A stretch of 64,000 nucleotides of DNA from Nemertoderma westbladi (taxonomy: Eukaryota > Animalia > Xenacoelomorpha): assembly GCA_032718475.1 (NCBI GenBank), contig JAUCBJ010007028.1, positions 1 to 64,000 on the forward strand. Direction: 5' to 3'. Every line of letters begins with the position of its first letter. Position 1 is the first letter of the stretch. The notes under the pieces were generated by a model that ran no database searches, was not told the origin of the DNA, and saw nothing but the letters and a program-made list of their open reading frames with translations. The position numbers and the translations under genes are program-made. Positions 1-64,000 of the stretch are shown here, piece by piece.

Positions 1-54
1 ACGACCCTTTTTAGACTGATTTCATACAGGGGGATCAGTATTGTTACGTTAGGC

Positions 55-572
55 ACGACCCCTTTTAGACTGATTCAGACAGGGAGATCAGTATTGTTAC
101 GCTAGGGCTGCAACCCACCTAGCTCGTATATAAACCATATATATCACACCGCGGCAAGTTACGGTATTTAGGACTGTTAGCAATAGTTAGGATTCGCTGC
201 GCGGGGATTGTTTTCCTGTGAGTTTGGTCTGTTACTGTAACTTTACATCTGCCATACCGGTTAGAGGACAGGTATCCTTTTGTCTAGTTCGTAGGCATTA
301 GACCCGCTCACGTACATAGAATAGACACCAGGCTCTGCTCCTCGCCAGTAGTAGTTTGTGTATTGTATCTGTTTGTTTAGATATCCTGGACTGGGATTTG
401 TTGTCAGATACTGTACGAGCCTGTTTCATTACTAGAGTCTTACAGTAAGATACATTGTTACTAGGATCTGGTAAGCGGTATACTACTGGACTTTACGGTT
501 AGAGATATTCTATAGCTTCATACTAGTAGATTTGTAGGCTGTAGGGTAGTCCCTTCCGTAGAGGACACAACA
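55..572 (+). repeat. Left arm of a ~520-bp inverted repeat (partner 9440-9957); 1-54 is an extra tandem copy of its first ~54 bp
   Basis: Reverse complement of 9440-9957 with scattered substitutions, e.g. gcggcaagttacggtatttaggactg vs cagtcctaaataccgtaacttgccgc. Confidence 0.95.
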
Positions 573-1061
573 CAGTAAGTAAGACTGTTTTCACCAATCA
601 AAATACAAACTATTTACAAAATACTTCTAAATCTACTGGTGGGGCCTAAAATATAAAATAATCACTATCTAATTATTGCATACTTAATATTGCAGGTATG
701 GTGTAAATACAATCTATCATACATACAAAATACAAATTTACCAATTAACTTTAGTGCATAAAATACAAAAAAAGGCTTTCGGTTATCAAGATAAGCAAAT
801 TAAACAAATTAGATCAAAACAACTTAGAACAAATAATTTCAAATCTTTCAATAAATCTTTATATATTGTTAATATACATAATAAATTTACCAAGTTAAAT
901 CAGTCTTATAGAATAAACATAATGCGCTAATAACTTCCAAATAAATCATAAAGTGTCCTCCTGACGAGCTAAAGTTTGTCCTGCTGGTCTAGATATCTTC
1001 ACCTGAGCACTGATCGCTAACGGTAGGCTTGCAAGCCTTCCTTTCTCCATCATCTCGCTCT

Positions 1062-1692
1062 CTACGCTTGTGTCCTTCTGGGCTCCTCAACACTTTCACT
1101 CCTCAACGCCTTCGCCCTTTTATACGTAATCGTTGACTTCGGTCTAGCTGGACTTGGGCTCCTACGTCGAGTTGCCTGCGGTTCTAGAATACCGGGAAAT
1201 GAACGCTTTCGTCCTTCATGGTAACGCAGACATTGGTGGTTTGGGCAACGCGCTAATATCGGCTCGGGGTTCTCCGGGTTCAAGCGCATAGGAATCACGT
1301 TGTCTTGCTCATGCGTACATCCTTCACATTTATAAAACAGTTTATAAATGGAGAACGCTTCCTAGTTTCCGGATCCGCTCCTCGAGCGCGTCTATAAAGA
1401 TCATATCTCTGTGTCTCGGGTCCTCGCAAACGTCACTGGCGTCGCATAACGCATCGTAGGGGTACAACGCTTTGAACTCCACGCGTAACTCCTCCGCTCT
1501 TATGTTATAAGCGTCCAATTGCTGTCGCGTAACGTTAGGATCTGCCTTGGACTTAGAGAGCTTGGCTGTATTCCTAGCCATACTCTCCACTCCAAACACA
1601 TTAAAGTTTTGGCCCCATATCGGTTGAAAGGCGCCTGGTGCTCCTATTCCTGCGTGAATCCCTGATAATAATGTTTCTACTAGAGGAAGCAC
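1062..1692 (-). pseudogene. Remnant accessory ORF 3' of integrase in BEL-1, with a CxxC...CxxH motif
   Basis: ORFs 1342-1692 and 1062-1298. The frame of the latter extends upstream as FYKCEGCTHEQ...RCPNHQCLRYHEG. Confidence 0.55.
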
Positions 1693-1809
1693 AAACAGAG
1701 GTTAGATGTGAGGAGACTTAGAGTTTTGTTGGCTTTTGGCTCAACTTTGCTCTAAAACCCCTACCCATTTGCCTAATGACTTCGGGTTTGCGTGATTTCG
1801 CACTGGCTC

Positions 1810-2525
1810 CTAATCCAAAAAAAAAATGGATTTGACCAATCCACGTCTAGCGATAAATAGCCGTAAGGCTAGGATAAAGGCATTGGTGGTCAAATCTGTC
1901 ACACGCTCTATATGGACAGCTCTGCTGGCCATGCAAGTGAAGATTAATCCCCAACGTTTTACCTGTACCCTTCCGCGTTTCACGATTATAGGTCCAAAAC
2001 AGTCTATCCCCGTCTCAGTGAAAGGGGGTCTAAATGCCTGTACTCTCGCTAGTGGTAGTTCACCCATTTCTTGGTGTCCTATCCTCGCGTGCACCTTCTT
2101 ACAAATAATACAGTTCCGTGTTGTGTTACCGAACTCAGTGCCTTGCTAGGCCTAATCAGTACAAACCTCGATCATAAATGTGATAGGCAGTGATGTCTAC
2201 CCATGTGTTTGAGTTGTACATGTGCGTCCAGTATCATAGCGCGCTGTAATTCATGGTGTTGCGGTATGATGATAGGATACCTAAAGTCTAGTGCAAAGTC
2301 GATGTTTTGGAGTCTGGACTTGTGACAAAGTAATCCCTTATAAATAATCGGACTCCAACTCAAAATCGGTGAAGGCTTGATCTGTTTACCTTGGTTGATC
2401 GCTGTGAATTCTCGTGCGAAATATTGCAATTCATAATGTCTAATGATATCAACTTCACAATGACCAACTTCCTTTAAGGTAAGTCTTCTACGAAAGTCGC
2501 GTTTGCCTCTGGCATATTGTCTCAA
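1810..2525 (-). pseudogene. BEL-1 integrase (HHCC zinc region and N-terminal catalytic core), truncated at ~1815
   Basis: DAHVQLKH...CIICKK motif and RPPFTETGIDCFGP...FTCMASRAVHIE...FIARRG. The frame ends at an A10 run. Confidence 0.9.
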
Positions 2526-2964
2526 ACGTTTGAGCCATGCTAACTTGCAGCACGCGTCAGTCCATGATCTAGTTGGGTTTACTATCCTGTCAACTTAAGT
2601 GTTAGTGACGTCATCAGGTAAGGTATAGTCATAGTGTAGACACTTGTCTGGACTTGGTAGGTCCATGGGCCTTCCGGTAGGTTTGTCTGAGTCCCCAAGT
2701 ATGTCAATCTCCACGGTCTTACCTTTACCGTCCGCATCTAGTGAGTTGACTGGCAGTAACGGTTTCAACTCTACAATGTTAGTGTGTTCCTGTGAGCCTG
2801 TAAGCTTCCTAACCTTAGTTACACGTTTACCGGTAGGTGGTAAGTCAAGTACTTTCTTTGAGTGGAGTGTGATTGCTGTGGCCACACCTTTGTTGTCCAA
2901 AGAAGTCAAATTCGGTAAGTTTCTAATTGTCCGCTCCAATGGGTCTTCTGCTGGAGTGTCTAGT

Positions 2965-3370
2965 AGACAGTCTGGTGAAACGTCCGGTGAACAGTCTGGT
3001 GAGACGTCCGGTGAGACATAGCTTGGAACATCCAGCGAAATGTCTTGTCGTTGGTCCCAAAGAGAGTCAAGCGTAGTTTCTGTCAGAAAGTCTGGTCTAA
3101 AGTCTGGTCTAAAGTCTGGTGGACAGTCTGTCGAGATGTCTGGTGGAAAGTCTGGTGAGACGTCCGGTAGACAATCTGTCGAGAGTTTCATAAAACAATT
3201 TGGTGAGCAATCCGGACAACAATCTGGTGTCGCTTCTGGTGAATAATCTGGCGAGTAATCTGGTGAACAATCCAGCGAAAAGTTTGGTGAAATCTCCCGC
3301 GGAACATCCGGTGAAAGATTCGTACGAGCGTCTGGTCGAGATTCTGGTGAGACTTCTGGCGTAATGTCAG
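2965..3370 (-). repeat. 12-bp degenerate tandem repeat (PDVS/PDCS/PDFR) within BEL-1 pol
   Basis: Repeated tctggtgagacg/tccggtgaacag units. Confidence 0.8.
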
Positions 3371-3559
3371 GTCTAGTGTCCTGTTCATTAGATTTCGTCT
3401 GTCCTTGTTTCCTCTTGACCTTGGCGTTGGCTTTTGCTTTAGATTTGACAACCTTGTCGATTTTTATCTCGGCACCCTCTGGTATGGTATTGGTTGTCGC
3501 ATCGAATAACGGTGGCCATTTGTCTGATGTTTGCTGTTGGAAATCGGGTCATCTAAACC

Positions 3560-4130
3560 AAAAGGATTTATTGTCCGGTTTACAAAAGTCAAGCAGTTGC
3601 ATCCCCCATGACGCGATGTCAGCTGGGTTCAGCATCCCTGGACAGTGACGCCAATCTTGTTTGAGCGACCGGTCTAATATTTCAGGCTTCGTTGTTTATG
3701 TGCCAAAGTACCAACGTCGCATCCGTCCAATATGTGACCTTCAAGTTAGCCTCCAGCTCGCGTTAAACTAGACTGACAATATCGATGGATATCGTCCTGG
3801 CTTGCAGCTCTCCACGAGGTACAGTCATATACTTCAACGGCATTGTTCTAGCCCTTGAAGTAACGAGAGACACTTCGTAGCTGTCCGATGTCATTTGTCG
3901 TCTAAGGTATAAAGTAACCCCCAATCCATCCTTGCTAGCGTTACTAAAGCTGTGAAGCTCTAAATCGGCAGGAAAGGTGGTCTGCAAAGGAAAGTATACC
4001 CTTGGTATGTTATAGTCTTGTAGGAACGTCAGTTGGGCTTCCCAGTCCCTCCATTGCTCAGCTAAATTTTCTGGGATGGGGTTGTCCCATTCTAGTCCAG
4101 CTTGTCAAATGCTGCGGAGTATGATGAGTC
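3560..4130 (-). pseudogene. BEL-1 Pao RNase H/peptidase A17 region joined directly to the pre-RT linker (RT domain missing)
   Basis: LEWDNPIPENLAEQWRDW, LHSFSNASKDG, VPRGELQA and NPADIAS are present. No YxDD RT motif lies between the protease and this region. Confidence 0.8.
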
Positions 4131-4661
4131 ATCCACAGCAACAACCCTTTGGTCTTCAGTAGTCAATACAACCTGGTTTACTGCAAGTAGTTGTAAGTCA
4201 GAGGTCCGTGTGGTTGTGTCCAAATCAGTTACGTCAGTATCAGTTACGTCTGCGCTAGCGACGCAAGTCTGTCGTAGTGCAGTCTGTACAATTGGACCAC
4301 AGGAGTGTGAAGGAGAATTATCTATAGTGTTAGTTAATAAACTACACGTACTCAAAATGTCGTCCTCCTGGTCACTTACATCTAGGGAACGTATTGGTGC
4401 TCTAGTATACCAACCTATGGGAGTTCTACATGCGTAGGGGTTGCCCGCTGCAATAACAGATGGGCGTGTCTCCCATACCTGATGTAAGTTAAACTGGTCT
4501 GTCCCAATCAACATCGCGATTGAGCGATAGTTAACAGGACATTCCGGTATTCCAAGGTGTCGGAAATACTTACGATCTTCCGGTGATTGCTCTGGCACAG
4601 GGCCGAGCAAGTTACTAAAGTCCTTCGTAGCTGCAAAGGTCAAATTTCTTACCGGAAGTAA

Positions 4662-4870
4662 TGAGCGTTCCTCCTTGCTGTGTTCCGCTTTGGAAAGAAG
4701 AGTATCTAAAGTTAGTTTTACTCTCGTCACTGGAATCGCTCTCTTACCATCTTACTGCTCAGTATACTGTAAGCAGCATGCATGGTAAGAGAGCGATTCC
4801 AGTGACGAGAGTAAAACTAACTTTAGACACTCTTCTTTCCAAAGCGGAACACAGCAAGGAGGAGCGCTCA
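4662..4870. repeat. Fold-back inverted duplication (~88-bp arms, ~30-nt spacer) of BEL-1 coding sequence
   Basis: 4662-4750 is the reverse complement of 4782-4870 with 2 mismatches. The same peptide (TRVKLTLDTLLSKAEHSKEERS) is encoded on both strands. Confidence 0.95.
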
Positions 4871-4899
4871 CCTTGACTCATGTCCGTAACCACATCGGC

Positions 4900-7800
4900 T
4901 ACTTGTTCGTCGACATAACTATGCGATGATGCAGAGTCTAAGATAGTGTATATATGCTTGCTCCCTCAGGTTCCGGTAATCTTTATAGGAATCACGCTAA
5001 ACCCTTTTCAATTGGTTCTGTGTGAGGAGTGTTATCGATGGTTGTTCCTACCCGCATGCACGTAGAAAGTGTCGTCTTCCTACTCGTCCTCGTCCGATGA
5101 TCCTGACTGATTCATACAGTCCGTATAAAACGTACGGATCTTATATAGTGCGTTGCATCTAGCCGCTTTATCTGGATGCTCTTGTCAAAAGCATTTGGTC
5201 AGAGTATGACTGGTCATGTGAAGTAACGCGGCATGGTTATGTCCACACTGAGGACATGTATTGTCGCTCGGGCAATCCTTCCGGACGTGTCCTGGCTTCG
5301 TACATCTCCAACAAGAATCCAAAGATTGAATTTGAAGTCTTCTTTCTTCGACTCCTAACTCCCTAAAAGCGCAACATCCACGAAGTTTATGTCTGCTATG
5401 GTTTCTGCCGTTCCGCTCGCAGTATTAGCATCCCACAAAGTCCGCCGGCAACTGTTGTCGTGGCTGCGTGTTGCCGATAGGCGTCAGAACTTTAGAAGTC
5501 TCAGTAGGGGTGGCATAGGTAACTGCTTTCGCGTTCGTCGGAAATGGTTTAGTCCGAGTCGGCGCAGAAATAGCTATCCCTTCCGCCGCGATATGGTGAT
5601 CAGTGTAATTCGATCAAGTCTCTATGACGGCCTCCTGCGAAATCAGTTGGTAGACGTCGGTGAGTTTCAAGAGCCCGCTGGCTTCTTCACGCTGATACTC
5701 GATGCGTTGCCATTCTCGTTGAAGTCAATGATTAAGTCTACCGATTATCCTGATGAGAACCGTCGGTGCGTTAGCGTATTCAAGTTGTCCAATGGACCGT
5801 AAAGTCCCTATAGCGTTCTTGATTTCGTCTGTGAGTCGTAGAAGGTCGATTGGTTTCGAAATGCTGCCTCCGCTGCAGAGGCCTTCGTTAATAGATTTAG
5901 CCATGGCCACGTTACCGCCGTAAATAGAATACAAACGGTCATACGCCAACTCAAAGGCATCTGGAACACCAATAAAGGTTTCCGCTAATCGTTTCGGCTC
6001 ACCAGACAGGACGTGGAGCAAGTAATTAAACTTCTCCATTGAGGTGAAAGCACACTTAGCAATCTGGGACTCTACGTAGTCTACCAATGTACGCCAGTGT
6101 TTTGCGTTGCCAGAGAACTTTGGCGGTTGTTGTGCCGGTAATCCGTGTCTAGCCGCAAACTTCGCAATCTCGCTAACCAAATCTAGCTGTCCGCGTCCCT
6201 GTTCGTTTGCATCGTCCATTCATTCCCTTTTGCGCGTTATCCGTCGGTAGGAAATATTAACGGGATCTTCATCTCAATGGTTCGGAGTCTGTCTAGTCTC
6301 CTGTTCTCTCCTTGGTGGTTGATGTTGTTCAGGTTGTTCTAACTCCACGCTGGTTCGTGATCGAACCGACGGTTGCGCTTCGAGTCGCTCTTCTATCTGA
6401 GCTAGTCGGTCCATTACAGGTTGTATTATTTCGGCGAGTCTGTTGGTGCTAATCGTCTCAGTCGGTTCCAACGTGGGTTTTTGCAAAGATGTTTCTTGTG
6501 GAGGATTGTCAATGTATGGATTTGTCGATCTCTCCTCTCATTTGTAATCCGCTGCCGCTGCCCATCCAGTTTGGAATATTTCCCGTTCCGTCGACTCCGA
6601 GTCACTGGATGAATTGCTGTCGTCCGGATAAGGTGGTTGGCGGGTTTGCGTCCGGCGTATTATTCTTGGTCGAGTTCGTTGTGGTCTGGGATCTACGGCT
6701 CTCCATTGTTCGGTAGGCTCGCAAGCCTTCCACGTAGTCGTAGGTCTCGTTGAACTCGGTTCAATCCTGTGGGTACTACCAACATCCGTCGTCCTTCATT
6801 GTTCGGTAGGCTCGCAAGCCTTCCACAAAGTCGTAGGTCTCGATAAACATTGGGTGAGAGGTCTAGTAAAAACATCAGAGTTAAGTGCTACTGTAGGTTT
6901 ATAAATGACTGGGTTCGCGCAGCACGTCACAGGTTTAACTTGTAATGGTTTACTCACCTGTTTTACCGTCATAAACGCAGGTTCGTCTCTCTCTACAAGT
7001 TAACTACGGCTTACAGTAGGTGGACTACTTATCTTACCTGCGAGAATCGGCGATGAAGTCGCTCGTGGCTGCGGAATTGATTCCGACATAACAAACCTAT
7101 TACCTTGCACGGGTAATATTTCCTTCGGTTTTGCAACCATAACCGGTTTTACTGGAGTCATGGGTTTGAGCATAGGAATAACTTGGGGAAAATGTTGACA
7201 GTAATCCTCGACGAACTCCTCTCCTCGATCTATCGCTCCCACACTTCCTTCCTCGATTCGCTTCTGAATTCCGCAATATCGAGTCTCCATGCGATCCAGG
7301 GCAGACAAGTCATGTCCAGCTCGAGACCTTATAGATCTATATCTTGCGTCGAGTTTGAGGTACTCTTGCGCGTTCGCCGCCTTGCGCGATCTGCAATTTA
7401 GTTCGAACTAGAACTGCATCTCTCTCTCGCGTCGGTTTGCCTCCTGTTGTTGTGCCGCTAATTCTGCTTCCTGAATGGCTAAACGTGATTTTATTTGCCG
7501 TGCCTCCAACTGAGCACGAGCGTCAGATGCCGCTTTCTTCCGCGCTAACTCATCAGCTGCTGCCTGTTGTGCTGCTGCCTCCGCGGCCGCTTCTTGCGCC
7601 AAGTCCTCCTCCAGTCTCCGCATTTCCGAGGCTTTGAATTCGGCTTGAGCCTGGAGTTTTGCAATTCTTGCTTCATCCTCTCTGCGTTGTTTCTCTCCCT
7701 GGATGGCGATCTGTGCCATCTGCCATTGCGCTTTTTCCTCGGCGACTTGTTGTCGGCGTGCGACATCCTGTTGTTTGTGAGTAATTACAGACGCTGTTCT

Positions 7801-8594
7801 ACTAACGTCGCCAACGTCGCTCCGCACACTAACAAATGATCTATCTAGTGGTGGATTTTGGTAGGCTTGCGAGCCTTCCGTAGTAAGAACTTCTGTTGTC
7901 TCTCGCGGTTCGACTTCCAGTTCTTCGATCAGTACGCCGTTTCTGCGAAGAAAATTGGTGAGCGTCTCCAACCTCCCGTCTAGGCAATAAAGTTCTACTT
8001 CCTCTTTGGGTTGTAACAATGCATCCGAAACTGACTCACCTAGCAGTTGGTCGAACTGCTCCTGTTGAGCCAATCTTATTACTGAATTAAACTGGATAAG
8101 GCTTTCTCTCGCACTTACCAACTTATCTATTATCTTTACCTGAGTAAAGTTGTCGCCACGCAACTCTGCAAGTTCGTGTAAACCTTTAAGTTTGTTTATG
8201 GAGGCATGTACCCTACTTTCTATCCTTACCTGTAAGGTGTAGAACTCGTATCTCGACATCGGGGTGGTTAACTCGCGTAAAACGCGAAAACCTTCTCCGA
8301 GGTTTCGAGTAATCTGGGCCATGTGTCCTCCTATACTTCTAATGACATTTTCTTGGCTTCCCGCCAAGCTTACCATGATGACCTGGTCTGCGGGACTGTA
8401 AGTAAATCTTCGATCTTACTGTCGCCACGCATTGCGGCTTCCGGTATTTCTGTTCCGGGTACCGGCGACGCACGCGGTGTGACATTGGTGGAATCTCGGG
8501 TTCTCCTTCTCGGTTCGTCTACTGTCGATCTGTTTGGATTGCACGAGTCATAGTCGGTAGGCGGGTATCGAGTCGAATGGGGTGTGTCACTCAT
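4900..8594 (-). pseudogene. BEL-1 gag (coiled-coil N-terminus, DUF1759-like core, Zn knuckles) and aspartic protease, frameshifted
   Basis: ORFs 8370-8594, 7408-8376, 7000-7308, 6274-6486 and 5725-6219. Motifs CWRCTKPGHVRKDC, CPQCGHNHAALLH and ILDSASSHSY. Confidence 0.85.
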
Positions 8595-9439
8595 GTCTTA
8601 TTATACACGTCAAGTACGGGTAATAAAATGTCAAAGTATCGGAATGTCGAAATGTCAAACTTACCTTGGTATATATATAGCATATATATACCCTAACCGG
8701 CACAAATAAAACTAACAAAGTATATATTAAAATATGTAATAATCTAGCCTACAGGCTAAATTTGTACGAATAAGTGAGAAAACGGTATACATTACCAAAA
8801 TGTAGATCAACAAGTACAAATAATAGGCAAAACAGCAACGTCTAACGGGAAAATAAGTACCAACAACACTACTAATTAGACAGTGAAACCCACAAATTTT
8901 GAGTACTACTGTGCTCTTAAGTTTGAACGACACGAGTCGTAAAACTTACGCTCCTTTGATCTTCCAGTCGTGCAAATTCCCAAATACAAACCGGACGTGG
9001 TTGTTTCGTTTTTCGGCATCGCGGACGAATTTTGTGTCTCCCAAACTTGCGAAAAGCGGTCTAATCCTCAAAGCGGTACAGAAATGAGTCCTTGAGTCCT
9101 GAAAAGCCGAAGGTGAGAGTTTTACTTCTACTCTACGAAAAATCTTCCTAGGTACCGATGCAACTTGGTCTTTAAACCCTATGTACCTTTTCAAGTACCG
9201 AAAAGTAACACCGCACACACACGGCGTAAAACAAATTGCTACAAACTAACTATTGGCTAGTCAAATATTAAATACAAAATAACTAGCTACCCTAAAAGCC
9301 TACTGAAGCAGGGGATGTTCTACAAATTACTAATTTTACTAATTTTAAATTTTAAATATCTCCTACCTTTACAATAGCTAACAATATATTTATCATTTGC
9401 AAATCGCAACTTGCAAATTAAGCAATAAATATACCTCAC

Positions 9440-9957
9440 TGTTGTATCCTCTACAGTAGGGACTATCCTACGGCCTACAAGTCTACTAATATGAAGCTAT
9501 AGAATATATCTAACCGTAAAGTCCAGTAGTATACCGCTTACCAGATCCTAGTAACGATGTATCTTACTGTAAGATCTAGTAATGAAACGGGCTCATACAG
9601 TATCTGACAACAAATCCCAGTCCAGGGTATCTAAACAAACAGATACAATACACAAACTACTACTGGCGAGGAGCAGAGCCTAGTGTCTATTCTATGTACG
9701 TGAGCGGGTCTAATGCCTACAAACTAGACAAAAGGAAACCTGTCCTCTAACCGGTATGGCAGATGTACAGTTACAGTAACAGACCAAACTCACGGGAAAA
9801 CAATCCCCACGCAGCGAATTCTAACTATCGTTGACAGTCCTAAATACCGTAACTTGCCGCGGTGTGATTTATATGGTTTATATATGGGCTAAGTGGGTTA
9901 CAGACCTAGTGTAACAAGACTGATCCCCATCCTAAATCAGTCTAAAGAGGGTCGTGC
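9440..9957 (-). repeat. Right arm of the ~520-bp inverted repeat, upstream of BEL-1 gag
   Basis: Reverse complement of 55-572. Confidence 0.95.
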
Positions 9958-10342
9958 CCAATTTAACGATACCGCTGCTCTAGGCAAACAACGGTTTAAT
10001 AACGAAAATAAAATACTCCCTTTTGCCGTAACTAAATATCAGATCCTAATTTTACAAATACGAATAGTAAATTACAGATAAATTCTGCCTAAAAGTAATC
10101 TAAAGTGCGCTATAACTAGTAGAACTCTAAGGGTAAATGTGTTTTAGGGCTTGTGTGTGTGGGTGTGTTACAATAAAACAATTTTGGTATATATCATTTT
10201 ACTAGGTTTTAGTAATTCTCTGACCAAAACAATACCGTGCGCTAGCTACTAAAATGAGCTAGTCGCGTTTTGTAGAACTTTATACTTACAAATGACGTCA
10301 AAGCTCTCTCCTTCCTATCCACAACTCAACTGGGCACCACGG

Positions 10343-11386
10343 TGTTAGTAACTACACCCGTGATCGGCACAAATACCAGATTCTGGTTGTAAGATAAGAA
10401 ATAGGGATTAATTGCTACCGTACGTTAGCTGATCTGGTATACAAATTTGATTCTAGAACTTTGTTGCTGCGGTAGTTAGCAGCAATACCTAACCAACCAT
10501 ACCAACAATACCAAGGCGCGGTAGGATATTAATAAAACCTCCCTAGGCCAAGCGTTGTGCTGGTAGCAGAAATACTCCTTGCCTGATCAAATAACTAAAT
10601 TCAGGCAGGGGGTGGGGGGTACTAATGTATGCTCTACAAAGCGAACCAGTACCAAACGGTCAGTTTGCGAATTACTAAATTATGGAACATATGCTGTCTG
10701 TACCTAATATGTACTCGCGTACTGACAGACGGCAATAGCTCGCACCAGTGAGGTATACAGGTAACCCAGGGATTCGCACTACTGACAAGGGGGGTCAAGA
10801 AGTGATAACTTAATCAAGAAGTGATAACTAGTAAGGAATAACTAGTAAAGCAAGTGATAACCGAAGGCAAACCAGCCCTTTATATACTAATTCTGGGACA
10901 TAGAATCCGCTAGAACCTTCCAGAGTATTCCATGGCCTCACATTGGAGCAATAAGATGTTCCATGCCCTATGATTGGCCCAACTCATCGTTCCATGTGTT
11001 GTACGCACCTCATTGGTTTATCAATTTGTACCAAATGAAAATAAATTGCCGACTGGGATTCGAACTCGTAACCTATCTGTAATGCAACCAACGCCTTAAC
11101 CATCTGACCACTACGCCACGAGATTAACTACGGGTTTTATGTGTACAAATATGAATAGGCATATTACATTACTGTAACTTAATCAAAATGCGTCGGATTT
11201 TAGAAAGTTTTTACGTTAAACTAAAAATGCTATCTTATAGTGAAATAATTCATTACTAGTGTTTAGCAATGCTATCATTCACTAACTCCCATAAATACCA
11301 TACAGACAGGTAATGGCTGGTGCTAATGTTAACTATAAATAATTAACATTAATGTTGATATACTATTGCAATGGCGTGAGAAAACA
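10343..11386 (-). repeat. Candidate 5' LTR of BEL-1 with promoter
   Basis: TGTT...AACA ends. Minus-strand TATATAAA at ~10879-10886 is preceded by three CCAAT boxes (~10942, 10973, 11012). A TGGTGCCCA PBS-like sequence lies 3 nt after the end. No second copy in the window to confirm. Confidence 0.4.
11047..11117 (-). other. tRNA-derived (SINE-head-like) sequence; not a functional tRNA
   Basis: Minus strand GGCGTAGTGGTCAGATGGTTAAGGCG...GAGTTCGAATCCCAGTCGGCA has A-box and B-box motifs. The acceptor and anticodon stems do not pair properly. Confidence 0.6.
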
Positions 11387-11534
11387 GCTTACCCCCCCCC
11401 CCCCCATCTACATTATTATTCCTACCAAATAAATAAATAACTGCTAAGAAAATTGTTTTAATTTCGTAAGAATCGCAGGTATCGTTTTTTTTAAATTGTC
11501 ATCTTGTTGATTTCAATTTGTTTGAAGATCTGAT

Positions 11535-12570
11535 CTTGTCCTTCTCTCCAGCAAATGAACCCTTATACTTCCCTTCAGCTGATGCACTCTTGTCCCTCTC
11601 TCCAGCTGATAAACCCTTGTCCTTCTCTTCAGCTGATAAACCCTCGTCCCTCTCTCCAGCTGATGAACCCTTGCCCTTCTCTCCGGGTGATGAAGCCTTG
11701 TCATTCTTTTCAGCTGATAAACCCTTGTACTTCTCTCCAGCTGATGAACCCTTGTCCTCCTCTCCAGCTGATGAACCCTTGTCCTTCTCTCCGGGTGATA
11801 AACCCTTGTCCTTCTCTTCAGCTGATGAAGCCTTGTCGTTCTCTTCAGCTGATGAACCCTTGTCCTTCTCTCCAGCTGATGAACTCGTGTCCTTCTGTCC
11901 AGCTGATGAACCCCTGCCCTTCTCTCCAGCTGATGAACCCTTGTCCTTCTCTTCAGCTGGTGAAGCCTTGTTATTCTCTCCAGCTGATGAACCCTTGTCC
12001 TTCTCTCCAGCTGATGAACTCTTGTCCTTCTCTTCAGCTAATGAAGCCCTGTCATTCTTTTCAGCTGATGAACCCATGTCTTTCTCTTCAGCTGATGAAC
12101 CCATGTCATTCTCTCAAGCTTATGAACTCGTGTCCTTCTCTCCAGCTGATGAACCCCTGTCCTTCTCTCCAGCTGATGAACCCTTGTCCTTCTCTCCAGC
12201 TGATGAACCCTTGTCATCTATTCAGCTGATGAAGCCTTGTCATTCTTTTCCTCTGATCAACCCTTGTCCTTCTCTTCAGCTGATGAACCCTTGTCCTTCT
12301 CTCCAGCTGAGGAACACTTGTCATTCTCTCCAGCTGATGAACCCTTGTTCTTCTCTTCAGCTGATGAAGCCTTGTCATTCTTTTCAGCTGATGAACCCTT
12401 GTCCTTCTCTCCAGCTGATGAACCCTTGTCTTTCTCTCCGGGTGATGAACCCTTGTCCTTCTCTCCAGCTGATGAAACATTGTCCTTCTCTCCGGGTGAT
12501 GAACCCTTGTCCTTTTCTCCAGCTGATGAAACATTGTCCTTATCCCCAGTTGTTGAAGCCTTGTCCTTCC
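11535..12570. repeat. 27-bp minisatellite, ~38 units (minus strand encodes SSAGEKDKG-like 9-mers)
   Basis: Consensus ccagctgatgaacccttgtccttctct. One 26-bp unit near 12215 shifts the frame. Confidence 0.95.
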
Positions 12571-13200
12571 CCCCCTTACCCTCGTCCATCTCACTACTCC
12601 TGCCGCTTTCTAAATCGTCACTATTTATACTGTCTACTTCTTGCGTCTCCTCATCTATCCCTCTCACCCTACTCACATCCAGATTAACCACATTGGCTGC
12701 CCTCAACCCCGCACGCTTGGGGGCGACTCCTCCCGTCTCTTTACAGACCACGGCTTCCCTCAGCAACCCGGCCAGATCTATCTCGAACTCTGTGTCGTCG
12801 CGTCTCAGACACATATCTTGCTCCAACTTCAGCTTACCATCGGCTATCGACTTGATCCCTTCCTCTATGGTACCTTTACTAACTAATTTAATGACTTCGA
12901 CTTCCTTATTTTGACCCACTCGATAGCATCGGTCCTCAGCCTGTTTGTCGTTGAAAGGGTTGAAGTCTAAGTCGTGGAGGATTACAGTATCTGCTGCAGT
13001 AAGGTTGATGCCAAGACCTCCAGCGCGCGTCGAGATCAGGAATATAAAGAGTTTATCATCTGTATTAAAGTCGTCGATCATAGACTGTCTGTCAAGTACC
13101 GGAGTGGAGCCATCCAGTCTGAGGTACCGGAAACTGCGGTGCTGTAATTACGGCTCCACTATGTCTATGATGATGACGAACTGATTGAATATCAACACGA
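12257..13200 (-). pseudogene. SMARCAD1: SMARCAD1/Fun30-type SNF2 helicase C-terminal fragment, in frame with the minisatellite
   Basis: VLIFNQF...[14 protein letters not shown]...[44 protein letters not shown]. In-frame TAA at ~13146. The 5' part is absent and the fragment abuts a transposon TIR at 13201. Confidence 0.8.
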
Positions 13201-13749
13201 CACTGCAAACAATTTAACGTTCATGTAACGTTATTCAACACTCATTTTCTAACAAATGAACGTTAGTATTCAACGTTGCATACTGTTGAATTATCGTTGG
13301 TTTTGCTGCAGTATGAATGTTATTTTTCAACGTTGCATACTGTTGAATTATCGTTGGTTTGGCCGCAGTTCCAACTTTAAAAAATTTCTTAAACCTAACT
13401 AAACTGAAGGTTATTCGTAAAAAATGTCGTTGTTGATGGTACAGTATAATCCAAACTTAGTATTTTTACATTTGAAACCACATATTCTATCTTTTAATAT
13501 CAATTAACCAAAATTGTAATATAGTAATCAAGTAAGTAATAATCAAACGAATGCTGAATTAAGTAGGCCTAATGTTAAAGTGTTTTTACTGTGTATTTAC
13601 TTCAAGTCTTTACTTACTGTATATAGTAGGCCTGCTAGTGTACTTCTGTACATAAGATTACAGTGCGAGCTGCGAGCTACAGTATAATATAATTTGGCTA
13701 TAAGAAAGGCACATTGAGTATGAAGTACTCAATCCTCGTCTTCTCTCTT

Positions 13750-14891
13750 CTACTCTTCCTCGTCTCCCTCCACACCATCATCGATTTCCACGGCAGCCAT
13801 AGGAGGCATTGATAACCTCTCTTCCTCAACTCCAATGTCCTTGCCCTTCTCCTCTGCTTTTCTTGTTTTCTTTTCTTGTTTTCTTCCAGATAAACTGCAA
13901 TAGAATAAATAAATATTATAAAATACCGGTGTCTGTAAATTTTTATACAATAAGAGATCGAGATTTGTCCCGAATTACATGAGTGTAGACAGAAAGACAT
14001 ACTAGATTCCGTCAAACATGAAAACTGACATCGGAAATGAAATCACCGACCCGGAAAACCCCCAAGGTAAAACTATTAGCAAATTAGTGTGCTTTTGTTA
14101 TGTTCTACAACCTAAAGTAGAAAAGATGGACAAACAGACAGTCGGACAGACCGACATAACATTTTAAGAAGTGAAGTTACGTTTCTGAAAATCTGGCAGC
14201 TGAAAAGGGGGTAAAATTTTGATCTAGAAATATTATGTGACCTTTCTACAGCAACCGCCACATATAATGTTAAATTAATAAATTATTATAATAAAATTTC
14301 AGAAGTAGAAGTGATACAGAAAATTGACTTACTAGTTAACGCCTCCGTATCTATTAGGGGCCTGTCGGAAAAATACTGAAATGGCCCCATCGGCAGCCGT
14401 TTCCGTAAAACGTCCATCTTTCAGCAGCGCACCTATGAACCAGTGAAATGAATAAAACAATTATCATGATAATTTTTTACGTTTGGTATCTTATCCTACA
14501 CTGTATTTATAACTGAATGTTGGGAGGTGAGTCTTAGCATGTCGGACATTAGTGGACCGTCTGCGGTCGTCGTTGTAGTTGGTAATTTTTGACACTAATA
14601 AGTCAGTTAATCTTTGATGAAATGGAACGCAACCAGATACAGATATAGCCTATCAAAAATTAACACAGGTATGTATGCTACTACACATTTATATAGTTCC
14701 TCATCAGTCGGTACACTAATGATACATGCTAAAGCTCACCTAGCCTATTGCTGCGCGAAGGCCCCACCTTCACGAAACACGAGGTTGTAAATACACGTCT
14801 TTTCTGCAATTATTAATTTATTGTGGGGCGAGTCAAAAATGCGAGCCATCAGCGAACTGTTATAATTATACTATGGCCGTTTTTCAAAAGT

Positions 14892-14928
<37 letters not shown>

Positions 14929-17900
14929 GGAAGCCAATATCCAATAATATTAATATATATAACTAGCCATAGTATAAGGATAATTGTTCGCTGAAATGGC
15001 TTGCATTTTTGCTGCACGAAGGCCACACAACGTGTTGTACTGTATTAAATACAGTTATATCTTTCTTTTTCAATTTTGCGCCTAGAACACAGTATATAGG
15101 GCGCCTTATAAATATTTTTAATATTAATAATATTATAGGCCCTATAAGTAAAATGTTCTTACGTTTAAAACAGGCCAACAGACGTGGGCATGAATCCTCA
15201 AAGGATTCTTTGGTGCTCCGACGCCCAGTCTTCGAAAATCTTTGGGCCACAGTATTGGATAATAACGAGTTTCCTATATTTGTGGCGGCCTTAGTCACGT
15301 CGGTAGCATACGTTCTATCGGATATTTCTGCTATCTGAAAAATAAAAATAACGTGCCAGTTTAATAAATCTAACTAGAAGGCTGAAGAAGGTAAAAGAAA
15401 GTAAACATATAAATTTATTAGCGCTATGATTTAAAATATAAAATATAACATTTAACCCAAGTACACCTGACCGGGTCAAAAGTGACCCGAAGGACTTTGT
15501 TTCCACGGATTGCGCCACTTGTAATAGGGGCTGGGGCTCCGAGCTTCTATGACTTTGTTTATATCCTTATTGCCTACAAACGTGCCAAAAAGTAGTGTGT
15601 GGGGTTTATTCGTTATTTTTTTATTTCGAAACAAAAATTTTGCGAACGGGAACACCTGACCGGGTCATTTTTGACCCATACTTTAGTTATTCAATTAATG
15701 TTACAGTAATATAGACCTAAGCTGTGGGTAGGTACCGAATAATATTATGTAGGCTGAGACACGAAGCCAGGGAACCATAACATACTATTAAGTCTTGTCA
15801 GACAGGATTTGCCCGTCTGTCTGCTCTACAGTCAAAGCCCCAGATTGAGCACAGACTGCTCCTGACGGCGAAAGCAATATCCTGGTAATCGGAGGCGGCT
15901 CTGTTCAAGTATCAAGCTTGAGGGGACCAATGAGATACCTTCAAATTTGCATAGGGTCTGATGAGCATATGACCGTCTTAGAGCCCAGTATATGGACTCC
16001 CATATAGGAGTACTGGTTCTCCCGTGGCTAAAAAAGGTCAGGTGTACATGGGTTAAAATAGTTACTGTACTAACTGTGGCTTTATATAAGTTTCTCCTCT
16101 CTAGAGCCTTCTCCCATTTCCGTAGCTCATCCACACATTGCACAGGCAATGTTGACGGACCAGTTGGTTCATGTTTTTGCAACTTGTATTTTTCTAAAAT
16201 TTCTCTCATGAAACTAAGCTCCCTCTCCATCGCAGATAAACGAGCTGAGGTATTTCTCTCCCATTCTAGAACATTATGATTATATGCATTATGCAGTCAA
16301 TGTCCTTAAATAATTTCAAATTTCATGCTTGAAAAGATCTTGACTGACTGTGTTTTTGTTGTCTATCTGTCCTTACTCGTTATGTCTGTCTGTCAAAAAT
16401 ATAGAAGGATATTAGCCGAATATTAGGATATTAGAAGGATATTAAGACAGACATATATACATAAATTCATGGATCTGTAATTTGTACCTATTTCGGTTTA
16501 AATTTTCAAATAGCAACGGGAAATATTATTGGGAATTATTCTGGTTATTTCGGGGGTTTTGCCATTAAAAAGGGTGGCTTTCTCAGAAGATAAAGCTTTA
16601 GGGTAAAAAGTTGGAAAATGAGAAATGACACACAAGCAATGATATTATACAAACTATGAAAGAAATTGTATTGAGTTTCATTGTATTTGCTTATGTTTAA
16701 ATCCGAATTGAAAACGGTCGGAACCGGATTTTTTTCTCAAAATCCGGCCGGATATCCGGCACACCCCTAACATAAATTATATACCTGTTTCTCCGCTCCG
16801 CATTCCTATTGGTCGAGAACGGTTCGATTCTTTTAACACAAACTCAATATCGGATGTTGGGCGTGAGGATTGACTGGGATTACCGGTACTCAAAGTTGGA
16901 GTGTCGACTTGGAGTGGGTAGGTTGTTGTTGTAGTTGGGTGCGTAAAACCTTTATGGGTATAATTGGGAGGATTAATTAATTTGAATTAATCAAACATGG
17001 AATGGAAACTGACATAAATCAGCGACCACCAGAAAAGCCCTTCAATTTCAATCGGCCCAACCTTCCAAGGGTTAAGAATCAGTTAATAATTTGACAGTAG
17101 GTAGGGTCTAAAATGAACATAGTACATAAATTATATACCTGTTTCTCCGCTCCGCATTCCTATTGGTCGAGAACTGTTCGATTCTTTTCCCACAAACTCA
17201 ATATCGGATGTTGGGCGTGGGGATTGACTGGGATTACTCAAAGTTGGAGTGTCGACCTGGAGTGGGTAGGTTGTTGTTGTAGTTGGGTGCGTAAAGCCCT
17301 CATAATTGGGAGGATTAACGGGATAGTCAGGTAAACTTAGAACCACAGATACTGGTGCTGCCGGTGGCGTTATACCCGTTTTTGGTCTCTTAGTAGCGGA
17401 ACAATCATTGTCAGGATCAGAGTATCCCGGATAGTCCCTGAAATATGTTATTAATAATACTTTAAAGGACCAGTAGGACCCAGATAGGGGGGGACTTTAG
17501 ACGCAATCAAATTTCATCCCTCTCCAGGGGAAAATGGATGCTAATAACAGCTGATTACTCTCAAAAATAAAACTGTAACCTGTTCTATTGACTTTCGTTT
17601 ATTGTTTTGGTTAGAATAACGTGCTACTGTAACCTGCTCCTTTCCCTAAATAGATAATTTAACATTGAGGCGAGATAAGAATTCGCCGAGGCGAATCTGC
17701 GTCCAGTTCCCCCCCCCCCCCCCCCCCCCCTGTCTCGTAGGACCAGTAAAGGACACCGGTACTGTAAGAAAGACAGCAAGACCATTTTAATGTCAGGTCT
17801 TTTTTTATTATTTTTTTAACTGAACATGTGATATTATAGTGAACTTCACTTTGACTTTACTCGCCACTATACTAATGAAGCAACGATTGTATGGATAATA

Positions 17901-18474
17901 TAAATGCATGTATCACAACATTATAGTGTCCTAGTCCTATAATGTATTACTCCTCCGAAATAAATAATAAAATGAAAACACAAATTAAATTTAAATCCGC
18001 TTACAAGTTGCGTGGACAAGTTTTCCGTTTTCCCCTTCCTCTTTCCTCTTCCACTTCTGACAGTACATTATCGGTGTCGTACTTAGTGGCGCGAACACAA
18101 CGTTCTTCCACATCATTAAATGCTCCTAATCTGGATTGTATCGTATAAATTTATGAATATCACTTGAATTGTAAAAGTTATTTTAATTAGTATTTAGTAT
18201 TTAATTTAATAATATTATACATTTAATTAGTATTTAGGTATTTAAATTGTAATAGTTACCATGACCTACCTTTGTATATTATCTCCACTATTAGGGGCGG
18301 CCAACTATCATCCGCCGATAAACCGTTTTTCCTCATCCTCTCGAATTGCGAGGCACTTATATTCGAATCAAATGCTGGATAGCGGCAATAAATTTCTTCG
18401 CCCGATACAAAAGTCCAGTGTTCGGGAACATTCTGATAAGTATGGTCAAAGAACTTGACGAGAGTAAATAACAT
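13750..18474 (-). CDS. 7-exon DUF4806-like accessory protein of the EnSpm element (410 aa); exons 18474-18270, 18125-18005, 17437-17139, 16265-16075, 15334-15163, 14432-14333, 13894-13750
   Basis: All six introns are GT-AG with matching phases, giving 1233 nt with no internal stop. N-terminal FTLVKF...VPEHW...CRYP...W and C-terminal LPVQCVDELRKWE...FSKTGR...FFRQAPNRYGG resemble DUF4806 proteins. Confidence 0.8.
14895..14927. repeat. (TG)n microsatellite
   Basis: Direct read. Confidence 0.95.
15456..16052. mobile_element. piggyBac-type non-autonomous element (MITE) in an intron, carrying an RTE fragment (~15840-15990)
   Basis: TTAA on both sides; TIR CCCAAGTACACCTGACC / GGTCAGGTGTACATGGG. 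The internal minus-strand peptide SLVPSSLILEQSRLRLPGYCFRRQEQ matches the RTE at 25170-25478. Confidence 0.85.
16770..16977. repeat. Direct duplication of the 3' part of DUF4806 exon 3 (17125-17318)
   Basis: cataaattatatacctgtttctccgctccgcattcc... occurs twice; the copy has small indels. Confidence 0.9.
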
Positions 18475-18527
18475 TTTAACTAAAGAATAACTCAAGTACC
18501 TCAAGTAGTAACTCAAGTACCGGTATT

Positions 18528-20801
18528 TCAAGCTTTAACCTGAATACAGAATTGTTCATCGTTGTAGGTAAGAAAGATGCACTTTTTCGATATTGATGAA
18601 AAGGCATGGAAATGTAGATTGGGTGATAGTTGCGAAACTTTCGCGATGCCTAGATTAAGTGAGGAACAAGGGTATTGGTAAACAGGTTCAACTTTTTTAA
18701 AGTAAGCACACAAAATACCCATTTCCAAGTCTCTGTCCTGGTTAGCATATTTCACAATATTTTTTATTAAGGCGTATGTTCCATTAGATAATCGTACAGA
18801 GTTGTCGGGTTTTCTAATTTGAAACCTCAATGAAGCTACAGTATCTACTGCTTCTTGATATTGATAAATAATTACATTGCTGGAACAAGTAACAATAGGG
18901 CCATTACTATGAGGTTTTTTTAAATTAATTCGATCACCAGACGGTCCAGTAGCTTTCGATTGAATATCTTTATCCTGTGTCGACATCTCATGCAGTCGTC
19001 TGACGATTTGAGTAAGGACATTTTTACCCCCAGAAATTTTGTTCTTCAAAATTTGTAAATAATTTTCGAAGTCAAAGCAGGAATAGCGTTCTAAGTTTCC
19101 ATACAACTGTACATCACTCGTGAGGTGAATCAATGAATGCACATTGTATGTTACTGTTGATTTGCCATATATTTTCGAATAGTCATCAACAAAAAAATGT
19201 AGCAATTTGTCACAGTAGCCAATAATGTGAGGTTCATTATAATCACACTCATGACTAAAAACAATCGATGAGCCAGTGTTAAACTTGCCTGCAGCTGACA
19301 ACAATGAGAAGCTGACGTGCAATAAAATAAGGTTATTGTACTGGTCGGTAGGTATAATTTTTCTGCATACAATCGGTGCTAAATATAAAATAAATGTGCG
19401 AAATTCAGTTGCTTTCCAGTATTTTACTTGACTCAGACCTCTAGGTTTGCGACAAAATTCTGATGGAATACTTGATTGAGATTCTTCAATGACCTGTGAC
19501 ATGGCTCGTTGATCACTTATTCGAATTTTTCCTCGAAGCCTATTCCCATCTTTTTCATTCAGCTTATAACCCATCCACAGATACAAAATCCGACGAACGA
19601 TTCCAAGGTAACACAAATGCATTGGATCTAAGGGGAATTGGGAAACCATCCCAATTTCGGGAATTATATGAGTAAGGTACGAAGTTGCCTTATGGTGATC
19701 TGGCTGGGATAAACTCGCAAATAATTCATCTGTGCGTAGCGGTTGCGATAAATCTAAAAACACTTGAGTGCCATTTACTCTCTCGCCCTTTGTAACGCAT
19801 TTCTCACATCCATAATAGCCAGAATGTGATTTAATACATTTCAGATAAGAGCGTGCGGGTGCATCACAAGCAAAAAATGCTACGCGAATTGAATAACTTT
19901 GACCACAAAAAGTAAGTCCAGAACTATTCAAGGTAGTGACATCCTTAACAAAATCAGATAAGAAATCATCCAAACTTTCCGGTTTGGAATTACCACAAAA
20001 TATGCCGACTGGTTTGCAACAGGAATCTACAATGTTCAAAATTTTGACTAAAATGGGCCAAAATTGTTGTTGACTTGAGTGAAAGAGCGGAATTCCGTCA
20101 ATCCCAAAAACTAGCTCAAGTTCTTTTAAACTAGAATCCACGTCAGATACTTGACATATGGAAAGAACCGCATTTCGCAATCCAAAATGATAATATTTAC
20201 CACTTCCAATGGTTTTATGGGGTATAAGTTCGGTGGGTGTTCCTAATAATGTTCGACAATCTAAGGGCAAATTGAATTGAGGACAATGAGAACGAAAGAT
20301 TTTAAGAAGTTTGTTTACAGAAGCTTGAGGTATATGTTCAACAATTGCCCACTGTGTGACATCCGATTTAAATGAAGCAGTTGGGGGTTCAAAATTATCA
20401 GTTAAACAAATATCAGAAGGGCACATGTCGGCATCGTAATCATATGAATCTGGCTCAATGTCACAAAATGCCTGCGCCTGATCATCCCCAAAAAGAACTG
20501 AAAGATCGGATTCTGAATCACTATGATTTTGGGGTTGGATTTGATCACAATGTGAAAAAAGATCATCATCAACAGTATCATGCTGATATTGAGAATGTTC
20601 ACGTGGAGATTCCTGTATCGGCAACGCTAGACATAAGTTTGGATTAAAAATACCAGAATTCATCTTAGATTTATAAATCGCAGTTTGTGAATCAAAGGAA
20701 TCAGAATCAGAATCAAATTCTAACGCCCGTAACTCCCTAGCCAATCTCCGACGCTTGCTTCTTTTGCTTGAGCCAGTGAATACTGGCAATCTCCCATCCA
20801 T
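18528..20801 (-). CDS. EnSpm/Mirage-like (CMC) DDE transposase, uninterrupted 757 aa
   Basis: GIDGIPLF..S...FWPI, CDAPAR...HSGYYGCEKC, FPLDPMH...LG, WKATEFR.F.LY, YNVH.LIHL and YG.L...SCF.FEN motifs. Confidence 0.9.
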   Translation of the reverse strand: MDGRLPVFTGSSKRSKRRRLARELRALEFDSDSDSFDSQTAIYKSKMNSGIFNPNLCLALPIQESPREHSQYQHDTVDDDLFSHCDQIQPQNHSDSESDLSVLFGDDQAQAFCDIEPDSYDYDADMCPSDICLTDNFEPPTASFKSDVTQWAIVEHIPQASVNKLLKIFRSHCPQFNLPLDCRTLLGTPTELIPHKTIGSGKYYHFGLRNAVLSICQVSDVDSSLKELELVFGIDGIPLFHSSQQQFWPILVKILNIVDSCCKPVGIFCGNSKPESLDDFLSDFVKDVTTLNSSGLTFCGQSYSIRVAFFACDAPARSYLKCIKSHSGYYGCEKCVTKGERVNGTQVFLDLSQPLRTDELFASLSQPDHHKATSYLTHIIPEIGMVSQFPLDPMHLCYLGIVRRILYLWMGYKLNEKDGNRLRGKIRISDQRAMSQVIEESQSSIPSEFCRKPRGLSQVKYWKATEFRTFILYLAPIVCRKIIPTDQYNNLILLHVSFSLLSAAGKFNTGSSIVFSHECDYNEPHIIGYCDKLLHFFVDDYSKIYGKSTVTYNVHSLIHLTSDVQLYGNLERYSCFDFENYLQILKNKISGGKNVLTQIVRRLHEMSTQDKDIQSKATGPSGDRINLKKPHSNGPIVTCSSNVIIYQYQEAVDTVASLRFQIRKPDNSVRLSNGTYALIKNIVKYANQDRDLEMGILCAYFKKVEPVYQYPCSSLNLGIAKVSQLSPNLHFHAFSSISKKCIFLTYNDEQFCIQVKA

Positions 20802-23545
20802 TGTTTTGTTTATTTAAGTAGGCCCTACAACTAGCCTAATGTACCATAGTAAATTTATTAATGGACACCTACGGTCGGTACCGTACATAGATGGATTCGA
20901 ATTAATCTAACCAAAACAATAAATGAGAGTCAATAGCATATGTTACTGTTTATTTTTGTTCTACCAACTTGTTCCCTTCAGCTGTTAGTACCTCTGAAAA
21001 ATGAAAATAAACAAACAAGAAGCATTTTAGACTACCTGCAATGGTATGCGTAATTGTTTCTGCTAATGCTTTAATACTTTCAGTTTTCTGTCTGTCTGTC
21101 TTAGTAGGATAGGCGGATAGGCCTACCTGTTGTAGCATACTGACTGATGCATTTTACAATCACCCAAGATCAGAAAATAGGCCTGGTACGGTACCGGTAT
21201 TTTTTTAAAAAATTTTATGTCCCAAATTTTCCGATCTTGTCCCACATTTCGTGCATTTCCCTTATCCCGAATTTCCCCAGTTTACCCTAGGCAGATTGGC
21301 CTATTCTGTATGGTACATTTCTGCATTTGAACTCTGGTCTATGCCTATCAGATAAAAAATTAATATTAGTATCATTAGAACCGGCTTAAAATTCTACTAA
21401 ATTAAGTGCTTGTACAATAAATTGGGTGCTCCTATGAAATAGTTACAACAGTACCGGTACCGGTATCATAAATACCGTTAGGCCTAGTAAGAATAGGCTA
21501 ATAACAAAACTGCCTCATTTCTAGCCAGTTGAAATCCAAACCAGCATCTGGCTGGTATTTCCATGAACTGGCTGGAAAAAAGTGTGATTTTATCTGGCTG
21601 GACAAAAACTTAATCTGGCTGACTGTACCTTACTGCCGTAGTACCGGTACTACTTCTGTCCTAGCTAAAAGTAGGCTATCCTTTAAAAAAAAAATGAGCA
21701 AAATTATGCCTGTCCGCTGTCTGTCTGAGCTCTGACATGACATAGGCCTACCGCTGAGCTGAACCGTATGAGCGTGCAACTGTACTGGTCTGCCGGTAGC
21801 TTAGGCTTACTGCTGTACTGGTACTGAGTCCGGCTGTCCGGGAAGTGCAGAAGTCAGAAGTGCAAGGCCAACTGCCTGCCGTAGCTGCTAGCTGTGTAGC
21901 CCTCTCGCCTACTGCTGTACTGCGCTACTGGCAGACTGGTGTAATGGTGCCGGTGTATCGGTACAGCGGTACCGGTAGTTTACTTCTGATCTGACTCAGG
22001 TCACAAACATTACCGGTACCAGAATGGTAACTAACATTACTGCATTTATGCTTACTGCTAGTACTGGTACCGGTACTACGGTAGGCTTCCCTGACTGACA
22101 ACTAAGCTAGGCCATCAGCGCAAAACCAGTACACAAACAGTATTTCATTGCAGCTCAGTAAACTGTACTGCTGTGTATATAGGGTACCTGACACTGACAT
22201 CCTGATGTTCCCGCCAAAATTATTAAACCAATCACAATTTAAGGAGTGCATGACATGTTTTCTGTGAATTTCCAACTTAAGTGTAACGTTCATCTATCGT
22301 TGAAATATTTAAAATTTTGATACGTTGTTTTCTAACTGAAAATCAACGGCAATATAACGTTTGATTAGAGGAAGTTTGAAAGCGTTATTTTTCAACTAAA
22401 CTATAACGCTAATTGAACGTTTGATTATAGTTGAGTTACTAATTGTTGATTTCCAACAAAATTGTAACGGTCATTAACGTTTGATTATTGTTAGTTTTGA
22501 CATTGTTAGATTTTAACGAAACTGAGACACAATTTTAACGTTAGTTTTACGTTGACTGTTTGCAGGGTATCAGTCAGTCAGTATGTCAGTCAATGTAATG
22601 TATCCTGGAGATTCTTACAGTAAGTATCCCGCTGTCAAGCGGGCTCCGTTTTTTTTTTGTTAAAATCTCTGGAAAATTCTGCATCTCATAGGCCTAATAA
22701 CTCAAAATCGACCTCTGGTGACATAAGGTCCCTTTTCTCGTGGCCAGCCACATATATATATACCCGTTTAATGGGTTTTGTTACAATATTTGAAATAAAT
22801 GTTATTATTTCTGAGAAGGAGTCACTGCACATAAGCTATACGCTCTCAGTGCAGTGCTACTTGTTGGACACTAAAACAAATAATTCTACTTGCCTAAGTT
22901 ACTTATTACTACAGATTACGTACAATTCGGGTGAGATTACAATCTCTAAATAAACACAAAAATTACACGTACGAATTTTTTAGGGTTAATTTTACTGGGA
23001 AACTACAAACCAGCCTAACAAAGGGTTAGAACATCTGGTTATTACAACGGACAGGATACTACGGTATTTGAGAATAATATAGCAGTAGTAAATATACTGC
23101 GTTGTCCAGATAGGAAAAATACCACCGTCTGACGACTTATAGCCGTATCGCTATAAGTACTACGTTATGTTTCATGGAGTGTTCCTACCTAGAAGTTAAT
23201 TACCGCGGCCTACCATAGCCAATGTGCCTATTAACCACTTTACAACACAAATATACTGCCTACACACTAATTACTTTCGGAAAGCACTGTACACTAAACC
23301 CTAAATTAGGTACAAGTACTTGTATAACAAATAACCAGCAGTTAAATATACTTGAACAGCTAAAAGAACCACGGTATATGCTGTAGTGACAGGAGCACAA
23401 AATCACCAGTCTTTACCTACGCCAAGCAGCCCTGATGTAGTACCGGGGTTAATTTAACTATAACGGTATGTATAAAAAGCACAATTACTGTAGGAATAAA
23501 CTTGGGGGTATGAATGTTGCGAATAATCGCATAAACTCTGAATAA

Positions 23546-24118
23546 TAAATATTACGCTATGCGTACAGACTACTCAAACAAAATACAGACTAAACGCTGG
23601 CAGACTACTATCAAGCCTAAACAAACTACAGTATATGCAGTCTTTGAAATATTTAGTTAGTATGCGTTCTAACCTAGTAGTACGACTTATTCTTTCGGGG
23701 GGGTTTACCTTACAACTCAAGATGCCCCTACGTTCCTAACTAGCACTTTATCGGACGTATACTCTACACACACGGCAGTCCCTTCAGACCTAACAACAGC
23801 CAGACAACAATCCAGCCTACAAATTATCCGAATAAGAAATATTACGCTACCCATACAGACTACACAAACAAAATACAGACCAAACGCTAGCAGACTACTA
23901 TCAAGCCTAAATAAACTACAGTATATGCAGTCTCCGAAATAGTTAGTTAGTATGCGTTCTAACCGAGTAGTACAACTTATTCTTTCAGGGGGATTTACCT
24001 TACAACTCAAGATGCCCCTACGTTCCTAACTAGCACTTTATCGGACAGATGCTCTACACACACTGCAATCTCTTCAGACTTAACAACAGTCAGACAACAA
24101 TCCAGCCTACAAATTATC
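23546..24118. repeat. Tandem duplication, 2 x ~290 bp
   Basis: attacgcta...tccagcctacaaattatc repeated at 23551 and 23841. Confidence 0.9.
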
Positions 24119-24410
24119 TATACAATCTGCGCAGGCTTACACGTCTTCTGCTCAATATTAACTTACAAGTAAATAAAACTGACAGAAATAGGCCTAAGTA
24201 AAATCCCCATAAAAACCAGGCGTCCCCGATTTAATATCAAGACCTACCGGTATATAATTATCAAAATCGAATAATACTGATGTACCTGTACAGTAAGTAA
24301 GTACCGGTTCGGGCAGTTGGGCCTACAGGCCTACAGCAGTACATGTTACCGTTCAACCGGTACTTTCGACTTTATTGCTTACGCCGCAATAAAGAAACTA
24401 TAACTGTTAT

Positions 24411-24777
24411 TGTTCGCGCTTTTAGACCTTTAGCAGTTTAACCCGCTAATTTATATGTCTTTTAGTTTGTAAATCGACTTTAGCCTGTGACAAGTATTGG
24501 ATACACTACATTAGCCGAAGCCAGCCGATGCGCGATCATTCACCCGCTGAATATACCCGGGAGACTGGATTCGGATGCTTTGACCTTATTGCGGTGTAGG
24601 CCTACTGTACTATTCGATTGATCGTTAATATATAATCTCTGACAAATATTATTCACTTTCGGGAAATATTAGCAGTTCCTTTAGGATGTGGCGCTCTAAA
24701 TATGTAAACAGAGTTATGACTTATACTAAACACATAGGGATGGCTTAGGATTTACACATAAGGCGCATTCTTTAGGA
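24411..24777 (-). repeat. ~367-bp module, inverted copy of the distal part of the BEL-2 LTR-like repeats (49350-49713, 51481-51847)
   Basis: tgttcgcgcttttagacctttagcag...aaggcgcattctttagga is the reverse complement of 51481-51847. Confidence 0.9.
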
Positions 24778-24814
24778 TTACTATCCTGCATTCTTTGCTT
24801 CTTTTTATGGTTTG

Positions 24815-24858
24815 TTTATCCCTGATGATGGCTACTGTGTAGTTGAAACGTTGGAAAT
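24815..24858 (+). ncRNA. Candidate minimal hammerhead ribozyme motif (Penelope-like element signature)
   Basis: CTGATGA (24822-24828), stem II GGCTAC-tgt-GTAGTT, then GAAAC-GTT-GGA. The stem III region AACGTT is palindromic; stem I is only ~3 bp. Confidence 0.45.
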
Positions 24859-25126
24859 TATATAATACTGTAATGTAATATATTAATATAGCGGAATAAT
24901 TTAAATATGTAATTATTTTCAGTATGTTTACTACTCACCTTTCTGAGCCGTCTTCACCTTCGCTCAAAAAATAATGGGGGTGTGCAGTAATATAAAAATA
25001 AAGGTTTTCAGGATTTAAACACTGTACCCAGGGAAACACAGCTCCATCGTCAGCTGTGTACTTTTGAATCCCTATCCCTATTTACTGTAAATACAGCATT
25101 GCACGAATTGACCAATATTACAGGAA

Positions 25127-28050
25127 ACTACTACTACTAGGATCGGCAGGCTGCATTGCAGCTGCATTTTTAAGAATGCTGTGCCGGCTTATCGACAAAA
25201 TTGCACCACCACAACTCCCTATCACCAATGACATTTGCTAGATCATCCGCATCTTCAAGGCCAGTGTCCTTTAAGATGCGTCTCAAGAAAGTCATGGGCT
25301 GTCCACCATGCTTATTCACTCCATGAGGCTGCCAAAGTACAAGATTATGCACTGGCTGGTCTTCACGGCGAAAGCAATGTCCTGCAAAGCGGAGGCAATT
25401 TTGTTCTAGTGTCAAGCTTGGGGGAACCAATGAGACACTCTCTGGAGTTAATAAAAAGACCAACACTAGAAGCAGCATGTTCTAATGAGCTGAAGTGATT
25501 CTGAGAGTACTCCTAAGTCATCAGCAAAGTCTAGATCAGTTAGGTACTTCACAGGATTCCCGCGACTTCTGGAGCCATTAGGTGGAGTTATCATCACCCC
25601 ATCATCATTATGATGACCTAAGGACATGCGTAGAACATAGTCAACAACAATTATGAACAAGAATGGTGCAAGTGTGTCTCCCTAGAGGACGCCCCATAAC
25701 ACTTCAAATTTTTTTGTGTCACCGTCAACAGTAGACACAAATGTTGTCGAACCATCGTATACTGATCTGATTGCTGCAATAATTTCATCAGGAATCCCAT
25801 TTAATGAAAGTATGCTGAACATACGCGAGCGAGAGACTGAATCAAACGCCTTGAAGAAGTCAACAAAGATAACAGCCAGATGCCTGTCTTTCTTTTTTGA
25901 TAACTCTTCAGTTATCCTTCTAAGTGCCAGAGAGTTCCGTTATCCTTCTAGAGTGTTAGGTTGCCCTTCTTGGGAACTGGCACCAACTTATTTGTTTTCA
26001 TTTCTTGTGGGACTCTTGTTGTACGGTACATGTCTACTATGATGGGATAGATGAGCTTTAAACACTCAGGTATTTTAAAGACCTTAGGGGGAAAACCATC
26101 TACTCCACTGGCACGATTGGTCTTAATGATCTTTGCAGCAGCCTTTACTTCTGCAAAGGAGATATCACCAATGGGAATATCTGGGAGTATAGACTCAGAC
26201 ACTTTTACTTCTATAAAGTTATCAGGCAATACCCTGTCATTATTGAGGAGCTTTTCAAAGTGGGCCTTCCAACCATTGAGGCGATCGGCTGGTGATTCAG
26301 CCTTAAACTTGGTGGTTGGTTGGCTTTTTTGACCAGCAAGCAAGTTGATAGATCTCCATGCCTGGGATGATTGCCTGCTGTGGTCAGCATCATTGATGGC
26401 ATCAACCTGTTGGTTTATTAGCTCCTGTAAATTAACAGAGTACTGCCTGTTCAGGGACCTAGATGCAGCCTTAACTGCATTCTTGGCCGCTGTAGTCTGT
26501 TTGAGTCGGGACTCTTTCTGCGCCTTGTAGAGGTCATTTCGGCACTTCTGAATTTTGTTGTCAGTCCAGGGGGCCCGTTTCCTGTTTCGAGGGTATACAG
26601 GAACTGTTTCTGCAGCTGCTAACTTAACTGCTTCTGTGAAGGCAGTATAGCCCTCACAGTGATCTGCCGCCTCAGAGGCAAGAACCTCATACCTGTTGCT
26701 CAGCTGTAGTGTGAAGCTGGATCTCACACTTGGCTGTTGCAACAGAGAGGACCAGTCATGCCACGGCAAGGCAGATTTCGTTGTTCTGCTAGCACGCAGA
26801 CTGAGTCTTACCTTGTCCACAATAAGGCGGTGATCACTGGCGAAGGGTCGTGCATTATGCTTAAATGCATTACAGTCTTGTATAGAGCTCCTGTATTTCC
26901 TACGAAACAGGATATGGTCTATCTAGGACTTGTGACCACTGGGTCCACTATGAGTCCATAGCTTTCCAGTTCGCTTCTTGAACTGGGTTCCAGCCGAAAA
27001 CAATCCATTTCCAGAGATAAAATCCTGAAGATGGACGGAATTTCGGTTAACACTATTGCTATAGACACAGGGCGATGTAGGTGATTGATGCAGACTTGCA
27101 TTAAAGTCTCCCAGGAATGTTAAGAATGCGTGCTGATCCACTCCATCAGTAGGTGCTTGTAGATTCTGGTAGAAATTTCTACCTCCTCTACAGGGGTAAC
27201 ACTAGTTGGAGAATAGCACACAATCAGAACCACCTTAGGAAACTTCTTAGCCAGTCTTCCAGAACATGAGAAGTGGCAACGGATGATGCGGTTAGAGATT
27301 TGGTCTATTTTGTCCAATGCTGCATGTGCAGTCTGATTCATCAATAGACCAATTCCACCATTGCCACTATCATCTGCTGAAGCGAGGGCGAGTCGCCAAC
27401 CGACCCCCATGTCCTTAATCAGAACCTCATCAGTCTGTCCAGTCTGCATTCGGTGCTCTTGAACACCCACTGCGCTAAGAGAAAGCTTATCTGCCAAGGC
27501 AGTCAGCTCACCTTGTCGCATTGGGGACCCGAGTGTTAGGGTGTTTACTGAGGCTAGTCTAGTGACTTTGGCCAATGGCTTTGTTGGTCGGGGTGGAACA
27601 TGAGAGTAGCCTCCAACTCCAGAATCCCTCTCCCCCTCACAATCTGGCCTCCCTGGTGACCCAGGGTTTGGGCCAGAAAGGTCATCAGGAAAGGGACTCA
27701 AAAAATTGTTTGCCTTCTCTCTCCATTAGGGGGTGAGATAGGCAGCCGGTCAGGAGATAACTGACGCCTGTGAGGCCGATTGTGTCCAGTCATTCCACTG
27801 GCCTCTAGTGGCTGGACCTCCGCATTACTAATGTAATCCATAGTGGGGGTTGGGGGGTGCTTATTTGCCGAGTCAGCTCTCGGGGCAAATACCACACCCT
27901 GGTTTGCCATTCCACAGGGTGGGTGTCGCAGTGGAGTCAGATATGAGGCCCATCACCCATATCTACTCTCGCGCACATGACCCACCATTGTCTGTGCAGC
28001 TCATCTGCTGGGTCATGCCCTGAACCCCTGCTGCCAGGTGCAGGTCGCTG
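25127..28050 (-). mobile_element. RTE-clade LINE, near full length but degenerate
   Basis: APE (LASVNTLTL, GVQEHR, GGIGLL, GDFNA, SDHR), RT (FVDFFKAFDS, GDTLAPFLF, LDFADD), C-terminal LRFAGHCFR, (TAG)n tail at 25127-25140, and a GGAATGGCAAACC 5' motif. Confidence 0.9.
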
Positions 28051-28051
28051 T

Positions 28052-29124
28052 CTGGACCACGAAATTTTAATAAATAAAACTAGCGGATACGGAATTAGAG
28101 GGATACCGCTAAAATTTTTCAGTGATTATCTCCAAAATAGAGTGCAGTCAGTCTCATTGGGGAATACGTTATCTGATCCCTGTCCTATTGTCTGTGGGGT
28201 CCCCCAGGGCAGTATTTTGGGTCCGGTTTTGTTTTTAATTTATATAAATGACCTCCCTAATGCGACTAGCTTATATACAACATTATTTGCAAATGACACT
28301 AGCCTCTTAAAATTTTCTAAAGATGCTGGTAGTATTTTTGTAAATGGTTTTAACCTTGAACTTGATAAAATTTCAAAATGGATACAAGATAATAAGCTAT
28401 CAATCAACCTAAAAAAACAGAATATACAATTTACACAAATAGAACAAATCTAGGCCCCGTGCCACAAGACAACATACTAAAAGAAGTGAAATCTGTCAAA
28501 TACCTGGGACTAAATATCGATAATAAATTAAAATGGGACACACATATTTCCTTTCTTCTAAAAAAATTGTCTATGGTATCTGGTATATTTTATAAATTAC
28601 GATATATTTTCCCGCTAAATATCCTTCGTACCTTGTATTTCGCTCTTATCCATCCTTATTTAACCTACGCTATCTCAATTTGGGGAAGCTGTAACGCTAC
28701 ATTGATGAAAAAGGTCAGAGTTAAAATAAATAAAGTTCTTAGGGCGATAACTTTTATCCATTTCCGTAGTTCTTCTGTACCTATATATAAGCGACTCAAT
28801 ATACTTCCTGTTGAAGAAATCTACAAACTTGAAATATGTAAACTTATGTACGATGTTTTTTATGTAGATAAAAATAAATATTTATCAGAAGTTGGTATCT
28901 TTTCAACGTATTTTAAAAAAGTAAGCTCAATCCAATCACACAACACCCGTGGCTCTAATGCCGGGTGTTTCTTTATTCCATCAATGAGACTACTCGTAGC
29001 GCAGAATTCCCTCAAATATAAGGGTCCCGTTTTATGGAATAAGTTGCCCCAAAACATTAGAGAAGTCAATAATAAAATCATATTCTCAAAGTATCTGAAA
29101 AAGTACCTCCTGGGGGCCCTATAA
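28052..29124 (+). mobile_element. 3' fragment of a Crack/Daphne (L2/CR1-group) LINE ORF2
   Basis: GVPQGSILGPVLFLIYINDL, LFANDT, VKYLGL, HNTRGS and KYKGPVLWNKLP motifs. Confidence 0.85.
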
Positions 29125-29142
29125 ATTAAGTACCAAGTGGTT

Positions 29143-29628
29143 CCTACCCATGCGCGGGGTCACGCTTTCCATCCATTTTGGTTCTTTTTATTTTTGTTAA
29201 ATATAGAATATTCATTACCGAATACGCTGTCCCACCCCTCTTTACTTTATCCTATTTCCGGAAATATAATTTTATGGAAATATTAATTGCAGTGCTACTT
29301 AGACCTACACGGGCGCGGGGTCACACTTTCCATCTCTTTATAGTTCTTTTTTATATTTTTAATTTTTTTTATTTTCCGGAAATTTAAATCACCAAATACG
29401 CTGTGCCACACCACTATATTTGATCATATTTTCCGGAAATATAAATTGCAGAGCCACTTGGACCTACCCGGGCGCGGGGTCACGCTTTCCAACTCTTTTT
29501 AGTTCTTTTTTAATTTTTCCTGAAATATAAATTTCCGAACACGCTGTCCCAACCCACTTTTTCTTATCTTATTTCCCGGGAATATAAATTGCAAGGCAAC
29601 CTGGACCTTCCCGGGCGCGGGGTCACGC
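29143..29628 (+). repeat. ~143-161 bp tandem units in the LINE 3' UTR
   Basis: gcgcggggtcac recurs at 29152, 29313, 29472 and 29615. Confidence 0.8.
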
Positions 29629-31006
29629 AGTGCTAGTGTTAGGTAATAATTAAATAATATAACGCCCTCTGTATAGCGCAGCTTTCAATAATTTAAATAA
29701 TGTTAATGTTCAGTATGTTAATATCCACTAGCTAATATGCTAATGTATTATCAAACCTCAACTTATTAATTTAAATTATACAAAATTTTAGAAATGGCAG
29801 GCTACCAACTTCCCCCCCCCCCCCCTTCCCCCAACGTCCCATACCGTCCCATTACTAGTGCAAATGAATAAACATATCAGAAAACTCTAAATTATGAGTA
29901 CACAATCTTTTGTCACAATTGTGACATCACCCCCCCCCCCCCCCCCCCTCCCCCACCTCCGGTAGTTAGCGTCTACTAGCTTTGCTATTAGCTAGCTTAC
30001 CGTTTCCTCATTCTTACCTATTCCACCCTAACACTCGATCCCTATTCTCAATATTTTACTGAATAAATGAATTGGTGTTGGGTGTTATTTTGGATAATTT
30101 GCTATATTTAAAACAAGGAATTAAATAAATATTATTGGTAAATAAATTAAATAAAAAAATAAATATTATTGGTAACCATGGCAACCAAGGTTGGCTAGCT
30201 TTCGGCATACTCGATAATATAGTTTGTCGAATTAATAATGAAGAAACATTTTATTTCATTCTACGTCTAACACTAGCAAATTTATATAAAATAACTCAAT
30301 TCCCACTCGAGGTAGAGTCGTAATTTATAAATAAAAATATACAACATAAAAAAACCAGTTAAAACGATACTTTTGATTAAATTTGAAAATAATGACAAAA
30401 AATAAACAAATCCACAAACATGCTAATATTAATACAACCAACCCGAGAATAAGTCGGCCGTTAATTAGATTGGCATTAACGGTGTATTGATTACCCCTCC
30501 GTGTTGCCAAGCAATAATTCTCTCAAGGTAATAGATGTTGCCATTCGCTACTCCATTGTGGTACATTATTTGATTGGAGTTGCATTTAGTGTAGGAAACA
30601 CAACCATATTATACATTTTTGTTTTGAGACGTTGGCGCTAATTTACCCCCCCCCCCCCCCCCCCCCGGTATGTTGATTATAATGCACACGCTACCCAATA
30701 CTGCCGTCCTAAGACAAACCCATGTAACTCGAATTTTGACGAAAATGAGCTTACGGCGAGCTCTATATGGTGGTAGAACTTATTAGAGTGCATCTAAACC
30801 GGGGGGTAACTTTAAAAAGGGGGTATAATGTAACTACATTATATGAATTTGTTAAGGGATGCCAAGGCAGAACCATGAAACCGTAATGTGATAATGACAC
30901 TCCATGTAACTATAAGCGTACACCATGTATCTTACGCGAGTTTCATTGTTTTGGCTTAGGAACAGCTGTGGAAATTTATATAATTTACATGATGTAATAT
31001 AATTAA

Positions 31007-31070
31007 CCCTATTCAACCTGGGCTATTCTATCCGAGATTCAACCTGGGTGTTGGCGTTTTCTGCCAACAA
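31007..31070. mobile_element. Single terminus of a piggyBac-type element related to 42527-43374
   Basis: TTAA + CCCTATTCAACCTGGG...CCGAGATTCAACCTGGG matches the reverse complement of the right end of 42527-43374. The other end was not found. Confidence 0.7.
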
Positions 31071-31859
31071 TTTTGAATACATTTTGAATGCGGTAGAAAT
31101 GTTCAAAATTAGTTGCGTTTTCGCATGGAAACAGACACATATATGGAGCATATAGTGGATTTTAAATTAATGTAAAATATTATGGCTAACTATCCAATAT
31201 TTAAATAATTAATTAAAGAGCACCATTCAAAAAATATATCATATAGTTTCAATGGAAAGAGTTGCTATTTGCCTATCTTTACCAATTTACTCCCTCCTCC
31301 TACATTGTATGAGATGTTGGGTTTAGTGTTTCATATTATAGTCTAGTAAAGGACAAATGGCTGGGGGCTATTCTGTACACTACTACAAAGATTGGTAAAT
31401 AATTGGAATAAAGTGGTCAGACAATATTAGCTTGTCTGCTTGCTGCAACAGCAACCTGGGAAGCCAACCTAATTTGCTATTTTGCTTGAGGCAGTTTCAG
31501 ACTCCTGGTGACTTAATTCAATACATCCTTATAGATGATAATTTCATTTTCATTTTAACATAGAAACCAGGCAGGCTGGCACTTTTAATCATAATTATTT
31601 GAATAATATAAAACCCATATTCACAGTTATGGCACAAATAAAAACTGAACAACATGGTGACACGAAGAGTATATACAGGATCGATTTCACCAATAATTAT
31701 TAGTAGGTTCTAATACGACACAGTTAAACTATATACATACATAGGCTTTTTCATATTAAAATGGTCAAACCAAGAAACAATTTCACCAATAGTTAGTATT
31801 GGGTTCTGTTTATAGTAAAATATAAGGGCAATTATCCAAGCCACTCATATAAGTTTGTA

Positions 31860-34800
31860 ATTATATTATTCACGTAGCAATAATGGCGACAAAAATCAGG
31901 GCCATGAATAAAATATGGTGAGACAGGCGGCATTATTGTCTACAAGTGAAAGACGCGCCATGTCCCAGGTGATCCATTTAAGGTGGTCTTAACAAACTCG
32001 ATAAAATAATAAATAAACAGTAAGTATCAGATAAAATGAACAGATTCAAGCTTGACACTTTTTAAAATTTGTAGTTAAAACGTCAAATAACGAGGTCGTA
32101 TTGTCAGGGATTAGAATTTGACAAGCTAGGTGCAGGTGAGGATGCAGCCACATATTATGAACCCCTATTCGCGGCAATGCTGAGAGTGCTATATAATGTT
32201 GAAATAGTCTAGTATCATTTTATGCTTGGTTTCGAATTTGATCGTGCTTAGGCTGTAGCAGTTTCTTATGAAATTGGAGCTGACAAGGTCATAAGGTGGG
32301 GGATTAGAAATTGACAAACGAGATTGCAGACTCTTTAAGGAGTATTCATTCAGAAAGATCGACGCGAGCCGAGGTAGGAGGAAGTGGGTCTGAGCCATCT
32401 TGTAGGTGCTGCCGAGGCCTTGGTATTTCCCCTTTGTATTGAGGTCTAGTAAGTGGCGCAGAGAAGTTTGTAGTGGATGATTTGGGCACTTCGTCAGTCT
32501 TATTAGCGTCACTATACAGAGGCGAAAAGCCGAAACCGATATTGGTGGGCAGTCCATGAGATTGTAGATTATAGTATTTGAGGTGTAAGAACCAAGGCAA
32601 AGCAGTCCTCGCATGATCTTACGATGGTAGGCATCTAGTTGTTCTAAATGGGTGGACGTCATAGCACCGACCAAGAACTGGATTTTGTACAATGCGGACG
32701 GAATCGCTACTTTATTCCATAGAGTGGCGATGGTGGAGCAGGTTAAATGTCTGGTAGTCCATCCTTGTCTCTGGAATCTCTCGCTGTACGCTGCTAAGAT
32801 ATGCATGGCGGCTTTAAGGGAATCAGCTTTGCTACATGGTATCTTAAAACCCAAAAAATTTATGTGACTGAAAGGTTCTAGCAAGGACCCGCCGATGTCT
32901 ATGAATGTTGGAATATGTGCAGGGCTACCGCTGTATATCCATCTGGTCTTAGTGGCCTCGATCTCTAATCGCAAGTTTGTGTGCTCCTTCGTTGACAACC
33001 GTTACCATTGATTCAATATCTTTTGTGGAGGAAGCCATGAGTAGTAAGTCATCGGCGTATCCAAGGCAGCCGATCAATATATCCCTGACCCTACATCCGG
33101 CGCTATTCTTCTCAAGGATGTTAAATATGTCAGCCACGTAAATATTTAATAAGGTCGGAGAGAGTAGCGACCCTTGTTTTAGGCCATGAGCGACTGGGAT
33201 TGGAGTGGATAGTATGGTGTTGTTGAATTTCAAGTAGAGCTGGGTGATACTACGTATAATAACTCATCAGGATACGACACAAATATGGGTTAAGAATATT
33301 CTGATCAAGTAATTTATTAAGAAGTATCTTGTAGTCGACACTGTCGAACGCCGATGAGATGTCTAGTTGGCAGAGGTAGACTGGAGATCCTTGTTGGCGA
33401 TAGTACTCCAGGTTCTCTAACACCAAGGAGATTATAATATCTGCACCATACTTTTTCTTATATGCGAATTGATTTTGGTTACTGAATGTATCAGAGTTCC
33501 ATAGTATTACTGCTTCCATGATCTTAGCAAATACATTTACAATCGAGATTAGTCGATAGGACTTTGGATTCAACGTATTCTTCTTCTTACCCTTGTATAT
33601 GTAGTTGACTACAGTGCTACCAAATGAAGTAGGGGCCTGTCCGAGGCGGATCAATTCGTTTAGTAGTTTAGCAATGATACTGCAGATTGGGTTGTTGTCG
33701 GGATCTAAGTGTAAAATATGTTCTACAACAAGAGAATTACTATCGGGTGACTTACCCAGTGACAGTTGCGAAACTGCTCTCTGGACAGTGCTGGGGGAAA
33801 AAGAAGGACATGTTGAGTTGCGGCAGGAGTGATCTAGCCTGGCGTTAATATCATCAAAAGAAGAGTTGTTGCGCCGGGAGCCTTCAAGTAAATTATTGAA
33901 TATCGTGCATTGGACTTCCTCTGGTACCTTAACTGGCGACTTATTTTTGTTGAAATAATTCCAGAATTTGCTTGGGTTGCGTTGGTGGAGTGTGGCCTTA
34001 TTGGCCAGGTTTGAGTTTACAAACTGTTTGTTCAGGAAGTTGCGCAGGCTTCGTGTCATACGTTTTGATTCCTTGAATGCGGCTCCAATTGGGTCGTCAT
34101 CCCCCTTTCCACGTTGGTGTCACCCATTGTAGAGTCATCACCCGATCCACTAGTTTCTGCGATATAATCCAGTGATTTTTCGATTTATGGTGTGGCTTAC
34201 AAATTGGGATATGGGCCATGGCGGCAGAGCGTATGATGTCCGGTATGTTTACGGCCATGAAATATAAAGTATCCTGATCCCAATTAGTCACGTTCTCTAT
34301 TTTGGAGACAATTTTCTCCAGTTTTGATTTGACCTCTGTGTTGTATTTTTGTAGGTGGTCTGGTGTTACCTTCTTCCAATTAAGTCTAATGTAGGGAGTG
34401 CCCTTTGCAGTTGGGAGGCAGCGTTTGGAGGGGATGGTATTAGTCGCAAATGTAAGTCGATTTGAGCAATGATGGGAACGTGGTCAGACGTGTTGTCTGC
34501 AGGACGGGGGTTGTGTACGATGCCTGAAATCAGATTGGTAGTTGTAGTGTTGCAGATGATATGGTCAATGTAGGATATCCCATCCCCATTGTGGAAGAAG
34601 ATAAATCATGGGCCACTAAACTCCTGAAATGTGTCAATGGCAGCGATGTTGTTTCCCAATAGGAATGTGTTGAGGTCAGACCCGTGGTGATGCATTAGAG
34701 TGTGTGTGACGTTTACCTTGCAGTGGGCCAATGTCGGCGTTAGCATCCATGAGGATAATCGGTGTTGCATACTTGTGTTCGTCTAGGACTGACTTGAAGT

Positions 34801-35960
34801 CTACCTATGAAGTCAGTGTAGGCTGTAATGCCTTTACCTGCATCTGGGGCATAGCATGATAAAAACATAGCAGACTGGTTATTGATTTCGGTGACAATAC
34901 CAACGATGTTATCCCCAGATTCAACTTTTGAATAACTCTTGACCTTGCTCTTAGAGAAGAAAAGAGCGGCGCCACCTGCACCTCTACAACGTTTTCCATT
35001 ACTCATTAAATTGCTTACAATGGATTTGCAGTTAAACCCATCGGCAAACTCGTTTAAAAGCTCCTGGCATTCTACCTGATCGAGCCAGTGCTCCTTTATA
35101 GCAAATATGTCGCATTGGTCTAGTATGTCTCTAACATAGTCCGAGTTCGAAGAGAATCCGTGACAGTTAAATGTACCTACTCTCAACCCATTAAGACTAG
35201 TTGAATTGACAGACATGGTGGGGTTCTCCCTATTTCTAGAAATTAATGATTGTGTATACGTTCCGTAGACGGCGCGCCCTGCACTGTCAATGTTAAACTC
35301 TATGGGTAGTGTTCCCTGGTCTCGAGGTGGGTTTCGGGTTAATAGTTAAACTGCTGCGGTCGGTCCATTTGTTGCTTTGACGTAGGTGCTGAGTCCAGCT
35401 GGAAGAGTTGTCACACTGATTACTAACGCGTTGGTTACTGTCACGATTATGTTGAGACCAGCTTGGAGGGTTGTCATGACATCTGAAAGGGTTGTCACGC
35501 TGATTACTAACACGCTGACTACTGTCACAATTATGTTGAGTCTAGCAAGGAGGGTTCTCAAGCTGATTACTAACACGCAGAGTACTGACACGATCGTGTT
35601 GAGTCCAGCTGGGAAGGTTGTGACGCTGATTACTAACATGCTGATTACTGTCACGGACATGTTGAGGCCAGTTGGTAGGGTTGTCACGCTGATTGCGGCT
35701 GAAAGGGTTGACACGCTGATTACTAACACGCCGACTACTGTCACTATTCTGTTGCGTCCAGATAACAGGATTGTCACGCTGAATATAGGTGGAAGGGTTC
35801 TCACGCTGGTTCCTAACACGCTGACTACTATCACGATAGTGTTGGGTCAAGCTGACAGGGTTGTCACGCTGGTTGCAGCTGGAAGGCTTGTCACGACGCT
35901 GATTGTAGCTGGAGGGGTTGTCACGCTGGTCATTACTATCGCGATCGTGTTGAGTCCATC
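31860..35960 (-). mobile_element. Degenerate APE-RT LINE (RTE-X/Daphne-like), ORF2 plus a repetitive ORF1-like tail
   Basis: LRVGTFNCHG, DIFAIKEHWL, IDHI, SDH (APE); YRLIS, LDISSAFDSV, GLKQGSLLSP, GYADD (RT). Clade and boundaries are approximate. Confidence 0.85.
35388..35960. repeat. ~63-bp degenerate tandem repeat, open on both strands
   Basis: Repeated gagtccagctggaagggttgtcacgctgattactaacacg units. The minus frame reads NQRDNPSSWTQHDRDS. Confidence 0.85.
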
Positions 35961-36551
35961 TGGGAGTCCATCCAAATTCCCTTTGCACAGTACTAAACTG
36001 CCTGTACCCGGTGGAACAGCCCAAGAGAATGTCCCTGTCCTGGACGCCGAGAGAGCAATCCAAGATTTGTCTCCCTTCGTCCCGCGTCTGCCCGCTACTA
36101 TGTTGGCGACTCCCGCTTCGGCGGTCGAGTGGGTAGATGAGGGACGGCAGGAGATGGGTCTCTTGCTCGGACAGCTGAGGGAACAACGGGAATGTTCCTC
36201 CCGGCAGGTCCGAGATTTAGAAGGGACTGTCCACCAGCTCAAGGGAACCATAAGGGAAAGTAGGTTAGAGTTGCAAGAAGTGCAGCAAAGTATCGCGCTA
36301 GAACGCAACAAACTAGTAAATATACAAAAGAGTATACCAACTCCCCCTGTAACCATGTGTCAACCTGTTAGGTCTGAAGTATTTCATGCGCAAGGTGTGG
36401 AGCTTATACACATCTATACTGCTGTGAAGTAGAAACTCCTACAGTAAACCCTATAAAGGGTAATTATAAACCTGTTGATAATGATATTCCCTATAGACCT
36501 GATAATAATCCGAGAAATTTATATACCGATAATTCGATATTAAATAACACG

Positions 36552-38660
36552 ATGGCCCAAGAAAGCTTTACGCGTCAGATGGCTATAACAGAAGCCCGCC
36601 AAGCGGTCAAAGTGGTAGAGATTGTCAAATTCAATGGAGATGAGATGAAATGGTTACCTTTTAATGAATATTATAAAGATAACATACAGAACTCTGTACT
36701 ATCTAACAGAGAGAAACTAAGATTCCTCATCGAATGTTTGGAAGGACCTCCCAAGTTAATGGCGTTAAAGTTTATTGGACATCCAGATGGATTAAGACAA
36801 GTTTGGGATAAATTAAACATCAGGTATGGTAATAGGAATAACATAGCTAAGTATTTGTATGCAAAATTGGTAGCCCCCCGAAAGTTCGTTAGTAGCGGGA
36901 TTATAGAGTTTTTCAATGAGATTCAGGAGGTCTGTAGACAATTGGATTGGCTAGGTAAGTCTCATGAATATGAGAGTTCCATGGTTATTGGAGCCGTAGC
37001 CTCTACTTTACCAAAGGGTGGAGTAGGTACACGCTGGGACAAGAAAGTGTTGTATATGATGGAGCAGCAACGACAAGACCCTACCATGGCTGATATCATG
37101 TCCTTCTTGGATGGAGAAGTAAAATTACAACTCATAAAGCAGTCCAGAGAGAAAACACCGGAAAATAAGGTAAGTGAGAAACCCGTTGCTAGGAGAAAAG
37201 TAACCTCAGTGTGTTATACTGACAATGGCAAAAGCCAAGCTTCTCAAGAAGAGGACAGCGGAAAAGACACTGAAAGATCTTACTATGTTAACAAAACACC
37301 AAAAGACATAAGTAAATACAAGTCTCGAACCAATGATAGGAGAGAACAGGTTGCCAAGACTCCTCCTCAGTCTCCTAACAGAATTCACGGAAGAAAGTCC
37401 GATGGAAGAACGAGAGTGCATAACGTTATCAAAGGTAAAGTGAGTAACATCAAACCAAAATGTGCGCTGTGCGACGGGCCCCACCGTTTGAGTGCGTGTG
37501 CTGAGTTCCTAAAGAAATCCCTGGTAGATAGACGTGAAGTCATGTGGGATAAGCGGTTATGTTATAATTGCCTCAGACAAGGACACCAACGGAGAACCTG
37601 TTACTCCGACATAAGGTGTGCAAAGTGTGGTGCGAAACATCACATCTTGTTACACAGTGAATTCGAACGAAACAGCCCGAGTCAGGTAAGTGAGCCCGAA
37701 TTACATGTCCCATTCAGTGATGTGAATGACACTGACCAAAGTTCTGAGATGGAAGGATTCTATACGGACAAATTCTCCGATGCAAACAAATCTTGTTACC
37801 TAATAAATACCGCAGTGTATCGAGCACTTACGTATGAAAAGGAAACCGACAGTGAGTCCCCCCTAACTACTCTTGATCGACAACCATCTTGGAAAGCACC
37901 AACTTCCAACGTAGGAATCCGAGAATTTCCCGTAGTACAAGTGAGAGTCCACGGTCCTGACAAAAGTTATATAGTGAACGCCCTCCTTGACTCCGGCAGC
38001 ACAGGAACATTCATCAACCAAGAACTAGCCAAAGACATCTTTGCTGGACAACCCAAATTCCGAACTAAGTTAAACATGTCAGGAATTATGCAGGTTTGGA
38101 AATCTACAATAATTGCAGATTATTATGTAGGTGCGTTGTCCACCCCCCAGGATAAATTAGGAGAACAAAGTATAAGGTCAGTAAAAATGGTGGCGATAAA
38201 GAACTTCGCTACTAGCCCAGTAGAACCTTATAACTGGGATGAGGATGAGTGCACCCAGCAGCTTAAGATACCTCGATTCCAAACAGACTATCCTGGAGTG
38301 CAAATACTCATCGGCCAAAACGCGCATGAAGCGCTAGAGACATTGGAGAAACGGCCTGCTCAACCACAGTCACTACAAACCTATGCGGTAAGAACTAGAG
38401 TAGGTTGGTACTTTACTGGCCCTTCCCGTAGAACTCTCCTGGAAAGGTTACCCAAAGAACTGGTCTACCAAGTAAAGGAATGGGACGTGGAGAGCAGTGA
38501 GGTGGACGATCTAACTGAGGGAACACCATACTCCTCAGATAATGACGATATCTACCAACTCCTTGACGAAGAGAATGCAATCGACCTACTTATGGAAAAC
38601 AAAACTTGGCAAAAACCAAGTGAACCTATGTCAACTCGTTCGCCCATCAGGACATATTAA
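36552..38660 (+). CDS. BEL-2 gag (DUF1759-like, three Zn knuckles) and aspartic protease
   Basis: KFNGDEMKW...EKLRFL; CALCDGPHRLSAC, CYNCLRQGHQRRTC, CAKCGAKHHILLH; ALLDSGS. A frameshift near 38620 separates it from pol. Confidence 0.9.
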   Translation: MAQESFTRQMAITEARQAVKVVEIVKFNGDEMKWLPFNEYYKDNIQNSVLSNREKLRFLIECLEGPPKLMALKFIGHPDGLRQVWDKLNIRYGNRNNIAKYLYAKLVAPRKFVSSGIIEFFNEIQEVCRQLDWLGKSHEYESSMVIGAVASTLPKGGVGTRWDKKVLYMMEQQRQDPTMADIMSFLDGEVKLQLIKQSREKTPENKVSEKPVARRKVTSVCYTDNGKSQASQEEDSGKDTERSYYVNKTPKDISKYKSRTNDRREQVAKTPPQSPNRIHGRKSDGRTRVHNVIKGKVSNIKPKCALCDGPHRLSACAEFLKKSLVDRREVMWDKRLCYNCLRQGHQRRTCYSDIRCAKCGAKHHILLHSEFERNSPSQVSEPELHVPFSDVNDTDQSSEMEGFYTDKFSDANKSCYLINTAVYRALTYEKETDSESPLTTLDRQPSWKAPTSNVGIREFPVVQVRVHGPDKSYIVNALLDSGSTGTFINQELAKDIFAGQPKFRTKLNMSGIMQVWKSTIIADYYVGALSTPQDKLGEQSIRSVKMVAIKNFATSPVEPYNWDEDECTQQLKIPRFQTDYPGVQILIGQNAHEALETLEKRPAQPQSLQTYAVRTRVGWYFTGPSRRTLLERLPKELVYQVKEWDVESSEVDDLTEGTPYSSDNDDIYQLLDEENAIDLLMENKTWQKPSEPMSTRSPIRTY

Positions 38661-38904
38661 CTACAACGACGAACTGAATGATGTGATAGATCGCTACAAT
38701 GCGAGGACTCGGGACGAACTCGCCGTATGATTCTTTACTCAAGAGGCTGTAGAGCCCAATTCCTACGATAAGGCCCTATCGGTAGAAGAAGAAAGAGCCA
38801 AGCAGATCCAGGAGACAACTACACGTTTTCTAAAAGATCAAGGTAGATATGAAATCGGCCTACCATTTCGAAAACGAGAACCTAGATTTATAAACAACCG
38901 ACCC

Positions 38905-41181
38905 TTGGCGGAGAAAAGAATCGCTCAATTACATCGACTCCTTATGGCAAATGCTTCAGCTAAAAAAATGTACCAAACTCAGTTGAAGAAATTTATTAAC
39001 AAAGGATATGCGGAGCGAGTACTGGAAGATACACCCATAACTAAGAGAACGTACTATCTAACACATCATTACGTTCCCAAACCCGGTAAACCTCATAAAG
39101 TACGAGTCGTATTTGATGGCTCCGCCCTATACATGGGCCAATCCCTCAATTCCGAGTTGTTACCAGGACCCAACTTACTCCAACCCTTGTTGGGAATACT
39201 TTTAAGATTAAGACAATATTCCATCGCGTTCGCCTCCGATATAGAAGGAATGTTCTTACAAGTCAAGGCGCTGGATAGGGATAGAGACAGCCTAAGATTT
39301 CTGTGGTGGCCTGAAGGAGATCTCAACCAGAAACCGGTGGAGTACTGGATGACCATACAGGCTTTTGGGATCATCTCAAGCCCTTCAAACGCCTGCTCAG
39401 TGGTGCGGACCACTGCTGATGACAACTGGCACGCCTTCTCTAAAGAGGTGATTGACAACATCAAACGGGATATATACATGGACGACAATTTAAATTCCCT
39501 TCCATCAGTAGAAGAAGCCATTGATGTCGCCAAAGGAACGGTAGAGTGCTTGAAAAGAGGTGGATTTCAATTGACTAAATTCACCAGCAACTCCCGTGAG
39601 TTTCTGGAATCAATACCGGTAGAAGACCGAGGAGCGAAAGACCTAGACCTAATAAAAGACGATCTTCCAGAAACCAAGACGCTTGGCTTGAAGTGGGACA
39701 CGAAGAGAAATATCCTGTTTTTTCAGCTAAAACAGCGAGATAATCCAGTTTGGACCAAACGGATTTGTTTAAGTATCCTGAGCACTTATTTCGATCCATT
39801 GGGATTTATCAGCCCAGTTATATTGATTGCTCGGAGTTTAGTACAACAAATGTGGCTCGAAAACCACTCATGGGACGATCCACTTAAGGGAGAACTATTA
39901 AAGAGGTGGATGAAATGGGAAGATTCTCTACCAGCCATCGAGAACTTTATAATTTCCCATTCATATTTTGGTCATGTTCTCCCTACGTATTCCTATCAAC
40001 TCCATGTGTTTGGAGACGCCAGCGATATGGGAATAGGTATAGTAGCATACTTGCGAGTCGAAACTCCTGATGGAATCAAAGTCGCCTTGGTTACCTCTAA
40101 GGCATTGATTAACAACAAGTTGAAGGTTCCTCGGGCGGAGTTAAAAGCGGCTCTTTACGCTACAGCCATCGGCCGGAATGTAACAGAACAGATCGACTAT
40201 CCACTGGAGAAAACTGTTTATTGGACCGACGCTTTACTCGTGTTGGAGTATATAACAAATGAATTCTGTCAGTTTAGCGTCTTTGTTACCAACAGAGTAG
40301 CCATTATTCTTAGCCGCACAAAGATAGATCAATGGAGACATTGCCCTGGTACGATTAATCCAGCCGACATCGCCTCCAGGGGAGCAACTCCACAGGAACT
40401 GATAGATACTCCAGATTGGTTGGGTGGACCCGACTTCCTGAGCAAGGAAGACGATGAATGGCCTCCTCACCTTACTACGGCGGAGATTAGACAAGCCAAG
40501 GGAGCGGAGAAAGTCAAACCTAAAACCCGGGCAAGTAAATTGAAGTTATTTAAACCGGTGATAGATCTGTCGGTACTACACACTTCCGGAGACAACGCTT
40601 TGGATCCACAATCCCACGCCACAAATAAGTCTGTTGTGGAAATCAGAGATAGAGATTGGAAATCTGGAACACCAGACGTCTCGCAAGAACTCTCACCCCT
40701 GCTGCAGAGAGCAATACATCACTATAGTTCCTGGAATCGGCTCTGCAAGGCCGTCACATATTTAAAGCGATGTTTTCATCATCACTACTCCAGGACGAAG
40801 ACCACTAGTGATACCGCTCCATTGACATCTGCACAAGTTCATGTTGTTAAAGATCTTCCCAAATATAAGATATCCGACCGGTTTCTAAAGGAGAAGATCA
40901 GTTACCAGGAGCATGAAGAAACCAATAAGCAGATACTGAGACTCCTGCAATGTTATGAAGATTCCGATAAGTATTTCCTGTTGTTGAGAAATCCACAGAT
41001 GCGCTTAAGGGATCGTTTCTCTAGCACAATGATAGATGGGTTAATACGTGTTGGAGGAAGACTCACTAATGCTCCATTATCCTTTGACACTAAATTTCCC
41101 ATCCTCATTAGAAATATTGAAATACAAATCAAGATGATTGTAGATGTTCACAGTAAACTTTACCACGCTGGTAGAGAATGA
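38905..41181 (+). CDS. BEL-2 reverse transcriptase and Pao RNase H/peptidase A17 (ends at a premature TGA)
   Basis: KVRVVFDGSA, SDIEGMFLQV, YMDD, FDPLG, HVFGDAS, NPADIASRG. Confidence 0.92.
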   Translation: MAEKRIAQLHRLLMANASAKKMYQTQLKKFINKGYAERVLEDTPITKRTYYLTHHYVPKPGKPHKVRVVFDGSALYMGQSLNSELLPGPNLLQPLLGILLRLRQYSIAFASDIEGMFLQVKALDRDRDSLRFLWWPEGDLNQKPVEYWMTIQAFGIISSPSNACSVVRTTADDNWHAFSKEVIDNIKRDIYMDDNLNSLPSVEEAIDVAKGTVECLKRGGFQLTKFTSNSREFLESIPVEDRGAKDLDLIKDDLPETKTLGLKWDTKRNILFFQLKQRDNPVWTKRICLSILSTYFDPLGFISPVILIARSLVQQMWLENHSWDDPLKGELLKRWMKWEDSLPAIENFIISHSYFGHVLPTYSYQLHVFGDASDMGIGIVAYLRVETPDGIKVALVTSKALINNKLKVPRAELKAALYATAIGRNVTEQIDYPLEKTVYWTDALLVLEYITNEFCQFSVFVTNRVAIILSRTKIDQWRHCPGTINPADIASRGATPQELIDTPDWLGGPDFLSKEDDEWPPHLTTAEIRQAKGAEKVKPKTRASKLKLFKPVIDLSVLHTSGDNALDPQSHATNKSVVEIRDRDWKSGTPDVSQELSPLLQRAIHHYSSWNRLCKAVTYLKRCFHHHYSRTKTTSDTAPLTSAQVHVVKDLPKYKISDRFLKEKISYQEHEETNKQILRLLQCYEDSDKYFLLLRNPQMRLRDRFSSTMIDGLIRVGGRLTNAPLSFDTKFPILIRNIEIQIKMIVDVHSKLYHAGRE

Positions 41182-42360
41182 GTTCTTAGCGAAATCCAAA
41201 CTCGCTATTATTTTTATAAACCCCGTAGAGCTCTGAACCAAGTTCTTAGGAACTGCATACCCTGTAGGAAAGCATTCAGTAGGCCTTTAACACAGCGAGA
41301 GGCAGAATTACCTAGGGAACGAGTAAGCTTCTATGAACCACCCTTTACTAATACCGGTGTGGATTTATTTGGCCCTATTGAAGTATATCGTGCTAGAACT
41401 ATAGTCAAGAGATGGTGTGTCATCTTTGTCTGCATGACTTGTAGAGCTATCCATCTCGATATGGTGAACGATCTATCTACCAACAGCTTCGTATTAAGTT
41501 TATGCCGACAGATCGCTCGCTTCGGAACTAGCAACACGATGAGATCGGATAAGGGAACAAACTTCATTGGTGCCAACAACGAAATTCAGGCTTACGTAAA
41601 GGATTGGAACCAAAGACAGGTGGACGATCAGCTAAGGATAACAGCGTCTAGCTGGACCTTCAATGCCGCCAACGCCCCTTGGTGGGGAGGAAGTCGGGAG
41701 AGATTAATTAGAAGTGTAAAGACTGCATTTCACTTTATAGTGCCGTGCCGCGCGTATCTCACCGACAAACTTTTGCGGACGTTAATGGAGGAAATCGCCG
41801 CCTATCTCAACGAGAGACCGCTTATGCCAGTCTCATCGAGTCCCGATTCCCTGGAAGCGCTAACACCCATGCACTTCCTACCGAAGAAACCTGTAGCCAT
41901 GCTCCCACGATCAGAGATCACAGACGGAGACGAATACTGCCGTCAAACTTGGCAACTTATGCAGTTGCTATCCCGTTGTTTTGCTGACCATTTCGAAAAA
42001 CATTATCTGCCCACGCTACAACTTCGAACTAAGTGGTTTGCGCAGCAAGAAAACGTCAGCGCCGGAGACATGGTGCTTATTGTGGATTCAGACCTTCCAC
42101 GTAAGCGGTGGCAGACAGGTCGTATCATCGAGACTCACATCTCGGATGATGGTTTGGTGCGCTCGGTAGAACTCGTCGTCATGCGGCGTAACTTTAAGAA
42201 ACCGGGAATAATCTTCGAGACGCAACAGCTCAACCGCCCAGTTGGTTGTTTATGTTTACTAAAAAGAGACCAAGAACTCTCCGGAAACTATGGAAGGCAA
42301 GATACTCTTCCCACGACCACCTCCCTAATTCCTCAAACATCTAGGGGCTCCCCAACGTGA
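41182..42360 (+). CDS. BEL-2 integrase (in frame with pol after one TGA)
   Basis: CIPC, PFTNTGVDLFGP, SDKGTNF, GGSRERL, LNERPL, YLPTLQLRTKW, DGLVRSV. Confidence 0.9.
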   Translation, partial: VLSEIQTRYYFYKPRRALNQVLRNCIPCRKAFSRPLTQREAELPRERVSFYEPPFTNTGVDLFGPIEVYRARTIVKRWCVIFVCMTCRAIHLDMVNDLSTNSFVLSLCRQIARFGTSNTMRSDKGTNFIGANNEIQAYVKDWNQRQVDDQLRITASSWTFNAANAPWWGGSRERLIRSVKTAFHFIVPCRAYLTDKLLRTLMEEIAAYLNERPLMPVSSSPDSLEALTPMHFLPKKPVAMLPRSEITDGDEYCRQTWQLMQLLSRCFADHFEKHYLPTLQLRTKWFAQQENVSAGDMVLIVDSDLPRKRWQTGRIIETHISDDGLVRSVELVVMRRNFKKPGIIFETQQLNRPVGCLCLLKRDQELSGNYGRQDTLPTTTSLIPQTSRGSPT

Positions 42361-42526
42361 TAGCGTATGGAGTGGGTGTGTGACTATATTATTTTATCTA
42401 TTTTATTATTTTATATATATCTCTATGTATGTATTATTATGTACTTTTATTATAATTGTTTTATTTAATTTTATTTAGTAGAATGTTATTTTAGAGATTA
42501 TTTAGTAGATTAGTGCAATATATTAA

Positions 42527-43374
42527 CCCTATTCCACCTGGGGTTGGGCAGAATCTGCCCAACACTTTTTATTTTTAGAAATTCATGATGATGATTTTTA
42601 TGTATTATTATGAAATTTATTGACTTTTCCTAGAATTTAATTGGCTTTCTGATGGTAACAAAATATTTTTTTCATCATTTATACTTTTTGTGCTATGTTG
42701 TGTTTTTCATATCATAGTCACATTTTTTTATTATAATATATTTATTAGCCTAACTGGTAGAAAAGATAATCCCTGGTTGGATAGTTCCCCTGGTCAACAA
42801 GCTAGAATACAACCAATTACGGTCCAGGACATTCACTTGGCTGGGTTGTAAAGTTAAATTCAAACACGAGATTGTCTACTGCTTGGATTAGTACACATCA
42901 ATCACATTATTTTTTAATAACAAAATACTAAACTGACAGATAAGCAAGCAATAAGTCTACTAGGATAAAACAACAACCACCATTGAAACCAGTATATTCC
43001 TAATGTAATACAGCAGACATAAACAGAGGTGAATAAATCTATTCAATAACAGCACCCCTGCAAGCAAAATTTTCACTTGGGATGACTGGCAGAGTTAGGC
43101 AGACAGTGGTGTTGGGAGGAGTATGTATAGTATTATCTCATCTTTTTACTATAATGGGTTATCTTCATGATAATTAATTTATATGGATATATTATTTAAA
43201 ATTATGAATATATAAAACTCAGAACAGATGCATTATATATTTTTCTATAAACCTGCGAAAATTTGGAAAGTTTTGATAAAATTATCATTACTTTTTAGTG
43301 TATAATAAACTGTTGGGCATATTATGCCCAACCCCAGGTGGAATCTCGGACAAAAGAGCCCAGGTGGAATAGGG
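42527..43374. mobile_element. piggyBac-type non-autonomous element (848 bp)
   Basis: TTAA TSD at 42523-42526 and 43375-43378; perfect 16-bp TIR CCCTATTCCACCTGGG; subterminal inverted repeats. Confidence 0.92.
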
Positions 43375-44680
43375 TTAATGTTTATTACTTAATTACATAT
43401 CTATTATATATTTAGTGTGACGACGAGAAATAATTCTTTTATCTTTCCTTACTGTCCGTATTATATTATAAATGCGAGACTACAGTAAGATGACATGTCC
43501 GTACTTATTAAAGTACAATAAAGCTCCTACTATATTTAAGTATTATTGGTAGGCAGAGTATTAGGAATGCAAAGTTCAGATCCTCGTGTCTCGGCTAAAC
43601 CAAGCTCTGGGTAGACCTTGGAAACGACTTGCCTCTTCACACTGACATTGCTTCGTGCGATATTGCTCTTCTACCTTATATTAAATAATACATATAGTAG
43701 CGTGATGTCCCTTTAACAGTAGCGTAAAACGCAAAATAAACCTGTTAAACCTTTGACCATCTGTAATTCTAGTTGATTAAGATATCGCGGTACCCACCGA
43801 TATACTTGAAAGACAATAATTTAGAATCAGTGGTTAACGTCCCCAGACAAGTTCTGGAATAAAATTGTGTTTATTCTAACATCAAATAATAAAACTTACG
43901 GGAATAAATTTAAATTCATATTTTAATGAATTCAATAAATTGTCATTTTATGCAATTTATAACATTCCCAAAATTCCATTAATTAATAGATCACGAGAGC
44001 GGGGATTTACCCTATTGAGTGTATTAGAGTACGAGAATCTCCAATATATAGTCAATAGCCGACAAAATTCATAAAATCATGTATAAAGAGGATATTGACA
44101 ATCAAAGAATTACTATTAAATAGCATCCCAGATCTGTATGCATTGAGAATTACCCTAATTCTACCGCTAGCTTCCCATAATGTCACCATAGCAACACCCA
44201 TGCTAGAATTAGAAGCAAGTTAAAAAGAACAATAGAAAGCTTGCCCCATTGCATAACATAGGGAATACATAGCACACTGGTAGTATCCAAGGATACATAA
44301 TAATAACGTGGCATTCTGGAAGGCACTGACTAACGGACAAATGGCCTGTATGTGTACAATTGATGACAGTTGTGTGGAATTTGGGCGTTTATAGGTGAAT
44401 GTTACTACTAAAGTGTGTTTACAGTAGCGAGTCGCAATTGTGAAAGTAGCCCTAACTCTACCGAAAGAACCTGAAGTGAATCTAAGCCTTTGGGATGGTC
44501 AGTGGAGTGACTTGTGCCGGTTATCGTTGTCGTGGTGTAACTACACGTTGGCGAAAACACCGCGACGACGGTACATCGGTGCTGAGAATCCCACTGTCCG
44601 GGGGCAGAGAGGGGTAGGCAGCGACGCCCGCTCGCCTAAATATAAACTCATTATAATATTAATAAACTCAGATAGCAGAT

Positions 44681-47600
44681 ATGACGGTGTTGATAGAAGA
44701 TGATCTTGGTATCAGGGAGCGATATACTCTACCTTTACAAGCATTTGTGGATAGCTTGATACGCGGTGAAGCTGATCCAACTACTATGGAGGACGATGGT
44801 CGTTATATCGAACCGCCGATGTCCCAGGAGCAACTTACGCATGAATTGGACTATAGAAAATTCACCGCTCGCTATACGCATCGTAAAGGTATGTATATGG
44901 ACTTCTTAACTACTGGCCATCCTATCAATTTATACGATACGGATGATGTAGACACCGAAAGGGAAATGGTTTTATTTAAATATCATACCCAGCGGAGTCG
45001 TAACGATAAACCGAGAATAGAACACGAGAATTCTATTCGTGATCGACTGGAAAGAGAAAACGTTGAAGAACCGGATAAACGCATCGACTTCCACGATTAT
45101 CTGGAATTCTTGAGAGAAACCTATCTCAATATTGCTAGTCAACACAATCTAGAAACTCGATATCCTCATGGTATACATCATGAGCCTATGGTAGAACTCA
45201 AACGGCTCTATTTCACTATGATGTATCTTACCGCCGATCGTCCACTACCTGTTGTCCCGGATAGCTTCGAACAGATGGAGGAATATTGTAAAACTGGAGA
45301 ACAATCACCCGCGTTTCCTCTACAGGATGTGCGTCTTTGGTATTATTGTGACAAATGCCCTAGACCCAACCAACAAACGGAAAGACATAAACATCCGCGG
45401 AGACATTGCGCTAAACACAGTTTTACACGTTATACTTACGGGAGTTTTGAGCGAAATCTGTTTGAAGTATCACCTACGATCGCTCGTCTCAAACGATCAC
45501 TAAATAAACCCCTGATCAGAGTTCCGGAATACTCGGTCAGGCCTCCTCATTCCCCAGTGAGACCTCAAACTCTTGATCCTAACAATATCAGTGATCCTCC
45601 CGAACTATATTCACTGTTCAAAGATTTAGTGTTACAGATTAAGATTTAGGGAGTTGTGTGGCGGTGCAATTTTGTTGACAAGCTGGCACAGCATTCTTAA
45701 AAATGCAGCTGCAATGCAGCATGCCGATCCTAGTAGTAGTTACTCGGACAATTAATCAGTGGCACTCCGGTAGTGGGTTTGTTAGATATTCGCCCATCCT
45801 ACTTAGCCGGATTGGGACGCGGGCATCTACGAGAGAGAAGAAGCCGCTTTAGCCCAACCCGAAGCTCAAATCCTTATGACGGATCTCTACTCTAAAACCG
45901 TCCGTCATCCCTCAATGGTTCCCCATTTTGGAGACAAACTCTTCGCGACGATATAACCCCAACCGGTTGATATCAACATAAGATCACAAAATCTTATCGC
46001 TGACGCTCCTATGTTACAGCGTCCGCCAATCAAGGCTGCTCGTGTTGACGATATACTCATTGAACCTCCGGACAATCGAGCGGATCTTGTCCGTCGTATG
46101 GTGCACGATGTCAACATACGCGCTAGACCTTTACCGAACTCATTTTATGGGATTAAAGACCACCCTTATTACGTTAATCTGACTCAATATTATATGGTAA
46201 AACCTGAAGACCCGACGCATAATTTAAAGTTTCTACCGCTAATAAATCCTCTCGACATTGTCGAACTCGAACAATTGCAGAAACATCTGGATCAGTTAGT
46301 AAAAGTAAACTCATTCAGAAAACCATATAACGTTTCTAGAATAGAGAAGGATACAAAACCTTCTTATAATCTCGATGGATTTATTAAAACTCGATTAGTC
46401 CATTGGAATCTAGACGTATTATTCGAAGAAGAGAAAATACAAAGATATGGAAATGTGGAGACGTATCCCACTCAGTACCTGAAGTATAGTGATCTCCCTG
46501 ACGCTAGCCAATGCGCCACCTTGTGGCATCCAGTCGGGATGACCCTAGAGAACGCCACCAAAGAGTGGAATGAAACTCTTAATGTCATTGAGATGTATGG
46601 AGTTGTCACCTACGATAACGAAGGTAGCGTTCCGGTCGGAGAATTAGGAACTACGCGCATGATACATATACGAGGATTAGCTGGTTCTACCCACGTGTTT
46701 ACTCGAGCGTGTTCCGACGTGATTGATTATTCTTTTGAGACTCTCACCGAAACACAAAAGAATCTCCGACATGGACAATTCGAACTTGCGCAGCGTTATG
46801 TCATTGACACTGAGCGCAAACCGGCCATGGGTATCGATGGATCGATGTTACCCCAGCCCGTGCTCGAGATGTTGTTCAACGAAAGAATCCTTAAAATTGG
46901 CTCAGCTGTTTATGGAGATCTCCAAAACGACTTTCGGAATATGGAAAATATCCCATATCCTCGTGGATACTCAGCTGATTGCTCCCTGGGCAGAAGGCCG
47001 AGGTTTCTTCCGCACCATGTATGCTAATACGTCCAGCAACATCACAAAAGTACAACGAACTTCCATCGAACATCTTGCCTTTCATTAATACGGATGGAAT
47101 TTCAAAGTCGGAAATCCTATCAACTATCAACAAGTATATGGAGACCATTATTCTCGATTATACTTTGACGGACCATTGACCGCACCTGGCGCCGTGTATA
47201 GCTTCATGAGTGTTCCACTCCGTCCCTCCTTAGCTATATACACGATCTTTGAAAACACCGCACTTTCCGGTTGGCTAGCCGATGTGTGCAGTCGTACTAT
47301 ACGCGCCCATCCATTAATACTTGAGACCAAACTCGCTAAGCTAGATGAACATAATAAATTCATCCGCTTCAAATGTTTCAGGCGTTTTTTAACCCCGTTC
47401 CGTAACGTAGATAGCAAATTCAAAGACCGCGCTTTGACCAAGCTCAGCCTAAGAAACTCAGCTGCAGAGAAGTTAGATAGCGCTGGATTTGCAATTTTTA
47501 AAGATATTTGTATACAGAACTTACACTCCTCTGTTATACAAAGACCTCGAATCCCCACAGGTTATTCTGTCGTGGAAATTCAGACAGTGGGTTCACTTGA

Positions 47601-48714
47601 GGAGACAGCCACACCTACCTCAGCTATGCACTTGGAAGACGAACCAATATGCTTAGAATCCGAGGAGATACAGCCTACTGCGCCCCGGAGCAGCGACAAT
47701 GACTACATCTTAGAATGGTATCAAGGTCCACAGTGTCTCACCGCATACAATTATTGGCATGCCAACTATGTTTCTCGACAACGTTGTCGGTTATGCGCAT
47801 CGAGAGACCATATTATGCCCATGGACACAAACGTACCCTGCTCTTATTTCCACGAACAACCGGCGATGGAAATCTATTGTGCATATTGCAGACTCAATAA
47901 CTTGCACATTTTTGCAGTCTGCCCCCAATTTATGACTCAATGCCACCATTGTCAACTAAAAGGACACGCCAGTTTTGATTGCCCTTTTAATCACGATTTA
48001 GAAAGCGTAGATGAAATGATTACACTACGTTACATTCGAGCTTGGGAAGCGAATGCTGATTTACATTGTGATTCACGCCATCGCTATTACCCTGGACGCG
48101 CTTACGAAGGAGTTTATGTGTTCCATCCTTATCTATTTGCGTCTGTCAAACAGAAATCACGCATACCGAGTTACGAACTAATGAAGCGCGTCGGAGAATG
48201 TATTTCAACCAAATTTGTACGCAAATTTCTTAGGAGCGTTAATCCCAACGATATTAATTCCTATAATTTGATCAATTTTATCCGTCAAGATCCGGAATAT
48301 GGCGATTTATTTATCAACTCGCATCTAGAGTTACAGGAAGTATATCGACGGCCTTACGAATACCGAGCCCGAGAGCGCAAGTTGGAAAGAACCATTTAAC
48401 CAAGGAAGTTTCTCACTGCCTATGGTCCGCCCACGGCTCTCGTTCAGACCACTCGTAGGGGACCCGTAAGAGCTGCTGTCCTGAAACGCGCTCTAAAGGC
48501 CGTTAGACCGCTCTCCCCCAAAGTTGACGTCGACCAACCAGGCACTTTGACTGGCAGATACACCGACCATAATCCTACACCTTCTGATGCAATCATATTG
48601 CACCCTTCACCCAGGAGTTATAGCCCTCCTCGTAAAGTGGCTCACCCCAAAGAGAAAAAGACTCTTGCTAGCTTTAAAAAACTGCGTAAATGCCGTCCAC
48701 GCAAGAAAGACTAA
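44681..48714 (+). pseudogene. Accessory ORF of BEL-2: N-terminal CxxC/CxxH domain, DEDDy 3'-5' exonuclease-like domain, Zn knuckles and basic tail (disrupted)
   Basis: ExoI-like GVVTYDNEG, then LPQPVLEMLFNERILKIGSAVYGD (ExoII). After a +1 frameshift come VDTQL and SIEHLAFH*YGWNFK, then ExoIII-like PLRPSLAIYTIFE. Knuckles CRLC..H..C, CAYC..H..C and CHHCQLKGHASFDC follow. Confidence 0.7.
45647..45740 (+). mobile_element. 5'-truncated 3' end of the same RTE family as 25127-28050
   Basis: agggagttgtg...gcacagcattcttaaaaatgcagctgcaatgcagc.tgccgatcctagtagtagt matches the reverse complement of 25127-25220. Confidence 0.92.
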
Positions 48715-49737
48715 CTGTTTAGAGTATTTTTATATTTTAGAAACTGTGATTTTTTATATTTTATAGAATTAAATCCCAATTTCTGGGAGCGGTGTAAAAG
48801 CTTTTGTGGGATATAACTGGCCCTTTTGCTTCGCAATCCAGTTTCCCCCAATGCGCTCAAATACTCTAAAGAAAAACTACCTAACTCAAATGATGCAAGC
48901 TACCGGCTGATTGGCTGATTTGCTGCTTAGATTATAGAAACGTATAACTGTTATCAAACCGAGTCATATCTTGCATACATAACTCATTGCACCACACGAC
49001 ATAAAAAACTCAAACTAATATTGTCAAACTTTTCACCGCATTATTTTACTGCTATTTACTGTTGGTTATTAATTGTATCAGTTGATGGAATATTGTTATA
49101 CTTGGAGAATATCGATAAATAACCCAAAAATCCCAATCTTCTTGATACACTAAAGGTTAGAGAGACCGGTTACATATAGCAATTGCGACTTATATTATCG
49201 TTGTTTGTAGTGAATCTAATGCTATTTCATAGATACTACATGAGTCAATTGCTGTTCTCTTTATGTATGGTCAAATTCAGTGACTGTCGGCAGATCAGTG
49301 TGCAGTTGTGCGGTACCGGTAGTGTGCAAGAGTGATTGATAACTAAGCATCTCCTAAAGAATGCGCCTTATACGTGAATCATAAGCCGTACCGTTGTGTT
49401 TAGTATAAGTCATAACTCTGTTTACATATTTAGAGCGCCACGTCCTAAAGGAACTGTTAATATTTCCCGAAAATGAATAATACTTGTCAGAGATTATATA
49501 TTAACGATCAATCGAATAATACAGTAGGCTTACACCGCAATAAGGTCTAAGCATCCGAATCCAGTCTCCCGGGTATATCCAGCGGGTGAATGATCGCGCA
49601 TCGGCTGGCTTCGGCTAATGTAGTGCATCAAATACTTGTCATAGGCTAAAGTCGATTTACAAACTAAATGACATATAAATTAGCGGGTTAAACTGCTAAA
49701 GGTCCAAAAGCGCAAGCAATATTGCAGACTCAATAAC

Positions 49738-50550
49738 TTGCAGATTTTTGCAGTCTGCCCCCAATTTATGACTCAATGCCACCATTGTCAACTAAAAGGA
49801 CACGCCAGTTTTGATTGCCTTTTTAATCACGATTTAGAAAGCGTAGATGAAATGATTACACTACGTTACATTCGAGCTTGGGAAGCAAACGCTGATTTAC
49901 ATTGTGATTCACGCCATCGCTATTACCCTGGACGCGCTTACGAAGGAGTTTATGCGTTCCATCCTTATCTATTCGCGTCTGTTGAACAGAAATCACGCAT
50001 ACCGAGTTACGAACTAATGAAGCGCATCGGAGAATGTATTTCAACCAAATTTGTACGCAAATTTCTTAGGAGCGTTAATCCCAACGATATTAATTCCTAT
50101 AATTTGATCAATTTTATCCGTCAAGATCCGGAATATGGCGATTTATTTATCAACTCGCATCCAGAGTTACAGGAAGTATATCGACGGCCTTACGAATACC
50201 GAGCCCGAGAGCGCGAGTTGGAAAGAACCATTAAACCAAGGAAGTTTCTCACTGCCTATGGTCCGCCCACGGCTCTCGTTCAGACCACTCGTAGGGGACC
50301 CGTAAGAGCTGCTGTCCTGAAACGCACTCTAAAGGCCGTTAGACCGCTCTCCCCCGAAGTTGATGTCGACCAACCAGGCACTTCGACCGGCGGATACACC
50401 GACCATAATCCTACACCTTCTGATGCAATCATATTGCACCCTTCACCCAGGAGTTATAGCCCTCCTCTTAAAGTGGCTCGCCCCAAAGAGAAAAAGACTC
50501 TTGCTAGCTTTAAAAAACTGCGTAAACGCCGTCCACGCAAGAAAGACTAA
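49738..50550 (+). CDS. Duplicated C-terminal part of the accessory ORF (CCHC knuckle, basic NLS-like tail), open to the native stop
   Basis: Has AAA where copy 1 has TAA (48397) and ends KKLRKRRPRKKD. Lacks its own 5' end. Confidence 0.7.
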   Translation: MQIFAVCPQFMTQCHHCQLKGHASFDCLFNHDLESVDEMITLRYIRAWEANADLHCDSRHRYYPGRAYEGVYAFHPYLFASVEQKSRIPSYELMKRIGECISTKFVRKFLRSVNPNDINSYNLINFIRQDPEYGDLFINSHPELQEVYRRPYEYRARERELERTIKPRKFLTAYGPPTALVQTTRRGPVRAAVLKRTLKAVRPLSPEVDVDQPGTSTGGYTDHNPTPSDAIILHPSPRSYSPPLKVARPKEKKTLASFKKLRKRRPRKKD

Positions 50551-50628
50551 CTGTTTAGAGTATTTTTATATTTTAGAAACTGTGATTTTTTATATTTTAT
50601 AGAATTAAATCCCATTTTCTGGGAGCGG

Positions 50629-51847
50629 TGTAAAAGCTTTTGTGGGATATAACTGGCCCTTTTGCTTCGTAATCCAGTTTCCCCCAATGCGCTCAAATAC
50701 TCTAAAGAAAAACTCCCTAACTCAAATGATGCAAGCTACCGGCTGATTGGCTGATTTGCTGTACGTAGGGCCTCTTTGTTCTGTTCGATCAACCAACCAG
50801 AGCAACGGTCAACCAAGCAGAGTGATTCATCCGGTGTGTTGGCTAAGGGCTGCAAAAACCCGAATAGTTCGGCATTTAGACATTCGTGGAATCTGTGGAA
50901 TATGGAGCTCTGCCAATGAGAGCTATTTCTCTCTGTATTGAAAGCTACCTGCAACAGCCCACAGAGTTCAGTGTGTGTGTGTGTTGGTTTTCCTATGCCA
51001 GAACATCGGTTGTGGAATCATTCTGTTTTCAGACTTTAGCCAAACATTAGTAGGCTTAGATTATAGAAACGTATAACTGTTATCAAACCGAGTCATATCT
51101 TGCATACATAACTCATTGCACCACACGACATAACAAACTCAAACTAATATTGTCAAACTTTTCACCGCATTATTTTACTGCTATTTACTGTCGGTTATTA
51201 ATTGTATCAGTTGATGGAATATTGTTATACTTGGAGAATATCGATAAATAACCCAGAAATCCAAATCTTCTTGATACACTAAAGGTTAGAGAGACCGGTT
51301 ACATATAGCAATTGCGACTTATATTATTGTGGTTTGTAGTGAATCTAATGCTATTTCATAGATACTACATGAGTCAATTGCTGTTCTCTTTATGTATGGT
51401 CAAATTCAGTGACTGTCGGCAGATCAGTGTGCAGTTGTGCGGTACCGGTAGTGTGCAAGAGTGATTGATAACTAAGCATCTCCTAAAGAATGCGCCTTAT
51501 ACGTGAATCATAAGCCGTACCGTTGTGTTTAGTATAAGTCATGACTCTGTTTACATATTTAGAGCGCCACGTCCTAAAGGAACTGTTAATATTTCCCGAA
51601 AGTGAATAATATTTGTCAGAGATTATATATTAACTATCAATCGAATAATACAGTAGGCTTACACCGCAATAAGGTCTAAGCATCCGAATCCAGTCTCCCG
51701 GGTATATCCAGCGGGTGAATGATCGCGCATCGGCTGGCTTCGGCTAATGTAGTGCATCAAAGACTTGTCATAGGCTAAAGTCGATTTACAAACTAAAAGA
51801 CATATAAATTAGCGGGTTAAACTGCTAAAGGTCTAAAAGCGCGAACA
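50629..51847 (+). repeat. Putative 3' LTR of BEL-2 (partial first copy at 48793-49718)
   Basis: GGGAGCGG directly before TGTAAAAG; ends ...GCGAACA before unrelated LINE sequence. The right boundary may be a truncation. Confidence 0.6.
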
Positions 51848-52548
51848 CCATGTTTTCCTCATGTTCGATTTATTTTCTTCAACTGATTGACATAGAAATT
51901 TTTTTCAGCTTCCCTGTATAATTTTGTGCATATGTTTCTGTATGTTTTATATTTATTTAGATTCTCATCCGTGGGTTTTGAGATATACCGAGCATACAGC
52001 TTATTTTTTTTTATAGAACATTTTATTAAAGAATGAGTTATCCACAGACGATGCGAGGTGTATTTCTTTGTTTGCATTTTTTTTTTTGGTAGATGATTTT
52101 CACATATGTTTTCAAATTTATTATAGAAATTTTTAAATTTGTCCTTGTCTTCTGCATCCCAGTATGACCAAGATTTATTTTCATTAATCTCGCCTAAAAA
52201 TTCATTGGCGTTAAATTTTGAGTAGTCAAAAACGTATTTAACTTCAGGCTCACGGAAATAAGTACTAAATTCAGAAAATATTATGAAAGTTGGGAAATCG
52301 TCCCCAGAACCAATTTTTGAAAGGAAAACACCTGAATTACAAACGGCATCAGTAATATTATGAAAAATATGATCTATGATCGATTTTGAGAATTCGGTTA
52401 CCCTAGTTGGTACATCAATTATTTGTGAGAAACCATGAGACGTTATGGTATTTAAATAATCAGCTGATTTGGAAGATATTCTAATTAGATCTATGTTATA
52501 ATCTCCAGTTATAATTGTATCATAATTTTTATTTGAAAGTATTTCCAG
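51848..52548 (-). mobile_element. Crack/Daphne-like LINE ORF2 fragment (end of APE plus linker)
   Basis: IITGDYNIDL, PTRVT...IDHIF, WITHSL...KNKLY...YKTYRN. Confidence 0.85.
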
Positions 52549-53488
52549 TTGCCAATAGACCACACGTGGTATTACCATAGAAACGAGGCGCCACCATTGG
52601 CAATCCGAGAGAACACGACTGCAGGGGAAATGATGACAGATATCTACCGACACTCTGGCAACAATAATGTTCTGGGACTTTCGCAAAGATATGACGCTTC
52701 TACCTACAGAATACCGCCGGATTTCCTAAACAAATCAAGGTGAAAATATAAAACTGGAAACCCTTTTTGTTTCCACGACAACCAACACCAGACGCGCGAC
52801 TACGGGGTTTATTTCAGCGGGAAGTTTTGGAAGTTTAAATCCTACGGAGATAAGCGGCAGCATCTGTCTGCGAACCACATCGAGTGGGTGAGTGACACAG
52901 CTGGGCGAGGTACCCGGCCCTGCACGTCGGTTTACCGGAGGAGTTTCAACCGAGTCTCGTCTGTAATCCTGGATACTACTGCGGGGATATTGCTTGATAT
53001 CCCTCCTGTATTCCGGGCCGCCACCTCGGAATCATTCCGACCTCACTCCAGCTCCCCCCGTGTCTACCCGACCCCCGTAGTCAGGGTGACTGATTGCTCG
53101 GAATATATCCGGGTTGGTATGACAGCCCTTGATTCCGGTTCATTTAGGACTCCTCTTCGCTCCCTCGCTTTGGCACAGGAACCGTTCCAGAAACCCAATA
53201 ACTGGCGATATTCAAACAGAGGCATTAAAATATAATAGGATTTATTTGTATATTATTAGGTAATAATAAAGAATTTTAATTAACAATTAATTTGTTAAAT
53301 TATATCAGCTGATTTTGAAAAGTCCAAATTTTGCTCTCGGAACTCCTCCGACGTTCTTAAAATGTTTCTATAAAATATATTAGGTAATATTAGGCAGACA
53401 ACTGATACGGATGTTGAAATATGTAAGGCAACACTAGAGTTAAGGTGCACCTTAGCTAAGGTTGATTTATATGCAACCGGCTCCTCCT

Positions 53489-54752
53489 ATAATATTATAC
53501 TGTACTTCAAAGCATATTAAAAGGATTGATAGATACAGAGATATGTGCATCCAGCGACCATAAGAGTACTATATGGGAAGAAGCTTCGAACATATCCATT
53601 ATACATAATTAGACAATGCTGATTCCAAATCTGATTTCAGATTTGCCCCTACCCTATCAAGCTTTCTCACAATTGCCAATTTGAATTCAAAAAACTTATC
53701 GCAAATAACTATGATGAGTGATGTAAATTCAAATGAGAATCAAATATTCTCAAAATCAATCTAAAACATTGAAAGGAGCTTTGTTTATATGAATTATATA
53801 TATTTAAAACAATGCTGATTCTAAATCTGCTTTCATATTTGCCATAGCATATCAAGTTATTTGCAAAATTACCAATTTAAGTTCAAATTACTTATCGCAA
53901 ACAACTGTAAGGAGAGAAGTTGATTAAAAAAGAATCAAATATGCTCAAAATCAATCTACAACATTGAATGGAGCTTTGTTCCTATGAATTATCTATAATT
54001 AAACAATGGTGATACCAAATCTGCTTTCAGATTTGCCATGCTGCCATAGCATATCAAGTTTTTTTACAATAATTGCCAATCTGAGTTCAAATCGCTTATC
54101 GCGAACAACTGTGATGAGTGAAGTAGATTCAATAATAATCAAATATGCTCCAAATCAATATAAAACATGAAAAAGAGCTTTGTTAATTTGAGTTATATAT
54201 TAAACAATGCAATCTATATGGTAAATCGGCTATCAGATTTACCATAGCATATGTTGTAGATTGATTTGGGGGTGTATTTTATTCTTATTGAATCTACTTT
54301 CACTCATAATAATTGTTTGCGATAAGTAATTTGAACTTAAATTGGCAAACGTAAAAAAAACTTGATATCCTATGGCAGTATGGCAAATATGAAAGCAGAT
54401 TTGGAATCAGCATTGTTTAAAAATATATAATTCATATAAACAAAGCTCCATTCAATGTTTTGGATTGATTGTGAGCATATGTGATTCTCATTTGAATCTA
54501 CGCCACTCATCACAGTCGTTTGCAATAAGTTTTTGAACTCAAAGTGGCAATTGTGAAAAAACTTGATGTACAGTAGTAGGGCAAATGTAAAATCAGATTT
54601 GGAATCAGCATTGCCTAATTATGTATAATACATATGTGCAAAGCTTCTTCCCATATATTAGTTCTATTTTGGTCGTTGGATGCACAATTGCACATATCTC
54701 TGCATCTATCAATCCTTATCTTAAAATGCTTTGAAGTACAGTATAATATTAT
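53489..54752. mobile_element. Foldback element: ~470-500 bp inverted arms containing ~195-bp tandem units
   Basis: Ends ataatattatactgtacttcaaagca / tgctttgaagtacagtataatattat. The unit acaatgctgattccaaatctg occurs at ~53613, 53809 and 54003, and reversed at ~54400 and 54600. Confidence 0.85.
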
Positions 54753-56961
54753 TGTATATCATGCACCATATCATTTTAAAATACAAATCAGATGCGATTT
54801 TTGGGTTCTGCACTTAAAATCAGTCAAAATCAAATTAAACGAACAGTTCCTAGATATACTTAACCAAAAGTTAAGTTTTGTGGCCAATTATTGATATCGT
54901 ACCAAATGGCGCTTAGGCACAAATTAGTGATGCTTGTGCAAGCATTTCCCATGGGGTTGTGATGAATTTTTTTTACTAAACATAGCTTTGAATGGTTAAA
55001 CAATGCTAAAATCGAGATTAACTGAAATAAGATGCAGGGAGGTAGACCTACAAAATGTTAGTGCCAATATTTCAATATGTCCTAGGCGCAATCAATTGAA
55101 TGATCGATTGATGAGTTGTGCCGGGCTTAAGCTTTTGTGTGATATCTCAAGAACTACTAGCTAGCTTAGAACTTGTTTTGAAAGTTGAACTTTGTTTCTA
55201 CACCCACTAAATCGATGACTGCGGTTCAAATAAGCCTAAAATTAACTCTGTACGACCAACAGAAGCCTTCATGTCAGCAAACTCTATTATATTCTTCACG
55301 CGCGATCAATCGGTGACCAGACACTCAACTTCAGTATGTTTGAGCCACCTCTAATATTTGATGTACATGCTTAAAATTTCACATGTCGAATTTTTTGACG
55401 AAATTGAAACATTTGAGGGTGTCAGAGATGATAAATTCCAACCTTTCAAAATAAGGACCACCCTAATGTGTACCAAGTTTGGTTCCATTTCATTCATGAT
55501 TGACACAGTTATTGGCGTTCAAACATTTCCGACAACATCAACAACGACGACGGACGGCTCACTAATTGTACTGCTATGCTAAGGCTCACCTGGACTTCGT
55601 GGCTCGCCCCACATATGTTAGCCAGGACTGTGATAACCCTTCCCTTTAGAGTAGGGGGTACCAAACAAGCAAATATTTTATATTTAATATATTGATACGT
55701 CATCATCATTATTTAATAATATTAATTATAATTAATACAATTACAGAATTAAGTATAACAATTAATAATGATAACTATTAACAAGAAAGATTAGTAAAAT
55801 ATTGCAGCAAGGTTGTATTGTTTTTAATAAATATTTAATGTATCAACAACAACTAAAGCTACGAAAGTTGTTTACATCTGAAACTAGAATAAAAACCTAA
55901 GTAGAAAATTGTATTTCATATAAAATAGGGAAATTGTTTACATCTGGATCTAGAATACAAATTTCATATAAAAAAATAAATAAAATAAAGCCCACAAGCT
56001 TGGTGTCTTCAAAAGTATTGGTCAAAAATTTAAAATTTACATCCTGACTCACTTTATTGGCTTCGAAATGTAATTTTAAAAAAATGAATAAATATAAAAA
56101 AAACTCAAGAGAGCTGCAAAACATTTACAAATATCTGCCTTGTGGATAGTCACCTTCGAATCAACCCTGCCAGACAACATCTTCAACTTTTTTTATAATA
56201 CTTTTATAATAGTAATATTTCATGTCTGACACCTTCAACTTTAAAAACTAATTCAACTACGCAAAACACAAGGGCCCAAACTGGCCATTAAATATGTCCA
56301 ATTCCCCCGGAGATAGTTCCACCCCCACAGACTTAGAATTACCGTCACCACTCACCACCCCTAAACTCCCGCAACCCTGCAATGGACATCGATGTATTTT
56401 TTTTCTGAAGGCAGCGCAAAGACGGACAAAAACAGAAACTTCTAGTAACACATCCCCTGGGGAGATCTACTTTTCCTGATATCTGGAGATATAATTCGCC
56501 GACTCCCACGAGAGCATTGCACCCTGGGGACACACATTTCAAGTGAGTGGACCCAACTATCATTCTCTTCACTTCCCAATCCTGCTTATGTAAGGGATAC
56601 TTTCGAAGTTAACGAATGCCTTTTCCAGAATAATCTGTAATTCCGAGGCAGTATATGCTAATTGGTATATAATAGATATCCTATCCGCCTACCATGCCTA
56701 CTGATGCATACCAGTACTGCAGTATGCCGTTGTAGTAACAGTACTGCAGTTTGTCACAATCCACGGTGCTATGTAGGCCTACTGATGTAACTTAGCAACC
56801 TGATCCCCTATTGGCTATTTACCTAACTGACAGTCAGACAGTACCTTATATACAATATTATATCTCTGTCTTCTGATTGGTTATAGGATCAGATGCCATC
56901 AGATCAGATCAGATAAGGACAGACATTTTATTCTACCTCCAACTTTCTGTTTCTTTGCAGG

Positions 56962-57816
56962 TCATCTTGGCTTCCGAGGTAATATTTCAGGAAAGACCTG
57001 TTGCGGTTGAGAGCAACTCTCTTCAACATCCGGATTAGATGATGGGATCTCTACGAATGCTTTAGGTTTATCCAAAAGGACAAAACCATCTACATTGGCT
57101 TCAGTAAGAGAAACGCAATCCATCGCTTCTTTGAGAAAACTAATATGGGGTTTATCCTTCAAGTAATGCAACTCAATAGAATTTCCGCAGGCTACTACTT
57201 CGGTAGAATTATCGGTGTTGGTGATAATAATTTTTTTATTATTGGTTTTAATCATTTTGAGACGGTCTGATAATTGAATGATATTTTTATCAAAAATATG
57301 CTTGTCTGTTTCATCGATTTGGTTGTCCCACTCTCGCAACAAAACGGTTAGTTCCTGTTTTGACAAATTGAAACCCGTATAATAGTTAAAACCAACACTA
57401 TCAGCGTTTCTGAGGCTGATTTTCCATAAGCCGACATAGTTGGTTCCTTTAAAAGCTGTTACAAATCCAATAAACTCTGGATTTGATAATTCAATGTAGA
57501 ATTGATCGCTAATAATCTCTAGCGGTGGAGAGAGAAATTGCAATAATTTCCCTCTGTATTGAATTAGAACTTCAGTAAAAGCTTTGTTGAGAACTTTACA
57601 TTTGCCTTGTTTCTGAATGTAAACATCACCCGACGTAGGGTTGATGGAAATATTCAAATTTCCCCGCGCAAAACGAAGAGTGGGATATATCCTACCTGGT
57701 ATAATTGCTGGTCTGGATTGATGTTGGTTGTTGTTGGTTGTTTCTAGAATGTCTAGCAAATAGCGGGTATCTTGATGGGAAAAACAAATTGATTCGTTGT
57801 CCTCCTGAGATTCCAC
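56962..57816 (-). CDS. Orphan ORF with a PC4/p15-like ssDNA-binding motif; possibly virus- or Maverick-derived; no ATG start
   Basis: FVTAFKGTNYVGLWK...TGFNLSKQELTVL...QID resembles the PC4 consensus. PAKKQKV follows immediately after the TGA. Confidence 0.5.
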   Translation of the reverse strand: MESQEDNESICFSHQDTRYLLDILETTNNNQHQSRPAIIPGRIYPTLRFARGNLNISINPTSGDVYIQKQGKCKVLNKAFTEVLIQYRGKLLQFLSPPLEIISDQFYIELSNPEFIGFVTAFKGTNYVGLWKISLRNADSVGFNYYTGFNLSKQELTVLLREWDNQIDETDKHIFDKNIIQLSDRLKMIKTNNKKIIITNTDNSTEVVACGNSIELHYLKDKPHISFLKEAMDCVSLTEANVDGFVLLDKPKAFVEIPSSNPDVEESCSQPQQVFPEILPRKPR

Positions 57817-57965
57817 AATAAAATACTTGCTGTGAACGACGGTACAAGTATATTTATTGTTATTTGTTGCTAGCTATTTGTTGCTCCGGTTTTTTGCGTT
57901 AAGGCCATAATAATAATATTAAATACGAAAAATATTACAAGTGATAAATTTTAAACCGTATCGCT

Positions 57966-58199
57966 GTAATAAATTGACACCATAGTTCTCACTCTAAAAA
58001 TGTGTATATATAAGTGGTCAGAAACCCATACAAGAGAAAAGATGATACTTAACTTATCTAAAATCATTAGGTCTAACTTCGCTCTTGTATGAGTTTCTGA
58101 CCACTTATATATACAACAAGTAAGATAATGAAGAATTAAGGAAATAACACAATTTCAGAGTGAGAACAAAAAAAATTAGATATGGTATCAATATATTAC
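57966..58199. repeat. Interrupted palindrome with a 34-bp near-perfect core
   Basis: 58003-58036 pairs with 58082-58115 (1 mismatch). Outer arms 57986-58005/58147-58166 and 57966-57984/58181-58199 also pair. Confidence 0.85.
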
Positions 58200-58780
58200 C
58201 ATGAAGATTACAAGTGATGAATTTTGTTAAAAACATTCAGTTATATATAAATTTGCGATGTGGCATAGTCAACGTAGAAGAGATGGGACGTGTCATAATC
58301 ATCGACGAATAAGAAAAGAGATGGGGTGCAATGCGGATGAATGGTTGGTTGGTAGTATGGATAGGAAATACGTGAAAGAATATGAATCATAGGGTTGTGT
58401 GTAATAATCAATAATTATTATAATAAAAACGCACAGTATAATGTTAGTAGTAGCCTTTCAATATGGCACAGATGCTGTGGGATCGGTTAGGATGAGTCAC
58501 TATGGAAATGTTCGTATACGTGTAGCTGGAACGTGGCGGAATTTCATGTATCATACTGCTGGACTGGTAGGCTGGTTGGTTGGTTGGTTTGGCGACAGCC
58601 ATCGAGGAGTAGCACTAGCTAGCGGTGGGTAAATCGTTGAGTTGGCAATTGATATAATATTGGGGGGTATATGCGTGGTGGTGCGTGTAGATGGCCACGT
58701 TGTTGTTAGTAGTGTCATCACATATACAGTATACAGTGGGGGTGGTGGTGGCGTGGCGAAAAGGTGAATAACCGGTAGGC

Positions 58781-58870
58781 TAGTTAGTTAGTTAGTTAGT
58801 TAGTGGGTAACAGCATTCAGTCAGTTGATCGGTCGGTCGGTCGGTCGGTCGGTCGATCGGTCGGTCGATC
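58781..58870. repeat. (TAGT)n and (GGTC)n microsatellites
   Basis: Direct read. Confidence 0.9.
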
Positions 58871-59095
58871 GAGGTTAGGCTACGCGTAGGTGATAAGCAA
58901 CGATTGGTTGAAGGCAAGGCAACGACGCGAATCAATACTGATGGTGACAGATGGTCATTAAACACTGCAATTTAGCATCGAAATTTGGCATTTTTAATAG
59001 CCCTCCGAGATCTAGCCCATAGCCCAAGCTAGGGAGGAGTATGGCAAGGTCTATGTTTCTCCTACTACTTACACAATGGATGAACTGAAGTCTAT

Positions 59096-59748
59096 TGTTG
59101 AGACACAATGGAACTTCCCCGGACCTGGACTCCGTTTAACATATTGGAAGCTGCCTGGGAGGATTTATATAGTGTGACAGGATCCACAGAGGATCCCGGT
59201 TTATCCGGTTTTCAATCTACGCGTCCCCGCCGTGTGTGAAAGGTGAAAGAGTTTATTGATCATTGTATATAGTTCTCCCCGGGTATAATAGTATAGATAT
59301 AAATATAGATGACACAGAATTTATAATGTGATGTTGATAGTAAACGGAAGACGGGTGACGGTGATTAAAGTCCCGGTACTTCCCTAGCTAAACTAACCTA
59401 ACTATACACTGACTAAATGACACACTGACTAAATGATACACTGACTAAATGATTGCTGTACTGATAATATATATATTGCACGGTTGGCCATTGCTCCGTT
59501 ACTCAGCCGGTGCCTTTCCCCCATTGGCTAATAACCCTGTTGTCGCCCTTTCACCTCCCCTGAAGTGCTTCCCTTTGCCCCTGCTATTCTTTCTCTCTCA
59601 GGGGTGTAACCCCTGACCTCTATTGTGCGCATGTTTCTCCCTCCCACTTTGTTGGGGTGACACGAGGTTGATTGATCACCCTCGTGTTCCCCAATATTGC
59701 CTAAAACCTCACTTTATGGGTTGGTTAGCGGAATTGGATAAGCTAACA
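59096..59748 (-). repeat. Putative 3' LTR of BEL-3
   Basis: TGTT...AACA ends; minus-strand PPT GGGGGGGAG at 59749-59757; AATAAA on the minus strand at ~59252-59257. Confidence 0.7.
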
Positions 59749-60761
59749 CTCCCCCCCATGCTATCTTCCCGGTGAGAAGATAGCATCCACCTCTAGTGCG
59801 CTACAATTCCGCTGGATCCCGATCTAGTATCGGGTGTGGGGTGGGTCTATTTTCTTGGAGTCGGCTTTCCAGGCCGCTCCCTATGGGTATGATAATGCTA
59901 CCCCATCTTGGTACAACTCTAGCTATCTTGTACCAAGACATGTGGCATCCCGTGTTGGGCCGATCGTGCGCTTCTCTCACACAATTTTTGTTTCTCCAAC
60001 ACTTTTGCCCTAACTCTCCTCCACACTCACCCTAACTCTCACACTCTCGGACCTCCTCGTCCCTCACTCCGCCTCTTACTTCTCCCCCCCCCCACACTTA
60101 AATGGCGCCCACACTCTCTTCACACTCCGCACTCCATGCTCTATTACTCATATCTCGCCCTATCTCACCCTATCATTCCTGACGAGCCTCACCCCCCTTT
60201 TTGTGCCGTCGCACTCAAGAAGTATGATGCCGTCAGCGTCTCGTCCGTGACTTATAGTACCATGGTCGATTAGTCCCCAGTCCCAGTAGCTAATTGGAAA
60301 AGGTTGTGCTTGACTACGGTACGTACTTTATAATATACATACGTGGTTCACTTATATAATTATTATAAGGCTATTATTATCATATATTATATTACATGCT
60401 CGTCTACATAACGCGCCTCATTCTCTCTCGGCCTTTCTCCCCTGGCGACTTCTTCCAGTCGCTTCTCCCCAAATCTATCCACTTCCAGCCTCCCCCATGT
60501 GATGTCTATCTACCTCCCTGTCTACTAGATGCCGGCCGTTGTATTACACCGACTCGCCCTTTAGCTCCAGGTGGTCTACCACAACTTTGAAGGCCATCTT
60601 GAAGGCTCTTCTGTAGTTCGGAGGTGATTCTAATATCCTTAATTTTTATTTTTAAATTTTGTGCTATTAACCCTACATACCTTTCTGGCTGCTATTCTAT
60701 GATATATTGTGCTCTCTTATCTCTTACTATATACTATATTTTATATCCCCCTATCACTAAT

Positions 60762-61252
60762 CCTTACTACTAACGGTACTCTATGCACCCTCTTACTAAA
60801 TAGTTCTATAACTAACTACTACTCTTATTAGCCAGTACTACTTACCCTCTCACTAACTTCCAACTCTACTCTTACTAACCGGTACTACGTACCCTCTTAC
60901 TAACTCCTCTAACTCCACTCTTACTAACTAACGGTACTACATACCCTCTTACTAACCTCTAACTCTCTCTACTAACTAACGGTACTACGTACCCTCTTAC
61001 TAACTCCTCTAACTCTCTCTACTAACTAACGGTACTACATACCCTATTACTAACTCTAACTAACTAACGGTACTAAGTACCCTCTTACTAACTCTAACTA
61101 ACTAATGGTACTACGTAACCTCTTACTAACTCTAACTAACTAACGGTACTACGTACCCTCTTACTAATTCTAACTAACTAACGGTACTACGTACCCTCTT
61201 ACCAACTTCTCTAACACTCCTAACTAACGGTACTACGTATCCTCTTACTAAC
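60762..61252. repeat. ~38-45 bp minisatellite in the BEL-3 3' UTR
   Basis: Repeated actaactaacggtactacgtaccctctt units. Confidence 0.9.
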
Positions 61253-62162
61253 TAACTTCTACCTACTTACTGCGTACCTATTATGTACTATTATTTTTAT
61301 TTTTATTTTTATTTTCTTTATTTTGTGTGGGAAGGGCGTCTCGCCCTCAATCCCACCCCCCTCAGTCCAAAACTTGGACGACTAAACTCCTCTCTCACTC
61401 TGCTCTAAGTTGCTTCCTCTAGTAGACAGCACTTCCCTACAGCCCTTCTGTAGGTCTTCCTGTCTTCCGCACCTATCTTGCCACCTATCCGTACTTCTAC
61501 CGATCGGACTATTCCGTCCTCATCGGAGTAAGTGCCTACAACTCTCGCCAACCGCCACTGGTTGTTGATGATAGTATCATCTGTGACGATCACGAGATCA
61601 CCCTCCTTTAACTCTCTGTTCGTCTTCCTCCACTTGCTTCTTCTCTGGAGCGTGGGTAGGTATTCCTCAACCCACCTCCTCCAATACTCTGCGCTTATCG
61701 CCTTGACGACTTTCCAACTCTGGCGGGAGTGTATGTCATCTGGGTCTATACCCAGCTTATCGATGGTCGCTGGCCTTTCCATCAGGAAATGGCTGGGCGT
61801 CAGCACGTCTAGTGACTCAGGGTCATCATTCTCTGAATATAGCGGTCTGCTATTAATGATACCCTCACACTTTGCAAGTACTGTTCTCAGCACGTCCTCT
61901 GTAACCATATGGGTGTTCATCAACTTTGTCAAAAGACGCTTCGAACTACCCACGAGTCTCTCGACGCATCCTAGGGTATGCGGTGCATACGGCGTCCTCA
62001 TCTCCCACTTTACTTGTCGTCGTCTAATGGCTGCCCTGACTTCCTCCCCTTCCAAGACGTCCAAGGCCTCTGCCATCTCGTTCTCTGCTCCCACAAAGTT
62101 GGTTCCGTTGTCGGAGTATATTACTGCGATCGTCCCACCTTTGCGGTCTCTGAACCTTTCTA

Positions 62163-62490
62163 AGGCATTAATGAATGCCGATGCAGTTGCATCTTGGGCG
62201 AGTTCTATCCCTACCACCCACGTGTTGTTACATACGAAGATAATACCGTAGCGTTTTTCCGTGTGCCGTATCACCTTGATCTGTATCGGCCTGAACATGT
62301 CCACACCACAATGTGTAAATGGCATTAATAGGCATTAATGAATGCCGATGCAGTTGCATCTTGGGCGAGTTCTATCCCTACCACCCACGTGTTGTTACAT
62401 ACGAAGATAATACCGTAGCGTTTCTCCGTGTGCCGTATCACCTTGATCTGTATCAGCCTGAACATGTCCACACCGCAATGCGTAAATGGC
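62163..62490. repeat. Tandem duplication (period 167 bp) that frameshifts the BEL-3 integrase
   Basis: aggcattaatgaatgcc...gtaaatggc occurs at 62163 and 62330. Confidence 0.95.
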
Positions 62491-64000
62491 GGTTCGTGCT
62501 GTCTTACCCTACTCGCCGGTAGTGGTGCCATCTCCTGTATGGCTCGCTCCTTCTTCGCTTGTCGGCAGGTCTGGCACTGCCCCACTACCGCTTTTACCTT
62601 CTTCCTCAACTGTTTGACCCAAAAGGTCCTCCGTATCTCCGTGAGGGTTCGGTTGGTGCCCTTGTGCAATATCGACTTGTGGGAGTCCCAGATAATCTGG
62701 TGGACTATCGGCGATCCTGTGGGGGTGATGATGGGTTTGGTGGTACAACGATGCTGTTGTTGTATCCCACCCTAGAGTTCATTACTAGAATCCCGTCATC
62801 ATTAAGTTGTGGTGACAGCGTGATCAGATCGCTGTCCCGTCGGAGATGCTGTAGTTTACCGACATGTTCCACCTCGTTGCCATAGTTCTTCCGTTGTTCA
62901 TAGCGGATGACTGCTCTGGCCGCTTCCAAATCTATTGTTGTCCTAATCTTTATGTCTTTGCCAACTCACGCGAGGAAATTCCCGAAGGCTCTCCAGTACG
63001 CCACTAATTTCTTGGTCTTGTACCAACTAGAGCTGTAGCTGAGGAGTTTATTCGTCGGGTTATCGCACAGTTCTCCTGGTTTTGGTTGCACGTCCCTTAT
63101 CTCCCTCACCATCTGGGAGTATATCTCTTCTCCCTCTGAATCTCCCTCTTCTCCCTCTAATACTGCTTCTCCTGAGCCCGGGTCCACCTTTCTCATCGGC
63201 GGCCAGGCCTCCTTGTCCCACAGAAACTGTGGCCCATGTTGCCACAATACTTCCTTTTTTAAGAAAGTGTGGCGTGCCACGCCCCTTGATAACAAGTCTG
63301 CTGGGTTCTTGTCCGTAGGGCAGTAGTGCCACCTTTCTAGTTCTGTCATTGCCCTTATTTCGTCCACTCTATTTGTGACGAATATAGGGTATCTCGTTTT
63401 CTCGTTATGTAGCCAGCCAAGCACTACCATGGAATCTGTCCAGTAGTGTGTCTCCACTATGTTGGGAATAGCGTCCATTATGTAGGCTGTGGCCCTAACT
63501 CCCATCCTCACAGCTGTCAATTCAAGTTTGGGAACCGATGCTAAATCTGGTGGCGTTGACTTTGCCTTGCTGAAGGCAAGTCTGGGCTTGTGAGGCCGCT
63601 CTCGTTGTGCTAAATAGAGTGCCGCTCCGTATGCCTCTAGTGACGCATCAGAGAACATGTGCAGATCCAGGTTCGTCATGTCCCCATCCGGGAAATACAC
63701 TCGTGGCATGCTGTATGTTCCCATCTGCTCCAAACCTTCTGTCCACTTGCACCACTGTTTCCTGATCTCTTCTGGTACCTCTACGTCCCACTCATCCTTC
63801 AGTTTGTATACTCTTTTGAGTATCTGTTTTCCCGTGACTAGTAGTGGGGATGCTAGGCCTAGGGGATTGTATATCCTTGCTATGTACGACACATAGCCCC
63901 TCTTTGTGTGGATGTCTGCGCCCTCCTGGCTCAACTGGTACTTCAGTTCATCTGTCTCTCTTTTCCACACGATTCCCAGTGCCTTCTGTTGAGACTCTAT

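What the first reader, a model, noticed from the sequence alone, without database searches (positions are those of the whole stretch)
44681..48714. BEL/Pao retrotransposon carrying a DEDDy 3'-5' exonuclease / Zn-knuckle protein in the env position
Seen: between the integrase stop (42360) and a PPT+TG LTR-like start (48793) lie ORFs 44681-45649, 46011-47027 and 47176-48399 on the pol strand. A +1 frameshift near 46955 plus read-through of TAA 47086 joins the last two in frame. The result is GVVTYDNEG (ExoI DxE), LPQPVLEMLFNERILKIGSAVYGD (ExoII), VDTQL, SIEHLAFHxYGWNFK and PLRPSLAIYTIFE (ExoIII, with E in place of the usual D), then three Cys/His clusters and a basic tail. Established: this motif order characterises WRN/EXD/Mut-7/RNase D DEDDy exonucleases; BEL/Pao elements normally have only gag-pol, sometimes env. 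From memory, DEDDy extra ORFs have been reported in bdelloid rotifer retroelements, so novelty for this BEL lineage needs checking. Inference: an ancestral protein of ~1300 aa that might trim or proofread cDNA, or act on host small RNAs.
Basis: partly seen in the sequence, partly recalled or inferred. Interest (0 to 1): 0.85.

Follow-up and report, generated by a model that had tools for sequence, protein, structure and literature searches.

The report
BEL/Pao retrotransposon with exonuclease-like third gene
A likely many-copy BEL/Pao jumping-gene family in an animal genome carries, behind its polymerase gene, a third long gene that appears to be kept by selection and likely encodes an RNA-binding protein made of a worn RNase D-like domain and three zinc knuckles, an arrangement I found described only for a different retrotransposon group in bdelloid rotifers.

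Summary
The anatomy is real. A dead BEL/Pao copy (gag-pol 36378-42360, Pfam markers met) runs through a non-coding spacer into a third gene (44681-48714) and a 926-nt TG...CA LTR. Public runs cover the whole unit far above flank depth. The frameshift and stops are lesions of this copy, not recoding, so the family probably encodes one protein of about 1,300 aa or more. Among displayed sites, 13 of 13 that vary between copies fall on third codon positions. An RNase D-like domain is likely: the Exo II block and the block behind it match at RNase D spacing, and the only relative found (P0001) has both the knuckle module and an exonuclease-like N-terminus. But no HMM reaches significance, folding failed, and Exo III has no Asp in either possible register, so 'active DEDDy enzyme' is not shown. 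Best reading: an accessory RNA-end-binding protein with weak or no catalysis, likely acting in trans against RNA silencing. DEDDy third genes are published for bdelloid Juno/Vesta elements; I found none described for BEL/Pao. New variant of a known kind; interest 0.55.

The parts
35940..38660 (+). BEL/Pao gag and protease, 5'-truncated and frameshifted (frames 35386-36432 and 36378-38660); the element's 5' LTR, primer-binding site and leader are missing, a LINE remnant abuts
   Evidence: Pfam DUF1759 E 2e-11; two CCHC knuckles and protease motif; depth rises from about 200 to above 1e5 in the bin 35851-36467 and low-copy flank contigs end at 35941-35966
38731..42360 (+). pol: reverse transcriptase, RNase H, integrase; interrupted by a stop at 41179-41181
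   Evidence: Peptidase_A17 E 7e-35, DUF5641 E 6e-20; RT, RNase H and integrase motifs; best 120 relatives are BEL/Pao polyproteins at 38-43% identity
42361..44680 (+). non-coding spacer between pol and the third gene (37% GC in 43379-44665), with a G-rich tract and TG right behind the pol stop and a TATA-like word and two AG dinucleotides just before ATG 44681
   Evidence: sequence; stops in all three frames; frequent 1-nt indels among copies; GC
42527..43374 (.). MITE with terminal inverted repeats between two TTAA (piggyBac-type, label recalled); a later insertion, not part of the family
   Evidence: inverted arms, ends; depth falls about 100-fold and contigs of X1-X4 join across it
44681..45635 (+). 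third gene, N-terminal part; no family; one Cys/His cluster at 45347
   Evidence: third-position bias among copies
45636..45747 (+). 112-nt insertion, mostly the 3' tail of a LINE-like repeat; breaks the third gene in this copy
   Evidence: 93% match of 45647-45740 to 25221-25130; contigs of X2, X3, X4 and X5 join 45635 to 45748
45748..46559 (+). third gene, middle part; broken near 45829 (other copies hold more sequence there) and by a stop at 45954
   Evidence: joints at 45828-45831; record 6 of X3 matches only from 45829
46560..47300 (+). RNase D/DEDD-like domain: candidate Exo I Asp 46614 and Glu 46620; Exo II Asp 46917; following block at 46957; Exo III either Tyr 47197/Ser 47209 or Tyr 47239/Glu 47251; broken by an indel at 46960 and a stop at 47086
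   Evidence: block scan, 16-sequence profile, Atlas lead; breaks private to this copy
47785..48130 (+). three CCHC-type zinc knuckles and a conserved stretch behind them, shared with P0001
   Evidence: zf-CCHC weak; P0001 E 2.9e-5 among 1.84 billion proteins, 27% over 184 aa
48131..48714 (+). C-terminal part and basic tail of the third gene; stop at 48397 is absent from the window's own duplicate
   Evidence: frame 49684-50550 reads through the same place; K+R 24%
48785..48792 (+). short G-rich polypurine-tract candidate
   Evidence: same in the duplicate before 50629
48793..49713 (+). 3' LTR, first copy (926 nt when whole; last five bases lost at the duplication joint)
   Evidence: starts TG; 98% to the second copy
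49719..51847 (+). tandem duplicate of the knuckles, tail and LTR; second LTR 50629-51847 with a 293-nt insert at 50761-51053, ends CA
   Evidence: 97.7-98.4%, alignment; depth returns to flank level after 51847
24408..24777 (-). separate fragment of the same LTR, ending at the same CA
   Evidence: 94% over 367-370 nt

Best explanation
This is a dead copy of a BEL/Pao retrotransposon family whose third gene, in the place where some relatives carry env, likely encodes one protein of about 1,300 aa or more that is predicted to bind single-stranded RNA with three zinc knuckles and to hold RNA 3' ends in a worn RNase D-like pocket with weak or no cutting activity, likely acting in trans to shield the element's transcripts from host small-RNA silencing. 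Shown: BEL/Pao gag-pol, spacer, third gene and LTR in one row; breaks private to this copy; third-position bias; no transmembrane stretch. Inferred: one protein; RNase D-like fold (about 0.8); expression from its own spliced or internally started RNA; RNA rather than DNA substrate; loss of most catalysis; the anti-silencing role (by analogy only).
For: Unit: cover is continuous in 30 of 30 bins for X1-X3 and, outside the MITE, about 700 to 4,800 times flank depth (X1, X3; summed contig depth, not a copy number); contigs join across the MITE; the sequence behind 48793 occurs three times in the window with one common CA end, that behind 42378 only once. Selection: 13 of 13 displayed sites that vary among copies are third positions (p 6e-7) against 8 of 21 sites private to this copy (p 0.4); 21 displayed contig pieces in the gene hold 981 substitutions but 5 gap letters in 7,325 nt. 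Domain; Atlas puts 25 of 30 hits in the PF01612 set for both the window frame (0.90, weak) and the N-terminus of P0001 (0.93, 178 features), a protein found through its knuckles alone. Weak catalysis: no Asp at Exo III in either register; P0001 has Lys at the Exo I Glu yet keeps the module. Precedents: T. brucei RNase D joins an Exo domain to CCHC fingers that bind single-stranded RNA, and loss of its fourth Asp lowers activity (PMC7797062); Exd1 and Exu bind RNA through inactive exonuclease domains; Maelstrom and EXD1 act in piRNA biogenesis (PMC5408684). In trans: contigs join 45049 to 47634 (X4, X5) and 46441 to 48535 (X4), so copies without the domain exist. Not env: highest 19-residue hydropathy 1.1.
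Against: No Pfam, NCBIfam or PDB-sequence hit for the domain; best PHROG hit E 0.33; profile-profile scores are reached by 3 of 60, 16 of 60 and 3 of 60 shuffles; both structure predictions failed (pLDDT 31 and 33); BLAST does not link the window's domain to the N-terminus of P0001. Exo I and Exo II keep their acids, and Glu could stand in for Asp, so the enzyme may be active. Only this broken copy was read at the Exo III codons; 1,235 difference rows were not displayed. No contig spans pol to the third gene. Nothing here tests silencing, expression or RNA binding. The 0.98 cut was chosen after seeing the table.
Confidence: 0.4

Rival explanations
1. The third gene encodes an active 3'-5' exoribonuclease of the RNase D type, with Glu as fourth acid, that the knuckles feed with single-stranded RNA as in T. 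brucei RNase D; it would trim or destroy small RNAs, tRNA primers or element RNA ends.
Against: That register scores -2.8 against 31-70 and lies 91 codons behind the post-Exo II block against 48-56; by eye the upstream register, with Ser, fits the RNase D helix and its tail better (a gapped test between the two remains open); the relative P0001 lacks the Exo I Glu.
Confidence: 0.27
2. The gene is a real, selected accessory gene but the exonuclease likeness is chance; it has another fold and another job, for example a nucleic-acid chaperone built around the knuckles.
For: All HMM, profile-profile and fold searches are blank or marginal; the Atlas recognition value of the window frame, 2059, is under the tool's 2300 mark; motif spacings need insertions of about 30-45 residues twice.
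Against: Two blocks at the right spacing; an independently found relative with an exonuclease-like N-terminus before the same knuckle module.
Confidence: 0.15
3. The protein proofreads or trims cDNA for the reverse transcriptase inside the particle.
For: The DEDDy group includes DNA proofreading domains and WRN; knuckles also bind single-stranded DNA (established knowledge).
Against: The gene is apart from gag-pol behind a non-coding spacer, so nothing places it in the particle; the fourth acid is not Asp; copies lacking it spread; exonuclease plus CCHC array is an RNA enzyme in its one solved case.
Confidence: 0.08
4. The gag-pol family ends in an LTR near 42378 and the third gene with the 48793 repeat belongs to another element lying next to it.
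For: A G-rich tract and TG follow the pol stop (8 purines of 12 nt); the 5' LTR is missing so the pair cannot be matched; depth over the exonuclease and knuckle part is about a third of that over gag-pol; the displayed loose ends (18 of 778) show a pile-up at neither candidate LTR start.
Against: No dip or peak in depth between pol and the gene apart from the MITE; spacer depth is 1.1-1.3 times gag-pol, not double; no second copy of the spacer in the window; depth drops to flank level only after 51847; lower depth fits deletion derivatives.
Confidence: 0.07

Closest known systems
DEDDy ORF3 of bdelloid rotifer LTR retrotransposons Juno and Vesta, and of Athena/Terminon elements (Rodriguez, Kenefick, Arkhipova 2017, PMC5408684; main text read, figures not visible)
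   Same: RNase D-like gene behind pol in place of env; altered acidic tetrad; no transmembrane stretch; function untested there too.
   Different: Host element here is BEL/Pao (Juno and Vesta are Ty3/gypsy-type, recalled); their motif is given as DEED, here Exo II keeps Asp and Exo III is changed; here the domain sits in a protein of about 1,300 aa with three knuckles; their ORF3 variation within the genome (measured for env and GDSL types) looked neutral, here third-position bias is seen. Homology to their ORF3 was not tested.
Belpaoviridae / BEL/Pao retrotransposons (ICTV profile PMC8742986, whole text; de la Chaux and Wagner 2011, PMC3118150, passages and one supplement row)
   Same: gag, then protease-RT-RNase H-integrase with the Pao markers; LTR of 0.2-1.2 kb; purine tract before the 3' LTR; optional third gene.
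   Different: The third genes described are env-like (roo F-type, Chuviridae-like glycoproteins; PMC13524379 passages). This element is at least 12.8 kb without its 5' LTR against 4.2-10 kb in the profile; nearest pol relatives are only 38-43% identical.
Trypanosoma brucei RNase D, TbRND (PMC7797062, passages; PDB 7C42 appears)
   Same: RNase D-type domain followed by an array of CCHC fingers.
   Different: TbRND is a cellular, active enzyme with four fingers and a full DEDD set; no sequence link to it was shown here.
Pseudo-exonucleases Exd1, Exuperantia, and Egalitarian (bioRxiv 10.1101/2025.08.03.668247, passages)
   Same: DEDD fold used to bind RNA without need of catalysis.
   Different: Host proteins with other partner domains; no knuckle array; analogy only.
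P0001, unnamed 633-aa protein
   Same: Triple-knuckle module with its conserved tail (two copies); exonuclease-like N-terminal domain.
   Different: Half the size; lacks the Exo I Glu; single record on a 3,685-nt contig, genomic context unknown.

Membership tests
BEL/Pao (Belpaoviridae) | gag with capsid-type domain and Cys/His knuckles | tested here: met
   DUF1759 44.6 bits over cut-off 25.4; two knuckles by pattern
BEL/Pao (Belpaoviridae) | pol order protease-RT-RNase H-integrase with BEL/Pao-specific sequence | tested here: met
   Peptidase_A17 and DUF5641 over cut-off; best 120 of 1,408 relatives carry PF05380; colinear tblastn
BEL/Pao (Belpaoviridae) | LTR of 0.2-1.2 kb, TG...CA | tested here: met
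   926 nt, 3' side only; three copies share the CA end
BEL/Pao (Belpaoviridae) | polypurine tract of about 10 nt before the 3' LTR | tested here: inconclusive
   7 purines of 12 nt, G-rich in the last 8
BEL/Pao (Belpaoviridae) | paired LTRs, tRNA primer-binding site, target-site duplication | not testable with these tools
   5' end of this copy is missing; no genome is held
DEDDy 3'-5' exonuclease (RNase D/WRN group, PF01612) | RNase H-like fold | tested here: inconclusive
   models at pLDDT 31 and 33; fold search uninformative; Atlas leads only
DEDDy 3'-5' exonuclease (RNase D/WRN group, PF01612) | Exo I Asp-x-Glu | tested here: inconclusive
   Asp 46614 and Glu 46620 are there, but the site is not among the four best windows and is 101 codons from Exo II against 56-69
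DEDDy 3'-5' exonuclease (RNase D/WRN group, PF01612) | Exo II Asp in its sequence context | tested here: met
   best of 1,916 windows, p 1.8e-5; following block at RNase D spacing
DEDDy 3'-5' exonuclease (RNase D/WRN group, PF01612) | Exo III Tyr-x3-Asp | tested here: not met
   Ser 47209 or Glu 47251 in this copy; both registers score near background. Hence filed as DEDDy-like, not as a member
DEDDy 3'-5' exonuclease (RNase D/WRN group, PF01612) | score over the family HMM cut-off | tested here: inconclusive
   no PF01612 hit for the pieces, the X read-through or P0001; filters drop weak matches
DEDDy 3'-5' exonuclease (RNase D/WRN group, PF01612) | two-metal 3'-5' nuclease activity | not testable with these tools
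   needs an assay
Bdelloid Juno/Vesta/Terminon DEDDy ORF3 pool | sequence kinship with those ORFs | not tested
   their sequences were not in hand; the fifth Atlas row is an unnamed, mostly rotifer cluster at 0.87, a lead only
Bdelloid Juno/Vesta/Terminon DEDDy ORF3 pool | DEED variant of the tetrad | tested here: not met
   third acid is Asp 46917 here (motif as worded)
env-like third genes of BEL/Pao | transmembrane anchor or fusion glycoprotein likeness | tested here: not met
   highest 19-residue hydropathy 1.1 in five pieces; no glycoprotein family hit

The most novel reading that the evidence does not exclude
A very successful BEL/Pao lineage has fixed a large RNase D-plus-zinc-knuckle protein as its own suppressor of piRNA silencing, an enzyme or decoy that captures small-RNA 3' ends. 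Exonuclease third genes would then be a repeated, cross-family anti-silencing device of animal LTR retrotransposons, drawn from a shared mobile gene pool that includes P0001-like proteins.
Probability: 0.25. Interest if true: 0.85.

Novelty: new variant of a known kind. Interest (0 to 1): 0.55.

Why it matters
Transposon-encoded counter-measures against animal small-RNA defence are poorly known, and the job of the bdelloid exonuclease ORF3 has stayed untested since 2017. A many-copy family, present under two organism labels, in which the gene shows selection gives population-scale material for that question. It also widens the third-gene repertoire of BEL/Pao beyond env and supplies a second, mobile example of the exonuclease-plus-CCHC architecture called very unusual in the TbRND paper. 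If the domain is not an exonuclease relative, what remains is a long selected orphan gene in a BEL/Pao family, of modest interest.

Tried and rejected
No genome is held for the window. Homologue search with frame 45957-47024 among longer proteins: none of 1,814 candidates. P0001 has no other relative among 7,996 scored candidates and is a cluster of one. Metagenome scan with the same frame and viral scan with pol: no relative. Phage tblastn: none. A read-through with X at two breaks hit nothing in Pfam and nothing relevant among PDB sequences. NCBIfam none, PHROGs E 0.33 at best. None of the 120 BEL/Pao polyproteins matches a piece of the third gene at E 0.01. Single-sequence folds failed and the fold search of the first gave Z at most 3.2: no information either way. 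hhalign against 16 RNase D/Pol I domains was not significant. A gapped comparison of the two Exo III registers was not completed, so the register is open. The tandem copies differ by 6 synonymous and 15 non-synonymous codons, as expected of decay after duplication, and say nothing on selection in the family. No RNA holder is listed; X5 is only guessed to be RNA and is not used as evidence of expression. No Rfam match in 35000-53000. Rejected: programmed frameshift or stop read-through (other copies lack these breaks); env (no hydrophobic stretch). Literature searches that found no BEL/Pao exonuclease gene; the library lacks most subscription papers and Repbase entries, where such a family could already be noted.
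Full report
What is there. The window holds no N and no genome is on file for it. From about 35,940 a BEL/Pao element runs on the + strand: gag and protease (DUF1759, E 2e-11), then RT, RNase H and integrase (Peptidase_A17 E 7e-35, DUF5641 E 6e-20) ending at 42360. The best 120 of 1,408 relatives of the RT region are BEL/Pao polyproteins at 38-43% identity; the named ones come from fish, echinoderms, cnidarians and a mussel, so no close family is on record. The copy is dead: gag and pol are split by frame changes and a stop, and the 5' LTR and leader are gone, with a LINE remnant in their place. Behind pol lie a non-coding spacer with an 848-nt TTAA-flanked MITE, then open frames 44666-45649, 45957-47027, 46723-47088, 47089-48399 and 48400-48714, then a G-rich tract and TG at 48793. 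The last 1.8 kb are tandemly duplicated at 97-98%, which gives a second LTR ending CA at 51847; a third, inverted fragment at 24777-24408 ends at the same base. The LTR is 926 nt.

Does the third gene belong to this element? Five of seven listed runs, from four studies and two organism labels, hold part of it. Laid on 34000-52500, contigs of X1-X3 cover 30 of 30 bins; summed depth is about 100-1,300 in the flanks and 1.3e5-1.3e6 from gag to 51847, apart from the MITE and the LTR insert. As ratios to flank this is 3,748 and 1,824 for gag-pol, 4,841 and 2,038 for the spacer and 5' part of the gene, 1,319 and 703 for the exonuclease and knuckle part (X1, X3). The tool warns that this is no copy number; I take it only as many copies. 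Contigs join across the MITE in X1-X4, and at 227-nt resolution there is no other dip between pol and the gene. Against: no single contig spans pol to the gene, a G-rich tract plus TG also follows the pol stop, and the few loose ends displayed mark neither candidate LTR start. I put the chance of two separate elements at about 0.07.

One gene, broken here. Other copies join 45635 to 45748 (the 112-nt piece between is a LINE tail, 93% like 25221-25130), hold more sequence near 45829, have no stop at 45954 or 47086 (all depth in the four runs), and differ by an indel at 46960. The stop at 48397 is absent from the window's own duplicate. Of the 40 difference rows displayed (1,235 more were not shown), 34 lie in the gene. 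The 13 that vary among copies in X3 are all third positions (p 6e-7), whereas the 21 private to this copy are spread (8 third, p 0.4); the cut between the groups was set after viewing, and only codon position, not synonymy, was scored. The 21 displayed contig pieces in the gene carry 981 substitutions and 5 gap letters in 7,325 nt, four of them in pieces spanning this copy's own indel; the two spacer pieces carry 44 substitutions and 4 gap letters. The gene therefore appears to be under coding constraint. Derivatives lacking the middle of the gene (45049 to 47634 in X4 and X5; 46441 to 48535 in X4) or lacking RT (38551 to 40325 in X1-X4) also exist.

Is it an exonuclease? No library HMM says so, PDB sequences do not, and both folds failed. 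Three weaker lines agree. First, against 16 RNase D and Pol I domains fetched for the purpose, the Exo II block scores best at 46860 (p 1.8e-5 per window, 1,916 windows) and the block that follows it best at 46957 (p 7e-5, 2,850 windows), 49 nt apart across the frame break, against 16-17 codons in all 16 references (joint about 2e-5, for the two best of four blocks). Second, the Atlas returns PF01612-bearing clusters for 25 of 30 hits, at 0.90 with 128 shared features, which by the tool's own marks is weak. Third, the one relative of the C-terminal frame among 1.84 billion proteins, P0001, was found through its knuckle module (E 2.9e-5; 27% over 184 aa) and independently has an N-terminal domain that the Atlas places beside PF01612 clusters (0.93, 178 features; the family is on 11% of that cluster's members). 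hhalign was not significant (3, 16 and 3 of 60 shuffles as good). I put an RNase D-like fold at about 0.8. The active site is another matter. Asp 46614, Glu 46620 and Asp 46917 are present, though the Exo I site scores poorly and needs a long insertion. They score -2.8 and -3.8 against 31-70 for the references. Neither has Asp. P0001 has Lys at the Exo I Glu. So I call the domain DEDDy-like, not a member.

How it most likely works. The gene lies apart from gag-pol behind a spacer with a TATA-like word and AG dinucleotides just before its ATG, so it would be made from its own RNA, as bdelloid ORF3s typically are; not tested. It has no transmembrane stretch, so it is no env. Exonuclease plus CCHC array is the build of T. 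brucei RNase D, where the fingers bind single-stranded RNA and the fourth-Asp mutant is much weakened (PMC7797062, passages). Exd1 and Exu bind RNA through dead exonuclease domains (bioRxiv 2025.08.03.668247, passages). I therefore commit to an RNA-end-binding accessory factor with little or no catalysis, acting in trans, most plausibly against small-RNA silencing (0.4). An active RNase (0.27), a non-exonuclease protein (0.15), a cDNA proofreader (0.08) and a separate element (0.07) follow. The anti-silencing step rests on analogy alone.

Novelty. RNase D-like third genes are published for bdelloid Juno and Vesta elements and Terminons (PMC5408684, parts 1-3 of 5 read; PMC6431247, passages; PMC6338049, part 1 of 4). 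For BEL/Pao the ICTV profile (whole text), de la Chaux and Wagner (passages, one supplement row) and a 2026 eLife survey (passages) give only env-like third genes. Seven searches found no BEL/Pao exonuclease gene, but Repbase and most subscription papers were out of reach. Two unchecked notes of this scan report Rrp6-like third genes in LTR elements of another invertebrate genome; I did not test them, and they suggest the theme is recurrent rather than unique. Verdict: a new variant of a known kind, well supported as a selected third gene of a BEL/Pao family, moderately as exonuclease-derived, unproven as an enzyme. Interest 0.55.

Noticed in passing
window 38-9972: A second, unrelated BEL/Pao remnant on the minus strand (tblastn 1840-6180; gag-like frame 7408-8415) lies between inverted, not direct, repeats of about 530 nt (38-572 and 9440-9972, 83-94%). 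It may be a BEL/Pao nested in a DNA transposon, or something odder.
   Followed up: partly
window 61411-63988: A third BEL/Pao pol remnant on the minus strand.
   Followed up: no
window 38551-40325: Contigs in X1-X4 join across this stretch: an abundant derivative of the family lacking most of RT.
   Followed up: no
window 11470-13147: Minus-strand frame 12257-13147 reads like the C-terminal helicase part of a SNF2-type remodeller (label by eye and recall) running into a 27-nt tandem array.
   Followed up: no
window 18528-20813: Uninterrupted 761-aa minus-strand frame that looks like a DNA-transposon transposase by eye; no Pfam hit at E 0.01.
   Followed up: partly
window 32189-35900: LINE remnant on the minus strand (RVT_1) with a tandem-repeat end abutting the truncated gag of the element.
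   Followed up: partly
window 53489-54752: Fold-back repeat: inverted arrays of units of about 196 nt with 32-nt terminal arms.
   Followed up: no
window 50761-51053: 293-nt insert in the second LTR copy, of lower depth than the LTR; origin not examined.
   Followed up: no
P0001: Unnamed 633-aa protein with an exonuclease-like N-terminus and two copies of the triple-knuckle module; a singleton on a 3.7-kb contig that may mark a wider mobile family.
   Followed up: partly
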